The notes below the pieces were generated by a model. The model saw only the letters and a list, made by a program, of their open reading frames with translations, was not told the origin of the DNA and did no database searches. From the NCBI GenBank assembly GCA_049514315.1, contig JBEKVD010000003.1, positions 6,049-70,048 on the forward strand: 64,000 bases of DNA. The letters run 5' to 3'. Both the position numbers and the translations under genes were made by a program. The stretch is from Candidatus Limnocylindrales bacterium. Lineage in GTDB: Bacteria; Chloroflexota; Limnocylindria; Limnocylindrales; CSP1-4. This document shows positions 1 through 64,000 of this stretch, piece by piece. The number at the start of each line of letters is the position of its first letter. The first letter of the stretch is position 1.

Positions 1-209
1 GTCCGGATCCAGGGGAAGCTCATCGGGGTCATTCGCCGGTTGGATTGAGGCGGGGCTCGTCCACACGCGCTGTCCACAGTCCGCCCACAGCGGCGGTGAG
101 TTCGGGGATAGCTCGGCCGCCCGCCGGACGGTTCGTTGACGCCGCGGCGGGTCCACCGGGCCACCATTGGATCGCCGTCACCAGCCAGACCGCGAGGAAG
201 GCGCCACAC

Positions 210-1559
210 GTGATCGACCGACTGCCGCCCCAGAACCTCGACTCCGAGCAGGCCGTGCTGGGCTCGATCCTGATCGATCGGGATGCAATCATCGAGGTCG
301 CCGACTTCCTGCACGCGGACGACTTCTACCGGCAGGCCCACGGGCGCATCTACGCGGCCATGCTGGAGCTGTTCGAACATCGCGAGCCGATCGATGTCGT
401 CACCGTTGCAGAAGCCCTGGAGCGAGAGGACGCGCTGGAGGCGGTGGGCGGCGCCAGCTACCTTTCGACCCTGGGAAACGACACGCCCACCGCGGTTCAC
501 GTGGCCCAATACGCCCGAATCGTGGAGCGCAAGGCCGTCCTGCGGCGGTTGATCTCGGCGGCCGGCAAGATCGCGGCCATCGGCTACGAGGACGGTTCGG
601 ACATCCAGGAGTCGATCGATCGGGCGGAGAGCGAGCTCTTCTCGGTCAGCCAGCGGCGATCGAACGACGGCTTCAGTCCCCTCCGAACGCTCCTCCATGA
701 CGCGTACGACCGACTGGACTACCTGCATGCCCACCGCGGCGAGATCGTCGGCATCCCGTCAGGCTTCGCGGACCTGGACCAGCTGACCACCGGCTTTCAG
801 CCGAGCGACCTGGTCGTGGTGGCAGCGCGGCCGAGCGTCGGAAAGACGAGCCTCGCGCTCAACGTGACCGAATATGCCGCGGTTCGGGAGGGTAAGACGG
901 TCGGCGTCTTCAGCCTGGAGATGAGCAAGGAGCAGCTCGTCCTCCGCCTTCTCTCGAGCGTCGCCTCGATCGACTCGCAGCGTCTCCGCTCGGGCTTTCT
1001 CGAGGAGCTCGACTTCGCCCGCATCGCACCGGCATTGCAGGCCCTCTCGGACGCGCCGGTATACATCGACGACACGCCGAACATCAGCACGATGGAGCTG
1101 CGGACCCGGGCCCGGCGCCTCCAGGCTGAGCACGGCCTCGACCTGCTGGTGGTCGATTACCTTCAGCTGATGCAGGCCGCGACCAGCAGCCGGGACTCCA
1201 ACCGCGTTCAAGAGGTCTCGGAGATCAGCCGCGGTCTCAAGTCGCTCGCGCGCGAGTTGAAGGTCCCGGTCATGGCCCTCTCCCAGCTGTCGCGCCAGCC
1301 GGAAATGCGCGAGTCCCGCGAGCCTCGACTCTCAGACCTGCGGGAGTCCGGCGCCATCGAGCAGGACGCCGACCTGGTTCTCTTCCTCTGGCGCGAGAGG
1401 GACAAGCCCGGCGACGAGGGCGAGGCCGACGGCGAGGTGGTCAACCTGCGACTCGCCAAGCACCGCAACGGCCCCACCGGCGAAGTCAAGCTGTGGTTCC
1501 GCAAGAGCCAGACCCGCTTCATGAGCTACGCCGGCGAACGCTACGCCGAGGCCGTCTGA
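210..1559 (+). CDS. dnaB: Replicative DNA helicase DnaB
   Basis: N-terminal DnaB signature PPQNLDSEQAVLGSILID. Walker A ARPSVGKTSLALN. LVVVDYLQLM and SQLSR motifs. GTG at 210 follows GAGGAAG at 194-200; the 45..209 extension is Arg/Pro-rich and unlike DnaB. Confidence 0.93.
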   Translation: MIDRLPPQNLDSEQAVLGSILIDRDAIIEVADFLHADDFYRQAHGRIYAAMLELFEHREPIDVVTVAEALEREDALEAVGGASYLSTLGNDTPTAVHVAQYARIVERKAVLRRLISAAGKIAAIGYEDGSDIQESIDRAESELFSVSQRRSNDGFSPLRTLLHDAYDRLDYLHAHRGEIVGIPSGFADLDQLTTGFQPSDLVVVAARPSVGKTSLALNVTEYAAVREGKTVGVFSLEMSKEQLVLRLLSSVASIDSQRLRSGFLEELDFARIAPALQALSDAPVYIDDTPNISTMELRTRARRLQAEHGLDLLVVDYLQLMQAATSSRDSNRVQEVSEISRGLKSLARELKVPVMALSQLSRQPEMRESREPRLSDLRESGAIEQDADLVLFLWRERDKPGDEGEADGEVVNLRLAKHRNGPTGEVKLWFRKSQTRFMSYAGERYAEAV

Positions 1560-1665
1560 CGATCGCGATATAGCCCTGGAGCCGGATGGGCCGTTCCGAA
1601 ACGCTCGCCGGTCCTACACTGCCGTGCACGAGGCGGCGCGGCCCGCCCGCCAAGGGAGGAGCTCG

Positions 1666-1869
1666 ATGGGCGTGATCATCGTCAGGGAGATGGTCGGCAC
1701 CAGTTCCCACTCGTGGAGCGACGCGGCCCGACAGGCCGTGGCCCTGGCCAGCAAGACCGTCCGGAACATACGCACCGTTGAAGTTGTCCAGTCGACCGCC
1801 CGCGTCGAGGGCGGCGAGATCGTCGAGTACCGGGTCCACATAAAGCTCGGCTTCGAATACGAGGAGTAG
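1666..1869 (+). CDS. Dodecin-family flavin-binding protein
   Basis: The 67-aa product MGVIIVREMVGTSSHSWSDAARQAV..VHIKLGFEYEE matches the dodecin pattern (short beta-alpha-beta-beta, KxGF near the C-terminus). ATG 1666 is preceded by GGGAGGA. Confidence 0.75.
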   Translation: MGVIIVREMVGTSSHSWSDAARQAVALASKTVRNIRTVEVVQSTARVEGGEIVEYRVHIKLGFEYEE

Positions 1870-2071
1870 CCGGGCCGAGGGGCAAGCCCAACGGGGACCG
1901 TCTCGAGGCGAATCTGCGGCTCCGACGGACACTCCTGGATCCCGGCGACGTGCGGCGGCGGGGCTGCCCGGCTGATCGCCAGGAGGGCCAGCAAGCGACG
2001 GGGATGAGATAAGCAGCTGTTGATCGCGGGCAACCAGTATCCGCCAATGCAGACATCCGCTCCCCGTCCGA

Positions 2072-2100
2072 TTGACACGCAACGGGTCGGTTTCTATCGT
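2072..2100 (+). promoter_or_regulatory. Sigma70-like promoter candidate (TTGACA-N17-TATCGT) upstream of the STAND/SARP gene
   Basis: TTGACA at 2072-2077, exactly 17 nt spacer, TATCGT at 2095-2100, about 33 nt upstream of ATG 2133. Pattern match only. Confidence 0.35.
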
Positions 2101-2132
2101 ACGCGCCGCCGTTCGGCGAGCAGCGGCTGGGG

Positions 2133-5100
2133 ATGGAGGAGCTGCGGGTGTCGCTGGAGCCCGAGACCGACGACCGCCTCGTCGAGGAGATGGCCCGGGT
2201 ACGGTCATGTTTCCCGCTCCGTCCCGGCAAGGTCCAGCGCCCGTGTCTGCCGGAGGAAACGCTTCGACGCGATCGCCTCTTCGACTGGCTGAACGGTCGG
2301 TCCAGCCGCCGGGTCATATTGGTCATCTCGGAAGCCGGCTTCGGCAAGACCACTCTCATCGCGGATTTCCTTCGTCGGTCGCAACTCCGAACCTTCTGGT
2401 ACCGGCTCGACGAGGACGACACCGACAGCCTCGTCTTCATTCGGTACCTGGTCGCGGCCTGCCAGGCGGTCGACCCGAGGCTCCTGCGACAGACAGCGGC
2501 CCTTCTGGCCGACTCCTCGCTCGAACCTCCACGCGAGCAGGCGGTCGTCGACGCTCTCCTCGCCGAGGTCGGCGACCTGGGCGAGATCCCATCGGCGCTG
2601 GTCCTGGACGACTTCCACCTCGTGGAGTCCGTGCCCTCGATTGGGTCCCTGCTGGAGCGGTTGATGGCCCGCGCTCCTGCGACGCTGAAGCTGATCGTCG
2701 TCAGCCGGCGAATTCCGACCCTGTCGGTCGCAGCCCTTCGCGCTCGCGGCGAGTTGGCCGAACTGGGCCGGGAGGAGCTCAGATTCGACGAAGGTGAGAC
2801 CGAACGCCTCTTCCGCGACTCGTACAACCACCCGCTGGAGCCGGACGTCCTGCACAATCTCCAGGCGCGAACCGACGGATGGGCGGCGTCTCTCCAGCTG
2901 GTGAGGACGGCCGTCGACGGTCGGTCTCCGCGGCAGGTGCGGGCATTCGTGCACTCGCTGTCCGGCGCGGAAGGGGATCTCTACGACTACCTGGCCGAGG
3001 AGGTGGTGGGGGACCTCGAGCCCGACATGCGCGACTTCCTAATGCGGACGGCCGTTCTCGAAGATGTCGAGCCGGCGACCGCGGCCGTGGCGGCAGGGGT
3101 GGCGCCTGCCGAGGCCCGCCGCCTGTTGTCCGGCGCCCAGCGACTCGGCCTCATGTCCAGGGGCGTCGACCGTGGAAGCGCCTGGCGACCCCACCCGCTC
3201 GTCCGGGAGTTCCTGCTCGCCCACCTCGAGGCGGAACTGGGACCGGGCGGCCTCGCGGAGATGCATCGGCGACTGGCGGTCATCATGGAGCCCCGCTCGT
3301 GGCGCCTGGCGGCACGCCACTGGGCTGCCGCCGGAGACCCGGATGAGGTTCGCCGCGTTGTCTGTGCGGCAACTCCGACGATCATCGGCACCGGCGACCT
3401 TGCCGCCGCCGACGACTTCGTCACGCGCTTTCCCGATCCGAACCCCAACCCGTGGTTTGGCATCATCCGGGCGAGGCGCCTCTTCGCTCTTGGGCATGAC
3501 CGGGACGCCCTGGCGGAAGCCCGACGACTTCGAGACACAGCCGAGATGGCGGCCCCGGTCGACAGTTCGCTGGCCCTGGCCGTCGCCCTGACGCTGCTCA
3601 ACCTGGGGACGGAGCTGGACGACGGGGACATGCGGACGGCTGCCGCCGACGTGCTCAGGAGGTGTGACGATCGCGAATTGGCGTCCATCGCGCGGGCGAC
3701 CGAGGCCCTGTACCAGGCGGCCGAGGAAGGATCGCTCGACGCTCTGCGCGACTTGCTGTTGGAGACTCTCCACCTGAACCGAGAGCGGGGCCACTCCAGG
3801 TACGAGGGGATCTCGTTGTTGAACCTCGCGAACGCCCAGTGGCCCCTGGGCAACCCGGAGGCCGTCATCGCGGCCGGCACAGAGGCGATTCGGATCCTCG
3901 GGTCTGCCGACAATTCGTGGGATCTCTCGTCCGCACATCTGAACGTGGCGAAAGGGCTTGCTCACATCGGTCGCTGGCATGAAGCCCAGGCTCACATCAA
4001 AGACGCGATCGACGAAACAGATCGAATCGCGGAACCCGAAGTGGTATCGGAAGCTGCCGAGCTCGAGGCCATGTACGGCGATCCAGCCCGAGGTTTGCTT
4101 ATCCTCGGCCGAGTGTTCGCGGAATCGGAGCGGAGACGGGATGATCCGTTCTGCCGTTACGTCGCCGCTCGAATTGCGCTTGAACACGACCGACCACGCC
4201 GGGCCGGTGAACTCCTTCGACAGATCGAGGGCGAGGCTTTGGTTCCAGGCTTTCGAAGCTCTCGCCTCTCACTCGACCTCCAGATCAGGTCGATCGATGA
4301 CCCGTCCGATCCGGACCTCCCTGCTGCATTCGAGGCGGCACTGCGATCAGCCCAAGGACAGCAGGCATGGTTATGGTGGAAGAACATCCGGCTGACGGAG
4401 GCGTTGATCTCTCCGAGCGACGCGCTCGCGGATCATTTCAGATCGCTCGAGCCCGGCGACGCGGCATTCCTGTCGATCCAGGCAGAGCTCGTCCTTCGCC
4501 GTCTTGCCGACCTGGATGAGCCGGCCTTCGAGGCGGTTCGAACTGAGGCTTCGCTCCGGCCGGAGCGCTGGCGTTGGGCCCTGCGGAGATTCATCTCAGG
4601 AACCGGGCCCCCCGCCCTGAGCGTCAGACGAGCGGTCGAGCTCCTCGAGCTCGTCGGGGAAAGCCAGGATGTTCCCCTCCTTGCAGCGCTCCGGCAGACG
4701 AAGGCACTTCGCTTCCCAGATGCCGGGCGCGCCCTCAGCCGGCGGCTGGCGCCTCGTGTCTACGTCGAAGACCTGGGGCGCGTGATCATCCGCATCGGCG
4801 ACCGCACCGTCCCCGGCACGGACATACGCAAGAAGGTCCTGTCCTTGCTCTGCTTCCTGCTAACCAGACCCCAGTTCACGGCCACCCGAGAACAGGTCCT
4901 CGAAGCGCTGTGGCCCGAGATGGATCCCGAGGCAGGGGCGAATTCCCTGAACCAGTCGGTGTACTTCCTGCGCCGGGTCTTCGAGCCCGGCTGCGAGGAC
5001 GACAACACCGCGGGCTACCTCCGAAGCCGGGCGGATCTGATCTGGCTCGACCAGGATCTCGTGCAAAGCCGAAGTGCCGACTGCCTCAAGCTGATCGCCG

Positions 5101-5468
5101 CGATCCGGCGCGACCAGTCTCCGGAGCTCGTCACCAGGCTGGCCGAGTCCTACAAGGGCCGTTTCGGGGTCGACTTCATCTACGACGACTGGGCCTCGTC
5201 CTTCAGGGACACCCTCCATGCGAGCTTCCTCGATCGAATCGAGCGGGCGGTAACCCGCGACACCGAGGCCGGCGCTTTCGACCGCGCCCTGCTTGTCGCT
5301 CAACTGGCTCTGCAGGCCGACCCTGACGCGGAGCAGATCGAACTCTGCCTACTGCGCGTATACCGGCGAACTGGCGCGAACGCCGCAGCGGCCGAGCAAT
5401 ACGCCCACTACGCCGGCGTAATGCGCGACCAGTTAGGAGTGGACCCGCTCCCTCTCGAAGCTATCTGA
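2133..5468 (+). CDS. Large STAND NTPase regulator: MalT-like ATPase N-terminus, helical/TPR-like middle, C-terminal OmpR-type winged helix + BTAD (SARP module)
   Basis: Walker A VISEAGFGKTTL. Walker B ALVLDDFHLV. MalT-like TDGWAASLQL. C-terminal SLLCFLLTRPQFTATREQVLEALWPE..NSLNQSVYFLRR (wHTH) followed by BTAD-like LCLLRVYRRTGANAAAAEQYAHYAGVMRDQLGVDP. Confidence 0.8.
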   Translation: MEELRVSLEPETDDRLVEEMARVRSCFPLRPGKVQRPCLPEETLRRDRLFDWLNGRSSRRVILVISEAGFGKTTLIADFLRRSQLRTFWYRLDEDDTDSLVFIRYLVAACQAVDPRLLRQTAALLADSSLEPPREQAVVDALLAEVGDLGEIPSALVLDDFHLVESVPSIGSLLERLMARAPATLKLIVVSRRIPTLSVAALRARGELAELGREELRFDEGETERLFRDSYNHPLEPDVLHNLQARTDGWAASLQLVRTAVDGRSPRQVRAFVHSLSGAEGDLYDYLAEEVVGDLEPDMRDFLMRTAVLEDVEPATAAVAAGVAPAEARRLLSGAQRLGLMSRGVDRGSAWRPHPLVREFLLAHLEAELGPGGLAEMHRRLAVIMEPRSWRLAARHWAAAGDPDEVRRVVCAATPTIIGTGDLAAADDFVTRFPDPNPNPWFGIIRARRLFALGHDRDALAEARRLRDTAEMAAPVDSSLALAVALTLLNLGTELDDGDMRTAAADVLRRCDDRELASIARATEALYQAAEEGSLDALRDLLLETLHLNRERGHSRYEGISLLNLANAQWPLGNPEAVIAAGTEAIRILGSADNSWDLSSAHLNVAKGLAHIGRWHEAQAHIKDAIDETDRIAEPEVVSEAAELEAMYGDPARGLLILGRVFAESERRRDDPFCRYVAARIALEHDRPRRAGELLRQIEGEALVPGFRSSRLSLDLQIRSIDDPSDPDLPAAFEAALRSAQGQQAWLWWKNIRLTEALISPSDALADHFRSLEPGDAAFLSIQAELVLRRLADLDEPAFEAVRTEASLRPERWRWALRRFISGTGPPALSVRRAVELLELVGESQDVPLLAALRQTKALRFPDAGRALSRRLAPRVYVEDLGRVIIRIGDRTVPGTDIRKKVLSLLCFLLTRPQFTATREQVLEALWPEMDPEAGANSLNQSVYFLRRVFEPGCEDDNTAGYLRSRADLIWLDQDLVQSRSADCLKLIAAIRRDQSPELVTRLAESYKGRFGVDFIYDDWASSFRDTLHASFLDRIERAVTRDTEAGAFDRALLVAQLALQADPDAEQIELCLLRVYRRTGANAAAAEQYAHYAGVMRDQLGVDPLPLEAI

Positions 5469-5493
5469 TCCGAAGAATCGCGGCTGGGTAGGC

Positions 5494-5520
5494 AAAGTAC
5501 CGTATTGACCCGGTACTTTT
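5494..5520 (+). terminator. Hairpin with flanking A/T tracts 26 nt after the STAND/SARP stop (possible intrinsic terminator)
   Basis: AAAGTACCG (5494-5502), 8-nt loop, CGGTACTTT (5511-5519) then T. An outer GGTAGG/CCTACC pairing (5487-5531) extends it. The stem is short and AT-rich for this genome. Confidence 0.3.
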
Positions 5521-5868
5521 GGCTTCCTACCGTGGCCAAAGGTCTGGTGCAAGCCGTCACAGCCTCGCCGGACCCAGACGAGCGGATGCTTCGAGGTTCT
5601 GCGCCGAATGCGGGCACTTGGGCCGGGACCGAGCCGACAGTGCAGCCCACCGCGCGTTGGTCTACAGGAGATGATCCTGTGTTTGCCGAGTCCTGCAGCA
5701 GACCCTGGTGATCGCCGTGTTGCGTCGCATTCAGAGGCTGATGGTCGTGGTGGGCTCCGCGCTGCTTGTAGCATTGGGAGCAGGCGCGAGCTACAGGCCG
5801 TTCTGAGTACCTCTCTCCCATAGCCGCGCAAGCCTCAACGCGGCTAGATTGCCGCGGCTGAGCGAGGA

Positions 5869-7284
5869 GTGGTGATGAGCCGCCGGCTGGGAGCCCTGAT
5901 CGCGATAGTGGCGCTGACGAGCGGAGCGCTCTTTGTCGGCGCCATCTTCGCGTACCCGATTCCCAGCAGCCATTGGCCTGAGGTCGTCTTCTGGATCGCC
6001 CTCGCCATCGTTGGGTCCTCTCTCGCGGTCCGCATGCCAGACGGCAGCGTCGTTGACGTGAGCTTCGCCCCAATCGTCGCGGCAATGAGCCTCGGCGGAC
6101 CGGCATTAGCCGGTTGGGTCGCACTGGTGGGCGTGACCCAACCACGAGAACTGCGCCGACAAGCCCCCTGGTACGGGGTCGTGGCCAACCATGCCACCAT
6201 CACCGGCCCCGCCGTCGCCAGCGCCTTCGCCCTCACCCTGGTCCCGTCTCGATCGAATCCCCTGGTCGACTTCGCGGCCACGTTTGGCGCCGCGTGCTTG
6301 TTCTTCTCCCTCAACAGCCTGCTGACAGCCGCGTTCGTGTCGGCCAGGGAAGGCGAGTCGCTTTCGAGACTGGTGCGGGTCGACGCGGGGGCCTATGCCA
6401 GCATGCTTGCCCTCGCCCCGGTGGCATGGCTGATGGCGCAGATGTTCGACGTCGCCCCGTGGGCGGTCCTGCTTTTCATCGTGCCCGTCTACACGACCCG
6501 GCTGGCCTACCAGCAGTTCGTGGAAGTCCGCGAGATGTTCACGGAAACGATCCGCAGTCTCGCGGGGGCGGTAGACAGGCGCGACCCCTTCACCGGCAAT
6601 CACAGCCGCCAGGTCCAGACCATCGCCATGGACCTCGGGCGGGCGATGAAGGTCAGTGACGCCGATCTCGAGGCGCTCGAATGGGGGGGCCTCCTGCACG
6701 ACATCGGCAAGATTGGCATCAGGGACGCGGTGCTGCTCAAGCCGGGGCGGTTGACCCGTGACGAGCGCATCATCATGAACTCCCACCCGGTGCTCGGCGC
6801 TGAGATCATCGCCCCCGTCCGAAAGCTCGCCCCGGAACTGCCGATCATCCGCCACCACCATGAGTGGTTCAACGGGTCGGGCTACCCCGATCGTCTGGTG
6901 GGCAACGACATTCCCAAGCTGGCACGCATCCTGCACGTCGCCGATTCGTTCGAGGCGATGACCGCCGCTCGACCGTACCGCATGACCCCACTCACGCTCG
7001 ACGAGGCGCTGGCCGAGCTACACAAGTTCCGCGGGATTCAGTTCGACCCCGATGTCGTGGATGCCTTCATGAAGACAAGATGGGCGCGTGAGATGCAGGG
7101 GCCTGCCCGACCCGAGGCCATGGAGGTGCCGCTGATCGGCCAGGCGGCAGGGTTGATCGCAGCGGTCGGCCGTGCAAACGGGGATTCCAGCGGCGCGGCA
7201 GGGTCAGGCGACGCCATCTCGGCAGCTCCAGGCAATGACCCTGAGAGGCCCGGTTCGCCTCGCCGACGCCCCGCCGCCATCTGA
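5869..7284 (+). CDS. Membrane-anchored HD-GYP domain phosphodiesterase (c-di-GMP-type)
   Basis: The N-terminal 230 aa is multi-TM. HD motif LLHDIGKIG. HHHEWFNGSGYP is the HHExxDGxGYP signature with D->N. GAGGAG at 5864-5869 favours ATG 5875 or GTG 5872 as the true start. Confidence 0.88.
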   Translation: MVMSRRLGALIAIVALTSGALFVGAIFAYPIPSSHWPEVVFWIALAIVGSSLAVRMPDGSVVDVSFAPIVAAMSLGGPALAGWVALVGVTQPRELRRQAPWYGVVANHATITGPAVASAFALTLVPSRSNPLVDFAATFGAACLFFSLNSLLTAAFVSAREGESLSRLVRVDAGAYASMLALAPVAWLMAQMFDVAPWAVLLFIVPVYTTRLAYQQFVEVREMFTETIRSLAGAVDRRDPFTGNHSRQVQTIAMDLGRAMKVSDADLEALEWGGLLHDIGKIGIRDAVLLKPGRLTRDERIIMNSHPVLGAEIIAPVRKLAPELPIIRHHHEWFNGSGYPDRLVGNDIPKLARILHVADSFEAMTAARPYRMTPLTLDEALAELHKFRGIQFDPDVVDAFMKTRWAREMQGPARPEAMEVPLIGQAAGLIAAVGRANGDSSGAAGSGDAISAAPGNDPERPGSPRRRPAAI

Positions 7285-7287
7285 TCG

Positions 7288-9168
7288 GTGCCCGCGCTCG
7301 GCGTCTTCCTGGGGCTGACCCTCGGCCTGCTCGCCGGCGGCGACCTCTGGAACCTCCTTTATGTCCGCCTGCGCTGGCTGCCGCTGTTGCTCGTAGCCAC
7401 TGCAGCCCGCTTTGGGCTCGATGCTGCGCTGGCGGCCGGCGCCGTCCCGGACGGCTTGCGGCTCTGGCTCGTGCTCCTCGCCTACGTCCTGCTCACGGTC
7501 ATGCTGCTGGCCAACCGAAGGCTACCCGGGATGACCGCGGCCGCGCTCGGGACTGCAGCCAACGGAGTCGCAATCGTCGCCAACGGCGGCTGGATGCCCG
7601 TGTGGCAGCCAAGCCTGGCTGCGGCCGGCTTCGATCCGAACGTCCTCCACTCGAACTTCCACAGGCTCCTGGTTGGGCCCGTCGACCCCGGCTTCTTCGC
7701 CCACGGCGGGCCGCTGGTCGACATCATTCCGATCCCGATACCGATCGTCCAGTCGGTCGCATCTGTTGGCGACTTGCTCCTCGGCGCCGGGCTCGCCTTC
7801 TTCCTCTTCGCGGCGGTTGTCCGAGCGCCGGTGCTGGTCTCGGTCTCGATCTCGGCCGATCGCTCGGTCGCTGGAACCGCGATCACCGTCCCGCCTCAGG
7901 GCGCGCTCGGCAACTCCTACGTTCGACTTGCGACCAACAGCGCCTTCTCAGCGATGTGGCTCGGCCAGGTCGTCAGTTCCCTCGGCGACCGCGTCCACCA
8001 GGTCGCGCTCGTGTTCCTGGTTGCGCGAGCCACGGATAACTCCCCGCTGGCGCTGGGCCTGGTGTTTGCGGCGATGACGGTCCCGAGCTTCCTGGTCGGG
8101 CCGCTGGCCGGGGCCCTCGTCGATCGGTGGGACAGAAAGCGGGTCATGGTCGGCTCGGACCTCGTCCGGGCCGGTATCGTCGGCCTCATCCCGGTGACGT
8201 CCGGGCTGAACGTGGGTCTCGTTTTCGGGCTCGTGTTCCTGCTGGCGGCTGTGTCGTCGTTCTTCCGCCCGGCCCGGGCCGCCGCGTTGCCACAGGTGGT
8301 CCCGGAAGAGGATCTTCTGGCCGCCAACTCCGCGATGTGGGTCTCCGACACCGTGTCCGACCTTGCCGGATACAGCCTTGGTGGGCTGTTCGTGGCGTTC
8401 CTGGGCTCGTCCCTGGCGCTCGCGTTCTGGATCGACGGGGCAAGCTACGTGGCCTCCGCGGTGCTCGTGGCCGCGGTGGTGATCCCACCGGTCGCCCGGC
8501 ACGCGGCCGTCGACAGCGGGGGGGTCGGCACGGTGGAAGCAGGCCTGGCCCCGGCCTCAACCTCCATCCTGGCCGAGATGGCCGAAGGCTGGCGGCTCCT
8601 TCGGGACGAGAGCGTCCTGATGGCCACGACCGCGCAGGCGGCCATCGCCGAATACGGACTCGGCGCGCTCACTGCCCTCTCCCCGCTTCTGATCGCTTCG
8701 CTGCCGCTCGGCGGCACCGACGCCCCCGCGGCCTACGGATTCTTCGAGATGGCGATGGGCGTGGGCCTGGTCGGAGGCGGCGTCGTACTCGGCGGGATGT
8801 CCGCGCGTCTGCCCAAGGGGCCTGCGATCATCGCTGGTTTCGCGGCGTTTGGGATCGCGCTCGTCGCCCTGGCCGGGACCCGCAACCTGCCCGTGGCCCT
8901 GGGGCTTGCGGCGGTCGTCGGGCTTGCCAACGTGACCTTCGTGGTGCCGAGCCAGACGCTGTTCCAGCAGCGCGCCCCCGGTGAAGCGCTCGGACGAGTG
9001 ATCGCCATCCGGCTCGCCATCGTCAACGGCGTCCTGGCCCTGTCGATGGTCACATCGGGCGCCCTGGCCCAGGCGCTCGGACTGCGGCCCGTGCTGGCCG
9101 CCTGCGGGTTGCTGACTGCGGCCGTAGGCCTTGCCGGCCTGGCCGTTCGACCCATCCGCCGCGCCTGA
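7288..9168 (+). CDS. Fusion protein: N-terminal DUF5317-like membrane domain + C-terminal MFS transporter (EntS/MFS_3-like)
   Basis: Residues 1-190 have IVANGGWMPV and SVGDLLLGAGLAFFL, which I recall as DUF5317 hallmarks. From about residue 215, FSAMWLGQVVSSLGDRVHQVALVFLV plus about 12 TM segments is typical of MFS. One continuous frame. GTG 7288 lies 4 nt after the HD-GYP stop. Confidence 0.75.
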   Translation: MPALGVFLGLTLGLLAGGDLWNLLYVRLRWLPLLLVATAARFGLDAALAAGAVPDGLRLWLVLLAYVLLTVMLLANRRLPGMTAAALGTAANGVAIVANGGWMPVWQPSLAAAGFDPNVLHSNFHRLLVGPVDPGFFAHGGPLVDIIPIPIPIVQSVASVGDLLLGAGLAFFLFAAVVRAPVLVSVSISADRSVAGTAITVPPQGALGNSYVRLATNSAFSAMWLGQVVSSLGDRVHQVALVFLVARATDNSPLALGLVFAAMTVPSFLVGPLAGALVDRWDRKRVMVGSDLVRAGIVGLIPVTSGLNVGLVFGLVFLLAAVSSFFRPARAAALPQVVPEEDLLAANSAMWVSDTVSDLAGYSLGGLFVAFLGSSLALAFWIDGASYVASAVLVAAVVIPPVARHAAVDSGGVGTVEAGLAPASTSILAEMAEGWRLLRDESVLMATTAQAAIAEYGLGALTALSPLLIASLPLGGTDAPAAYGFFEMAMGVGLVGGGVVLGGMSARLPKGPAIIAGFAAFGIALVALAGTRNLPVALGLAAVVGLANVTFVVPSQTLFQQRAPGEALGRVIAIRLAIVNGVLALSMVTSGALAQALGLRPVLAACGLLTAAVGLAGLAVRPIRRA

Positions 9169-9422
9169 GGCCTCAGATCACCGCCGCGGCAAGGCGCGCG
9201 GCCGGACCGAAGGCCCTCGATCCCGCCGGGACCGCATGCCTCGCGTTCCTTCGCGACGCGACGAAGAGACACGTCGGCTAAACTGCCGGGCAGCAGGGCG
9301 CTCGACATCTTGTGTGTTGGCGGGCGGCTCGCACGGAGCAGAGACTGAACCACGGCACCAGCAGTGCCTGAACCAGGTGAGCCGAAACCAGCGGCCGCCA
9401 GCACAGGAGTGGCACGAGGGCT

Positions 9423-9938
9423 ATGACCGACCGCGACAAGGACCGGGACGAGGCACCGACTACGGACGAATTCCCGGCGGGTGACGAGGAGTTCGAGGAG
9501 GAGCCCGAACAGACGTTCGAGGCCGAGGGTGAAGCCGGCGAGGGCGAGATCGAAGGCCCGGAGGAACCCGTTCCTTCCGGCGGGCGCCGCCGATTCGGCT
9601 TTCGCCGCGGCGACCGGTCCGACGATGAGGTCGACACGCGCCAGATCGGATCCGTCCGCGGTACGCACGAGCGCGTCCACATCGACGACCGCCCGTCGGC
9701 TCTTTACGCCCTCATTTGCGCTGCTGCGCTGCTCGGAGTCCTCGCATTCTCGTGGCTCGGGGGAGTGCTGCCCAAGGCGGCCGGACCGACGCTGACCCCG
9801 CTCGTCGTGCCAACCGGTCAGCCCACGGCAAGCCCGGGCGAGAGCGCCGCCGCCTCGGCGACCGTGACCGCCAGCGCGAGCCCGACCCTTAGCCCCAGCC
9901 CGGCACCGAGCGCTTCGCCGGGCGCTTCGCCGAGCTAG
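9423..9938 (+). CDS. Hypothetical single-pass membrane protein with acidic N-terminus and Pro/Thr/Ser/Ala-rich C-terminus
   Basis: DE-rich residues 1-70, one TM (LYALICAAALLGVLAFSWLGGVL), then a PTASPGESAAASATVTASASPTLSPSPAPSASPGASPS tail. No family recognised. It sits in an otherwise unoccupied gap. Confidence 0.45.
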   Translation: MTDRDKDRDEAPTTDEFPAGDEEFEEEPEQTFEAEGEAGEGEIEGPEEPVPSGGRRRFGFRRGDRSDDEVDTRQIGSVRGTHERVHIDDRPSALYALICAAALLGVLAFSWLGGVLPKAAGPTLTPLVVPTGQPTASPGESAAASATVTASASPTLSPSPAPSASPGASPS

Positions 9939-10031
9939 GAGCGTTCGCCCTTCGCTGCAGGGAGGCGCCTCGCTGAGAGGCGGAGCCAGGGGACCCTCGC
10001 CCAGCCACTCGATTGGGCGTATCGTCGACGC

Positions 10032-10727
10032 GTGGATCCCGGGCAATCGGTTCGACTTCGGGCGGAGATGGTCGAGCGCCAGCTTCGCGGCCGCGGCATC
10101 CTCAACGAGGCGGTGCTAGCTGCTCTCGCGACCGTGCCTCGCGAGCGGTTCGTTCCGCCGGACCTGGTGTCGCGGACCTACAGCGACGATGCCCTGCCGA
10201 TAGCGTCGGGACAGTCGATCAGTCAGCCGTACATGGTCGCCCGAATGACCGAACTGCTCGAGCCTCAACCCGGCATGCGCGTCCTCGAGGTCGGCACCGG
10301 CTCCGGCTACCAGGCTGCGGTGCTGGCTCAGCTCGGGTGCCTGGTCGTATCGGTGGAGCGTCACGCCGACCTCGCCGAGGCGGCACGAGCCCGTCTCGAG
10401 GGTCTGGGCCTCGCCGGCCGGGTTGATATCGTCGTCGGCGACGGGAGCGTCGGCCGCCCGGGGGAGGCTCCGTTCGGCGCCATCGTGGTCACGGCCGCGG
10501 CTCCCCGAATCCCGGAAGCGCTGCCCGGCCAGCTCGGCGAGGGGGGCCGTCTGGTGGTCCCGGTCGGGCCGCCCCAGGGCCAGGAACTGACGCTGGTAAT
10601 CCGCCACGGCAACACGTTCGAACGACGGGAGTGCGGCGCCTGCGTGTTCGTGCCGCTCGTCGGCGCGGCCGGCTTCAGCGAGGATGCCGAGCGGCGCTAT
10701 CGCTGGCCGGGTCGCTTGTTCGAATAG
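10032..10727 (+). CDS. pcm: Protein-L-isoaspartate O-methyltransferase
   Basis: PRERFVP, GQSISQPYMVARMTELL and SAM-binding VLEVGTGSGYQAAVLA motifs. GTG start. Confidence 0.9.
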   Translation: MDPGQSVRLRAEMVERQLRGRGILNEAVLAALATVPRERFVPPDLVSRTYSDDALPIASGQSISQPYMVARMTELLEPQPGMRVLEVGTGSGYQAAVLAQLGCLVVSVERHADLAEAARARLEGLGLAGRVDIVVGDGSVGRPGEAPFGAIVVTAAAPRIPEALPGQLGEGGRLVVPVGPPQGQELTLVIRHGNTFERRECGACVFVPLVGAAGFSEDAERRYRWPGRLFE

Positions 10728-10739
10728 ACGCCCGTGATC

Positions 10740-11944
10740 CTATCGAGCGACGCCCTCGGATGAGCGCATCCTGAGGACCACCTCGTCGTAGATGGTCTCG
10801 ATCGAGTTCACCATCAACTCGACGCAGAAGCGGTCGTGGACCATGTCGTGGCCGCGTTTGGCGATCATGTCGGCAAATGGATGGTCGGCCAGCAACCGTT
10901 CGATGGCGCCCGCCAGCGCCTCGCGGTCGTCCGGCGCCACGAGCAACCCGCTGACTTCGTCCTCGATCATCTCGGGGATGCCGCCAACCCGGGACGCGAC
11001 CACCGGCCGGCCCAGCGCCATCGCTTCCAGAACGCTGAGGCCCTGGGCCTCGCGGTAAGACGGCAGCACGGACACGTCGAGGGCGGCCGTGACCGCAGGG
11101 ACGTCCTCGCGGCGGCCCGTGAACACGACCCGATCCGAGATGCCCAGCGACGCCGCCTGGGCTTCCAGAGAGTTTCGTTCCGAGCCCTCCCCGACGATGA
11201 GCAGCCATGCCCGCGGCTGCGCCGCCAGGACGAGCGGCCACGCCTCCAGGAGGGTGCGATGGCCTTTCTCCGGCTCCAGTCGGGCCACGACGCCGACGAT
11301 CTGGGCATCCTCGGGAATGGAGTAGTCCTCGTGCAGGGTGCAGCAGGGCTGCTGGTGGTTGTAGCGCTCCAGGTCCACTCCGTTGTAGATCAGGCTGACC
11401 GGTACGCCCCGACGGCCTTCTTCGCGGATCTTCTGCTCGATCGCCTTTGAAACAACGATCAAGCGGTCCATGAGAGGCGTCAGCTGGTTCAGGTTCCTCC
11501 GATCGTCGACGCATCGAACACGGCTCGAATGGACGGTGGAGATGATGGCCGGCCGTCTCAAGCCCTCTTCTCCGAGCACCAGGGCGGCTTTCGTGCCGAC
11601 AATCTCGGCCCGATACATGTGGTTGTGAACGACCTCCGGCCGGAACGGGGAGAGCAGTTCGGCCAGCGCTCGGACGCTTTCGCGATCATCGGGCTCGTCG
11701 ACCACCGAAACATCGACGCCGGCCCTCTGGAGGCGGCGAACGCTGCTGCCATGCGAGAGTGAGATCACCCGGACGTCGTAGCGATCGCGGTCGAGACGGG
11801 TTACGAGGGAGTACACGTGTTCCTGCGCGCCACCGTTGGTTCCGGTGGCCATGATCTCGACGACCCTGATTCGGCCACCCTCGATCGGCTCGCGGTCGAT
11901 CAGCTCGACGCAAGGATCGGCGTCGCCGAGGTCAGCGCCCATCG
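10740..11944 (-). CDS. Glycosyltransferase family 4 (GT-B, GT1/RfaG-like)
   Basis: GGAQEHVYSLV N-terminal motif. C-terminal E-x7-E region SYREAQGLSVLEAMALGRPVVASRVGGIPEMIEDEVSGLL. Start set at ATG 11942-11944, which overlaps the stop of the upstream gene; the longer 12209 ORF prefix is Ser/Thr/Arg junk. Confidence 0.85.
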
Positions 11945-13086
11945 CCGGAACCCCCCAGCACGGGGCCGATTCGCTGGACGAGGAGGCGCTCGATCGGCGA
12001 ATCGACGGCGCCCCACTCGTACTTGTACGGCTCGTCGCCGCGCAGGAAATCGACGCGGGCCCGCCCGAGCTCGATCGCCCGCTTGACGTAGCAGGCGGCC
12101 AGGAGCACTCCGGGCGATAGCTCTCGAGCCTCCGGCTCGGTGCCCGCGTTGTAGTAGTAGAGGGCGTCGCCGTCGTCGAACGTGACTCCGGCCGCGATGC
12201 GACGGCCACCGACGGTCAGGAAGCTGAGATCGACCAGGCCGGCGGCCGCGCAGCTCTCGAAGAGCCCGCCGAAGAACCGCCGGCTGGCGGCTCCGCCGTC
12301 GGTCGGCGGGAACAGCCCCTCCGCGCCCCAGCGTTTCTGGTGCAGATCCACGAAGGCGTCCAGATCGTCGATCGGGCTCTTCGAGCTTTCGAGGCCGACC
12401 GCGCCCGCCGCCTCAGCTCGACGAACCTTGCGCCGGATCTCATGGCGCTCCTTCTTGCCCAGGGTGGCGAGGAAGCCGTCGAAGTCGAGCCCAGGCGCAA
12501 GCGTCACCACCGGGCAGACATCTTCCTGCTCCCGAGTGACGGCCCAGCCGGCCTTCGGCGCCGCCCGTTCCAGGGCCCCTGCGAGTTCATCTGTGGCGCG
12601 GTCGCCGTGGCGGAGACGTCGCAGGTCCAGAACATCCCAGCGGCCCGGATCCTGGGCCGCCAGCGCCTCGACGACAGCCTCGCACACGCCGCGGAGGTCC
12701 TCGGGGGCGGCCAGAATAGTGGCGTAGTCGGCGTGGTACGACGCCCCGAAGAACACTGCGGTCGCCGAATCGGGCACGGGCCGGAGAGTCGAACCGGACT
12801 GGTGTCGGATGGTCGTCCTGGCCGCCAGGTCCCCCGGCTCGAGCTCGTGGCGGTGCATGAGCGGCGCGATACCGACGATGTTGTCGGGGCCGGCCCCGTT
12901 CACCACGATCAGCGTCTGGTCGTGGGCGGTCGCTCCATACGCCTCCCACCACGCCCTCTGGACGCAGTGGCGCGAGAACGGTGTCGCCCACGGTGTCCGA
13001 TCGGCGAGCGAGTTCCACGTTTCGTTCGGTATGGAATCGAATGGTCGGCGGCTCGCCGTAAGGCGCGAGCCGGTCGCGGTGCTCAT
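11932..13086 (-). CDS. CelD/BcsL-like GNAT-fold acyltransferase (FemAB-like, Acetyltransf_6)
   Basis: Pattern FLATLGKKERHEIRRKVRRAE ... YYYNAGTEPEARELSPGVLL ... VDFLRGDEPYKYEWGA is typical of the cellulose-biosynthesis CelD-like acetyltransferase family. Assigned from memory of the family. Confidence 0.65.
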   Translation of the reverse strand: MSTATGSRLTASRRPFDSIPNETWNSLADRTPWATPFSRHCVQRAWWEAYGATAHDQTLIVVNGAGPDNIVGIAPLMHRHELEPGDLAARTTIRHQSGSTLRPVPDSATAVFFGASYHADYATILAAPEDLRGVCEAVVEALAAQDPGRWDVLDLRRLRHGDRATDELAGALERAAPKAGWAVTREQEDVCPVVTLAPGLDFDGFLATLGKKERHEIRRKVRRAEAAGAVGLESSKSPIDDLDAFVDLHQKRWGAEGLFPPTDGGAASRRFFGGLFESCAAAGLVDLSFLTVGGRRIAAGVTFDDGDALYYYNAGTEPEARELSPGVLLAACYVKRAIELGRARVDFLRGDEPYKYEWGAVDSPIERLLVQRIGPVLGGSGDGR

Positions 13087-13276
13087 GGGAAACCCGCCGG
13101 TGCGGACGGCGACCGTCCGTTCTGACTGTAGGCCACTGGAGTCTTGAGACGGGCAGGCTCACCATCTGGCGCAGAGGGAGCTCTCACGGACCGAGCATAG
13201 CACCACGCTCGGAACCAGCCTGCGGTCGAGCGGTCGCTCTATCGGACGCGCCTATGCCCGGCCAGAACCCCAGCGG

Positions 13277-14428
13277 CTATGCCGCCCCCAATCCCCCGAC
13301 CGGCAGACCTGGATTCGGCCTCAGCGCGCGTGTTACGCGGTCCTCGCGAAGAGCCTCAACCAGCAGCATCGCCAGGACGGCGACGAATACCAGCGGGACG
13401 CTCGCCGACGCCGGCCAGGCGCCGCCCGAGTCGAAGAGCGAAATCCAGCCGAGTATCGGAAAGACGGCCGCCCATTTCCGGCCCGTCTCCAGGAACCAGG
13501 CCGTCGGAAGAAGCAGCAGCATCGCGTAGTGGTCCCACAACAGCGGCGTCACCAGCTGGCTCGCCACGATGGTGCCCATCAATCCGACTTCTGCCCCTCC
13601 GAAGCGCCAGATCAGGAGGACGACCACGGCCACCGCTGCGGTCGAGACCAGCTGCCCGGCCTCCGCTGCCACCTCCGGCAGACCGGCCTGATACAGGACG
13701 GCACCAGGCGAGCAATTGTGCGGCGTCGCCGCCGCCGACGAGATCCGCGCAAGGAGCGTCACGTAATCAGACCACGCACCGATGCCCGTGAAGACGGTCG
13801 CGACCGCGGCCGCCGCCGCGACGACCCCAAGGGCGATGCCGACGGCGCGCCACCGGCCCGTGACCCCAGCCCAAGCAACGAGGAGCGCCGGCTGGACCTT
13901 CACCAGCGCTCCCAGGGCAGTGGAGGCGCCGAGCGAGATCGGCCGATCGCGCCATCGCCAGGCCACCGCGAACAACACGAAGAGCAGGGGCCCGACCTGG
14001 CCAAGCTTGACCGAATACAGGAACGGCCAGTTCAGGGCACCGAGCACCACGACAAGCCAGCGAACGTCGCGTCGTACCGGCAACAATGCAGCGCCCAGCG
14101 GGAGACACAGGGCCATCCCTATGACCCACACGCCGCGGGCCACGGCGTCAGGCAGTAGCGTCAGCGGCGCCACAGCCAGGGCGAAGGGCGGCGGGTACAG
14201 GTAGATCGCGAATCCGCCGGCGGCCGAAACGGACGGGTCATACAGCTGCCCGCCGTTGATGAGGCGGCGGGCCGCTCCAACGTAAGCCTCGAAGTCGTAG
14301 CCCAGGGTGTTGCCGGCAGAACCCAGGACCAGAGCAAGCATGACGGCGAGCAGCAACAGCGAGCCGATTGGCACGATTGCGTCGGCCGGCCGCGCGCGGG
14401 GTCTCGCCGGTGAAGCGGCGGCGGTCAT
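13277..14428 (-). CDS. Polytopic GT-C glycosyltransferase, GT87/DUF2029-like
   Basis: About 11 TM segments. N-terminal loop GYDFEAYVGAARRLINGGQLYDP...YLYPPPFALAVAPL resembles DUF2029 (mycobacterial alpha-mannosyltransferase family). Confidence 0.7.
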   Translation of the reverse strand: MTAAASPARPRARPADAIVPIGSLLLLAVMLALVLGSAGNTLGYDFEAYVGAARRLINGGQLYDPSVSAAGGFAIYLYPPPFALAVAPLTLLPDAVARGVWVIGMALCLPLGAALLPVRRDVRWLVVVLGALNWPFLYSVKLGQVGPLLFVLFAVAWRWRDRPISLGASTALGALVKVQPALLVAWAGVTGRWRAVGIALGVVAAAAAVATVFTGIGAWSDYVTLLARISSAAATPHNCSPGAVLYQAGLPEVAAEAGQLVSTAAVAVVVLLIWRFGGAEVGLMGTIVASQLVTPLLWDHYAMLLLLPTAWFLETGRKWAAVFPILGWISLFDSGGAWPASASVPLVFVAVLAMLLVEALREDRVTRALRPNPGLPVGGLGAA

Positions 14429-15306
14429 GACCCGGGCGTTTCCTCGGACGCGCCGTCGGATGCGAGCCGCTCGGCGGTCGATCGCCCGGCCGCCGGATCC
14501 GAAGCGGCCGAGTCGGTTGCAGGCGCCTCGTCAGCCGCCTTTCGCACGCCCCGATGGACGAATCGAATCCGAACCAGGTCCCAGACGACCTGCAACGCCA
14601 GCTTTGGACGAGCATGCATACGCGACCCACGCCGGTCGGCCCAGGCCACCGGGACGATGGCGATGCGATAGCCGCGCCGCCGAGCCAGGTAGATCAGGTC
14701 GACGTCGAACACGATGCTCCTGATACGGAGCCGGCCGAACAGATCACGCGCCACCGAGGCGCGAAAGCCCTTGAAACCGCACTGCGTATCCCTCACCGGC
14801 CCCGTGACCCATGCCTGGGCTGCGAGGCGGAAGAGCCGCCCGACGAATCTCCGGAACGGCGGCTGGCTGGCCCGCATGTCCGACCCGTCCGGCTGGATGC
14901 GGCTGCCGAGAGCGACATCCGCGGACTCGAGCGCGGCGACCAGCAGTGGTATCTGGTCCGGCGGGGTGGCCATGTCGGCATCGGCGAAGACGAGCACGTC
15001 GCCCTCGGCAACGAGCATTCCGGCCCGCACGGCCGAGCCCTTGCCGCCATGACTCACCGACAACAGCCCGAGCGATGGACAGCCGCGCCTCGCTGAATCC
15101 GTGCCGTCGACCGCGAACTCCGGCCTCGCCTTCACCAGAGCGGCGGTTCCATCGGTGCTGCCGTCGTCGACCACGAGCACATTCACCGTCGCGGGGAGAA
15201 CCCCCTCTGGCGCCGAGCACAGGTGGGCGAACAGCTCGTCCAGCGCGGGCCCCAGGCGAGCCTCCTCGTTGTAGGCGGGCAGAACGATTCCCAGGCTGGA
15301 AATCAT
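14425..15306 (-). CDS. GT2 polyprenyl-phosphate glycosyltransferase (Ppm1/GtrB/dolichyl-phosphate glucosyltransferase-like)
   Basis: MISSLGIVLPAYNEE, VLVVDDGSTDGT and VFADADMATPP (DXD) motifs. An alternative GTG start at 15342 would add 12 aa. The stop overlaps the GT87 start. Confidence 0.85.
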   Translation of the reverse strand: MISSLGIVLPAYNEEARLGPALDELFAHLCSAPEGVLPATVNVLVVDDGSTDGTAALVKARPEFAVDGTDSARRGCPSLGLLSVSHGGKGSAVRAGMLVAEGDVLVFADADMATPPDQIPLLVAALESADVALGSRIQPDGSDMRASQPPFRRFVGRLFRLAAQAWVTGPVRDTQCGFKGFRASVARDLFGRLRIRSIVFDVDLIYLARRRGYRIAIVPVAWADRRGSRMHARPKLALQVVWDLVRIRFVHRGVRKAADEAPATDSAASDPAAGRSTAERLASDGASEETPGS

Positions 15307-15438
15307 GACCGGGAGTGTACGGTCAGCGCCGGCCCGCCGCACCGGCGCTGCGCGCAGGCCAGCATTGAGCAGGCCCGGGTCCTATGTCGAGAGCTGTCGA
15401 GGATAGGCCGTTCGTACCAGTGGAGTGGGACCCGGCCG

Positions 15439-17136
15439 ATGCTACGCTGCGATGCCGTGCGGACCTGCATCGCTCTGTATGCGCTTGCCCTCGCCGTTCG
15501 AGCGGTCGTATTTGGCCTGCATCCCGACGCGGCCTATCCCGATGCGTACTACTACGTCGAAGTAGCCCGGGCTCTCCACGCCGGGCAGGGCTTCAACATC
15601 GATTTCATCTGGTCGTTCGTGGACGTAGGCGGTCGAATCCCTGCCCTCCCGACTCTACCGATCCCGAGCAACGCCCACTGGATGCCGCTGGCCTCGATCG
15701 TGCAGCTGCCGACGATGTGGCTCCTGGGACCCACGCCAGTTGCTTCTGTGATCCCGTTTGCCATCGTCGGTTCCCTGTCGGCGCCCATGACCTGGCTTCT
15801 TGCCCGCGAAATGGGCTGTTCGCCTCGCGTGGCCCTGCTGGCCGGCATCACGGTGGCCGTGCCAGCAGCCGCGACCATCTACATGGCCCAGCCCGACAAC
15901 CTTGCGCTCTACCAGCCGCTGGGCATGGCTGCGCTCTGGCTGACCGCGCGCGGTTTGAAAGGCCACCGCTGGTCCTATGCGCTGGCCGGTCTGATGGTCG
16001 GTCTGGCCACGCTGGCTCGAAACGATGGGGTGCTGCTCGGCGCCGTCGTCGGACTCGCTCTTGTGTGGGATCGATGGCGCGCCTGGCGATCCAATGCCGG
16101 TCGAAAGCCGGCGATTCCATGGCGTTACGCGTTTGGCTGCTTCGGCCTTTTCCTGCTCGTGGTTGCGCCCTGGTACGCGCGCCAGCTGATCGTCTTCGGC
16201 AGCATCTCGCCGTCGACCACCTCCGGCCGGATCCTGTTCATCCGCACGATCGAACAGATGGACAGCGTCACCGCCCAGACGACGCTTGCGAGTTTCCTTG
16301 GCCAGGGGATCGGGCCGCTGCTCCAGAGCCGCGTGCTTGGTCTGGTTTCGGCGCTGCAGATCTACTTTGTGATCGCGAGCCCGATCGTGCTTGCGCCGTT
16401 CGTCCTGATTGGCGGCTGGGCGCGCCGGCGATCGGTCGATTTCGGGCCCTTCTTTGCCTACGCGGCAGTCCTCTTCGCCGCCTCCGCCCTCATCTTCGCG
16501 GTGCACGTTCCGTACGGCACCTTCCTGCATTCGGCCGTGGCCCTGGTGCCGTTCACATTCATCCTGACCCTGGAGGGAGTGGTCCAGGCTTCTAGCTGGG
16601 CCGCTCGTCACCGCCGGACCTGGACCGAGGAGGGCGCCACGCGCCTCTTCCTCGCACTGGCCGTGGCTGCCGTCCTGGTCAACGCCGCCGTCTACGCGGC
16701 CGTCGCCATGCCGGCCTGGAACGCGGAGCGCGACGATCGATTGGCCGCCGGCGGGGCTCTGAACGCAGCGGGTGCACCCAACACCGACCTGCTCATGAGC
16801 GCCGACCCGGGCGGGTTTGAGTACTTTACCGGCCATGGAGGCGTCGTCACGCCGACCGACTCGCTCGAGGTTATCCACCAGGTCGCCGTCGACTACCACA
16901 TTCGCTGGCTGATACTGGAGAGGGCACACGTGGTCGAATCCATGATCCCCGTGCTCGAGTTGACGGAACGGCCGGCATGGATCGGCCTGCCGATCTTCAA
17001 CGTGCCCTACGAGGGGCCTAAGACCGGGAACCCGACCGTCGACGGCGCCCCCGCCCTGGCGATCTACCCGATCTGCATCACGGCAGGGGACACGCGCTGC
17101 GGGCCGGCCGCGAGCAGCGCTGGGGCAGCGCCATGA
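15439..17136 (+). CDS. GT-C glycosyltransferase, ArnT/PMT (GT39/GT83)-like, paralog A
   Basis: Multi-TM protein. First periplasmic loop YPDAYYYVEVARALHAGQGF carries the D-x-x-Y type motif of PMT_2/ArnT enzymes. ATG 15439 chosen because the 15223 prefix lacks membrane character. Confidence 0.7.
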   Translation: MLRCDAVRTCIALYALALAVRAVVFGLHPDAAYPDAYYYVEVARALHAGQGFNIDFIWSFVDVGGRIPALPTLPIPSNAHWMPLASIVQLPTMWLLGPTPVASVIPFAIVGSLSAPMTWLLAREMGCSPRVALLAGITVAVPAAATIYMAQPDNLALYQPLGMAALWLTARGLKGHRWSYALAGLMVGLATLARNDGVLLGAVVGLALVWDRWRAWRSNAGRKPAIPWRYAFGCFGLFLLVVAPWYARQLIVFGSISPSTTSGRILFIRTIEQMDSVTAQTTLASFLGQGIGPLLQSRVLGLVSALQIYFVIASPIVLAPFVLIGGWARRRSVDFGPFFAYAAVLFAASALIFAVHVPYGTFLHSAVALVPFTFILTLEGVVQASSWAARHRRTWTEEGATRLFLALAVAAVLVNAAVYAAVAMPAWNAERDDRLAAGGALNAAGAPNTDLLMSADPGGFEYFTGHGGVVTPTDSLEVIHQVAVDYHIRWLILERAHVVESMIPVLELTERPAWIGLPIFNVPYEGPKTGNPTVDGAPALAIYPICITAGDTRCGPAASSAGAAP

Positions 17137-18833
17137 GCCGGCGCGAGACGTGGCTCAGCGCGGGCGCCATATTCGTGCTGGCGCTCGCGGTCAGAGCCGT
17201 GGCCGCAGCCGCAGTCACCTTCCCGGTACCCGAGGACACGGCTTACTACGACAGCGTAGCTCGCAACCTCCTCGAGGGCCGTGGCCTGATCAGCGACGCG
17301 CTGTGGAGCTACCAGACACAGCCGCTGGTCGTGCCACGAGCCGCGTTCGAAGTCTGGCTGCCGTTGCCGTCGCTGCTGGCTGCGATACCGATGGCCGCCG
17401 TAGGGGTCGGGAACTGGTTCCGCGCTGCGCAGGTCATGTCCGTGCTGGCAAGCTCCTGCGTGGCAGTCCTGGCCTGGCGCCTGGGCGCCGACCTGGCTGC
17501 CGAGATGCAACTGCCGGTCGGGCGTGCACGAACCATGGGCCTCGGCACCGGTCTGGTCGCGGCGGTCTTCGGGCCCCTCGTGCTGTACGGAACCCTCCCC
17601 GATTCCACGGCCTTGTTCACTGTGCTGTCGCTGGCCGCGTGCCTGCTGATGACCCGAATCGCAGCCCGCGCGGCCGCCAGGGACCCCGATGCCACCGGAA
17701 ACGGGGCCTCAACCGTCGGGCTGGCCGCCGCCGTTTCCGCTCAAATCGATAGCCGGCTCGTCGTCCTTGGAGCGTTGCTTGGTCTTGCCGCGCTGACCCG
17801 AAGCGAGGCGATCTGGCTGGCACTCGCCTGGGCAGTCCTGGCCTGGTTCTGGACACCCGGCAGTCGCCGACGCCGCCTCGGCCTGATCGCAGTGCCCGCA
17901 GTCGTGGCCGGGCTGGTCTTCGCTCCGTGGGCCATTCGCGATTGGCTGGTCTTCGGGTCGCCGCTGCCCGGCCAGACGCTGGCCAACGCCCTGTCCGTCC
18001 ACAGCTACGACATCTTCGCCTACCAGGACGTGCCCAGCCTGGCCCGCTACCTGGCCCAGGGTCCGGTGGCTCTCGTCGGCGCACGCCTGGTCGGACTTGC
18101 GCACGACCTCTTCACCGTTCTGCTGATACCGGCCTTCCCGGTGGGCCCGCTGGGGCTGCTGGTCCTGCCCTGGGTCGGTCGTCGCCGGACCCTTCGACCG
18201 CTGGTGCTCGTTTCCATCTGCACATTCGTGGTAACCAGCCTCCTCTTCCCGGTGTCCACCCTTTCAGGCACCTACATCCACGCGGCAGGATCGGCCGTCG
18301 TGCTGTTGACGGTGTGCTGCATGGCAGCCCTCGACTCGTTCATCGACCGGGTCGGCAGGCTCCGCGGCTGGACTCAGCCGGTGGCCTGGCTCGGGCCAGC
18401 GTTCGCAGTCGTTGCGGTCGGACCGTTGTGCGTTGTGACTATCACGGCCATCGCCGGCTTCGCGGGGGGCGTCGACGCCCGTTATGAGGCTTTGCCAGCC
18501 GCCATGGCCAGGGCAGGCGTGCCTCTCGACGGTAAGGCCCCGGTCATCGCCGACTACCCGATCTGGCTGGCGGAGTCGGCCCGGATTCCGACGCTGGCGC
18601 TGCCGCAGGAGTCGCCCGCCGCCGTTCTCGATCTCGCCCGGCGCTTCGGCGCGAAGCTGGTCGTCGTCTACGTCGACCCCGACGTCGGCGGCGTCTGGCC
18701 CGATATCCTGAACGGGGGCGGAACGGCAGCGAGGTGTTTCCAGGATGTCCCGCTCACCGACGCGTCGGGGGCGATGCCGGGCCCCGGCTCGGATCTGGCA
18801 GGAATCACAGTCTTCCGGATCGTTTGCCCATGA
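17133..18833 (+). CDS. GT-C glycosyltransferase, ArnT/PMT-like, paralog B
   Basis: Same layout as paralog A: FPVPEDTAYYDSVARNLLEGRGL first loop, about 12 TM segments and a C-terminal soluble domain. ATGA overlap with paralog A. Confidence 0.65.
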   Translation: MSRRETWLSAGAIFVLALAVRAVAAAAVTFPVPEDTAYYDSVARNLLEGRGLISDALWSYQTQPLVVPRAAFEVWLPLPSLLAAIPMAAVGVGNWFRAAQVMSVLASSCVAVLAWRLGADLAAEMQLPVGRARTMGLGTGLVAAVFGPLVLYGTLPDSTALFTVLSLAACLLMTRIAARAAARDPDATGNGASTVGLAAAVSAQIDSRLVVLGALLGLAALTRSEAIWLALAWAVLAWFWTPGSRRRRLGLIAVPAVVAGLVFAPWAIRDWLVFGSPLPGQTLANALSVHSYDIFAYQDVPSLARYLAQGPVALVGARLVGLAHDLFTVLLIPAFPVGPLGLLVLPWVGRRRTLRPLVLVSICTFVVTSLLFPVSTLSGTYIHAAGSAVVLLTVCCMAALDSFIDRVGRLRGWTQPVAWLGPAFAVVAVGPLCVVTITAIAGFAGGVDARYEALPAAMARAGVPLDGKAPVIADYPIWLAESARIPTLALPQESPAAVLDLARRFGAKLVVVYVDPDVGGVWPDILNGGGTAARCFQDVPLTDASGAMPGPGSDLAGITVFRIVCP

Positions 18834-19942
18834 GAGACGGCTCGTATACTCCAATCGGTATGGACGCTACCCGCGGCGCCGGAGAATTCCGCGACTCGCA
18901 CTTCGACGAGTTGTACGCCGAAGCTAAAGCCACGCTGGTCTACGGAGCCAACAATCTCCGCTCCATCACCGAGCGCTATCGCGAGGCCTACCACGACACG
19001 CTGGGCCGGTGGCATCGCCTGCGCGACGAGCTCCTGGCGGCCGACCGCCCCACTCTCTCGATGGTCGACGGGACCGATGCGGCCGCCGCCGCTGAGGCCG
19101 GTGCAGAAGATGCCCGCCAGCGGGCTCTCCGGTCTGAAGTCGAGCGGCTCGCTGCGGACGTTGGTCGCCAGCAGCAGGAGCTCTCGAAGCTCGAGCTCGC
19201 GGTTCGGAGCATGGAGAACGCCTGGCTGTTCCTCGAGCGCGGCGATGCCAGTCTGCTCGCCGGGGGCGGCGGGGTCGAGCTCGCCACCGACATGCAGATG
19301 CGCATCGTCGAGGCCCAGGAGGCCGAACGCCTGCGCCTGGCCCAGGAAGTCCACGACGGGCCGGCCCAGGCGTTGTCGAACGCCATCTTCCAGGTCGACT
19401 ACGTCGAGCGGATGCTCAACGAGGACGTGCGAACGGCGGCCAGCGAACTTCGGTTCCTGCGCGAGCTCCTTCGCCGGGAGCTGGGCGAGGTCCGGACCTT
19501 CATCAGCCAGCTCCGTCCGCCGTTGATCGACGAGCTGGGCCTCGATGGCTCGATCATGGACGCCGTGGAGAGCATGGCCGGCCTTACGGGCGCCACGGTC
19601 GAGGCGGATCTCAAGGCTCCGGGAGACGGATTGGTGCCCGCGCAACAGACCGCGGTGCTGCGGATCGTCCAGGAAGCGTTGCAGAACGTCCGAAAACACG
19701 CAGGCTCCAGTCGGGCCGTCGTGTCGACACGACTCGAGTCCGCGAACTACGTTGTCGAAGTGGCGGACGACGGACGCGGCTTCGACGTCAATGCGATCGC
19801 CGCTCGCGGTCGACGCAACTTCGGTCTCCAGTTCATGCGGGAGCGAGCCGAGTTCATCGGTGCCCAGTTCGACGTTCGGTCCAGACCTGGCGGGGGTACG
19901 GTCGTCAGGCTATCGATTCCATTCGGAGAGGAGAGCGCATGA
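18830..19942 (+). CDS. Cytoplasmic DegS-like sensor histidine kinase (HisKA_3 + HATPase_c)
   Basis: No TM segments. Coiled-coil N-terminus. H-box RLAQEVHDGPAQAL. N-box QEALQNVRKHA. G1 DDGRGF. G2-like GLQFMRERAEFIGAQFDVRSRPGGGT. ATGA overlap with the upstream GT-C gene. Confidence 0.85.
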   Translation: MRDGSYTPIGMDATRGAGEFRDSHFDELYAEAKATLVYGANNLRSITERYREAYHDTLGRWHRLRDELLAADRPTLSMVDGTDAAAAAEAGAEDARQRALRSEVERLAADVGRQQQELSKLELAVRSMENAWLFLERGDASLLAGGGGVELATDMQMRIVEAQEAERLRLAQEVHDGPAQALSNAIFQVDYVERMLNEDVRTAASELRFLRELLRRELGEVRTFISQLRPPLIDELGLDGSIMDAVESMAGLTGATVEADLKAPGDGLVPAQQTAVLRIVQEALQNVRKHAGSSRAVVSTRLESANYVVEVADDGRGFDVNAIAARGRRNFGLQFMRERAEFIGAQFDVRSRPGGGTVVRLSIPFGEESA

Positions 19943-20682
19943 GTTCGATGGAGTACACCGGGCCGGAGCGGCGCCGACCAGGTACGGGCGGCCGGGCAGC
20001 GGAGAAAACCACGATCCTGCTGGTCGACGACCACGCCCTGTTTCGTCTCGGGATGCGCGACATCCTCGAGCGGGAGCCCGCCTTCGAGATCGTCGGTGAG
20101 GCCGAAGACACGCGCGGCGCTTTCGACCTCTCCGTCCAGTTCTCACCCGACATCATATTGATGGATCTGTCACTGCCAGCTCCCGGCGGCATCGACGCAA
20201 CCCAGCGGATCAAGCGAGAACTGCCGTCGGCTGGGATCATCGTTCTTGCCGTCGACGAGGACGAGGACGCCCTGTTCGATGCCATCAAGGCCGGAGCGGC
20301 GGCGTTCATTCTCAAGGACGTGGCGCCGGACGACCTGGTCGCGATCATCCGCCGCGTGGCGGCAGGTGAATACCTGATCAACGACAAGGTCTTTGCGAAG
20401 CCGGCGGTGGCGAGCCGCGTCCTCAAGGAGTTTCGCGAGCTGGCGATCTACGGCCAGGAAGCGACTCCCATCTTTGCTCCGCTGTCGCCTCGCGAGGTCG
20501 AGATCCTGGACAATATCGCCCAGGGCATGACCAACAAGCAGGTGGCTTACGCCCTCTCCATCAGCGAGCAGACCGTCAAGAATCATATGTCCAGCATCCT
20601 TCGCAAACTGAGCGTCAACGATCGGACGCAGGCCGTCGTCTACGCGATGCGCCAGGGCTGGATTCGCATGCCCGAGGATTGA
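19939..20682 (+). CDS. NarL/DegU-family response regulator (REC + LuxR HTH)
   Basis: ILLVDDH..., IILMDLSLP (phospho-acceptor Asp) and C-terminal LSPREVEILDNIAQGMTNKQVAYALSISEQTVKNHMSSILRKL. ATGA overlap with the kinase. Confidence 0.9.
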   Translation: MSSMEYTGPERRRPGTGGRAAEKTTILLVDDHALFRLGMRDILEREPAFEIVGEAEDTRGAFDLSVQFSPDIILMDLSLPAPGGIDATQRIKRELPSAGIIVLAVDEDEDALFDAIKAGAAAFILKDVAPDDLVAIIRRVAAGEYLINDKVFAKPAVASRVLKEFRELAIYGQEATPIFAPLSPREVEILDNIAQGMTNKQVAYALSISEQTVKNHMSSILRKLSVNDRTQAVVYAMRQGWIRMPED

Positions 20683-20689
20683 GCCGCCC

Positions 20690-21853
20690 GTGGCCATCGA
20701 ACCGGGACCGCTGCCGTTGCTCGAAATCGCGGAGCGCGCAAGGCGCGAAATCGATCTGCTGACAAGGGAGATCGACGACCTCGAGGTGCTCGTGAGCCAG
20801 GCCCGGACTGAGGCCGACCATCACGAGCGGAAGCGCGCCCAGGCGGAGCAGGAGCAGGCGACCGCGGGCAAGGTGCCCGGAGGCGAGCGGGGCGATCAGC
20901 TCGTCGCCCTGACAAAGAGTTCGGTCATCATGGCGGCGCAGGTCGACATCCTCGAAGGCAAGCTCAAGGTCCTGACCCGGTTTCGAGAGAGCCTGCGCCG
21001 CTACAGCAGCGAGCTCGATCACGCTTCAATGGGAGGCGTTGTTCCGGAGGCCGTGCCGGACAGGCTCGACATGAGCGCGCCGCTCCTCCCGCCGGCCGTC
21101 TCGCGGCTCGTGCTGGCAGCCCAGGAGGACTTGCGTCGCGAGATCGCCCGGGCCATGCACGATGGCCCAGCCCAGAACCTGACCAACATCGTCCTCGAGG
21201 CGCAAATCGTGGAGCGGCTGCTGGACCGCGACCCGGCTGCGGCCAGGGCCGAGATCGGGCAGCTCGTGGAAATGGTTCAGCACACCCTGGAAGCTACCAA
21301 GACCTTCATCTTCGATGTCAGGCCGATGGTCCTGGACGACCTGGGGCTGGTTCCCACGCTGAGGCGAGTTGCACGGGACCGCGGGCGGCGATCCCATATC
21401 CCGATCGAGTTCGAGTCCTACGGGCCGGATCGGCGCCTGCCGCTCGACATCGAAAGCGCTCTCTTCCGGCTGATCGACGCGACGGTCACCGGCTTCCTGT
21501 CATGCCATCCGGATCGGATCTCGATCCGCGTTGAATGGGCCTCGGACAGGACGGAGGCCTGCATCGCGGCCAGGCGCAGGCAAGCCGAGGATCTGAAGGA
21601 GCCGGAGGGCGAAAACGCCGTGCCTGCCTTCACGCGGGGCACGGCCGTCGAAGGCGACATGCCTGAGGCGCTCAAAGCCATGATCAAAGACACGGACGCG
21701 GCTGCGATCGCGCGAGCGGAAGGGGCCAATCAACTGCTGGCCCTGCCGCCCAACACGTGGCGCGACATCCAGCAACGGGCCGCCACAATTGGCGCAACGG
21801 CCGAGATGGCTGATGAAGGCCGGGAAGTGATCCTGGTCCTGCCAGCGAGTTGA
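20690..21853 (+). CDS. DegS-like paralog with intact H-box but degenerate ATP-binding domain (pseudo-kinase or phosphotransfer protein)
   Basis: The H-box REIARAMHDGPAQNL and X-region are conserved. In the C-terminal half I cannot find the N-box Asn, G1 (DxGxG) or G2 (GxGL) motifs. GTG start 7 nt after the RR stop. Confidence 0.7.
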   Translation: MAIEPGPLPLLEIAERARREIDLLTREIDDLEVLVSQARTEADHHERKRAQAEQEQATAGKVPGGERGDQLVALTKSSVIMAAQVDILEGKLKVLTRFRESLRRYSSELDHASMGGVVPEAVPDRLDMSAPLLPPAVSRLVLAAQEDLRREIARAMHDGPAQNLTNIVLEAQIVERLLDRDPAAARAEIGQLVEMVQHTLEATKTFIFDVRPMVLDDLGLVPTLRRVARDRGRRSHIPIEFESYGPDRRLPLDIESALFRLIDATVTGFLSCHPDRISIRVEWASDRTEACIAARRRQAEDLKEPEGENAVPAFTRGTAVEGDMPEALKAMIKDTDAAAIARAEGANQLLALPPNTWRDIQQRAATIGATAEMADEGREVILVLPAS

Positions 21854-22065
21854 CCCGGGGGCAGGCGCCATCGCGTCGGACCGGCGTGCACGCGGGCAGA
21901 CCGGGCGCCGTTCGTGGATCCCTGCAAGCTCCCGGCGAGATCGGTCAGGGCCTCATCGAATACGGCCTCATCCTGCTTCTCATGTCCGTGGTTTGCTTCG
22001 TCTCGCTGGTGTTCTTTGGGGATCAACTGTCATCGCTGCTCAGCCTGATCGCCTCGGCGGTCTGA
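21850..22065 (+). CDS. flp: Flp/Fap-family type IVb pilin (Flp-1), long leader
   Basis: Flp motif EIG|QGLIEYGLILLLMSVV followed by a hydrophobic helix and a short C-terminus. TTG 21850 overlaps the upstream stop (TTGA). An in-frame GTG at 21886 is an alternative start. Confidence 0.7.
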   Translation: MTRGQAPSRRTGVHAGRPGAVRGSLQAPGEIGQGLIEYGLILLLMSVVCFVSLVFFGDQLSSLLSLIASAV

Positions 22066-22273
22066 GGCCCCCGCGGGCCGGGGCTCGATGGCCACGACCA
22101 CACCGACGCACGGGTGACACTCAGATGAACGCCGAACTGTCGGATCTGGCGAAGTGTGGGGGGCATACTTCCGGGTCCTGCCATTACTAACGGGCTATTG
22201 GCCCCCTGGGGGGCGGCAACCAGAATAAACGCTACCCCTCCCATTAGAGGACGCCCTTATCTGGAGGCCATTG

Positions 22274-22447
22274 ATGCTCGCGTTGATGCTCGCTCGGTTG
22301 CCGTTGCTCTCGCGGTCCGAGAAGGGCCAGGGTCTGGCTGAGTATGCCCTGATCCTTGCCCTCATTGCTGTCGTCGCTATTGCGGCGCTCATCTTCCTTG
22401 GCGGCAAAGTCTCGACGATCCTCAGCACAGTCGGCACCTCGATTTAA
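22274..22447 (+). CDS. flp: Flp/Fap-family type IVb pilin (Flp-2), 57 aa, absent from the supplied ORF track
   Basis: My translation is MLALMLARLPLLSRSEKGQGLAEYALILALIAVVAIAALIFLGGKVSTILSTVGTSI*. Canonical Flp motif G/QGLAEYALI. GGAGG lies 6 nt upstream of ATG 22274. A perfect terminator follows. Confidence 0.85.
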   Translation: MLALMLARLPLLSRSEKGQGLAEYALILALIAVVAIAALIFLGGKVSTILSTVGTSI

Positions 22448-22461
22448 CCGACCAGCTGAAC

Positions 22462-22498
22462 AAAAAGCGGGCCGCGCTCGGTGCGCGGCCCGCTTTTT
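22462..22498 (+). terminator. Rho-independent terminator after flp-2
   Basis: Perfect 16-nt inverted repeat AAAAAGCGGGCCGCGC / GCGCGGCCCGCTTTTT with a 5-nt loop (TCGGT). GC-rich stem plus T-tract. Confidence 0.75.
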
Positions 22499-22605
22499 GT
22501 GCCCCGGGAACCGAGTCCGACCAGTTTCACCACCAGACCCGAGAATCCTTCCTAGTACGAGTAGCCCATTCGTATAGTCCTCGTAAGGTCGACAACAAGG
22601 TTACC

Positions 22606-23601
22606 TTGATGATGCCTGTCAAACGCGTTTGGAGTGTCGTCGTGAAACGGTCCAGTCGATTGATAGTCCTGCTCGGGGTCGTCCTGGCCATCGCCGGCGG
22701 CGTCGCCGCGATCGTGCTGGCAAACGGAGCCGGTAGCAACGGCGGCATCCCGGCGCCCTCGCCGACAGCCACGCCTGAGCCGACGGTCACGGTCGTCGTC
22801 GCCAAAGTTGACATCAACCTGGGCGATACGATCACAACGAGCATGGTCGGCGTTCAGACCATGACGGTCTCCCAGCGCGACGCACTGGGTCAAGACACCT
22901 TCTCGAGCGTCGACCAAGTCATCGGCAAGATCGCCGGTGGGCAGATCACGTCCGGGCAGGTCCTGATGCCCAGTCGGGACATTCTCAGTCCGGGGTCCAT
23001 GACCGATGGCACGGACATATCCGGCGCGATCTCGCCTGGCATGGTCGCCGTGTCCGTGGAAGTCGACCAGACGAACGGCGTAGGCACGCTCATCGTGCCG
23101 GGTGATCACGTCGACATAATCCTCAGCGTTTACACGGATCAGATCGCCATCTCGGGCAAAAATGCCTCCGGCAACATTATCCCCCTCACCGGCGGGCAGC
23201 AGGTCACCAGCAAGATTGTGATCCAGAATCGCAGGATCCTCGCGACGCTTCTGCAGCCGTCCGCTGCAGTCCCCACGGCCGCGCCGGTCGCCAACGCGAC
23301 CGCCGCGGCCCCCGCCCCAACCTCGGCGATCGTGCAGTTCACAGAACGCACCATGATCGCGATCGTGGAGGTCACCCCCGACGAAGCCGAGATCATCCGG
23401 TGGGCCCAACGCGCGGAGACGGAGGGTACGCAAAACTACATCGACCTCGCCTTTGCCCTGCGCTCGACCAAGGACAACTCGGCGCCGCCGGTGGTCACCC
23501 CGGGCATCACCTTCAAGATGCTGGTCGACAAGTACGGCGTGCTTCCGCCGGATCCGCGAGGCATCCTGCCCGCAGACCTGGCCCAGGGAATCCAGTGGTA
23601 G
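22606..23601 (+). CDS. cpaB: Flp pilus assembly protein CpaB/RcpC
   Basis: N-terminal TM anchor (RLIVLLGVVLAIAGGVAAIVLA). SAF-like VVVAKVDINLGDTITTSMV. Position immediately after flp. Confidence 0.8.
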   Translation: MMMPVKRVWSVVVKRSSRLIVLLGVVLAIAGGVAAIVLANGAGSNGGIPAPSPTATPEPTVTVVVAKVDINLGDTITTSMVGVQTMTVSQRDALGQDTFSSVDQVIGKIAGGQITSGQVLMPSRDILSPGSMTDGTDISGAISPGMVAVSVEVDQTNGVGTLIVPGDHVDIILSVYTDQIAISGKNASGNIIPLTGGQQVTSKIVIQNRRILATLLQPSAAVPTAAPVANATAAAPAPTSAIVQFTERTMIAIVEVTPDEAEIIRWAQRAETEGTQNYIDLAFALRSTKDNSAPPVVTPGITFKMLVDKYGVLPPDPRGILPADLAQGIQW

Positions 23602-23684
23602 ACAGCTCCGCTCTGAGCTGCCAGGGCCACCCGGGAGGGACCGTTTCGCGCGGCCTGCGAAGCCCTCTGGAAGTTTGATTTCCG

Positions 23685-24914
23685 ATGACTGACCGGATCC
23701 AGGTTCTGATCGTCGATGACATCCCGGAGACGCGGGACCACCTCACGAGACTGCTCGGGTTCGAGTCCGATATCCAGGTGATCGGGACGGCCTCATCGGG
23801 CGCGAACGCGATCGAGAAGGCGACCACGCTTCTGCCGGATGTCATCCTCATGGACATCAACATGCCCGACATGGATGGAATCGCGGCAACCGAGCGTCTG
23901 TCCGCCCAGGTCCCGACCGCAGCCGTGGTGATGATGTCGGTCCAGGGCGAAGCCGACTACCTGCGCCGCTCGATGCTTGCCGGGGCCCGCGAGTTCCTCG
24001 TCAAGCCCTTCAGCAGCGATGAATTGACGGCCTCGATTCGTCAGGTCTATGCGCGCGAGAAGGAGAAAGGCCGGCGGGCGGTCATCGCGGAGGCCGCGCG
24101 AACCCAGGACACGACTCGGGATGGCCAGGTCGTGGCCGTCTTTAGCCCGAAGGGCGGGGTCGGCAGAACCACCATTGCCGTCAACCTGGCCGTGGCCGCC
24201 TCCGAGCTGGGCAAGAAAGTAACCCTCATCGACGCGTCGCTCCAGTTCGGTGACGTGGCCGTCCTCGTGAACCTGAACCCAAGTGACAAATCCATAGCTA
24301 ACCTGCTCCCCGAGCTCGAGCAGGGACTTGATCCAGAGGCGGTCGAGGCGGCCACCCTCATCCATTCGTCGGGCACGAGAGTCCTGCTCTCCCCGCCTTC
24401 GCCGGAGATGGCCGAACTCATCACCCCCGCCGGCGTGAAGAACGTTGTCGAGATCCTCCGCCAGCGCAGCGAGCTCGTGGTGGTCGATTGCGCGGCTTGG
24501 TTCAACGACACACTCCTTGGCATCCTGGACCGGGCCGACGTACTACTGACCGTGCTCACCCTGGAGATCACGAGCATCAAGAGCACACGGCTGTTTCTGG
24601 CAGTCGCCGAGCAGCTCGGCTATTCACACAAGGTCCGTTTGGTCCTGAACCGCGCCGACACGGCCCTGGGGATCAGGGTGGCCGATGTCGAGCACTCGAT
24701 TGGCCGCAAGGTCGACCACGCAATCGTGAGCGACGGACGGACCGTCGTGTATGCGCTGAACCGCGGCGTCCCATTCGTGCTCAGCAACCGAGAGAGCCAG
24801 GTATCTCAGGACGTTCTTCGTCTGGCCAAGTCCATCATCGGAGGACCAAAAGTGCGCGAAGAGAACGGCCGTAAGGCGCCCCAGAAGAGCAAGTCGCTCT
24901 TCGCGTGGAGATGA
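23685..24914 (+). CDS. cpaE: CpaE/TadZ-type ParA/MinD ATPase fused to a canonical receiver (REC) domain
   Basis: REC: VLIVDDIPETR, DVILMDINMPDMDG, and K in LVKPF. ATPase: deviant Walker A VFSPKGGVGRTTIAVNLA. Confidence 0.85.
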   Translation: MTDRIQVLIVDDIPETRDHLTRLLGFESDIQVIGTASSGANAIEKATTLLPDVILMDINMPDMDGIAATERLSAQVPTAAVVMMSVQGEADYLRRSMLAGAREFLVKPFSSDELTASIRQVYAREKEKGRRAVIAEAARTQDTTRDGQVVAVFSPKGGVGRTTIAVNLAVAASELGKKVTLIDASLQFGDVAVLVNLNPSDKSIANLLPELEQGLDPEAVEAATLIHSSGTRVLLSPPSPEMAELITPAGVKNVVEILRQRSELVVVDCAAWFNDTLLGILDRADVLLTVLTLEITSIKSTRLFLAVAEQLGYSHKVRLVLNRADTALGIRVADVEHSIGRKVDHAIVSDGRTVVYALNRGVPFVLSNRESQVSQDVLRLAKSIIGGPKVREENGRKAPQKSKSLFAWR

Positions 24915-24946
24915 CCCTCCTGCAGGGCCAGCAAGGGGTGTAGGCG

Positions 24947-26311
24947 ATGTCCCTTATGAAGCGGATCGAAAGCGCCCGACCGGGCGTGGCCCCGGGCGTT
25001 CCTGGCGGGATCCCCGGCCCCGCCGAGCAGCGCATCCTGGGCCAGATTCCCGTGCGCGAATCCCTGCGTGAGGTCAAGTTCCGGGTTCAGTCGCGCGTCA
25101 TCCAGGACCTGGACCCCAAGCTCGATCTGGCCAACCAGATCGAGGTCCGGCGCCAGATCGAAGAGATCTTCTCGCGAGTGGTGGACGAGGAGAGCCTGGC
25201 ACTCACGCGTGCCGAGCGACTCCGGATGCTCGAGCAGATCACCGACGAGATCATCGGCCTCGGCCCCCTCGAGCCCCTTCTCCGCGACGACACCGTGACC
25301 GAAATCATGGTCAACGGCCCACGCCAGGTGTACATCGAGCGCAACGGCCGCCTCGAGCTGACCAACGTCGTCTTCCAGAACGACGACCACGTGATGCGCA
25401 TCATCGATCGGATCATCGCCCCGATCGGCCGGCGCATCGATGAGTCGAGCCCGATGGTCGACGCCCGCCTGACGGACGGTTCACGCGTCAACGCGATCAT
25501 CCCGCCCTTGTCCTTGGTCGGGCCGGTCGTCACGGTCCGGAAGTTTTCGGCGTCGCCGTTCACGGTTGACGACCTGATTCGCTTCGGCACGGCCACGCCC
25601 GAGATGTTCGACTTTCTGCGGGCTTGCGTTGAAGCTCGTCTGAACATCTTCGTGTCGGGAGGCACGGGGTCGGGCAAGACCACGACCCTCAACGTCCTCT
25701 CGTCGTTCATCCCGAATGACGAACGCATCATCACCGTCGAGGATGCCGCCGAACTCCAGCTCCGCCAGGAGCATGTGGTCACGCTCGAGTCGCGGCAGCC
25801 GAACATCGAAGGTCACGGAGCCGTCCCGATCCGCGAACTGGTACGCAACTGCCTGCGAATGCGTCCTGACCGGATCATTGTCGGCGAGTGCCGGGGAGGC
25901 GAAGCCCTGGACATGCTCCAGGCAATGAACACCGGCCATGACGGCTCGATGTCCACCGGCCACGCCAACAGCCCGCGCGACATGTTGTCCCGCCTCGAGA
26001 CGATGGTCCTCATGGCCGGCGTCGACCTGCCGCTACGGGCCATCCGCGAGCAAGTCTCGGCTGCCGTCGACCTCATCGTGCATCAGTCCCGACTCAAGGA
26101 CGGCTCGCGGCGGATCCAGTACATCACCGAAGTCCAGGGAATGGAGGGCGACATCATCGTGATGCAGGACGTCTTCCTGTTCGAGCAGACCGGCGTGATC
26201 GAAGGCAAGATCCAGGGCCGCCTGCGGGCAACGGGGATTCGGCCCAAGTTCGTCGAGAAGTTCGAGGTCATGGGCATCCACCTGCCCGCCGGCCTGTTTG
26301 GCTTCGCTTAG
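24947..26311 (+). CDS. cpaF: Tad/Flp pilus secretion ATPase CpaF/TadA
   Basis: Walker [17 protein letters not shown]. Asp box [12 protein letters not shown]. Walker [14 protein letters not shown]. His box [13 protein letters not shown]. Confidence 0.93.
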
Positions 26312-26331
26312 GCCGGGGCTGGAGTAGCGTC

Positions 26332-27348
26332 ATGTTGGGGATCGTCGTCGGGACTCTCGTCTTCAGCGGGATACTGCTGCTATTCCTGGGTGTCGCCAGC
26401 GCGAGCCGGGGCGGCGGCATCAACGCTCGACTCGAGCGGTACGCCAGCAGCAAGGTGGAGCCGACGGCGGTGGCGACCCCGACGAAGGAGTCCGCCGGAC
26501 TCGGCGGCGTGCTGGCCGGGAGCGTGACCCTCGCGCGCCTGAACCGGCTGGTGGAGCGCAGGGACTTCGGCACCAACCTCGCCCGCGACATCGCTCGCGC
26601 GGACCTGAAGCTCCGGACGAGCGAGTTTCTGGTCATCTGGCTCGCCACCATTCTGGCTGTGCCCCTTGTGTTCGCGGTACTCGGCCTCGTCCTGTCACCG
26701 CTCGGCACGCCGATCGCACTCTTGATTGGCGCCGTCATCGGTTTCTTCCTCCCCCGAATGTGGTTGGGACGCCGCAGGTCCTCGCGTCTGAACGCGTTCA
26801 ACAAGCAGCTCCCCGACACCATCACGCTTATCGCCAACGCATTGCGAGCAGGGTCGTCGTTCATGCAGGCGATCGAGATGGTGGTCCGTGAGTCGACTCC
26901 GCCGGTGACCGTCGAATTCGGGCGGGTTGTCCGCGAGGTCAATCTCGGCCTCGCCTTCGAGATGGCCCTCGACAACATGGTCCGCCGCGTCCGATCGGAC
27001 GACCTCGAACTGATGGCGACTGCGATAAACATCCAGCACCAGGTCGGCGGCAACCTCGCTGAGATCCTCGACTCGATCGCCTTTACTATTCGAGAGCGCG
27101 TTCGGATCAAGAGCGAGATTCGGATCCTGACCGCCCAGCAGCGACTGTCCGGCTTTGTCGTGGCTGGGATGCCGATCGGCCTGGCAGCTCTCCTGACCGT
27201 GATTGCCCCGGGATTCATGCAGCCGATGTTCGACAACCCACCCGGCATCATCGGCCTGCCTGCCGGCGTGATCCTCCTGGCCATCGGTGGCCTCTCGATG
27301 TTCACGGGGTTCATCCTCATCAGGCGCATCGTCGCCATCGAGGTCTGA
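26332..27348 (+). CDS. tadB: Tad pilus inner-membrane platform protein TadB
   Basis: T2SF-like domain (QLPDTITLIANALRAGSSFMQAIE) with terminal TM segments. Position after cpaF. Confidence 0.85.
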   Translation: MLGIVVGTLVFSGILLLFLGVASASRGGGINARLERYASSKVEPTAVATPTKESAGLGGVLAGSVTLARLNRLVERRDFGTNLARDIARADLKLRTSEFLVIWLATILAVPLVFAVLGLVLSPLGTPIALLIGAVIGFFLPRMWLGRRRSSRLNAFNKQLPDTITLIANALRAGSSFMQAIEMVVRESTPPVTVEFGRVVREVNLGLAFEMALDNMVRRVRSDDLELMATAINIQHQVGGNLAEILDSIAFTIRERVRIKSEIRILTAQQRLSGFVVAGMPIGLAALLTVIAPGFMQPMFDNPPGIIGLPAGVILLAIGGLSMFTGFILIRRIVAIEV

Positions 27349-27351
27349 GAG

Positions 27352-28281
27352 ATGCTGACTATCGTCGTTGGCACCCTCGTCGGCGGCGGAATCCTCGTTC
27401 TGTTCCTCGGCCTCGCCGCCGGCAGGTCGGTCGATCCAGTCCAGGCGCGACTTACTCAGCTCGGCCCAGTCCAGGCCAGGAACCTCGAGGAGCTCGAACT
27501 CCAGCAGCCTTTCGCAGAGCGCACCCTTCGGCCCCTGGTGAGCCGTCTCTCGCGATTGGGCAGTCGACTCAGCAGCGCCTCGTCGACCGAGACGGCGGAG
27601 AGGCGGCTGGCAATGGCCGGCAACCCCGCCGACCTCAAGCTGACCGACTGGATGGGCGTCAAGATCCTGGTCGGCATCGCCACCGGTGTGCTCCTGTTCG
27701 CAATATCCGGCCTGCTTGGGGCCGGGATCGTACCCGGCATCTTCCTCGGGCTCGTCGGCCTAGGGATCGGCTACGTCCTCCCAGAATTCTGGCTTGGCCG
27801 CCGCATCAAAGCCCGCCAGAAGCTCATCCTGAAGATGATCCCGGACGCACTCGACCTGTTGACCATTTCCGTGCGCGCCGGCCTCGGCTTCGACGCGGCC
27901 CTGGCGAAGGTGGTCGAGAAACTGCCAGGTCCCCTCAGTGACGAGTTCCGCAGGGCGCTGGCCGAGGTCCGGGTCGGGAAGGCTCGGCGAGATGCGCTCC
28001 GAGACATCATCCCCCGCACCAATGTGGGCCCGCTGTCCAACTTCATCGGCGCGATAGTCCAAGCCGAACTGCTGGGTGTGTCGATTTCGAAGGTGCTGCA
28101 GGTCCAATCCGAGCAGCTTCGCATCGAGCGCCGACAGCGAGCCGAGGAGATGGCGGCTCGAGCCCCGATCAAGATGCTGTTCCCGCTGGTCGGTTGCATC
28201 TTTCCGTCCCTCTTCATTGTGATCCTGGGCCCGGCCATAATCTCGATTGCCAAGACGCTTGGATCGGGCGTCGTACCGTGA
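27352..28281 (+). CDS. tadC: Tad pilus inner-membrane platform protein TadC
   Basis: T2SF-like domain (IPDALDLLTISVRAGLGFDAALAKV). 3-nt gap after tadB. Confidence 0.85.
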   Translation: MLTIVVGTLVGGGILVLFLGLAAGRSVDPVQARLTQLGPVQARNLEELELQQPFAERTLRPLVSRLSRLGSRLSSASSTETAERRLAMAGNPADLKLTDWMGVKILVGIATGVLLFAISGLLGAGIVPGIFLGLVGLGIGYVLPEFWLGRRIKARQKLILKMIPDALDLLTISVRAGLGFDAALAKVVEKLPGPLSDEFRRALAEVRVGKARRDALRDIIPRTNVGPLSNFIGAIVQAELLGVSISKVLQVQSEQLRIERRQRAEEMAARAPIKMLFPLVGCIFPSLFIVILGPAIISIAKTLGSGVVP

Positions 28282-28664
28282 GCCGGCGGCGGCTCGTTGC
28301 GCGCAACCTCAGCCGCGACACCACGCTCGCCGATCAACTCGAAGACGGGGCTTCGTTCTGGGCCAGGTTCATGGGCCTCATGGGTCGTGCATCTCTGCAA
28401 CCAGGCCAAGGGCTGTGGTTGCCGGGAGAAGACGGCATCCACATGCTGTTCATGAGGTTTCCCCTTGACATCGTCTTCGTATCACCGCCGGGGGATGGCC
28501 CTGCCGGGGGGCGCCGAGTTCTTTCCGCCCGCCGGGGCGTGCTACCCTGGCGCGGCGTCGTGTGGCGAGTCGCGGGAGCAAAGGGCGTGCTCGAGTTGCC
28601 GGCTGGCACGATCGAGGCGACCCGCACGGTCGTCGGCGACCAGATCGCCATCGAGCCCGCATAG
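28278..28664 (+). CDS. DUF192 domain protein
   Basis: RFMGLMGR...GIHMLFMRFPLDIVFV...GVLELPAGT matches the DUF192 pattern. GTG 28278 overlaps the tadC stop (GTGA). Confidence 0.7.
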   Translation: MSRRRLVARNLSRDTTLADQLEDGASFWARFMGLMGRASLQPGQGLWLPGEDGIHMLFMRFPLDIVFVSPPGDGPAGGRRVLSARRGVLPWRGVVWRVAGAKGVLELPAGTIEATRTVVGDQIAIEPA

Positions 28665-28771
28665 CGCCGCGACCTCCGGCCGGCCTTGCCCACGCGCTGG
28701 ACCCGCTCCTGCGAGATGCCGCATAAGCGCACGTTACGTGGCGGGTGATTCCGCTGCGGTAGTGTCAGAGG

Positions 28772-29455
28772 ATGGCTTCTCGAGCGCTTTCAGCCGTGGC
28801 GTCGTCCTTGCTGGACGCGGCGCTGCCGGCTGCCTGTGCGGGCTGTTCGGAGGAGGGAGAGGCCTTTTGCCAGAGGTGCCGGCAGGCCCTGGACGTTCGG
28901 TTGGACCTGCCCGCCGGCGTCCCGCTCGGGCTGCCCTCCGCGACGCCAATCCCCCTGGTGCAGCTGGAATGGTGCGCGCAGTTCTCCGGCGCCGTGAGAG
29001 CCGCGGTGCACCAGCTGAAGTACTCGGGCGAGCGCCGACTGGCGGGGCCGCTTGCGGCGTCGATGGCAGCTCGCTGGCGGGCTTCCGGAGCGGGCGGGGA
29101 GCTCCTCGTGCCGGTGCCCATCCACACCGAGCGGGCCAGGCGGCGTGGCTACGACCAGGCCGTCCTGCTCGCGACCGAAGTCTCTCGTCGGTTGCAGGTG
29201 CCCTGGCTGACAGCTTTGGAGCGGACGCGCGACACATCACCGCAATTCAGCCTGGGACGACGGGCCCGCCGCGCGAACGTAGCCGGCGCTTTTGCACTCC
29301 GTGGACCGTCGCAGGTTGCGGCCATCGGCGGCAGGTGGATAGTCCTGGTGGACGACGTCGTGACCACCGGCTCGACACTGGTAGCCTGCGCCGAGGCGCT
29401 GTACGGCGGGGGAGCTATCGCGGTGTCCGCGGTGACCGTAGCCCGCGAACAGTGA
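28772..29455 (+). CDS. comF: ComF-family phosphoribosyltransferase-fold protein (ComFC-like)
   Basis: N-terminal Cys cluster CAGCSEEGEAFCQRCR. PRTase motif WIVLVDDVVTTGSTL. Confidence 0.8.
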   Translation: MASRALSAVASSLLDAALPAACAGCSEEGEAFCQRCRQALDVRLDLPAGVPLGLPSATPIPLVQLEWCAQFSGAVRAAVHQLKYSGERRLAGPLAASMAARWRASGAGGELLVPVPIHTERARRRGYDQAVLLATEVSRRLQVPWLTALERTRDTSPQFSLGRRARRANVAGAFALRGPSQVAAIGGRWIVLVDDVVTTGSTLVACAEALYGGGAIAVSAVTVAREQ

Positions 29456-29641
29456 GGGGCAGGCGCGCCGAAACGCCGGCGCAAAGCGGTTCTGGCGCGA
29501 GCCGCGTACCACAAGCGCAGGGCCGGCCCTTCCGGCCGACTTCTATACTGGCCCTGTGGCATCGGCTCAGCCTGGTTTGCGTCCGCTCCGGTTGGCCGCC
29601 CGCCAACCCGGCGTGCGCGATTTGCGTTGCGGAGGTCAGCC

Positions 29642-30241
29642 ATGAGGACGATCGTCAAGGGCAAGAACATCGACGTCCCGGAGCCAGTCCGGCAGTACGC
29701 CGAGCGCAAGATGCGCCGGCTGGAACGGCTGCTGGACGAGAGAAGCGACGCGGTGGTCGAACTCTCGAGCGAGCAGCATCGCAGCTCTGCCGATTCCCAG
29801 ATTGTCGAGCTGACCCTGACCGTCGACGGGCAGACCCTGCGCAGCCATGCTAGTGGGCCCACCCACCAGGCCAGCCTGGACACGGTCATCGATCGGATCG
29901 AGCGCCAGGCGGTCGATGCGCGCGAGAAGCCTCGCAGCCGGGTCCGGCCCGAGGAAACCATGGCTCGACGGCTCGCCGGCGATGACACGGAGTCCATGGG
30001 CGAGCCCGAGATGCCCAGGTCGCGCATCGTCAAGACCAAGCGGTTTGCGATCGAGCCGATGTTCGAGGAGGACGCTCTCGAACGGATGGAGGAGCTCGGC
30101 CACCAGTTCTTCATCTTCGTCGACGCCGAAACGGAGAAGCTTGGCGTCCTGTACAAGATGGCCAGCGGCGACTACGGGCTGATCGAACCGGTGATCGGAG
30201 GCGGGTACACGCCCGGCCGCACGAGCCATCGGGCCGGCTGA
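29642..30241 (+). CDS. hpf: Ribosome hibernation promoting factor, long form
   Basis: MRTIVKGKNIDVPEPVRQYAERK N-terminal S30AE domain. C-terminal dimerisation domain RIVKTKRFAIEPMFEEDALERMEELGHQFFIFVD. GGAGG lies 6 nt upstream of ATG 29642. Confidence 0.9.
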   Translation: MRTIVKGKNIDVPEPVRQYAERKMRRLERLLDERSDAVVELSSEQHRSSADSQIVELTLTVDGQTLRSHASGPTHQASLDTVIDRIERQAVDAREKPRSRVRPEETMARRLAGDDTESMGEPEMPRSRIVKTKRFAIEPMFEEDALERMEELGHQFFIFVDAETEKLGVLYKMASGDYGLIEPVIGGGYTPGRTSHRAG

Positions 30242-30284
30242 TCGCGATCGAAAGCAGACCCCGACCGCCGGGGGTGATGGCCGC

Positions 30285-31346
30285 GTGACGCCAGATCGAG
30301 CGATGGATCCGGCCGAACTGATCGTTGCCGGACGGGCGGTCCTCTCCACGCGAGTCCAGCTGCCCGGCGGTCGGCGGGCTGGTGCGCATCTGTCCAGGAA
30401 GGTGGGCCTGGTCCGTGTCGCGGAGCGGGCGTCGACGATCGGCGCGTCCGCGCTGCAGATCTTCAGCGACAACCCGATGTCGTGGCGGCGCCGGGCGGGA
30501 CCGCCACCCAACGCGGAGACGTTTCGGCGGCGGCTCGCAGAACTCGACATCGCCCCCGTCGCAATCCACGCCCCCTATCTGGTCAACCTGGCCGGGCCCG
30601 ACGAGGAGCTGTTCGACCGATCCGTCGAGATGATTCGCCGCGAGCTCGCAGGCGCCCCCGACTTCGGAGCTCGCTTCGTGAACGTCCACGTCGGCTCGCA
30701 TCGCGGGACGGGCCGAGCCGCCGGCATGCGGCGGATCGCCGACGGCCAGGAAAGGGCCCTGGACGTTTCGCTCTCCGGCGGACCCGGTGCTCCAGCGCCG
30801 CTTCTCGTGCTCGAGAGCTCGACGGGCGGCGGCTCTACGATCGGCTCCACGATCGAGGAACTCGCCATGACTCTCGACGTGGCAGGCGCCAGGGGCCTCG
30901 ACGGGCGGCTCGCCATTTGCCTGGATACGGCCCATCTATGGAGCGCCGGCTACGAAATTTCGAGCCCCGCGGCGATCGACGACCTCCTCCGCACATTCGA
31001 CCGTCTGATCGGATTGTCGCGGCTTGTGATGGTCCACCTCAACGATTCTCATTCGGCCAGGGGGTCACGCCAGGATCGACACGCGCATCTCGGCGAGGGC
31101 CTGATCGGCCGTGAGGGACTTGCCCACCTGTTGTGCCATTCGGGCCTGGACCACGTCGCCTTCTTCGTCGAGACGCCGCTGATGGAGGAGGGCTTCGACG
31201 CCGTCAACGTTGCCCGTCTCGGCGATCTGGCGGCCGGCCGGCCGCTGACGCCCGGACCGACCGCGGCGGCCGGGCCCCGAACCGATGCGACGCAGCGATG
31301 CCGGCCGGACCAGCATCTCGAACCCACCATTGCCACGAGACGATAG
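30285..31346 (+). CDS. nfo: Deoxyribonuclease IV (AP endonuclease family 2)
   Basis: ALQIFSDNPMSW, IHAPYLVNLA, VHVGSH, ICLDTAHLW, VHLNDS and HAHLGEG metal-ligand motifs. The exact start is uncertain (30285-30330). Confidence 0.88.
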   Translation: MTPDRAMDPAELIVAGRAVLSTRVQLPGGRRAGAHLSRKVGLVRVAERASTIGASALQIFSDNPMSWRRRAGPPPNAETFRRRLAELDIAPVAIHAPYLVNLAGPDEELFDRSVEMIRRELAGAPDFGARFVNVHVGSHRGTGRAAGMRRIADGQERALDVSLSGGPGAPAPLLVLESSTGGGSTIGSTIEELAMTLDVAGARGLDGRLAICLDTAHLWSAGYEISSPAAIDDLLRTFDRLIGLSRLVMVHLNDSHSARGSRQDRHAHLGEGLIGREGLAHLLCHSGLDHVAFFVETPLMEEGFDAVNVARLGDLAAGRPLTPGPTAAAGPRTDATQRCRPDQHLEPTIATRR

Positions 31347-31353
31347 CGATGTC

Positions 31354-33123
31354 ATGTTGGAATCCGGAACGATCGGGTCGGTCGCCGGCGTGAGCGGAGT
31401 GAACCCGGTCGATGAAGAGCGCGCCTTCGAGCCGGACCACAAGCCGGCCGGAGCGGTCCCGAGGCGGGCCGCCTCCTGGCCCGCCGGGCGCTTAGCTGCG
31501 TCGGGGCGCGAGCTGGCCTGCCTCGGCGCAATCCTGGCCCTCGCGGCCGCCCTGAGGTTCGTCAACCTGCCGGCCCGCGGCGGCTGGGACTCAGACCAGG
31601 GCACTTCGATGCTGGACCTGCACCGGGCTATCTCGACGGGCCAGCTTCCAACGTTCGGCCCGCTGTCCAGTCTGCTTACCTTCCATCACGGAGCCCTGTA
31701 CTACGACCTGCTCTTGCCCGCGGCGTGGCTTGGCAGCGGCGACCCCACCTGGGTCGTCGCCGAGATCGCCTTGCTGAGTCTCCTCGTAGTTCCCATCGTG
31801 TGGTGGATCGCCAGGTCGATTGGAGGGCCGGCGGCAGGGCTTACGGCAGCTCTTCTGGCGGCGGTCTCCGCCAGCCTGATCGGCTACGCGACGTTCATCT
31901 GGAATCCGACTCTCGTCGAACCGGGCGCGGCAGTCGCCTTCCTTGGCGCATGGCAGGCGCTGCGGACCCGCCGCGCGGGCTGGTGGGTGCTATCGGCGGT
32001 CGGCGCAACGGTGGCGATGCAGGCCCACGTCGCTGCGGCGATGATCGCTCTGCCGCTTACTCTGGCATTCCTGCTGGATCTACGACTCGGGCCCCCGGCC
32101 AGGCGCATCCGCATCGTTGCCTGGGGCCTGATCGGCGTCGGTGTTCTCGTAGTGTCGTACCTGCCGCTCATCGCCTACGAGCTCGGCCACAACTTCGCCG
32201 AAACGCGCGGCATACTCGCCTATTTCACCGATACGAGCTCGGTGTCCACGGCCGGTCCGGTGCAGCGGTTGATTCTCGCCACGGTTCGGATCATCGCCTG
32301 GCCGCTGACCCGCTGGCCTCTCGTGGATCGCATCGCTGCGGTCCCAGTGGCATTCATGGTCGCCTCGTCGATTCTCATCGGCCTGGCGTGGCGCCTGGGG
32401 GCCACTTCCCAGGCCCGGGAACCAGAGGGCCCGGATCCTGCGTCCGGATCGGCAGCGACCTCCTTGACTGCCCGGTCCGCCGGCGCTGCGGAGCCGGCCT
32501 TGCCATGGGGCGGGGAGGGCTTCGGCGTTCGAGTGATCGTCGGATGGCTGTTGATCCTGATTCTCGCCCTGGGCCTCGGCCTCCGCTCCGTTTCGGAGAT
32601 CCAGTCTCTTCCTACCGAGCAGTACCACGCCATCGTCGATCCCCTGGTACTGGTGGCGGCCGGGCTGGTCGTCGGCGGCCTTTGGAAGCAGGGTCGGCAG
32701 CGCTGGATGACCATCTCGCGTCGCATCGTCGCCCTTGCCGCGCTGGGCCTGGTGCTGACCTGGAACGTCGGACACTGGCCGCCGCTGACCTCGCCGGATG
32801 GAGGCTGGCCTGCAGCGCAAGCAGCCGCGACCAGGCTGGAACGAGACGCCGGCGGCTCGGCCATCGCGATCGTGCCGTTGTTCGCACCCGCAGGCAGTGA
32901 TGCATACCTCTACCCACTCGAGCGCGACGGTGTCACCGCTGTGGCCCCTGACCGGGCTACGACCGTGGTCCTGCTGTGCGACTCGACCTGGCTGACGGGC
33001 TGCGGCGGCTCCGCCGAAACCAGCTGGCTCGCCACGGACCCGGCCGCTCTGGGTCTGACTCGCATCGACCGCTTCGCGGCGGCCCCGGACAGAATCATCA
33101 GCGTGTACGTGCGCGTGCCGTGA
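31354..33123 (+). CDS. GT-C glycosyltransferase-like polytopic membrane protein (ArnT/PMT_2-like), paralog C
   Basis: About 11 TM segments and a C-terminal soluble region. First loop RFVNLPARGGWDSDQG. Weaker motif support than paralogs A and B. Confidence 0.6.
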   Translation: MLESGTIGSVAGVSGVNPVDEERAFEPDHKPAGAVPRRAASWPAGRLAASGRELACLGAILALAAALRFVNLPARGGWDSDQGTSMLDLHRAISTGQLPTFGPLSSLLTFHHGALYYDLLLPAAWLGSGDPTWVVAEIALLSLLVVPIVWWIARSIGGPAAGLTAALLAAVSASLIGYATFIWNPTLVEPGAAVAFLGAWQALRTRRAGWWVLSAVGATVAMQAHVAAAMIALPLTLAFLLDLRLGPPARRIRIVAWGLIGVGVLVVSYLPLIAYELGHNFAETRGILAYFTDTSSVSTAGPVQRLILATVRIIAWPLTRWPLVDRIAAVPVAFMVASSILIGLAWRLGATSQAREPEGPDPASGSAATSLTARSAGAAEPALPWGGEGFGVRVIVGWLLILILALGLGLRSVSEIQSLPTEQYHAIVDPLVLVAAGLVVGGLWKQGRQRWMTISRRIVALAALGLVLTWNVGHWPPLTSPDGGWPAAQAAATRLERDAGGSAIAIVPLFAPAGSDAYLYPLERDGVTAVAPDRATTVVLLCDSTWLTGCGGSAETSWLATDPAALGLTRIDRFAAAPDRIISVYVRVP

Positions 33124-33340
33124 CTTAGCCGGCCTGCCCGCGACCGGTTTGCTCGGCCGAACCGGGCCGGCGACCGGGTCGATGCCTCACTCGAACTCGG
33201 TCGGACGTTCGGCGTGGGCCCCTCGCCATCGCGGAACTCGACATCGGCGTTCACGTGTCGGGCTCAGGTATGCGAACGGAGGCCGGCGCACGAAGATGGC
33301 CGAACGAGCCGGGGGAAGACGACCGACCGGGAAACCTGGA

Positions 33341-33892
33341 TCAGCTGGCCTCGCGGCTTGAACGCCCGCGCACCGGCAGCGGCTGAGCCACCCGGCTGAC
33401 GGTGCGACCGGCGGTGGCCTCGGCGATGATCGACGCGCCTCGGCGGTCGTCGAGGAATCGGGGCGACCCGACCGATCCGCGATCGGAGCGCAACCCCCCA
33501 TAGACACGGCCGACGCGGCGCAGCCGCACGGCCAGGTAGTACTCCATCACCTGACGGACCTGCGGCTCCGAGAGGACGTCGTCGGCGCGCAGGGCGTATT
33601 CCACGCGTGCGCTGGGGTTCACGGTTCCGGTGTCGACGGCCCAGAGGTAGTGCGGCCCCTCGCCGTCATCGCGGATCTCACGGAGGCCTCGGGCCAGCTT
33701 GGTGGCGGTGCCCAGAGACGGCATGCGGTCGCCTCTGATCAGCCTGGAAATGGTCGAGTGGTCGACCCCAGACTGCTGCGCCAGCTGACGCTGCGACATC
33801 CTCTTGGCTTTGAGTTGGCCCCTCAACCACTCGTTGAAGGCTCGTCCGCCCTGTCCAGCCATATACCAGATGGGCTCCCCGGTGCGGTTCAT
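33341..33892 (-). CDS. XRE-family helix-turn-helix transcriptional regulator
   Basis: KRMSQRQLAQQSGVDHSTISRLIRGDRMPSLGTATKLARGL is a canonical Cro/C1 HTH. The C-terminal about 60 aa is low complexity, so the true stop or extent is less certain. Confidence 0.7.
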   Translation of the reverse strand: MNRTGEPIWYMAGQGGRAFNEWLRGQLKAKRMSQRQLAQQSGVDHSTISRLIRGDRMPSLGTATKLARGLREIRDDGEGPHYLWAVDTGTVNPSARVEYALRADDVLSEPQVRQVMEYYLAVRLRRVGRVYGGLRSDRGSVGSPRFLDDRRGASIIAEATAGRTVSRVAQPLPVRGRSSREAS

Positions 33893-34152
33893 TTGCCCGA
33901 TGGTTGAACTATCTGCGCGGACTCCGAAAGGGTGAATGACCTGTTGGTACTGCGCCGACGGCGACTTGTGGCCAACCCTTCGCCTGCAATCCAGGCGTCG
34001 GGTGGCCCAGCGCGAGGTTGGCTGTCATCGGCCCGATCCATGCCCGCGTTGAGGCCATCAGACACGAGTTGGAGCCCATTGAGGGAGTGACGAGGCGATT
34101 CTCGCTGGCACGTCGGAGCCGGCCCGACTGGACGGCCGGTCGAGACCTCGAC

Positions 34153-35295
34153 TCAGCCGGGCGCGGTGCTTGCCCGGATGACCTCTTCGACTTCGATTCC
34201 ACGGCCGCGGGGCTTCGACGAGATGACGTAGGCGATCGAGCCGAGAACGACGATCGAGAAGACGCTGATCGCCCTGTCTACGAGGATGATCGCCAGGGCA
34301 TGAGCCGGATCTGCCCTGAAGATCTTGGTGAGCACGAGGCCCATTCCGCCCTCCACGAGACCGAGCCCGCCCGGCGTGAAGGGGATAGCGGTGAGCAACG
34401 AACCGATGAGGGCGACGAACATCGCGCCCGAGAAGCCGAGGTCGACGTCGCTGAAGCCAAGGGCACGCACCACGCAGTACAGCCGCAGCGCCTCGGTGGT
34501 CCAGATGACGATCGTGAGCACGCCCAGGACCGGGAGGCCGCGCGGCCCAACCGATCCGAAGACCCCCTCCTCGAAGCGGTCGTAGAGCTCGGCGACACGA
34601 TGTGGCAGCGGCAGGATGGCGATGACGCGTCGACCGAAGTTGCGCATCACCACGAGGGCGACGATCAACACGACGACGACGACGACGCCAAGTGCGCAGA
34701 CCACCTGGGCGGTCTGGGGCAGGTCGTTCAAGCTCCCTCGGAAGCGCCAGTAGCCGGCCAGCACGCCGAGAGTGGCGATCGCGATCAGGTCGAGAATCCG
34801 CTCCATGAACACGGTGCCCAGGGTTCGAGTCGCCGACACCGGGCTGTTGAGCTTGAGCAGGTAGGCGCGGTAGAGATCGCCCAGCTTGGCCGGCACGATG
34901 CAGTTGACCAGCCAGGACAGGAAGAGGATCTCCGTGCCGTCCTTGACCCGAACCCGATAGCCGGCGCCCCGAAGAAGCTTCGTCCAGCGCCAGCCTCTGA
35001 GGGGAAACCCGGCGTAGTAGATGACGAATGCCAGGAGGACGAGCCGCGGGTCGGCCCGGCCGATGTCAGTGGGAACCTCGCTCAGGTACTCCCGATTGAG
35101 AATGACCGCGATGATGATGATCACCAGCGGGACAACGATCGACAGGATCGTCCTGGGCTCCCGCAGGCGTCGCGTGAGCGACATCTGGTCCGGCGGCGGA
35201 ACCTCGACCGCCCCTTCGGGATTGACGAGCGCGTCCACCTCAAGGCCGAGCGGATCCCCGATCGGATGGTGGTGGTGCTCTTGCGGTTCGGTCAA
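34153..35295 (-). CDS. UPF0104 / lysylphosphatidylglycerol-synthase-TM-like (flippase-like) membrane protein
   Basis: About 8 TM segments. CIVPAKLGDLYRAYLL signature. TTG 35295 overlaps the PHP gene stop (TTGA). ATG 35186 is an alternative start. Confidence 0.75.
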   Translation of the reverse strand: MTEPQEHHHHPIGDPLGLEVDALVNPEGAVEVPPPDQMSLTRRLREPRTILSIVVPLVIIIIAVILNREYLSEVPTDIGRADPRLVLLAFVIYYAGFPLRGWRWTKLLRGAGYRVRVKDGTEILFLSWLVNCIVPAKLGDLYRAYLLKLNSPVSATRTLGTVFMERILDLIAIATLGVLAGYWRFRGSLNDLPQTAQVVCALGVVVVVVLIVALVVMRNFGRRVIAILPLPHRVAELYDRFEEGVFGSVGPRGLPVLGVLTIVIWTTEALRLYCVVRALGFSDVDLGFSGAMFVALIGSLLTAIPFTPGGLGLVEGGMGLVLTKIFRADPAHALAIILVDRAISVFSIVVLGSIAYVISSKPRGRGIEVEEVIRASTAPG

Positions 35296-36035
35296 GTGAG
35301 CTCCCCCGGGCGCGCGTCGCCGCGGCGCAGGCCATTCCCGCGAAGAGATTGGATCAGTTTGGCCAGCGGCGTCCAGGCCCTGACGTAGAAGCTGGCCCGG
35401 CCGGGCCGCATGTCGACGGCAGCGAGCGCCGCGAGCAATCCCGCCGGCGAGCTCGGGTCGCCCGCGACGACGTTGTACGAAACCCCCACTTCCAGGACGG
35501 TATGCGAGTCCGAAGCGCACACGCCGGGCAGGGAGCGCGCCTTCGCGAAGATGGCGGCCTGCTCGTTCGCAGATCCGCCGACGACACGGGAGTTATAGGC
35601 CTCGATCCAATCCACCCTGTCGGCGATGTCGGCCAGGTCGGCACCGCTGCTGCGACCGTAGCCACGGTAGCGATCGAACGGGTGCGGCACGCCGACCAGA
35701 CCTCCCTGTGCGCGGATGGCCGCGATCGTATCCACGGCGGAAAGACCGGCCGGGACGACCTCCTCGACGAAGGCGGCGATCAGGTCGCCGTCGAGCGTCT
35801 TCACTTCCTCGCCGACTATCACCGTCAGCCCGTCCGGGGCGGCGTCACGGGCTCGCCGAGCCCCATCGATGCGGTCGTGGTCGGTAACTGCCAGGTGGGT
35901 CAGGCCGCGGCGCGCAGCCGCGCGGACGACAGCGGCCGGGCTGGCGAGCGAGTCGAAGCTCGCGCTCGTATGGCAGTGGAGATCGATGTACGCCCGATCT
36001 ACACCCCCGGCCGGTGTTTCCAGCGGGGAGGACAT
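35292..36035 (-). CDS. PHP-domain metal-dependent phosphoesterase
   Basis: IDLHCHTSASFDS, LAVTDHDRIDGA and VGVPHP motifs. ATG overlaps the mreB stop (TGATG). Confidence 0.8.
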   Translation of the reverse strand: MSSPLETPAGGVDRAYIDLHCHTSASFDSLASPAAVVRAAARRGLTHLAVTDHDRIDGARRARDAAPDGLTVIVGEEVKTLDGDLIAAFVEEVVPAGLSAVDTIAAIRAQGGLVGVPHPFDRYRGYGRSSGADLADIADRVDWIEAYNSRVVGGSANEQAAIFAKARSLPGVCASDSHTVLEVGVSYNVVAGDPSSPAGLLAALAAVDMRPGRASFYVRAWTPLAKLIQSLRGNGLRRGDARPGELT

Positions 36036-37036
36036 CAGACCTGAGGGCCCAGGTATTTCTTGAAGAACTCGAAGTGCTCCAGGGCGATACCGGTCCCGAG
36101 GGCCACGCACTGCATCGCGTTGTCGGCCACGTGGCACGGCACGCCGGTGACCTGGGTGAGGAGCTTGTCGATATTCCGAAGAAGCGACCCACCACCCGAC
36201 ATGACCATGCCCTTGTCGATGATGTCGCTCGACAGCTCGGGCGGAGTCTGCTCGAGTACCAGGCGGACGGCGCCGATGATCTGCTGAAGCGGCGGTTCGA
36301 TGGCCTCCATCACCTCGGAGCTGACGATCGAGATCGTGCGCGGCAGGCCGGCGATCAGGTCGCGGCCGCGGACGTCTATGGTCAGGTCGCGCTCGAGCGG
36401 CAGGGCGGTGCCGATCTGGATCTTGACCTCTTCGGCAGTGCGGTCGCCGATCATAAGGTTGTACTTCTTGCGGACATAGTTGGCGATCGCTTCGTCGATC
36501 CTGTTGCCGCCTACGCGCAGGCTGGTGGATACCACGATCGCGCCTAGCGAGATCACGGCGATCTCGCTCGTGCCGCCGCCGATGTCGATGATCATGGCTC
36601 CGGAAGGGCCGCTGATCGGCACGTTGGCGCCGATGGCGGCGGCCATCGGCTCCTCGATGAGGTATGCCTCCGAGGCCCCGGCCTTGAGGGCCGCGTCGCG
36701 AACCGCGCGTTTCTCAACGCTGGTTACACCTGCCGGGACGCTGATCATGACCTCCGGCTTGCCCCAGCCGAAACGACGACCTTGCTGGACCCGATGGATG
36801 AAGTGGTCCAGAAGTGCTTCGGTGATGACGTAGTCGGCAATGACTCCGTCTCGCATCGGCCGAATGGCCTGGATGTTGCCGGGCGTACGGCCGATCATCT
36901 CGCGAGCTTCCTCGCCGACCGCCACGATGTGATTCTGGTCGTCGACGGCGACTACCGAGGGCTCCTGCATGACGATGCCATGGCCCTTGACGTAGACGAT
37001 GATGTTCGCCGTACCCAGGTCGATGCCGATCTTCAT
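36035..37036 (-). CDS. mreB: Rod shape-determining actin homolog MreB
   Basis: MKIGIDLGTANIIVY, DIGGGTSEIAV and MSGGGSLLRNIDK phosphate/adenosine motifs. Confidence 0.95.
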   Translation of the reverse strand: MKIGIDLGTANIIVYVKGHGIVMQEPSVVAVDDQNHIVAVGEEAREMIGRTPGNIQAIRPMRDGVIADYVITEALLDHFIHRVQQGRRFGWGKPEVMISVPAGVTSVEKRAVRDAALKAGASEAYLIEEPMAAAIGANVPISGPSGAMIIDIGGGTSEIAVISLGAIVVSTSLRVGGNRIDEAIANYVRKKYNLMIGDRTAEEVKIQIGTALPLERDLTIDVRGRDLIAGLPRTISIVSSEVMEAIEPPLQQIIGAVRLVLEQTPPELSSDIIDKGMVMSGGGSLLRNIDKLLTQVTGVPCHVADNAMQCVALGTGIALEHFEFFKKYLGPQV

Positions 37037-38376
37037 GCCGGTGGCTGAGTCCCTTCCGAGAGCCGCTCGATCCTGGCCCCGAGTTCCAAGAATTTCGCGT
37101 CGATCTTCTCATAGCCGCGGTGGACGTGGTGCGCGCCCCGGATTCGAGTCACGCCATCAGCGGCAAGCGCGGCCAGGATCAGCGATGCGCCGGCCCTCAA
37201 GTCGCCGATCTCGACGTCGGCACCGTGCAGCGGCGTGGGCCCATGGATGACGGCGTGGTGCTGGTCGGAGATCTCCACTGTCGCCCCCATGCGGCGCAGT
37301 TCGCCCAGCCACTCCAGGCGGTCCTCGAAGACGGTCTCGTGAACGTGACTGACGCCTTCGGCCTGGGTCAGCAAGACGCACGTCGGAGGCTGCAGATCCG
37401 TGGCCAGGCCGGGGTAAGGCTGAGTCTCAATGTCGCTGCATCGCAGCGGGTTGAGGTCGGCGCAGGTAGCGTCCACCTCGATCGTGTCCGCACTGCAGCT
37501 GATCGAGACGCCCATCTCCCCCATCACGTTCAAGAACGCTCTGAGATGGTCGCACGGGGCCCCCCGGAGGGTGATGCGGCCGTGGGTGACGCCGGCGGCG
37601 ACGATGAATGTGCCGCTCTCTATCCGATCGGGGACGACCGAGTGGTCAGCGCCCCGGAGTCGTCGGCGACCCTCGATCTCGATCCGATCGGGCGCGATTC
37701 GTTCTACCTGCGCCCCCATCTTCCGGAGAAACGCGATGAGGTCGTCGACCTCGGGTTCCTGGGCGGCCGGCTCGATGACCGTGTGGCCGTCGGCCAGAAC
37801 TGCGGCAAGCATGGCGTTCTCAGTGCCCATGACGGTTATCTGGGGAAACTTGATCGGCCCACCACGCAGCCGACCGGGGGCCTTGGCGAAGTAGTAGCCG
37901 TTGCGGTACTCGATCTCAGCCCCGAGGGCCCGCATCGCATCCACGTGCAGGTTGACCGGCCGCCGGCCGATGCGATCGCCGCCCGGGTTGCTGATGATGA
38001 CCCGCCCGAACCGAGTCAACAGCGGACCGAGGAGGATGAAGCTGGCGCGCATCTTGGCAGCGGCCTCGAGCGGCACGAAGAGCCACTCCGCGTCGCCGGA
38101 TGCGATCTCGTAGACATTGGCGGTCGGGTGATCAACGGTTACGCCGATGTCCCGCAAGACCTCGGTCAGGACTCGCACGTCCTCGATCTCGGGCACGTTC
38201 GTGAAGCGACAGCGCTCGCCCGTGAGCGTAGCCGCTGCCATGAGCTTGAGAGCCGCATTCTTGGCGCCGCTGATGCGGACGGAGCCCTCGAGACGGCGGC
38301 CGCCCTCGATCCGAAGGACTTCCGGATCTACCGGTTCCGGCTTGAACTCCCAGTGAAACGGTCGAGCGTCAGCCAT
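37033..38376 (-). CDS. murA: UDP-N-acetylglucosamine 1-carboxyvinyltransferase
   Basis: VRISGAKNAALKLMAA, catalytic-loop region NPGGDRIGRRPV and GATVEI..HHAVIHG. ATGA overlap with mreB. Confidence 0.94.
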   Translation of the reverse strand: MADARPFHWEFKPEPVDPEVLRIEGGRRLEGSVRISGAKNAALKLMAAATLTGERCRFTNVPEIEDVRVLTEVLRDIGVTVDHPTANVYEIASGDAEWLFVPLEAAAKMRASFILLGPLLTRFGRVIISNPGGDRIGRRPVNLHVDAMRALGAEIEYRNGYYFAKAPGRLRGGPIKFPQITVMGTENAMLAAVLADGHTVIEPAAQEPEVDDLIAFLRKMGAQVERIAPDRIEIEGRRRLRGADHSVVPDRIESGTFIVAAGVTHGRITLRGAPCDHLRAFLNVMGEMGVSISCSADTIEVDATCADLNPLRCSDIETQPYPGLATDLQPPTCVLLTQAEGVSHVHETVFEDRLEWLGELRRMGATVEISDQHHAVIHGPTPLHGADVEIGDLRAGASLILAALAADGVTRIRGAHHVHRGYEKIDAKFLELGARIERLSEGTQPPA

Positions 38377-38379
38377 TCG

Positions 38380-38859
38380 CTACTCGCCGGGCGGCTCTTC
38401 GGTCGGCGGCCGTGCCGGATGGCGCAGCGCTTCGTGTTCTCCCCTTGGCATTCGGCGGGCTCCGCGCTCCGCCAGGCGGATCCGAATCAGCGCCCGCTGA
38501 AGGGCAGCTCGCGCGCTCGCCAGATCTGCGGGCTCCACGAATCCGCCTTCCAGGACGCGCTCCGCCTCGCGCCGGGCGCGCTCGGCCCGCTCCAGATCGA
38601 TGTCCGAGGCTAGATCGGCCATCTCGGCGAGAACCATGACTCGATCCGGACGGACCTGCACGAAGCCGCCGAAGATGGCGAACTCCTCCTCCTGGTCACC
38701 GCGCTTGAGGCGCAGGACTCCCTGGCCGAGCAGCGAGAGCAGGGGGGCATGATGCGGCAGGATTCCGAGCTCCCCCTCGCTTCCGGGCACGATGACCTCG
38801 TCGACGTCGCCCTCAAAGGCTCGTCCCTCTGAAGTCACGATCTCCAGGTGGATGGGCAA
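38380..38859 (-). CDS. atpC: F1 ATP synthase epsilon subunit
   Basis: LEIVTSEGRAFEGDVDEVIVPGSEGELGILPHHAPLLS. TTG start. About 25-aa C-terminal extension. Confidence 0.9.
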   Translation of the reverse strand: MPIHLEIVTSEGRAFEGDVDEVIVPGSEGELGILPHHAPLLSLLGQGVLRLKRGDQEEEFAIFGGFVQVRPDRVMVLAEMADLASDIDLERAERARREAERVLEGGFVEPADLASARAALQRALIRIRLAERGARRMPRGEHEALRHPARPPTEEPPGE

Positions 38860-39032
38860 CTACTGCGTCCCTTCACATCGTCGCGGTGGGGATCCGGGGC
38901 GGGCGGCCCGAGCGCAATGACCCCGCGTGTCGGCGCCGCCATGTCGAACGCCGTCGCCGGAGCGACGGGACCCCGACGCGAAGCCAGGCAGCGCCGAGCG
39001 GGGCGCAGAAGCGAGCGACTTGGGGGACGTGG

Positions 39033-41335
<2,303 letters not shown>

Positions 41336-41353
41336 GCTGCCTCTTTCCGGCTT

Positions 41354-42886
41354 CTAGGCGAGGAATGTCTGGCGGAACTCGACCGCCGCCGCTTCCAGGG
41401 CCGCTGCCGTGTCATCGTCGAGGACCTTGGTGGTGGCGAGCCTCTGCATGACATCGGTGCGTTGCGTGTCCAGGAAGCGCACGAACTGCCCCTCGAAGTC
41501 GCGTACGCGCGGCGTGGGTATGTCGTCGAGAAGTCCCCTGGTGGCGACATACAGGATCGCCACCTGTCGCTCCAGCGGGACGGGCTGGTACTGGGGTTGC
41601 TTGATGACCTCGGATAGCTTCTCGCCCCGGGTCAGCTGGTCCCGGGTGGCTTTGTCCAGGTCGGACGCAAACTGCGCAAAGGCGGCCAGCGAGCGGTACT
41701 GGGCCAGGTCCAGCTTCAGTGGCGCCGCGACCCTCTTCATCGCCTTCGTCTGGGCGGCCGAGCCAACCCGGGAGACCGAGATGCCGATGTTCAGGGCGGG
41801 CCTCTGGCCCGAGTTGAAGAGATCCGTCTCCAGGAAGATCTGGCCATCCGTGATGGAGATCACGTTGGTTGGGATGTAGGCGGAGATGTCTCCCGCCTGC
41901 GTCTCGATCAGCGGCAGCGCGGTCAGCGACCCGCCACCGTTTTCGCTGCTCATCCGAGCGGCTCGCTCGAGGAGGCGGCTGTGGAGGTAGAAGACGTCCC
42001 CGGGGTAGGCCTCGCGGCCGGGCGGTCGACGCAGCAGCAGCGACATCTCGCGATACGCCCAGGCATGCTTGGACAGGTCGTCGTAGACGCAGAGTGAGTC
42101 CTTGACCAGCTGCCCGCCGATCGTGACGCCGTTCTCCATGACCTCCTCGCCCATCGCGCAGCCGGCGTACGGGGCGAGGAACTGGAGGGCGGCGGATTCC
42201 TCGGCCCCGGCCACGACGACGATGGTGTGCTCCATCGCCCCGTGCTGCTCGAGGACGGCCACGACCTTGGCCACTGTCGAGAGCTTCTGGCCGATCGCCA
42301 CGTAAATGCAGACCAGCCCCTTGCCCCTCTGGTTGATGATCGTGTCGATGGCGAGGGCGCTCTTGCCGGTCTGGCGATCGCCGATGATCAGCTCGCGCTG
42401 GCCACGACCGATCGGGATCAGGGCATCGATCGCCTTGATGCCGGTCTGGACCGGCGTATCCACACCCTGGCGGGCGATGACGCCCGGGGCGATGCGCTCG
42501 ACCGGGCGAGTGGTCGCGGCGGAGATCGGACCCTTGTCGTCGAGGGGTCGGCCGAGCGGGTCGACAACCCGGCCGAGCAGGCCGACCCCCACCGGCACCT
42601 CCACGACGCGGCCCGTGGTCTTGACCGTGTCGCCCTCCTTGATCCCCGTGGCGTCGCCGAGGATGACCGCGCCGACGGTCTCCTCTTCGAGATTGAGAGC
42701 GAGGCCCATGACGCCGCCGGGGAACTCGAGCAACTCCGATGAGAGGGCGCCGGAAAGGCCGTAGATGTGGGCTATGCCGTCACCGACGTCGACCACCGTG
42801 CCGACGCTGCGCGACTCGGACGTGGTGTCGAAGTGCTCGATCGTGTTCTTGATGATGCTGACGATCTCGTCTGAGCGAATGGCCAT
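41354..42886 (-). CDS. atpA: F1 ATP synthase alpha subunit
   Basis: Walker [19 protein letters not shown] 42886 is preceded by GGAGAAGG. The 211-codon upstream extension of the ORF overlaps atpH and is Arg-rich junk. Confidence 0.97.
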
Positions 42887-42951
42887 GCCTTCTCCGTTCG
42901 GCCGTTGCAGCTCCGGTCCGCCGGCCGGTTGTCGACTCCGGCCTGCCGCGG

Positions 42952-43494
42952 CTAGCTCGTTCTCTGGACCAACTGTCCTCGCAGCCGCTCCAGGCGGCCC
43001 CGGAGGCTGGCGTCGATCAATCGGTCGCCGATCCTGATGGTCAATCCTCCCAGCAGCGTCCGATCGATAGTCGTCCTCAGTTCTACACTCGTGCCGGCCA
43101 GCTTCTCGACGCGCCCGCGGACCTGAGCGAGCTCCGTCTCCGAAAGTGGACCCGGCGTGGCGACAGTCGCCGCGACGATGCCGCGAGAACCTCGAACGAG
43201 CGCATCGTACTCGGCGCTCACATCGGGCAGGATGGCGAAGCGTCCGCGTTGGGCGAGGAGCAGGCACAGATTGCGCGCCTGCAGCGAAACCAGGCTGCCG
43301 AGGAGTTCCTCGACCACCTTGCGCCGCGCTGCGAAGGGCACGGCCGGGCTGTCCACGGCCCGAGCCACCCGCTCGTCTCGGGCCAGCCCGGAGACTATGG
43401 CAAGGTCGCGCTGCCAGGCGTCGACGGTGCCGTCTCGCTGTGCCAGCTGGAATGCCGCGTCTGCATAGCGCCGCCCGGCGCCGCTGCGAAGCAT
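42952..43494 (-). CDS. atpH: F1 ATP synthase delta (OSCP) subunit
   Basis: [11 protein letters not shown] ... [15 protein letters not shown] ... [25 protein letters not shown]. Confidence 0.9.
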
Positions 43495-44060
43495 CAGTTC
43501 GGCCGCCCCTCCGTCGCATCGCCGCCCGCGAGGAACTCGTCGACGAGGCGGTGTTGGCGGGCGTCGCTCATCGACTCACCGATGACTTTGCCGGCGGTGA
43601 CGAGGACAAGGTCGGCGACCTGGGCTCGCAGATCAGCCATGGCGCGATCGCGCTCCGCGGCGATGTCGGCGGCGGCTTTGTCGCGCAACCGATCCAGCTC
43701 TGCGCGAGTCGCGGCGATATCCGCGTCTCGCAGTTCCTGGGCCGACTTCTGGGCCGCGGCAAGGAGGCCCTGGGCGTCGCGTCTTGCATCGCCGATCATG
43801 CGAACGCGGTCGGCCGTCGCAGCGTCCCGATCCTTGCGGGCCTGCTCGGCGTCGGCAAGCCCCTGTTCGATGCGAGCCTTGCGCCCGGCCAGGATATTCG
43901 CGATCGGGCGGAAGCCGAAGATCCAGATCAAGGCCAGGAAAAGAAGGAAGTTGAGGGCGGCAACGATCACCCAGAACAGGTTGATCGACAGCCCCGACGA
44001 TGCGGAGGCCGACGCAGTTGCTGCCGCAGCCGTTGCGGCGGCTGTCGCCAGGGGATTCAC
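43494..44060 (-). CDS. atpF: Fo ATP synthase subunit b
   Basis: Single N-terminal TM segment, then a long charged helix ([22 protein letters not shown]...). Position in the operon. Confidence 0.88.
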
Positions 44061-44084
44061 CCGACTTGCTCCGTCCCGTCCGAG

Positions 44085-44303
44085 CTACGTGAGAAAGAGC
44101 GCCAGCAGGCCGACGACGATCGCCAGAACGCCGAGACCTTCTGCGAAGCCGGCCAGGATGATCGCCAGGCCGCGGATCTGGCCGGCGGCGTCCGGGTTGC
44201 GGCCGATCGCGTTGCTGGACAGGCCGGCCAGGATGCCGATCCCGATGCCGGGCCCGATCACACCAAGGGCGGCCAGGCCTGCTCCGATGTGCTCTGTCGC
44301 CAT
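44085..44303 (-). CDS. atpE: Fo ATP synthase subunit c
   Basis: 72-aa hairpin GAGLAALGVIGPGIGIGILAG..RNPD..LAIILAGFAEGLGV with the essential carboxylate. AGGAGG precedes ATG 44303. Confidence 0.93.
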   Translation of the reverse strand: MATEHIGAGLAALGVIGPGIGIGILAGLSSNAIGRNPDAAGQIRGLAIILAGFAEGLGVLAIVVGLLALFLT

Positions 44304-44355
44304 TGTCAAAACCTCCTGCGCTCCGGTCCACGGCCGGGTGTCGAGTGATGGGCGG

Positions 44356-45420
44356 TCAGGCCGCCACGGACTGAAGGCTGTCGGCGCCGGGGGGCCCCGG
44401 TAACGGCGCCCCTGCAGCGGCAGGCTGATGTTCTTCCGTGCCGTGGCCCTCGATGGCAATCAGGATAAACATGAGGGTCAGGACCGAGAAGATGAGGGCC
44501 TGGATCAGATTGAGCAGAGACTCGAGGCCGATCAGGGCCACGGGAACCACCGCCAGCGTGAGGGCCGTGATTACGGCCAGGGCCACCTCCCCACCGTAGA
44601 TGTTGCCAAAGAGTCGCATCGAGAGCGTAACGGGCTTCACGAACTCAAGGAAGAGCTCGATGATCCCGACGTACATGGCCAGGAGCCCCGCCCCGATCCC
44701 GTGGCGGAACTCCCCGATCGGGAAGAACTTACCGAGGTAACCACGGATCCCGAGTCGCCGGAACCCCTCTCCCTCGAAGACCATGAACGAGGTCAGCGCC
44801 AGCCCGATCGTGACGTTGACATCACTGGTAGGCGCGCGTAGCTGCTCGATCTTACCGACCGGGGGGACCAGACCGCTCCAGTTCGAGAACAGGATGAAGA
44901 TGAAGTAGGCGGCGAAGATCGGGAAGTACCGCCGCGCCCCCTCGCCCCCGATTCCGACGGCGAAGTCGTAGCCGAACTCGTACGCCCACTCGACGGCGTT
45001 CTGCAGCCGGCCGGGAACCAGCCGCATTCGCCGCGTGGCGACGAAGGCCAGCAGCAGAATGAAGATCATCACGATCCACATGGTCAGGATCGTGGAGCTG
45101 ATGCTGGGGTGGAAGTAAACCATCGGAGCGGTAGCTGGAGCCGTCGCAGGCGAGAGATCCAGCACGATTGCCGGTGGCGGGAACTCGATCACGCTCGTGA
45201 TATAGCAGCTCGGGAAGGCGCAAGCCTGGCCGGGCTGGCCACCCGCGGGGAAGGGCGGAACGAACCGTACCGCCAGGATGTCGAGAGCGACTGTGGCCAC
45301 GACCAGGAGCAGCAGAACCTGACCGGCCGAGGGGCGGCCTCGTTTCCCACCCCGGCGGGGCGGGAGTGGCCCCTCTTCAGCTTCGATGTTCTCGCGCCCT
45401 GCGGCGGCGTCGGTCGTCAC
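44356..45420 (-). CDS. atpB: Fo ATP synthase subunit a, with about 100-aa N-terminal extension
   Basis: Conserved LSMRLFGNIYGGE (essential Arg). GTG 45420 is preceded by GGAG. ATG 45123 would give a conventional 255-aa protein. Confidence 0.88.
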   Translation of the reverse strand: MTTDAAAGRENIEAEEGPLPPRRGGKRGRPSAGQVLLLLVVATVALDILAVRFVPPFPAGGQPGQACAFPSCYITSVIEFPPPAIVLDLSPATAPATAPMVYFHPSISSTILTMWIVMIFILLLAFVATRRMRLVPGRLQNAVEWAYEFGYDFAVGIGGEGARRYFPIFAAYFIFILFSNWSGLVPPVGKIEQLRAPTSDVNVTIGLALTSFMVFEGEGFRRLGIRGYLGKFFPIGEFRHGIGAGLLAMYVGIIELFLEFVKPVTLSMRLFGNIYGGEVALAVITALTLAVVPVALIGLESLLNLIQALIFSVLTLMFILIAIEGHGTEEHQPAAAGAPLPGPPGADSLQSVAA

Positions 45421-45456
45421 GCTTGCTCCGCCTCGCGGCCGCCCAGGGCTGCCGCA

Positions 45457-45690
45457 TCATCGATCCTCTTCATCGAGCCTCTTGAGGAACCTGACCATCA
45501 AGCGCCAGCAGCCGATCGAGCCGCTTGCGCCGCCGACCGCGAACCCGACCAGGACGAAGATCGGAACGGTCCCCAGGCGCTGGTCCAGCCAGTAGCCGGC
45601 GAGCGTGCCCGCCAGCACCGTGAAGAGGAGGACGAACCCGATCTCAGAGAAGAGGGCCACATAAGCAGACGTCTTCCCAAGGTCGTTCAT
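45457..45690 (-). CDS. atpI: AtpZ/AtpI-family small membrane protein
   Basis: 77 aa with two TM helices (FVLLFTVLAGTLAGYWLD; IFVLVGFAVGGASG). Lies immediately upstream of atpB. Confidence 0.75.
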   Translation of the reverse strand: MNDLGKTSAYVALFSEIGFVLLFTVLAGTLAGYWLDQRLGTVPIFVLVGFAVGGASGSIGCWRLMVRFLKRLDEEDR

Positions 45691-45786
45691 CGTTCTCCCT
45701 GCCAGGGCGCCGTGAGTTTACCAGCCGGTTCGCGGCAACGTTCAGCCCGGCCAGGGGGCCGATCTACGGACCTCCGTGCCGGGCGG

Positions 45787-47001
45787 TCAGGCGCCCTTTG
45801 ACGGATCGGGCCCGGTCTCCTCCGAACCGGCGACCTGCGTCTGCACCGACTGGCCCGACGTGCCGCCGCGCCCTCCGTTTGCGGTCGCATATGAAGTGGC
45901 GTCGAGGCTTTCCTGGATTGCGCTGGCGCCGCCACCAAGGCGCTCGATCAGCAGAAGCACGACCCCGAACAGCACGACCAGGCCCATGAAGGCATAAACC
46001 TTGCCGGTCCCGGACAGAACGAGCGACAGCACGGCCAGGAGGATGCACACGCCGTAGATGACCAGGACCGTGCCGCGGTGGGACAGGCCCAGGCCCAGCA
46101 GCCTGTGGTGGATGTGGCCCCGGTCCGCTCCAAATGGAGAGCGGCCGGCTGCCGTGCGCCTGACGATGATCCAGAACGTGTCCATGATCGGCACGCCGAG
46201 GACGAGCAGGGCGACGGCTATCTTCGCAGCGCCGAGGATCGACAGGACCGCCAGCGAATAGCCGACGAACATGATCCCGCTGGTCCCGCAGAAGATCGAG
46301 GCAGGGTGGAAGTTCCAGCGCAGGAAGCCGGCCAGGGACCCGGCCAGGATGAAGCAGAACAGGGCCACGAACGGCTCGTCCGTGCCGGGGCCCAGGCTGA
46401 TGGCGCCCAAAGTGATCGCGGCGATGAGGGCGATGCCCGTCGAAAGGCCGTCCAGACCGTCGATGAAGTTGATGCTGTTGACCATGCCCACGATCCAGAG
46501 GACGGTCGCGGTCGCGGCAATTGGACCGGCGAAGTGAAGATTGCCGTTCGCGGCGAGCGGGAAGTTGACGACGGTGACCGTCACACCCAGCGCCAGAGCC
46601 ACTCCGGCCAGGACGATCTGGCCGAGAAGCTGCCAGCGCGCGCGCAGCTGCAGGAAGTCATCCAGAAGCCCGATGCCGACGGCCAGGGCGCCTCCGCCCA
46701 GGAGGGCAGCGATCTGACTCGCCCCCACGCCCGCCGTCTCGTCCACGAAATGCCAGCCGACAACGAAGTCGAAAGCGAGCATCAACAGCGATACGGAGAT
46801 GAACCCGGCGGCAATCGCGATGCCGCCACCCCTGGCGACTGCCCGGGTGTTGACGCGGCGGGCTTCGGGCCTGTCGACCATTCCCCGTCCACGAGCGTAC
46901 GCACGAACCAGTGGGGTCGTGGCGAGGGTCACTATGCAGGCCAGCACGAACCCGACGACCAGGGCCGGAACGGCTTCCATTGCGTCGTTGGACAGGTTCA
47001 T
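45787..47001 (-). CDS. wecA: Undecaprenyl-phosphate GlcNAc-1-phosphate transferase (MraY/WecA GT4 family)
   Basis: MVNSINFIDGLDGL, HIHHRL and about 11 TM segments. Upstream-of-atp position as in actinobacterial rfe/wecA. Start set at ATG 47001. Confidence 0.88.
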   Translation of the reverse strand: MNLSNDAMEAVPALVVGFVLACIVTLATTPLVRAYARGRGMVDRPEARRVNTRAVARGGGIAIAAGFISVSLLMLAFDFVVGWHFVDETAGVGASQIAALLGGGALAVGIGLLDDFLQLRARWQLLGQIVLAGVALALGVTVTVVNFPLAANGNLHFAGPIAATATVLWIVGMVNSINFIDGLDGLSTGIALIAAITLGAISLGPGTDEPFVALFCFILAGSLAGFLRWNFHPASIFCGTSGIMFVGYSLAVLSILGAAKIAVALLVLGVPIMDTFWIIVRRTAAGRSPFGADRGHIHHRLLGLGLSHRGTVLVIYGVCILLAVLSLVLSGTGKVYAFMGLVVLFGVVLLLIERLGGGASAIQESLDATSYATANGGRGGTSGQSVQTQVAGSEETGPDPSKGA

Positions 47002-47107
47002 GGCGCGGTTTGACGGTTCGAGTTGGGCGAATTCGGCAGAGCCGCCCGATACGCCACCCCGTCGTCCCGGTCGAAGGATTCGCCTCGGCGCCGCTCGAAT
47101 GCCGTGG

Positions 47108-48388
47108 TCAGTCCTCCTGAAGTCCGGGAACGGGGAAGCGACCGCACATCTCACGGCCGATGGCCGCCAGGCGTGTTTGCTCGGTTGGATCGTCGCGGTT
47201 CACGATGGCTGACACGATGGCCTCGCCGATCTGGCGCATCTCGGGCTCTCGGAACCCGCGGCTCGTGGTGGCCGGAGTCCCGACCCGAATGCCGGAGGCG
47301 ATGTTGGGCGGATTCTTGTCGAACGGGATCGCGTTCTTGTTCACGGTGATCCCGATCTCATCCAGCAGGTGCTCTGCTTCGCGTCCGGTCACCCCGAGCG
47401 GCGTCACGTCGACCAGCATCAGGTGGTTGTCTGTGCCACCGGAGACGACGCGGGCGCCGTTGTCGGCGAGCGTGGCCGCCAGCAACTTCGCATTGACGAT
47501 CGTCTGGCGCTGGTCCGCGCGATACTCGTCGGTATCGGCAAGCTTGAGGGCGACGGCCTTGGCCGCGATCACGTGCATCAGCGGGCCGCCCTGGACGCCG
47601 GGGAAGACGCTCTTGTCGACTGCCCTGGCGAGATCCTCTCGGCAGAAGATCAATCCGCCGCGCGGGCCGCGCAGGGTCTTGTGAGTGGTGGTCGTAACGA
47701 TGTCGGCGTGACCAAAGGGGGTGGGGTGCAGACCGGCTGCCACGAGGCCGGCGACGTGGGCCATGTCCACCATGAGCAGAGCGCCCACGCCGTGGGCGAT
47801 GCTGCCGAAACGCTCGAAGTCGATGGTGCGGGGGTAGGCACTGGCGCCCGCGACGATCATCTTCGGCCGAACCTCGGCCGCCTGCTTCTCGAGCGCGTCG
47901 TAGTCGATCTGCTCGGTTGCCGGATCGACCCCGTAAGCATGCACCTCGAACCACTTGCCGCTGAAGTTCACCGGCGAGCCGTGGGTCAGGTGGCCGCCGT
48001 GGGCGAGGTTCATGCCGAGGATCCTGTCGCCGAGCTGCAGCACGCTGAGGTAGGCGGCCATGTTGGCCTGGGCACCGGAGTGAGGCTGCACGTTGACGTG
48101 CTCGGCGCCGGGGAAGAGCGCGAGAGCGCGATCCTGGGCAAGCCGCTCCGCGACGTCTACGAACTCGCAGCCGCCGTAGTAGCGCTTGCCGGGCAGACCC
48201 TCAGCGTACTTGTTGGTGAGCGACGAGCCCTGCGCTTCCATCACCGCCGCGAAGGTGTAGTTCTCGCTGGCGATGAGCTCGATCTTCCAGCGCTGGCGAT
48301 CGGCTTCGCCGCGAATGGCCGCCCATAACTCGGGGTCCACGTCTGCCAGCCGTGCCCAGGCGATCCCCTCTCGTCGCGCGATCGTCAT
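47108..48388 (-). CDS. glyA: Serine hydroxymethyltransferase
   Basis: [18 protein letters not shown]-like [10 protein letters not shown], and the PLP-lysine region [15 protein letters not shown]. Confidence 0.97.
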
Positions 48389-48586
48389 GGTCGCTCCTTA
48401 CTGCCCCGATGAGGTGCCGCGCCTCATCGTCATCGGCCGGCCGGCGCCGCCTCGTGGCTTTCGCCGACCATACGCGCGGCTCCGGCCCGGGCCCTCGTAT
48501 TGTCGTCCATGGAGCGGTCGGCCGTCGCACCCTGGCAAGGAGGTAGCGCCGGCGTCACGGGCAGCCACGCGGCGACGGACCGCGGC

Positions 48587-49231
48587 TCACAGGGCGTGTG
48601 GAAGGCCCCCGTCTTGCAGGGCGCGGGCCAGGGTCACCGGATCGATGGCGCCAACCCGAAGAACCCGCGGCAGCTCGACGGAGCAATCGACGACCGTGGA
48701 AGGAACGCCCGCCCGGGCGGGGCCCCCGTCGAGGACCAGGTCGATGCGGTCCCCGAGCTGGGAGAGCACCCCGGCCGCATCGCGGGCATCGAGCCGGCCC
48801 GAGAGGTTGGCCGAGGTCACCGGCAGGGGCCCCAGCTCGCGGGCCAGGACGCGCGGGCAGTCATGGTCGGGCATCCGTACGCCGATCGTCGCAGCTCCGG
48901 CGGTCAGGGTCGCGGGCAGGACAGCGCCGCCCGCCTGAGCGAGCACCAGCGTCAGGCCGCCGGGCCAGAACCGTTCCGCCAGGAGCCGGGCCGCGGCCGA
49001 GAGGATTCCGACCGAGGCCGCCTGCTCGATGTCCGCGACCAGCAGCACTACGGCGCGGTCGAGCGGCCGATCCTTGGCCGCAAATAGCCTCCGGAGGCCG
49101 TCGGGAGCGCCCAGCGCCACCCCCAGGCCATAGACCGTGTCGGTCGGAACCGCCACCAGGCCGCCCGACCGGAGAGTGGCCACGGCCGCGGCACGCCCAA
49201 GGGCGTCGTCGGAAAGCAGCCGGGCCGTCAT
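48587..49231 (-). CDS. tsaC: L-threonylcarbamoyladenylate synthase (TsaC/YrdC-type, single domain)
   Basis: LRSGGLVAVPTDTVYGLG, TSANLSG and PSTVVD motifs. Confidence 0.9.
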   Translation of the reverse strand: MTARLLSDDALGRAAAVATLRSGGLVAVPTDTVYGLGVALGAPDGLRRLFAAKDRPLDRAVVLLVADIEQAASVGILSAAARLLAERFWPGGLTLVLAQAGGAVLPATLTAGAATIGVRMPDHDCPRVLARELGPLPVTSANLSGRLDARDAAGVLSQLGDRIDLVLDGGPARAGVPSTVVDCSVELPRVLRVGAIDPVTLARALQDGGLPHAL

Positions 49232-50154
49232 CGCCGATCGCCGTCGCCCCTGCGATCAGGGGAGGCGACACCGCCCGGACCGACCCAAACCGGAGCGGGA
49301 TCCGCGCCGGCCGTCGGCCGCCATCCGTCGAGGGCGATCCGCTCGATCATCTGGGCCGCGCCCTCTTCGCCGACAGGAGGCGCCACGAACCGAGCCGCTG
49401 CCTGCACGGCGGCCGGCGCGCTCGGCATTGCCACCCCGTGGCCAACCTCGCCGATCATCTCGAGATCGTTGTACTGGTCGCCGACGGCCAGGCATTGGCC
49501 CAGGGGGACTCCCAGGCGGCGAGCGAGCCAACGGACGGCCGATCCCTTCGACACACCAGGGGCGAGGAACTCGAGGAACCGAGGGTGGCTCAGTGTGACC
49601 TCCGCCCGGCCCGCGAAGTCGGCGCGTCCTTCATCGAGGACATCGATCGAGTGGTTGCCCTCCCCTAGGGCTACGACCTTCGTCACCGGGCCGTGTGCCC
49701 GGATCGCGATGTCGGGCACCAGTTGAAGCCGGTCCCCCACGAACAGCCGGTACTGACCGATGTTCGGCTCACTTGAGCCCACGATCATCCATTCCAGGTA
49801 GTTGAAATGGGGCGTCAGATCGCGTTGCAGGCACCAGCGAACGATCTCCACCGTGACTTCGGGTCGAAGGCGGCGGTGGTAGAGCAATCGACCGGGGCGC
49901 CCCGAGCCTGGATTGGCCATCGCCCGGACCAGGGCACCCTGCTGGGCGACGATCGGGCCGGTCAGCCTCAGGGCATCTGCGAATGGCATCGCGCTGATCG
50001 CCATGCGGCCCGTCACGAGGCAGACCGTGATTCCTCGACGGCCCGCCTCAGCGACCGCATCCCTCGTTCGCCGGCCAATCACCAGATCCTCATCCACGAG
50101 AGTGCCATCGATGTCGAGGGCAACCAGTCGAATCGGCAGAACGGGCTCGACCAT
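49228..50154 (-). CDS. Cof-type HAD-IIB phosphatase
   Basis: LVALDIDGTLV (DxDGT), VTGR and GDQYNDLEM motifs. About 40-aa C-terminal tail. ATGA overlap with tsaC. Confidence 0.82.
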   Translation of the reverse strand: MVEPVLPIRLVALDIDGTLVDEDLVIGRRTRDAVAEAGRRGITVCLVTGRMAISAMPFADALRLTGPIVAQQGALVRAMANPGSGRPGRLLYHRRLRPEVTVEIVRWCLQRDLTPHFNYLEWMIVGSSEPNIGQYRLFVGDRLQLVPDIAIRAHGPVTKVVALGEGNHSIDVLDEGRADFAGRAEVTLSHPRFLEFLAPGVSKGSAVRWLARRLGVPLGQCLAVGDQYNDLEMIGEVGHGVAMPSAPAAVQAAARFVAPPVGEEGAAQMIERIALDGWRPTAGADPAPVWVGPGGVASPDRRGDGDRR

Positions 50155-51104
50155 CAGCGCCCCGCGAATCCTTCGACGGCCCGCGTCCGCTCCACGTGGG
50201 CCAGCCGTGGCTGGCCCGAGAGATCGGATTGGATGCGGAAAGACCAGTTTCCGGGCAGCGCAGCCACGGTCGTCTCAACCGCCGGCCCCTGGTTCCAGCC
50301 GATTTCGACCAGGGCGGTTCCATCGGGCGCAAGCGCCGCAGGCAGCGTTTCGAGCAGCCGCCGGACGACGACCAGGCCATCGGGTCCGCCATCGAGCGCC
50401 CCGCGAGGCTCGAACGAAGCGGCGATCGGCAATTCGTCGACTTCCGCCGACGGGATGTAGGGCAGGTTGGCGACTATCAGGTCAAACGGAAGCTCGGTCG
50501 CCGGGAGCAGGTCCGCCCGCGCGAAGTGGATCTCCTCGCCCACGGCCTGGCCGACCGCGTTCTCGCGCGCGAGCTCGAGCGCATCGGCCGAGCTGTCGAA
50601 GGCCATGATCGTGACGTCGGGCAGCATCCGTCTCCTGCGCAGCAGCCAGGCCAGGGCGATCGCGATGGCGCCCGAACCAGTGCCCACGTCCGCGATCCGC
50701 AGGTTCGGTACTCCGGCCGGCCGCGGGGCCGACGTCAGGCGCCACGCCACCTCCCGCTCGGCCTCCGACACGAGAAGCTCAGTCTCCGGCCTCGGAATCA
50801 GCGCTCGACGGTCGACACCGATGGCAAGGCCGTGGAATTCCTTGAAGCCACGGATGTAGGCCACGGGCTCGCCGGCCTCACGGCGCGCCACGGCCGCCTC
50901 GAAGGCGGCAGCAGCCTCGGCCTCTAGCGGGGTTTCGGGGTGGGCGATCACGGAGGTTCGTTCGGCCCCGATCGCCCACCCGAGCAACAGCTCGGCGTCG
51001 AGTCTGGGGCTTTCCGACCCCGAGGTGCGAAGGCGAGTCGTAGCCGCCGCCAGGCACTCGCCGACGGTGATCACCAGCATCCCGCCACTAGCGCGGTTCC
51101 ACAC
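50154..51104 (-). CDS. prmC: Release-factor glutamine N5-methyltransferase
   Basis: SAM motif IADVGTGSGAIAI. Catalytic IVANLPYIP (an NPPY variant). Follows prfA. ATG 51080 is an alternative start. Confidence 0.9.
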   Translation of the reverse strand: MWNRASGGMLVITVGECLAAATTRLRTSGSESPRLDAELLLGWAIGAERTSVIAHPETPLEAEAAAAFEAAVARREAGEPVAYIRGFKEFHGLAIGVDRRALIPRPETELLVSEAEREVAWRLTSAPRPAGVPNLRIADVGTGSGAIAIALAWLLRRRRMLPDVTIMAFDSSADALELARENAVGQAVGEEIHFARADLLPATELPFDLIVANLPYIPSAEVDELPIAASFEPRGALDGGPDGLVVVRRLLETLPAALAPDGTALVEIGWNQGPAVETTVAALPGNWSFRIQSDLSGQPRLAHVERTRAVEGFAGR

Positions 51105-51125
51105 GCGCCGGGAAACGCAGACCGA

Positions 51126-52211
51126 TCACGCGCTGGCACCTTCGGCCCCGAGCGATCTCAAACGCTCAGCCTGGTAGGTGGTGCTGAGGGCGTCGATAAG
51201 CCGGTCGATGTCGCCGTCCATGATGCCCGGCAGATTGTGCAGGTCGAGCCCGATGCGGTGGTCGGTCAGACGGTCCTGCGGGAAGTTGTAGGTCCGGACC
51301 TTCTCCGAGCGTTCACCCGAGCCGACCATGCTTCGCCGCAGCGCCGACTCGACATCTGCCGCTTTCGCTCGCTCACGATCCATCAGCCTGCTTCGCAACA
51401 CGGCCATGGCCTTGGCCTTGTTCTTGATCTGGCTTTTCTCGTCCTGGATGGTAACCACGATCCCGGACGGCATGTGGGTGATCCGAACCGCAGAATCGGT
51501 CGTATTGACCGACTGGCCGCCGTGCCCGGTGGACCTGTAGACGTCGACCCGGATGTCTTTCTCATCGATCTGGACGTCCACCTCCTCGGCTTCGGGCATG
51601 ACTGCGACTGTTGCCGTAGAGGTGTGGATTCGACCGCTCGACTCGGTGACGGGGATGCGCTGGACCCGATGCACGCCGGCCTCGAACTTCAAGCGGCTGT
51701 ATGCGCCCCGGGCGGAAACCTCCACGATCGCTTCGCTGATCCCGCCTATGCCGTTCTCGTCGGCGTTCAGGACTTCGGCCGGCATCCGATGCCGTTCGGC
51801 GTAGCGGAGGTACATCCGAAGCAGCTCCGCCGCGAAGAGCTTGGCCTCCTCGCCACCGGTGCCGGCCCGGATCTCCAGGATCACGCTCCTGTCGTCGTTG
51901 GCGTCGCGCGGCAGCAGAAGGACGCGCAGCCCTTCGATCAGCTCCCTCTCGCGCGCCTCGAGGTGGCGGACTTCTTCCTGCGCCAGGTCGTGCATTTCCG
52001 GGTCGCCGGAGTCGCGCATCTCCCGGGCCTCGGCGAGCTCCTTCCGGGCGGCGAGAAGCTCACGCCAGGCACCAACGACCGGCTCGAGCTGGGCGAGCTC
52101 CTTGCCCACCCGCTTGAGCGCAGCCGGATCGGATCCGGTTTCGGGCCGGGCCAGCTCAGCGTTGAGCGCGTCGTACTGTGCGGCTATCTGGACCAGCTTG
52201 GAGTCGATCAC
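51126..52211 (-). CDS. prfA: Peptide chain release factor 1
   Basis: PVT tripeptide region (RIPVTES) and GGQ motif (STGHGGQSVNTT). Confidence 0.97.
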   Translation of the reverse strand: MIDSKLVQIAAQYDALNAELARPETGSDPAALKRVGKELAQLEPVVGAWRELLAARKELAEAREMRDSGDPEMHDLAQEEVRHLEARERELIEGLRVLLLPRDANDDRSVILEIRAGTGGEEAKLFAAELLRMYLRYAERHRMPAEVLNADENGIGGISEAIVEVSARGAYSRLKFEAGVHRVQRIPVTESSGRIHTSTATVAVMPEAEEVDVQIDEKDIRVDVYRSTGHGGQSVNTTDSAVRITHMPSGIVVTIQDEKSQIKNKAKAMAVLRSRLMDRERAKAADVESALRRSMVGSGERSEKVRTYNFPQDRLTDHRIGLDLHNLPGIMDGDIDRLIDALSTTYQAERLRSLGAEGASA

Positions 52212-52226
52212 GGTTCCGTGCCGGCC

Positions 52227-53450
52227 TTACGGCGCGCCTGCCGGCGCAGTGGTGATGCCCCCGTCCGGGTCCGGGACCAGCGGCCGACAGGCAAGGACCG
52301 CGCTGCCGGCCGGAATGTCGCCGCCGTCGGCAACGAGGGCTCGTTCGAGCGAAACGATGGCGACTTCGATCATGTCGTCTGTCGGCAGTCGGGTCGTGAT
52401 CGCCTGGACCCAGATGCCGGGCGACCACATCCAGCGAACGAGGGCATGGCTGCGATGGCGTGCGCCGAGCTGGAGGAGCTCGTAGCTGATCGCGGCGATG
52501 ACCGGGATCAGGATCACCCTCGACACGACGAGCCACAGCGGCGGGAGCTTACCCACGATTGCGAAGGCCAGGATCGACACGATCAGAACCACGACGAGGA
52601 ACTCCGTGCCGCAGCGGGGATGGGCGGTCGGGTACTTGCGAGCGGCCTGCGTTGTCAACGGCTCGCCGGCCTCCAGGGTGTGGATCGACATGTGCTCGGC
52701 GCCGTGGTACTGGAAGGTCCGGCGCACATCCGGCGCTCGAGCTACGAGCAGCAGGTAGCCGATGAAGATGGCGACGCGGATGACGCCCTCGGACAGCTGG
52801 AGCCCGAACCCCTGGTCAAAGCGCCCGACGGTGGCCTGGGCGAGGAACAGCGGCATCAGGAAGAACACGCCGACGCCGACCAGCAGGGTCAGCAGCAGCA
52901 TGCCCCCCACGGCGACGGTGTAGCCCTTTCCGAGACCCCCCTCCACCGGTTGAGGCGATGGAGACGAAGCTCTGGCTTCGGGATCGGCGTGGGAGGTGCT
53001 CACTGCTTCGGCGCCGGCCGAGGGAGAGCCGGGGGTGGGCGCCGCATGGGAGTCCCGGTCTGCACCGGCCCTCGAATCTCCGGCGGCGCACAACGCCGGA
53101 CCGCCAAACCCGACGGCGAGTGACTGGAGCAGCCCCCCGGCCGCGTTCGACGCGCCGCCACCGAAGCCTGGATCGCTCCTGCCACTTACCGCGTCCTCGA
53201 GCGCAAGGGCCTGAACCGTGGCCGACCGAACCAGCCAGCGAGTGCCGGTGACCAGCGTGTCGTACAGGACGACCAGCCCGCGCAGGAACGGCAGCCTCAG
53301 AGCCCGCCGGGCGCGGAGTCCAAGGTCGAGGCGCTCGACGGCCCAGACGATCGAACCGTCGGGATGGCGGAGAGCGATCGCGAGGGCGTTTCGACCGCGC
53401 ATCAGGACGCCCTCGATTAGCGCCTGTCCGCCGTACTGATACCTGGCCAT
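52227..53450 (-). CDS. DUF1385 (YqhQ-like) membrane protein with an internal low-complexity insertion
   Basis: MARYQYGGQALIEGVLMRG N-terminus. YHGAEHM and HPRCGT motifs. Conserved rpmE-DUF1385-prfA position. Confidence 0.85.
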   Translation of the reverse strand: MARYQYGGQALIEGVLMRGRNALAIALRHPDGSIVWAVERLDLGLRARRALRLPFLRGLVVLYDTLVTGTRWLVRSATVQALALEDAVSGRSDPGFGGGASNAAGGLLQSLAVGFGGPALCAAGDSRAGADRDSHAAPTPGSPSAGAEAVSTSHADPEARASSPSPQPVEGGLGKGYTVAVGGMLLLTLLVGVGVFFLMPLFLAQATVGRFDQGFGLQLSEGVIRVAIFIGYLLLVARAPDVRRTFQYHGAEHMSIHTLEAGEPLTTQAARKYPTAHPRCGTEFLVVVLIVSILAFAIVGKLPPLWLVVSRVILIPVIAAISYELLQLGARHRSHALVRWMWSPGIWVQAITTRLPTDDMIEVAIVSLERALVADGGDIPAGSAVLACRPLVPDPDGGITTAPAGAP

Positions 53451-53567
53451 TGCCGGATTCTAGCCTCTGAGGGATCCGGCGCTGCCGGAGCGTGTCGCTG
53501 CCGGAGCGGCCGTGGCCGTGGCAAATGCCGGCTCCGGCCGTACGGGGATGAAGCTGCTGGAACGGAG

Positions 53568-53780
53568 CTAGGCGCGCTGGGTGCGCTCGAGGCGACGCTG
53601 GAACCGTTCCACCTGGCCCGCGGTGTCGAGGATCATCTGCTTCCCCGTGAAGAACGGGTGGCAGTTGTTGCAGACGTCGACCCGCAGCTCGGTCCTGGTG
53701 GAGCCGATCTCGAAGGTTGTCCCGCAGGAGGCACACTTGACCGTCGCCTGCTGGTACTTGGGATGGATCTTCGGCTTCAT
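53568..53780 (-). CDS. rpmE: 50S ribosomal protein L31 (Cys-containing type A)
   Basis: MKPKIHPKY...CASCG...CNNCHPFFTGKQ. GGGAG precedes ATG 53780. Confidence 0.95.
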   Translation of the reverse strand: MKPKIHPKYQQATVKCASCGTTFEIGSTRTELRVDVCNNCHPFFTGKQMILDTAGQVERFQRRLERTQRA

Positions 53781-53878
53781 TTGCAACTCCCAGGCGCCTT
53801 CCGCGCGGTTTCCCGCCGGTGGTCGTCGGTGGCGCGGTCGGCGCATCTGGCGCCGGGCCGCTTCTGGTGGCTGGTGGG

Positions 53879-54142
53879 CTACTCGCCCGGCAGGGCCGCG
53901 ATGCGAATCCGTTTCTTCTCGCGGGTTTCGTGCTCGAAGTGGACGGTACCGTCGATCCTGGCGAAGACGCTGTAGTCGTGCGCCAGCCCGGCGCCGGAAC
54001 CGGCCTTGAAGGTCATCCCGCGCTGCCGGACGATGATCGATCCGGCGGTCACGAATTGGCCGTCGCCGGCCTTGCAGCCGAGGCGCTGGCCGACACTGTC
54101 ACGGCCGTTCTTGGAGCTCGAGCCTGCCTTCTTGTGGGCCAT
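53879..54142 (-). CDS. rpmA: 50S ribosomal protein L27 (no N-terminal propeptide)
   Basis: [16 protein letters not shown]...GSIIVRQRG. Confidence 0.96.
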
Positions 54143-54144
54143 CG

Positions 54145-54858
54145 CTATTCGTCCTTCTTGGTTCGAGCGGCCCGCTTCGGTCCGGCGCCGCCGGCCGGTT
54201 CGGCTCCGCCCGCTGGTTCGGCGGTCCTGGCGGCCCTGGGGGCCGTCTTCCGGGCCGCCGAGACGGGCGCATCTTCGGCGGCGGGCTTGAGCCGAGCCTC
54301 AGCTTTCGCCGGTGTCCTGACCACCTTTGGCGGAGCATCTCCCTTTGGCGGAGCGGCCTCCCTGGTCGGAGCGGCCTTCTTGGCCGGAGCGGCCTCGACT
54401 TCAGCCTCGGCGGCCTGACGGGCCTTGAGCTGCTCGGCGAGCGCGGCGTCCTCGGCCGCCTGGCGGGCGACAGCCTGAGCCACCCGGCTGCGCTCGGCCT
54501 CGGCCGCGGACTCGAGCTCCCTGGCCTCTTCGGCGGCGCTCCTGGAGCCGAGGCGGACGTCCGTGATCTTCAGTACGGTCAGCTCCTGGCGGTGGCCTTT
54601 CCTGACGCGCCTGCGGGCCTTGGGCCGGTACTTGAAGGAGATCGTCTTCTCGCCGCGATCACGCCGCAGAACCCGGGCGCTCACGGCCGCGTCCGCGACG
54701 ACGGGCTGACCAACGGCCGACCTGTCGCCATCCACGACCAGCAGCACGCGGTCGAGGTTGATCTCCTCGCCCGGCTCGGCATCGAGCAGTTCGACCTCGA
54801 ACTCGGTGCCGAGTTCGACGCGGTACTGCTTGCCACCTGTCTCGATTACGGCGTACAT
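54145..54858 (-). CDS. rplU: 50S ribosomal protein L21 with about 130-aa Ala/Lys/Pro/Glu-rich C-terminal extension
   Basis: [14 protein letters not shown] ... [28 protein letters not shown] core (about 105 aa), then a low-complexity tail ending [10 protein letters not shown]. Confidence 0.93.
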
Positions 54859-54942
54859 GGATCCTCAGGAGCTGGATGGGGCCATGAGACCGCGCGGTTC
54901 ATGACACGAATACGCCCCCGGCTGGCCGGGGCGCGAGTTGCG

Positions 54943-54971
54943 AGTGTACGGCCCGATCCGTGCTCCGTCAA
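54943..54971 (-). promoter_or_regulatory. Sigma70-like promoter candidate for rplU-rpmA (TTGACG-N17-TACACT on the minus strand)
   Basis: On the minus strand, TTGACG (54971-54966), a 17-nt spacer, then TACACT (54948-54943). This would give a leader of roughly 80 nt containing a GCCCCGG/CCGGGGC hairpin before GAGGA-ATG. Confidence 0.4.
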
Positions 54972-55056
54972 ACGCGAACTCACTGGTGTGTGAACTCCGA
55001 CGGTATATGAACGGGCCTGTCTGGAACTCGCCCCCGAAGCCCGACGAATCTCCCGA

Positions 55057-55944
55057 CTACACGAATGACTCGCTGGCAAGCCACAGCCGCTCGCGGACCG
55101 GCCGAACAAGCTCGATCGTTGGCCGGGCGGAGACCGGCCGAACGGCCGGCGAGCGACGGGCCGGCGCCTCTACGCGCCGCGACTGCGACCCTGCAGCGCC
55201 GGGAGCCGGGCGGGTCAACGCCAAATCCGCACCAGAGGCCACCGGCACATCTCCGGCCACCACCTCCTCGTTCTCGATGGGAATCACATCCGCTGCCAGA
55301 CCCAGCTCGTCCGCAAGTGCGGCCACCACCTCCTCGACACGACCGGCGCCGGCGTGCTGGGAGTGGCGGAGCCTCAGCCACAGTCCGGTGGCCGGGACCG
55401 GGGCGAGGCCCGGCAGGACTGCCTCAGGGTCCGCGGGCCCGACCCTGAGGTCGAACAGCAGCGGCCTGAGATCGTAGGGGGTGGACCTGGCCTCCCGGCG
55501 CCGATACCTCGGCAGTGCTTCCGCGGCTAGCAGCCGCGCCGCCGCCCGCTCAATATCGGCCGCTTCCACGTTCAACAGGGTCAGACGGTAGTCGGCGGCC
55601 ACGAGTTGGGGAGCGATCGCCGGCGCACCGACCCAGACATCGTACAGATCCACCAGGCGATAGCCGGATGGCAGCGCTGCGGTCAGCCGGTCGCGCAGGT
55701 CGGAGGCAGTCAACCGGTCGACCACGAAAACGTCCGCCAGCTCGTGCTCGGCGAGCATGCCAAGCTGGAGCGGAGCGGCAAACACAAGCCTTGGCCGAGG
55801 ACTGAAGCCCCCGCTCGCGGCGATTGGGATGCCACCCCTGCGGAAGGCGCGTTCCCAGAGCCTGACTGCGTCGAGATGCGACAGATAGCGAGCTTCCTTG
55901 TCACGGGCGAACACGACCCGCCAGCGCTGCCGGACCTCGCTCAC
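55057..55944 (-). CDS. DUF2344 / TIGR03936-type radical-SAM-linked protein
   Basis: RWRVVFARDKEARYLSHLDAVRLWERAFRRGGIPIAASGGFSPRPRLVFAAPLQLG matches the family N-terminus. GTG 55944 overlaps the antiporter stop (GTGA). The 56463 ORF prefix overlaps the antiporter and is junk. Confidence 0.82.
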   Translation of the reverse strand: MSEVRQRWRVVFARDKEARYLSHLDAVRLWERAFRRGGIPIAASGGFSPRPRLVFAAPLQLGMLAEHELADVFVVDRLTASDLRDRLTAALPSGYRLVDLYDVWVGAPAIAPQLVAADYRLTLLNVEAADIERAAARLLAAEALPRYRRREARSTPYDLRPLLFDLRVGPADPEAVLPGLAPVPATGLWLRLRHSQHAGAGRVEEVVAALADELGLAADVIPIENEEVVAGDVPVASGADLALTRPAPGAAGSQSRRVEAPARRSPAVRPVSARPTIELVRPVRERLWLASESFV

Positions 55945-57455
55945 GACGTCGACCCCGAGTCGAACCCTGCCGGAGGCTCCTCGAAAGGCGGTCCAACGCT
56001 CTTGGGACCGCCCGAGTTCGAAACGGCGGTTCGACCGTGGCCAACCGAACCGGCCGAGATATCGATCGTCCGAGTCGCGGCTCGGACATCGGCGACGTGG
56101 CCCCCGATCGAGCCATCGGTTCGATCTGCGGGACCCCCCTTTCGCCGCGAGCGCGCCCCGGTCTTTCGACCCCAGCGTCGCACAACGAGGTCGGCAGTCG
56201 TGTCCTGCACCAGCAGCGTGAAGAGAACCACCCCGAAGGTGATGCCCTGGAGCTGGTCGCGATTCGGAAAGTCGATCGGGAGAGACAGCGCCAGCGCCGT
56301 CGAAACGGCGCCGCGCAAGCCGGACCAGAAGACCACGTGGAGCCAGCCGAACGGAAGATCGCCCTCGTCGCGCGCCACTCCTGCCTGTTCCGGAGTCCGT
56401 GCCGACCGTGATGCCCCCGGTAGGTGGGTCGTACTGGTCGCAACCCCGGACCGCGCTCGCCATGCTCGCCGCGCCAGCCGCCAGCCGCCCAGCATTCCGT
56501 AGACGATGGCCGCCCGCCCGACCAGCATCGCCACAACTGCCCAGGCGATGGGCGAGGCAAGGTTGACGATGGAGTGAGCCGCGATCGCGAAACCGACCAC
56601 CAGGAACACGAAGGCTGTGGCGAGGAACGCCACGAATTCCCAGACGGTGTCGAGGGCCTCCTCCGTTCGCTCAGACAGGCCGTGACGGCGGCCGTAGCTG
56701 CCGAGGACGATACCCGCCACCGCGGTCGCGATGACTCCGGACAGGCCGAACGCGTCGGCCGTCAAGTATGTGCCGTAAGCCAGCACGACCGACAGGCTGA
56801 TCTCGATCAGGTGATCGCCGACGCGGGGCAGGATGCGCGACGCGGCGAAGCCCGCTGCCGCTCCGAGGGCCCCCGAGAGGACGATTGCGGAAACGAACGT
56901 AACGCCGATCTCGACCGGGCCCATCGGGCGCGACACGAAGTCGACCGCGATGGCGAAGAGGACGATGCCCGTGCCATCGTTGAACACGCTTTCGGCCTCA
57001 ACGAGCGTCGACAGGCGACGTGGCGACCGGAGCCGCTTGAACGTGGCGATGACAGCCGCCGGATCGGTGGCCGACAGCATCGCCCCAACTACGAAAGCCT
57101 GCGGCGCCGCGAGCCCGACCCCGAAGTGCAGAGCGGCCGCGATGAGAGTGGCGCTGACGAAGACACCCGGTCCGGCCAGCAGCGCGATGCCCGCAAGAGA
57201 CGGGCGCAGCTTGGCGAAGTCGGTCTGGTACGAAGCCTCAAAGATGAGTGCCGGCAGCAGCACCACCAGGACGAGCTGGGGCGTGATGTCGAGGCGCGTT
57301 GGCTGAGCGAACGCGCCGGCGACTATGCCGAAGGTGACGAGGGCGACGGTGTAGGGCAGGTTGATGCGCCGGGCCAGCCAGGTGACCAATGCAGCCGCGC
57401 CAACCAGGAGTACGAAGAGCCTGATTAGTTCGAGAGTGGTTTCCCCCGAGCTCAC
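55941..57455 (-). CDS. CPA1-family Na+/H+ (cation/proton) antiporter, NhaP-like
   Basis: About 12 TM segments. SATDPAAV and EAESVFNDGTGIVLF signatures. GTG 57455 overlaps the radical SAM stop (GTGA). Confidence 0.85.
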   Translation of the reverse strand: MSSGETTLELIRLFVLLVGAAALVTWLARRINLPYTVALVTFGIVAGAFAQPTRLDITPQLVLVVLLPALIFEASYQTDFAKLRPSLAGIALLAGPGVFVSATLIAAALHFGVGLAAPQAFVVGAMLSATDPAAVIATFKRLRSPRRLSTLVEAESVFNDGTGIVLFAIAVDFVSRPMGPVEIGVTFVSAIVLSGALGAAAGFAASRILPRVGDHLIEISLSVVLAYGTYLTADAFGLSGVIATAVAGIVLGSYGRRHGLSERTEEALDTVWEFVAFLATAFVFLVVGFAIAAHSIVNLASPIAWAVVAMLVGRAAIVYGMLGGWRLARRAWRARSGVATSTTHLPGASRSARTPEQAGVARDEGDLPFGWLHVVFWSGLRGAVSTALALSLPIDFPNRDQLQGITFGVVLFTLLVQDTTADLVVRRWGRKTGARSRRKGGPADRTDGSIGGHVADVRAATRTIDISAGSVGHGRTAVSNSGGPKSVGPPFEEPPAGFDSGSTS

Positions 57456-59761
57456 CCCATCGGCTCGCCGCCGGCCGCATCCACCAGCGACGCAAGACCC
57501 TTCAGCCCGGCGCTCTTCGACTGCATCTCGGTCCCCAGCAGATCGTATGGCCAGCCGCGCCGCTCGCCGCGGCCTGCTTCCACGTTATCACCGCCGTACT
57601 TGGCTGCCGAGGGGCTGACGAGCCCAAACCCGCCGGGTGACTCGCCTCCACTTCTTCCACCCGACGATGTCCGAGTGGATCCGCCGGTTGCCGCGGGGGC
57701 AAAACGCCTCGCGTCTCCCGGCGGCCCAACGTCACGCCGGCCCCCGTCCCGGTCGTCCGGCGCGACCAGGAGCTTTCGCGGCCCCCACTCCCCCGTGTCG
57801 CAGGCCAGCCCGGTCGCCGCAGGGACGCCACACCTGACGCACGAAGTCCAGTGGCAGTCGGAGGTGGTCTTGCCCCCCAGCGCCCTCCTTCGCTCGCGGA
57901 GCAGGAATGCGATGGAAACGCCGGCATCCAGATGCGCCCACGGCAGATGCTCGGCGGTGGGGATGTCTCTCTGCCCGTACCAGACCGGGTCGAGTCCCGA
58001 TTCGGCGAATGCCTCCAGCCAGAGTTGAAAGTCGAAGTGCTCGTCCCAGGCGTCGAACCGGGCGCCTTTCTGCCACGCCCGACGAATGACGGCGCCGAGG
58101 CGCCGGTCACCACGCCCAAGCGCAGCCTCGAGGAGTGAGCTGTCAGGATCGTCCCAGGACAGGGAGAGGCCCTTGACGTGCATCGCCTTGCGCAGGCCGT
58201 CGACCTTTGCCTGGATGTCCACGGTCGCGTCCTGGCCGTCCCACTGGAACGGAGTGGAGGCCTTCGGCACGAAGGTCGAGACGTTGGCTTTGACCCCGGC
58301 CCGGCCGCCGTGGCGTTCTCGCCCTATCTCGAGGAGTCGCCGAGAGATGGCCGCGATGGCCAGGACGTCGTCCATCGTCTCGCCCGGCAGACCGATCATG
58401 AAGTAGAGCTTGACCGAACTCCAGCCGCGATCGAAGGCGAGCTCGGCGCACCTGACGATCTCCTCATCGCTGACGCCTTTGTTGATCGTGTCGCGAAGCC
58501 GCTGGCTGCCCGCTTCGGGGGCGAAGGTGAAGCCTCCGCGCCGCCCGCGTGGCTCGATCGCATCGACGAGTTCAACGGTGAAAGCGTCCACGCGAGTGCT
58601 CGGCATCGACACGGCCGTGTCCGGCCTGCGCCTGCGCAGCTCGCTCGCGACCTCTCGGACGTACGTGTAGTCGGCCGTGGAGAGGCTGGTCAGGCCGATC
58701 TCCTCGTATCCGGTCGCACGCAGGATAGCCTCCGCCGCCTCGATCGCTACGTCTGGGGCTCGCTCGCGCAGCGGCCTTGACTGCATGCCGGCCTGGCAGA
58801 AGCGGCAGCCTCGCGTGCAGCCGCGCATGACCTCGAGCTGGGCGCGGTCGAAGACGATGCCGACGTTCGGCACGAGCTGGCGGATGCCGCGAACGTTGGT
58901 TTCGAAGTCGGAGGCTATGCGACCGGAGACCGAGGCTGGCGCAGCGCGGTCGACCCGGTCCAGGCGGTCGAACCGGCCGTCGGGAAGGTATCCGGGCCGG
59001 TAGAAGGAGGGCACGTACACGCCGGGGATGGCCGCGAGGGCTCGCAGCGCAGTGGTCCGGTCCACGCCTCGACGCCATTCGTTGTCGACCAAGCTCCCTG
59101 CGGCGACGCGACGGTTCCAGCCGAGAGATTCGAGAGCATCGCTGATCTCCAGGATCACATCCTCGCCCTCACCGAGAACCACGGCATCGACGAAGTCCGC
59201 GAAGGGTTCCGGGTTGAGAACGATCGAGCCGCCGGCGACGACCAGCGGGTCCCCTTCCGCGCGCTCGGCCGTCGTAAGCCCCACGCCGCCGAGATCCATC
59301 ATCTCCAGCAGGTTCGTGGCCACGAGCTCGAACCCGAGGCTCAGGCCAATGACGTCGAACTCGCGCAGGGGGCGGCGAGTCTCGAGACTCCAGAGCGGGA
59401 CTCCCGCGGCCCGGAGCTCTCCCTGGAAATCGACATCCGGGGCAAAGCAACGCTCCGCGAGTCGGTCGGGCCGGTCGTTGAGAACCTCGTAAAGGATCCG
59501 CAACCCGAGGTTGCTCATACCTATCTCGTAAAGGTCGGGGTAGACGAGGCACCACTTCAAAGCCGTGGCGGCCCAGTCCTTCGGGACCGAGTTCCATTCG
59601 CCGCCTGCATAACGGCCGGGCTTGCGAACGCGGCCGATCAGCCACTCGACCGTCGCCTCGGGAAGCGGTTCGGGATCGTGGAATAGCCTTCCCCCCGCTC
59701 GCGGCGGCGGAGGTTGACGCCCGGGCGCAACCGTCGGCAGCGGTTGACCAGGCGGAGCCAT
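57452..59761 (-). CDS. TIGR03960-type B12-binding-domain radical SAM protein
   Basis: RKPGRYAGGEWNS N-terminus. YEIGMSNLGLRILY. The CxxxCxxC cluster MRGCTRGCRFCQAG. About 130-aa low-complexity C-terminal tail. Start set at ATG 59761, since the upstream part of the ORF overlaps rodA. Confidence 0.85.
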   Translation of the reverse strand: MAPPGQPLPTVAPGRQPPPPRAGGRLFHDPEPLPEATVEWLIGRVRKPGRYAGGEWNSVPKDWAATALKWCLVYPDLYEIGMSNLGLRILYEVLNDRPDRLAERCFAPDVDFQGELRAAGVPLWSLETRRPLREFDVIGLSLGFELVATNLLEMMDLGGVGLTTAERAEGDPLVVAGGSIVLNPEPFADFVDAVVLGEGEDVILEISDALESLGWNRRVAAGSLVDNEWRRGVDRTTALRALAAIPGVYVPSFYRPGYLPDGRFDRLDRVDRAAPASVSGRIASDFETNVRGIRQLVPNVGIVFDRAQLEVMRGCTRGCRFCQAGMQSRPLRERAPDVAIEAAEAILRATGYEEIGLTSLSTADYTYVREVASELRRRRPDTAVSMPSTRVDAFTVELVDAIEPRGRRGGFTFAPEAGSQRLRDTINKGVSDEEIVRCAELAFDRGWSSVKLYFMIGLPGETMDDVLAIAAISRRLLEIGRERHGGRAGVKANVSTFVPKASTPFQWDGQDATVDIQAKVDGLRKAMHVKGLSLSWDDPDSSLLEAALGRGDRRLGAVIRRAWQKGARFDAWDEHFDFQLWLEAFAESGLDPVWYGQRDIPTAEHLPWAHLDAGVSIAFLLRERRRALGGKTTSDCHWTSCVRCGVPAATGLACDTGEWGPRKLLVAPDDRDGGRRDVGPPGDARRFAPAATGGSTRTSSGGRSGGESPGGFGLVSPSAAKYGGDNVEAGRGERRGWPYDLLGTEMQSKSAGLKGLASLVDAAGGEPMG

Positions 59762-59882
59762 CGTAGGAGTCGCCACGCTTCGGCGCCCAGCCGTCGTCGG
59801 CCGCCGGCTCGCCCCGTCGGTCGATTCGAGACCACGGCCCTCAACCGGGCGTATCAAGGGGAGCGACCGCGCCACGGGGCGA

Positions 59883-61037
59883 CTACCACTCTGGCTTCTC
59901 GCGCCGCAGGTTCGTGCTCTGGAGGGCGCCAAGACCCGCGGCCAGGCTGACGAGCGAGGCGCCGCCGTAGGAGATGAACGGCAGCGGGATGCCCGTGACC
60001 GGCAGCATTCCCATGACCATGCCGACGTTCACGACCACCTGGAAGAAGATCATCGTCGCCATGCCGCAGCCGACCAACGTGGCGAACTGATCGGACGCGC
60101 GCCATGCGCTGACCAGCAAGCGCCAGATCAACAGCGCGAACAAAACCAGTACCACCATGGCGCCAGCGAAGCCGAGCTCTTCAACCAGGACGCCCCACAC
60201 GAAGTCGGTGGTGGCGACTGGCACGGCTACGCTGCCGTTGGTCAGTCCTTTGCCACCGAAACCTCCGGCGATGACAGCCGCCTCGGCCTGGATGATCTGG
60301 TAGCCGCCGCCCTGCGGGTCCGCTCCCGGGTTGAGCAGGGTCAGCAGCCGGGCTTGTTGGTAGTCGGCCATGTGGCTCCACACGAATGGAATCGCCGCGA
60401 CCACGGCCGCCGCCAGCGTGCCGAGCCAGAACAGACTCGCACCGGACATGAACAGCAGACCGGTCACGGTGGCTACCAGCACCAGCGACGTACCCAGGTC
60501 CGGCTGCAACATTACGAGGATCCACGGTGGAATCAGAATGATCAGGACCCCGATTATCGTCCAGGGCGACTTGATCTTCGGCTGGCGGTCGGCCAGGAAC
60601 GCGGCGAATACCACGACCATGAGGATCTTGGCAAGCTCGCTGAATTGAAATTGGAAGCCGGCGATAACGACCCAACGGGCCGCCGTGCCTGCCTGACCGG
60701 TCCCGCTGCCGATGCGAAGCGTCACGATGAGAAGAGCGATGTTGATGAAGTACAACGGCCAGGCAAACGAGCGAAGCCATCGGTAGTCGAGAGCGGTGGT
60801 CAGGCCGAGAACCACTGCGGCGATGACGGCCCACATGATCGTTCGGACGAATGGCGAGTTGATCGTCAAGGGGGTGTTGTTGGCGCCCACGCTGTTGCTG
60901 TACGCCATCGCGAAGCCGAAGAGAGTGAGCAGGATGGCGTACGTGGTGAGCTGGAAGTCGTAGTTGCGCCAGGACAGCGAACCGCCCTTGGGCTCCCAAC
61001 CCCGAAGCTTGAAAGGCTGGTCTCGCAGGATGCTCAT
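59883..61037 (-). CDS. rodA: SEDS-family peptidoglycan polymerase RodA
   Basis: FtsW/RodA/SpoVE pattern: QFSELAKI, PDLGT, TDFVW.., GMLPVTGIPLPFISYGGAS. Adjacent to PBP2. Confidence 0.93.
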   Translation of the reverse strand: MSILRDQPFKLRGWEPKGGSLSWRNYDFQLTTYAILLTLFGFAMAYSNSVGANNTPLTINSPFVRTIMWAVIAAVVLGLTTALDYRWLRSFAWPLYFINIALLIVTLRIGSGTGQAGTAARWVVIAGFQFQFSELAKILMVVVFAAFLADRQPKIKSPWTIIGVLIILIPPWILVMLQPDLGTSLVLVATVTGLLFMSGASLFWLGTLAAAVVAAIPFVWSHMADYQQARLLTLLNPGADPQGGGYQIIQAEAAVIAGGFGGKGLTNGSVAVPVATTDFVWGVLVEELGFAGAMVVLVLFALLIWRLLVSAWRASDQFATLVGCGMATMIFFQVVVNVGMVMGMLPVTGIPLPFISYGGASLVSLAAGLGALQSTNLRREKPEW

Positions 61038-61052
61038 CGCCGGGCAGCCACT

Positions 61053-63059
61053 TCAGTCCCGGTTCGGGCTTCCATAGTAGTTGGTCGTCCTGGTAGTCCA
61101 GGTGAGGACGTAGCCCGGCGTGTGCGTATCGAACGCATATGCCGCACGCTTGATCAGCCCGTAATGCAGCATCAGGTAGTACTTCACGACCTCGGTCGCC
61201 ACGTTGCCCCAGGTGTCGGCGCCGTAGATGAAGGCCAGAACCGCGAGCTGGGAATCCGGCTTGCTGAAGTCGTCCACGTACGGGTTGGCCGGCACGTACC
61301 CGACAAACCACTCGTGATAGGGCAGGCGGCCGTACTTGTCTGGGACGCCGAACTCGGCAGTGCCTGTCTTGCCGGCTACCGCGATCGGCAGGTCGACCAG
61401 GTTGTAGGTGTGTCGCGTAGTGACCACCGCCCGTGTAGCCACACGCATCTCCTCGAGTACCTGCTGCGAGACAGGCGTTCCGTCTGCAGCGTGAAGCTTG
61501 TTCTCGACCACAGGCTGAATGTCCGTCACGACGCCGGTGGCGCCGTTCGTAATTGACTTGACGACCTGCGGCTGGTACACCGTCCCGCCGTTGGCGAGAG
61601 CGCAGTAGGCATCCAGGAGCTGCAGCGGCGTGACCGCGTCGTAGCCCTGCCCGATGCCCGCCTGCAGGATTTCGCCGGTGTACATGTTGTCGCCGTAATT
61701 AGCTTGCTTCCAGGCATTGGTCGGGACTATTCCCGTAGCCGTCTCAGGCAGGTCGATTCCGGTCGGCTTTCCGAAGCCGTACTGGTCCGCCCAGTAGGTC
61801 AACTTATCGAGGCCGACCAGTTCCGCCAGCTGATAGAAGAACGTGTCGCTCGAGTAGGCGACCCCTTGAGTGATATTCAAGGGCCCCCAGCCCTGTCTGT
61901 TCCATTCCCAGAACTTATAGGCGCCGATCTGGATGTACGGCTGCGACAGCAGGGTCGTCGTGGTGTCGATTGACGGCGCCAGGCTGCTGACCGGCGGCGC
62001 GGTCAGGGGTGGCCCGGCAGACAGGCCGGCCGTACCGGTGACGAGCTTGAAGGTCGAGCCGGGAGCGTACTGGGCACCTATCGCCTTGTTCAGGAGGGGC
62101 TGGCTCGGGTCCGAGAGCAGCGCCTGGAAATCGGTGTCGCTGATGCCGTCCGCGAAGAGCTGGTCGTTGTAGCTGGGCAAACTGACCATCGCCAGGATCT
62201 TCCCGTTCTGTGGGTCCTCGACGATGATCACGCCCATCGTCACGCCGGAGGCCGTTAGTCCCCATTGCAGGGCTTGTTGGGCAATCTGCTGCTCGTGGGT
62301 GTCGATGTTCAGGGTCAATGAGTCGCCCGGAATCGGGGGTTGGCCCTGCGTGACGAGTCCCGGAATAGGCTTGCCGGAGCTGTCGAGCGCAACCGTCTGA
62401 GTTCCGTAGGTGCCCCGGAGCGCGGGCTCGTACTCGTTTTCCAAGCCGGCCTGGCCCACGATGTCCTGCGGCGAGTCGCCCACGTGCTTGCCGTCAGTCA
62501 GCTGGGTGGCCGTTATCTGGCCTTCGTATCCCAGCAGCTCAGCGAACAAGTTCTGCGTCAGGTACTCGCGCTTGGAGGAGACCACCACGCTCACCCCTGG
62601 CAGGAGGCTGGCGTTCTCCTGGATGAACCGGGCCACCTCGGCCGAGACACCGTCTGCGATCTTGACCGGCACGTACAGGGATCCGGTCGTACTGTCGATC
62701 TGAGTCTCGATGTAGATGGGATCGAGATTGAGCACGGAACCAAGCCGATCGGCCACCGTCGACTCCTGGGCCAGAGGCAGGTCGATTGGAGTGATCGTGA
62801 CCGAGTAGTCGACAACGTTCTCGACGAGGGGAGTTCCGGAGGCATCGTAGATCAAGCCCCGCGTGGCCGGAACGGACTCCACGGCACCAGTTGGCTGAGC
62901 ATTGGCGGCAGCCCCATAGACCTGCTGCCCCTGGAGGACCTGCAGGTAAGCCAGCCGCGTGGTAAGGGCGGTGACGCCCACGACGACGGCAAGGGCGAAA
63001 GCGCCGAATCGATATATGTTCTTGGGCTCGCTCCGATTGCTCCCGACTTGAGCACTCAT
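61053..63059 (-). CDS. mrdA: Penicillin-binding protein 2 (class B transpeptidase)
   Basis: SxxK GSTFK and KTGTA motifs. N-terminal anchor FGAFALAVVVGVTAL. GGAGGTGA lies 5 nt upstream of ATG 63059, so the 63116 start is rejected. Confidence 0.93.
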   Translation of the reverse strand: MSAQVGSNRSEPKNIYRFGAFALAVVVGVTALTTRLAYLQVLQGQQVYGAAANAQPTGAVESVPATRGLIYDASGTPLVENVVDYSVTITPIDLPLAQESTVADRLGSVLNLDPIYIETQIDSTTGSLYVPVKIADGVSAEVARFIQENASLLPGVSVVVSSKREYLTQNLFAELLGYEGQITATQLTDGKHVGDSPQDIVGQAGLENEYEPALRGTYGTQTVALDSSGKPIPGLVTQGQPPIPGDSLTLNIDTHEQQIAQQALQWGLTASGVTMGVIIVEDPQNGKILAMVSLPSYNDQLFADGISDTDFQALLSDPSQPLLNKAIGAQYAPGSTFKLVTGTAGLSAGPPLTAPPVSSLAPSIDTTTTLLSQPYIQIGAYKFWEWNRQGWGPLNITQGVAYSSDTFFYQLAELVGLDKLTYWADQYGFGKPTGIDLPETATGIVPTNAWKQANYGDNMYTGEILQAGIGQGYDAVTPLQLLDAYCALANGGTVYQPQVVKSITNGATGVVTDIQPVVENKLHAADGTPVSQQVLEEMRVATRAVVTTRHTYNLVDLPIAVAGKTGTAEFGVPDKYGRLPYHEWFVGYVPANPYVDDFSKPDSQLAVLAFIYGADTWGNVATEVVKYYLMLHYGLIKRAAYAFDTHTPGYVLTWTTRTTNYYGSPNRD

Positions 63060-63063
63060 TCGA

Positions 63064-63567
63064 TCACCTCCACCAGAGAACGCGTTCTCGCTGCTCTGCC
63101 CTCCTCTTGATGCCAATCACCAGCGGAGCTGCGATTGCTGCGAGCATCCCGTTCGCAAGCGCAGCGGCAATGAGGTTCGTCATCTGAATAGGCGGAGCCG
63201 GGGGGCTCAGGAGTCCGGTGGTCATGTCCGAGATCACCAGAAAGACCGGCGTCAGCGCTGCCACGGCTATGACACATCCCGGATAGCGAGACCGAGATAC
63301 CAGCGGTTCGGCGACGGCCGCGAGCGCTACCACGATGAGCATTTCGAAGACACTGGAGCCGAGTGGTCTCATCGCGAAGGCATCGAGAGATATGCCGCCG
63401 ACGAAGGCCCAGGTCATACCGTGCTGGAAGCCGAAGACCAGGGTCACCGTAATGGCGAGAACGAGCGACAGCTGAAGTTGAGCGCCGGCGATCTGGTAGC
63501 GCGACGCGATCGTGAGTTCCAAGAGCGCCGCAATGCCGGCGCCGACCGCAGCGAATGCGGGACCCAT
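63064..63567 (-). CDS. mreD: Rod shape-determining protein MreD
   Basis: 167 aa with about 5 TM segments. GFQHGMTWAFVGGISLDAF is the MreD-type G..G...GF..G...D motif. Lies immediately upstream of mrdA. Confidence 0.78.
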   Translation of the reverse strand: MGPAFAAVGAGIAALLELTIASRYQIAGAQLQLSLVLAITVTLVFGFQHGMTWAFVGGISLDAFAMRPLGSSVFEMLIVVALAAVAEPLVSRSRYPGCVIAVAALTPVFLVISDMTTGLLSPPAPPIQMTNLIAAALANGMLAAIAAPLVIGIKRRAEQRERVLWWR

Positions 63568-64000
63568 TGCGGCCAGCCCTCTGTAGGTGGGTTGGAGTTG
63601 ACACTCCGGTCCGAGGAGTGAGACCGACTAGCGGCATTGACTCGGGGAGTATAGGCGCGGGGACAGGTTTGGGGAAACGCGCGGTCTTGCCTGCCTGTGC
63701 CATTCGGCCCCGATAGCGTGGCGAGGGGCGCGGACCGAGCAAGCGCGGCAAGTCGTAGCCGCTCGACTTGGAGTATCGCCAGTGACGAACCTGATGTCGG
63801 GCGTGTCGAGGCTTGTGGATAGCTCGTAAACGTGTCGGGCGGCAGGACGATTGACGGGAGGGCAGCCTTGCGGAGGCTATAAGAGCGGTATGGAGGCCCT
63901 CCTTCGGCCGCCTTCACGATCCTCAAGGACACCCAGTGCGCCCAATCGTGTGCCGCGCCCGATGGGACCTGCACTCGGGACTCTCTTCGACGAGCTGCCG

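Follow-up and report, generated by a model that had tools for sequence, protein, structure and literature searches.

The window, a 64,000-nucleotide stretch of a Limnocylindria genome, contains a Tad pilus locus headed by six closely packed genes: two GT-C glycosyltransferases, a histidine kinase (HK), a response regulator (RR), a pseudo-kinase (PK) and a prepilin, flp1. A cluster of GT2, GT87, GT4 and acyltransferase genes lies directly upstream of GT-C A and is divergently transcribed, and the Tad assembly genes span 22606-28281 on the plus strand. Limnocylindria, a class of Chloroflexota, comprises uncultured soil and freshwater bacteria of the monoderm type. The features are as follows.

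13277-14428, minus: GT87-family GT-C glycosyltransferase (Pfam GT87, E 3.8e-23)
14425-15342, minus: GT2 glycosyltransferase, divergent from GT-C A (Pfam Glycos_transf_2, E 1.6e-21)
15402-15438, plus: conserved block, GATAGGYCGTTCGTACC..GGAGTGGGACC, directly 5' of the GT-C A start
15439-17136, plus: GT-C A, PMT_2/ArnT-like polytopic glycosyltransferase (Pfam PMT_2, PMT)
17133-17136, plus: GT-C A/GT-C B junction, ATGA
17133-18833, plus: GT-C B, GT-C A paralog with GT-C fold (hhalign, Foldseek, motif)
18830-18833, plus: GT-C B/HK junction, ATGA
18830-19942, plus: HK, soluble DegS-like histidine kinase (Pfam HisKA_3 and HATPase_c)
19939-19942, plus: HK/RR junction, ATGA
19939-20682, plus: RR, NarL/DegU-type response regulator (Pfam REC and GerE)
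20683-20689, plus: RR/PK gap of 7 nt, GCCGCCC
20690-21853, plus: PK, pseudo-kinase and HK paralog (Pfam HisKA_3 alone)
21850-21853, plus: PK/flp1 junction, TTGA
21850-22065, plus: flp1, divergent Flp-family prepilin (cleavage motif G/QGLIEY, mature 39 aa)
22181-22226, plus: inverted repeat and flp2 promoter-like block (CCAYTA-N9-TARTGG; conservation)
22237-22250, plus: 5'UTR hairpin CCUC-N-GAGG, just 5' of the flp2 Shine-Dalgarno GGAGG (22263-22267)
22274-22447, plus: flp2, Flp pilin (G/QGLAEYALIL..., mature 39 aa)
22460-22500, plus: intrinsic terminator after flp2 (18-bp stem, -37.8 kcal/mol, z -6.7, then UUUUU)
22606-23601, plus: cpaB/rcpC (Pfam RcpC)
23685-24914, plus: tadZ/cpaE with REC (Pfam REC and AAA_31)
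24947-26311, plus: cpaF/tadA (Pfam T2SSE)
26332-27348, plus: tadB (Pfam T2SSF)
27352-28281, plus: tadC (Pfam T2SSF)

GT-C A has about 11 hydrophobic segments and exceeds the Pfam cut-offs for both PMT_2 (35.4 bits) and PMT (26.9 bits); its start at 15439 gives a conserved N-terminus, MxRC, with no alternative in-frame start nearby. GT-C B returned no match in the Pfam search, PMT included, and is assigned from a profile comparison that makes the two proteins full-length paralogs (hhalign 99.7%, E 6e-26, 456 columns), from a low-confidence predicted model (pLDDT 55) whose top 13 Foldseek matches are all GT-C enzymes, ArnT (5ezm) among them, and from the motif FPxPEDTAYY, conserved at 95% or more. 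Asp35, just after TM1, is conserved in both proteins (at least 90% in GT-C A), and the loop after TM1 is where GT-C enzymes carry their essential acidic residue (PMC12331936). The GT-C identity given to both in the first-pass annotation thus holds, but its term 'PMT-type', read as a pointer to a protein acceptor, does not: by Pfam the PMT_4TMC module is absent from both, GT-C B lacks a PMT match, and none of the solved PMTs was matched in profile searches with the pair. Judged from sequence, neither counts as a genuine GT39 PMT; the label PMT_2 works at family level and extends to GT-Cs directed at lipids and polymers, ArnT for instance. The block directly in front of GT-C A, for which an Rfam search gave no match, is conserved among 17 close relatives where the remaining intergenic region is not, and is a candidate operon leader or regulatory site.

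All four boxes of HK (H, N, G1 and G2) are conserved, and RR is 78-93% identical across Limnocylindria. PK aligns with HK (BLASTP E 2e-15) up to a point before the N-box; its HDGPAQ motif is conserved at 95% or more and its C-terminal region poorly. Since PK retains the DHp H-DxxxQ motif and lacks the ATP-binding boxes, it is probably a phosphatase-only paralog, the predicted partner of HK. No hydrophobic (membrane) segment or recognisable sensor domain was found in HK or PK, which points to soluble proteins. These domains and boxes bear out the DegS/DegU-like architecture and the pseudo-kinase called earlier.

The five junctions that had been claimed for the chain all read so in the window. 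Because A occupies 8% of the third codon positions of these genes, three consecutive ATGA junctions are unexpected by chance (about 0.08^3), and the six-gene chain is real, far beyond chance. The 4-nt overlaps are retained in about 80% of species: 49 of 59 loci for GT-C A/GT-C B, 54 of 71 for GT-C B/HK and 56 of 67 for HK/RR. Between RR and PK, 24 of 61 loci have the 7-nt gap, and most others a gap below 50 nt. At the end of the chain, 32 of 54 loci have an in-frame NTGA start of flp1 that overlaps the PK stop, and in 18 of those 32 it is the sole canonical start before the cleavage Gly; a start between -4 and +15 nt relative to the PK stop is present in 45 of 54. Class-wide conservation of gene order and overlaps supports the prediction that GT-C A, GT-C B, HK, RR, PK and flp1 form a single translationally coupled operon, in which the overlap of the GT-C genes would favour equal dosage.

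The mature part of flp1 is conserved and its leader is not. No terminator follows flp1 in the window, and terminator-like sites lie 3' of 1 of 54 flp1 genes. The coupled chain stops at flp1, which is probably a minor pilin. Probably the major Flp pilin, flp2 scores 24.9 bits against Flp_Fap, under the cut-off of 32.2, with the motif present, and occurs in 1-5 tandem copies in relatives. It appears to be transcribed separately from the chain, having its own promoter-like block and a strong terminator; terminator-like sites lie 3' of 30 of 128 flp2 genes. The inverted repeat overlaps a -35-like TTGGCC, with a -10-like CAGAAT 17 nt on; it occurs once in the window against a chance expectation of 0.02, is conserved in the alignment and is present as an exact copy at the same place in 17 loci. 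A generic promoter scan found nothing. The repeat, at 22181-22201, is a candidate RR-binding site and the block a candidate flp2 promoter. By alignment inspection, both arms of the small, conserved 5'UTR hairpin vary together in distant relatives.

We surveyed 80 loci from distinct GTDB species, seeded with GT-C B (50-78% identity). Across these 80 species-level Limnocylindria genomes the recurring order is GT-C A, GT-C B, kinase, regulator, pseudo-kinase, flp, cpaB, tadZ, cpaF and tadBC, and this order and the stop/start overlaps are retained in at least 75 species. Downstream of GT-C B we found HK in 71 of 71 loci, RR in 63 of 63, PK in 58 of 59 and flp in 57 of 57, followed 3' by CpaB (52/55), TadZ (55/55) and CpaF (53/53). 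In 66 of 73 species GT-C A lies immediately 5' of GT-C B; it is missing or truncated in several lineages (L029, L031, L039, L032, L017 and L040), so a strict A/B heterodimer is not universal. Seeding with GT-C B introduces an ascertainment bias, offset partly by a scan seeded with the pilin motif, in which metagenome loci with Limnocylindria-like tad genes likewise have PK, RR, HK and GT-C genes upstream. A divergent tad locus (L164) has neither GT-Cs nor these regulators. As all genomes surveyed are MAGs from a single class, common descent rather than selection could account for part of the synteny. The co-occurrence of GT-C, flp and cpaF genes singled out in the first-pass annotation therefore recurs across Limnocylindria species and is not unique to this genome. 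Its author knew of no Tad locus organised in this way, and our literature searches likewise found no description of one headed by paired, coupled GT-C genes with a two-component system, a pseudo-kinase and a second Flp. The locus is a class-wide, previously undescribed variant of the Tad locus.

Like the Tad/Flp (type IVc) loci of Caulobacter (cpa) and Aggregatibacter (tad), it encodes Flp prepilins with G/XXXXEY and has CpaB/RcpC, TadZ/CpaE, CpaF/TadA and TadB/TadC in the usual order; it differs in the coupled GT-C pair, two-component system, pseudo-kinase and second, divergent Flp placed in front. The cluster contains no secretin and no TadE/F/G pseudopilins, and the window no prepilin peptidase. 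The soluble HisKA_3 kinase with a coiled-coil N-terminus and the REC-GerE regulator resemble Bacillus subtilis DegS-DegU, whose DegU governs surface behaviours. The two systems are not orthologous: the best NCBIfam resemblances here are MctS and NarL, all under cut-off, and the Limnocylindria module adds the conserved ATP-box-less paralog PK. A GT-C-type membrane enzyme gene also stands beside a type IV pilin gene in Pseudomonas aeruginosa group IV, where TfpW (with TfpX) arabinosylates the pilin on the outer membrane face from a polyprenyl-phosphate sugar donor. However, tfpW directly follows pilA with no regulators between, its pilin is a type IVa protein with a globular domain, and TfpW depends on genes for a D-Araf donor (DprE1/E2) that are absent from this window. 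Actinobacterial GT39 PMT, with Ppm1, is likewise a GT-C with an essential acidic residue in its first outer loop and takes its sugar from a lipid-phosphate donor that a GT2 synthesises (PMC12331936), and GT-C A exceeds the PMT and PMT_2 cut-offs; that PMT is a single housekeeping enzyme, whereas here two paralogs without PMT_4TMC share an operon with regulators. The pairing of a PMT_2-type GT-C with a nearby ArnC/DPM-like GT2 recalls the ArnT/ArnC, GtrB/GtrC-like and CsbB/YfhO three-component systems, though no Arn pathway genes or GtrA-type flippase were seen in the window. Yeast Pmt1-Pmt2 also combines two paralogous GT-C enzymes, here from overlapping genes, but GT-C A is dispensable in some lineages and the A/B pairing is hypothetical.

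Several readings of the GT-C pair have to be weighed. The upstream glycan cluster makes a non-pilin role available: its GT2, whose best NCBIfam resemblances (ArnC and dolichyl-P-hexose transferase) fall far under their cut-offs, is a candidate polyprenyl-phosphate-sugar synthase, and envelope-glycan clusters lie upstream in close and also in distant relatives (one or two GT87 genes, sulfatase/LtaS-like, Wzy_C). An envelope glycoconjugate made with the adjacent GT87/GT2/GT4 cluster is our tentative choice of acceptor, weakened by the looser linkage of GT2 (39 of 55 species) and GT87 (30 of 55), counted within 10 kb 5' of GT-C B, than of the regulators and tad genes. It is slightly more likely than a pilus protein, which, taking the Flp tails and the P/T/S-rich linkers of CpaB together, is a real but lesser possibility; the linkers by themselves are improbable. 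The first-pass annotation had as its working hypothesis dedicated O-glycosylation of Flp or another Tad component. In the Flp version the pair would move a polyprenyl-phosphate sugar to Ser/Thr of the short C-terminal tail, on the outer membrane face before assembly, by analogy with TfpW and the Pseudomonas group IV pilins. A GT-C that modifies a type IV pilin has a precedent in TfpW (bioRxiv 10.1101/2020.04.19.049825), and glycosylation has been reported for Aggregatibacter Flp1 (PMC6182317). Every locus with sufficient flank links GT-C B to flp and tad genes, flp1 belongs to the same coupled chain, the inferred topology would put the tail at the membrane surface, where the active sites of GT-C enzymes are found, and the Ser positions of the flp2 tail (QVSxILSTVGNS) are highly conserved. 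The two Flp-like ORFs do end in Ser/Thr-rich segments, DQLSSLLSLIASAV and KVSTILSTVGTSI, but this pattern looks ordinary for small Flp pilins, with an i/i+4 spacing that fits helix packing, and Caulobacter PilA has a similar Ser/Thr-rich tail. No glycan density is seen on the Caulobacter Tad pilus (PMC10710030). Ser loss does not consistently accompany loss of GT-C A (tail Ser is lost in L029 and L031, kept in L039, L032 and L017, and lost in L015 although GT-C A is kept), the GT39 PMT features are missing, and the major pilin appears to be transcribed apart from the chain. Pilin O-glycosylation by the pair is plausible; as a dedicated role, with the Flp tails as acceptor, we consider it rather unlikely.

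GT-C B, catalytic or not, might instead serve as the membrane input device of the membrane-less HK, its occupancy by lipid-linked sugar or acceptor being relayed to HK and PK, by analogy with UhpC for UhpB and BceAB for BceS; UhpB/UhpC is an established case of a HisKA_3 kinase with a transporter-like co-sensor. The tight coupling of GT-C B to HK would then reflect a sensor complex: their ATGA overlap is among the best-kept junctions, GT-C B never occurs without HK, GT-C B can persist where GT-C A has been lost, and both kinases lack transmembrane and recognisable sensor domains. We give this little credence, as the strictly conserved catalytic-type motif makes GT-C B at least also an enzyme and soluble DegS-type kinases function without membrane partners. 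There may equally be no functional link, if a glycosylation cluster and a regulator-tad cluster fused once in the class ancestor and persisted by descent. Every example comes from one class, GT-C A and GT-C B are similar in kind to the upstream glycan genes, and the tad locus of the other type carries neither GT-Cs nor regulators. Yet gene order and the 4-nt overlaps are still found at protein identities as low as about 45-50%, and the upstream cluster has been repeatedly reshuffled over the same span. If the synteny were neutral, the GT-C/kinase junction should have decayed as well; this origin also seems a long shot.

The reading we prefer, at roughly even chances, is that the operon would co-express an extracytoplasmic glycosylation step and a switch controlling the pilus genes, as the conserved head of the Limnocylindria Tad locus. 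The divergent GT2 would load a hexose onto polyprenyl phosphate; once the lipid-linked sugar is flipped, the GT-C A/B pair, perhaps acting jointly in the manner of yeast Pmt1-Pmt2, would transfer it to the acceptor on the outer membrane face. HK would phosphorylate RR and PK would dephosphorylate it in a push-pull arrangement, and phosphorylated RR would bind at the flp2 promoter, on the inverted repeat, and probably also at its own operon. One switch would then govern glycosylation of the envelope or pilus along with both pilins, the minor flp1 and the major one. On this proposal, the arrangement ties surface sugar decoration to the control of adhesive Tad pili in Limnocylindria.

Six genes on the forward strand link two GT-C enzymes to a two-component system, a pseudo-kinase and an Flp pilin gene, and tad genes follow. 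Every stop/start junction that the first-pass annotation had reported is present: ATGA at 17133, 18830 and 19939, a 7-nt gap at 20683-20689, and TTGA at 21850. The window has a G+C content of 68%. The chain genes carry A at 8% of third codon positions, so three successive ATGA junctions are not a composition effect.

Gene chain and following tad genes, with presence in related loci that have GT-C B and enough flanking sequence
15439-17136, + strand: GT-C A, directly upstream of GT-C B in 66 of 73 loci
17133-18833, + strand: GT-C B, the seed of the survey
18830-19942, + strand: HK, histidine kinase, in 71 of 71 loci
19939-20682, + strand: RR, response regulator, in 63 of 63 loci
20690-21853, + strand: PK, pseudo-kinase paralog of HK, in 58 of 59 loci
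21850-22065, + strand: flp1, pilin gene (a flp gene in 57 of 57 loci)
22274-22447: flp2, second pilin gene
22606-23601: cpaB/rcpC
23685-24914: tadZ/cpaE, TadZ in 55 of 55 loci
to 28281: cpaF, tadB and tadC, CpaF in 53 of 53 loci

The nearest relatives of the window proteins are from metagenome-assembled genomes (MAGs) named Candidatus Limnocylindrales (Chloroflexota, class Limnocylindria). The remaining window genes are ordinary core chromosome (DnaB, MreB, MurA, ATP synthase operon, RF1, RodA, PBP2), and the locus is not in a mobile element. Directly 5' of the GT-C A start, a 37-nt block (15402-15438) is kept in 17 close relatives, in contrast to the remainder of the sequence between GT2 and GT-C A. 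An Rfam search of leaders including this block gave no match, and the block may be an operon leader or operator.

A profile search with GT-C B returned 80 loci from distinct GTDB species (L001-L080) with 50-78% identity to the window GT-C B; these are the best-scoring matches listed, all of them in MAGs and all inside class Limnocylindria. In all loci with enough flank the shared order is GT-C A, GT-C B, HK, RR, PK, flp, cpaB, tadZ, cpaF, tadB, tadC, with one to five flp copies per locus. A 4-nt overlap joins GT-C A to GT-C B in 49 of 59 loci, GT-C B to HK in 54 of 71, and HK to RR in 56 of 67, and the RR/PK gap is exactly 7 nt in 24 of 61. The coupled chain read from this one sequence is therefore not unique to this genome, as its order and overlaps recur in the GT-C B-seeded loci. 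A scan of metagenomes that used the pilin motif as its seed, and that is confounded by occurrence of the motif in other lineages and in orphan genes, added more loci with the full arrangement at identities down to 43-49% (L176). The same scan found a differently organised tad locus (L164: TadE, TadG-like, CpaB, UvrB, flp, TadZ, CpaF) in which neither GT-Cs nor regulators are present. On these sequence comparisons, the arrangement is lineage-specific and not general to Tad loci with similar pilins. Two contigs of a single MAG (L065 and L066, MFD02416.bin.1.50) each carry a complete arrangement with near-identical proteins; either the locus is truly duplicated or the bin contains redundant strains.

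GT-C A matches the Pfam families PMT_2 and PMT above cut-off, the PMT match being partial (profile positions 90-231 of 245), and lacks PMT_4TMC. GT-C B has no Pfam match, hence neither PMT nor PMT_4TMC, and no PDB sequence match; Pfam scans of 16 close GT-C B relatives gave 0 matches, and distant relatives show weak matches to PMT_2. The GT-C B family is small: of 1.84 billion representatives searched, 239 clusters match at E <= 1e-30. Sequence and profile searches of the PDB with both proteins returned noise only and no usable alignment to a solved PMT. We find 11 hydrophobic segments in GT-C A and 13 in GT-C B, within the range of about 8-13 transmembrane helices that GT-C enzymes have, and an AF2 model of GT-C B, of low confidence (pLDDT 55), is a helical bundle that agrees with the polytopic prediction. 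With this low-confidence model, the best 13 PDB matches in Foldseek are all GT-C enzymes (STT3/AglB, AftA, DPY19, ALG12, ArnT, AftB; E 2e-5 to 4e-3, TM ~0.4). GT-C A and GT-C B are paralogous over their full length (BLASTP E 1e-9; hhalign 99.7%, E 6e-26, 456 columns). PMTs and most GT-C enzymes have an essential Asp in the first extracytoplasmic loop after TM1 (PMC12331936). In GT-C A the acidic residue after TM1 lies in YPD35AYYY, with D35 at least 90% conserved, and it aligns with PE34D35TAYY of GT-C B, in which the acidic residues are at least 95% conserved.

The Pfam match of GT-C A, the modelled fold of GT-C B, their paralogy and D35 justify the earlier description of these proteins as ArnT-like, in the form of ArnT/PMT_2-like GT-C enzymes. 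The further designation as PMT-type protein O-mannosyltransferases is not justified, because PMT_4TMC is absent and solved PMTs are unmatched. GT39 PMTs have a second catalytic Asp in loop 2, an Rx2Y motif in loop 5 and Ser/Thr of exported proteins as acceptor; in contrast to that family, neither GT-C A nor GT-C B combines the PMT domain with a C-terminal PMT_4TMC. The locus also differs from the ArnT (GT83) system, which has an Arn pathway context and lipid A as acceptor, as no ArnA/B/D-like genes occur among the annotated ORFs of the window and the resemblance of the upstream GT2 to ArnC is weak (46 bits; cut-off 529). Circumstantial evidence, namely the adjoining, divergent ArnC/DPM-like GT2 gene, points to a polyprenyl-phosphate-linked sugar as donor for GT-C A and GT-C B.

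In lineages where GT-C A is lost, internally deleted or duplicated, GT-C B, HK, RR, PK and flp1 remain intact, which makes GT-C B the core partner of the regulators. GT-C A itself is absent in L029, L031 and L039, persists as remnants in L032, L017 and L040, and is present in two copies in L055. A protein of 1093 aa (P0187) was considered as an A-B fusion, and hence as Rosetta-stone evidence for an A/B complex, and was rejected; the stretches between its matched parts look out of frame, and we take it for a gene call with a frameshift. A third PMT_2-like GT-C gene is found at 31285-33123, 3 kb 3' of tadC, with a PMT_2 score of 24 bits, just below cut-off. Membership of this gene in the unit was also rejected, its relation to GT-C A and GT-C B being remote (hhalign 50%).

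By Pfam, HK consists of HisKA_3 and HATPase_c, RR of REC and GerE, and PK of HisKA_3 only; neither HK nor PK has hydrophobic segments. The H, N, G1 and G2 boxes are all kept in HK. PK is paralogous to HK through the dimerisation domain (E 2e-15) and has lost the N, G1 and G2 boxes, in keeping with its reading as a pseudo-kinase. The DegS/DegU label holds as far as architecture goes, that is, a soluble HisKA_3 and HATPase_c kinase with a REC-GerE regulator; it does not extend to orthology with B. subtilis DegS/DegU, and the best NCBIfam matches of HK and RR (MctS, NarL) are all far below cut-offs. In HisKA_3 kinases a DxxxQ motif beside the His is the phosphatase determinant, as known from work on NarX. 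PK keeps this motif, as HDGPAQ in at least 95% of species, without the ATP-binding boxes and is therefore predicted to be phosphatase-only, so that a kinase (HK) and a phosphatase (PK) would act as a pair on a single NarL-type regulator. TadZ/CpaE has an N-terminal REC domain (E 1.4e-27) that could be phosphorylated as well, which would make it the second such target in the locus.

Both Flp proteins proposed for the window are borne out by small ORFs with the prepilin motif followed by a hydrophobic helix (G/QGLIEYGLIL in flp1, G/QGLAEYALIL in flp2) and mature parts of 39 aa each. They score 17.5 and 24.9 bits against Pfam Flp_Fap, under the cut-off of 32.2, as short proteins often do. The TTG start of flp1 overlaps the PK stop; 32 of 54 loci have an NTGA start in frame, which in 18 is the sole possible start. 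The flp1 leader (15-49 residues) is variable, in contrast to the conserved mature part of 39 residues, and the gene lacks its own Shine-Dalgarno sequence and is not followed by a terminator. flp2 represents a different, more uniform pilin type with one to five copies. Orphan Flp genes with GQGLAEYALIL also occur beside housekeeping genes (MetRS, TatD, ABC ATPase), far from tad genes, in L110 and L115.

Upstream of flp2 lies a conserved block with an inverted repeat, -35/-10-like hexamers, a small hairpin and a strong Shine-Dalgarno sequence. The repeat (CCAYTA-N9-TARTGG; 22181-22226) overlaps the hexamers, is unique in the window with 0.02 occurrences expected by chance, and has an exact copy in the corresponding position of 17 related loci, making it a candidate binding site for the GerE-type RR. 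No further copy is present upstream of GT-C A or cpaB, which gives no support for one site controlling the whole locus. The flp2 promoter and RR site are read from conservation only, and on this reading the promoter is likely a target of RR. Directly before the Shine-Dalgarno sequence, a small conserved 5'UTR hairpin (CCUC-N-GAGG; 22237-22267) has an anti-SD-like 5' arm; its arms co-vary in distant relatives, for example CCTCGATCGAGG and CCTCACCTGAGG, and it may control translation of the major pilin. Direct folding places a terminator of -37.8 kcal/mol after flp2; a generic promoter/terminator scan missed it and gave one promoter-like site, on the wrong strand. We propose that flp1 would be a low-level, possibly priming pilin made together with the regulators, and flp2 a separately transcribed major pilin.

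Both pilins are encoded together with tadZ, cpaF, tadB and tadC. Among the ORFs scanned across the 64-kb window there is no Peptidase_A24 (TadV/CpaA-type) prepilin peptidase, which may lie elsewhere in the genome, and no secretin or TadE/F/G pseudopilin. CpaB/RcpC contains Pro/Thr/Ser/Ala-rich low-complexity linkers (residues ~216-240). Directly after tadC, 28772-30241 encodes a ComF-type phosphoribosyltransferase with a double zinc ribbon, then a ribosome hibernation factor; the ComF homolog may hint at DNA uptake.

For the sugar acceptor, the genes directly upstream point away from the pilus. A divergent cluster (10740-15342, - strand) encodes GT4, Acetyltransf_6 (FemAB-like), GT87 and GT2, and its content varies between loci and is always glycan-related: distant relatives have one or two GT87 genes, LtaS/sulfatase-like genes or Wzy_C, such as two sulfatase/LtaS-like membrane proteins with GT87 in L058 (3492-6799) and a Wzy_C protein in L046 (3747-5396). 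The Wzy_C family includes both O-antigen ligases and PglL/PilO-type O-oligosaccharyltransferases. Linkage of this cluster to GT-C B (GT2 in 39 of 55 loci, GT87 in 30 of 55) is looser than that of the regulators. We tentatively favor an envelope glycoconjugate as the acceptor, at somewhat less than an even chance.

The first-pass annotation had instead proposed O-glycosylation of the Flp pilin or another Tad component. Every locus examined shows GT-C B linked to flp and tad genes, the tail of the pilin would lie at the outer membrane face, and all 55 CpaB orthologs in L001-L080 have P/T/S-rich linkers (median 48% P+T+S in the richest 25-aa stretch), segments of a kind that actinobacterial PMTs glycosylate. 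TfpW provides a precedent for a GT-C enzyme acting on a pilin from a gene adjoining the pilin gene; here, too, the GT-C genes adjoin a pilin gene, sharing a predicted operon with flp1 and lying 3.4 kb 5' of flp2. On gene content, the basis of this comparison, the locus differs from the TfpW system, as the window ORFs include no DprE1/E2-type (D-Araf donor) genes. Glycosylation has also been reported for Aggregatibacter Flp1 (PMC6182317). However, Ser/Thr-rich tails of this sort seem usual among Flp pilins, no glycan density is seen on the Tad pilus of Caulobacter, and a test of pilin glycosylation in lineages without GT-C A found no consistent pattern of Ser/Thr loss in Flp tails, so that loss of GT-C A does not track Ser loss. 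Together with the upstream cluster, these points leave a pilus protein only slightly less likely than an envelope glycoconjugate as the acceptor. A joint reading, in which the GT-C pair would be dedicated to O-glycosylation of Flp tails or CpaB and GT-C B would also serve HK and PK as a membrane co-sensor reporting pilin or lipid-linked sugar supply, seems unlikely to us.

The literature searched contains no account of GT-C genes and a two-component system at the head of a Tad locus, and does not treat pili of Limnocylindria. Each component is of a known kind; what is new is their combination and how strictly it is coupled. Few bacterial adhesion organelles are as widespread as Tad pili, whose regulation and post-translational modification are, to our knowledge, almost undescribed in monoderm and uncultured lineages. 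The locus provides a class-wide genetic link between lipid-linked-sugar glycosyltransferases, a kinase with its predicted phosphatase-only partner, and pilin genes, and points to defined targets: D35 in both enzymes, the DNA site at 22181-22201 and two pilin types. Were the GT-C pair dedicated to pilus O-glycosylation, as in the joint reading, this would be the first Tad pilus system in which glycosylation is hard-wired genetically. If pilins or CpaB are the acceptors, the missing enzyme class for Flp glycosylation would be identified; if the acceptor is an envelope glycan, Limnocylindria would coordinate the remodelling of their wall with the making of pili. In both cases the result would inform how this abundant soil and freshwater clade attaches to surfaces.
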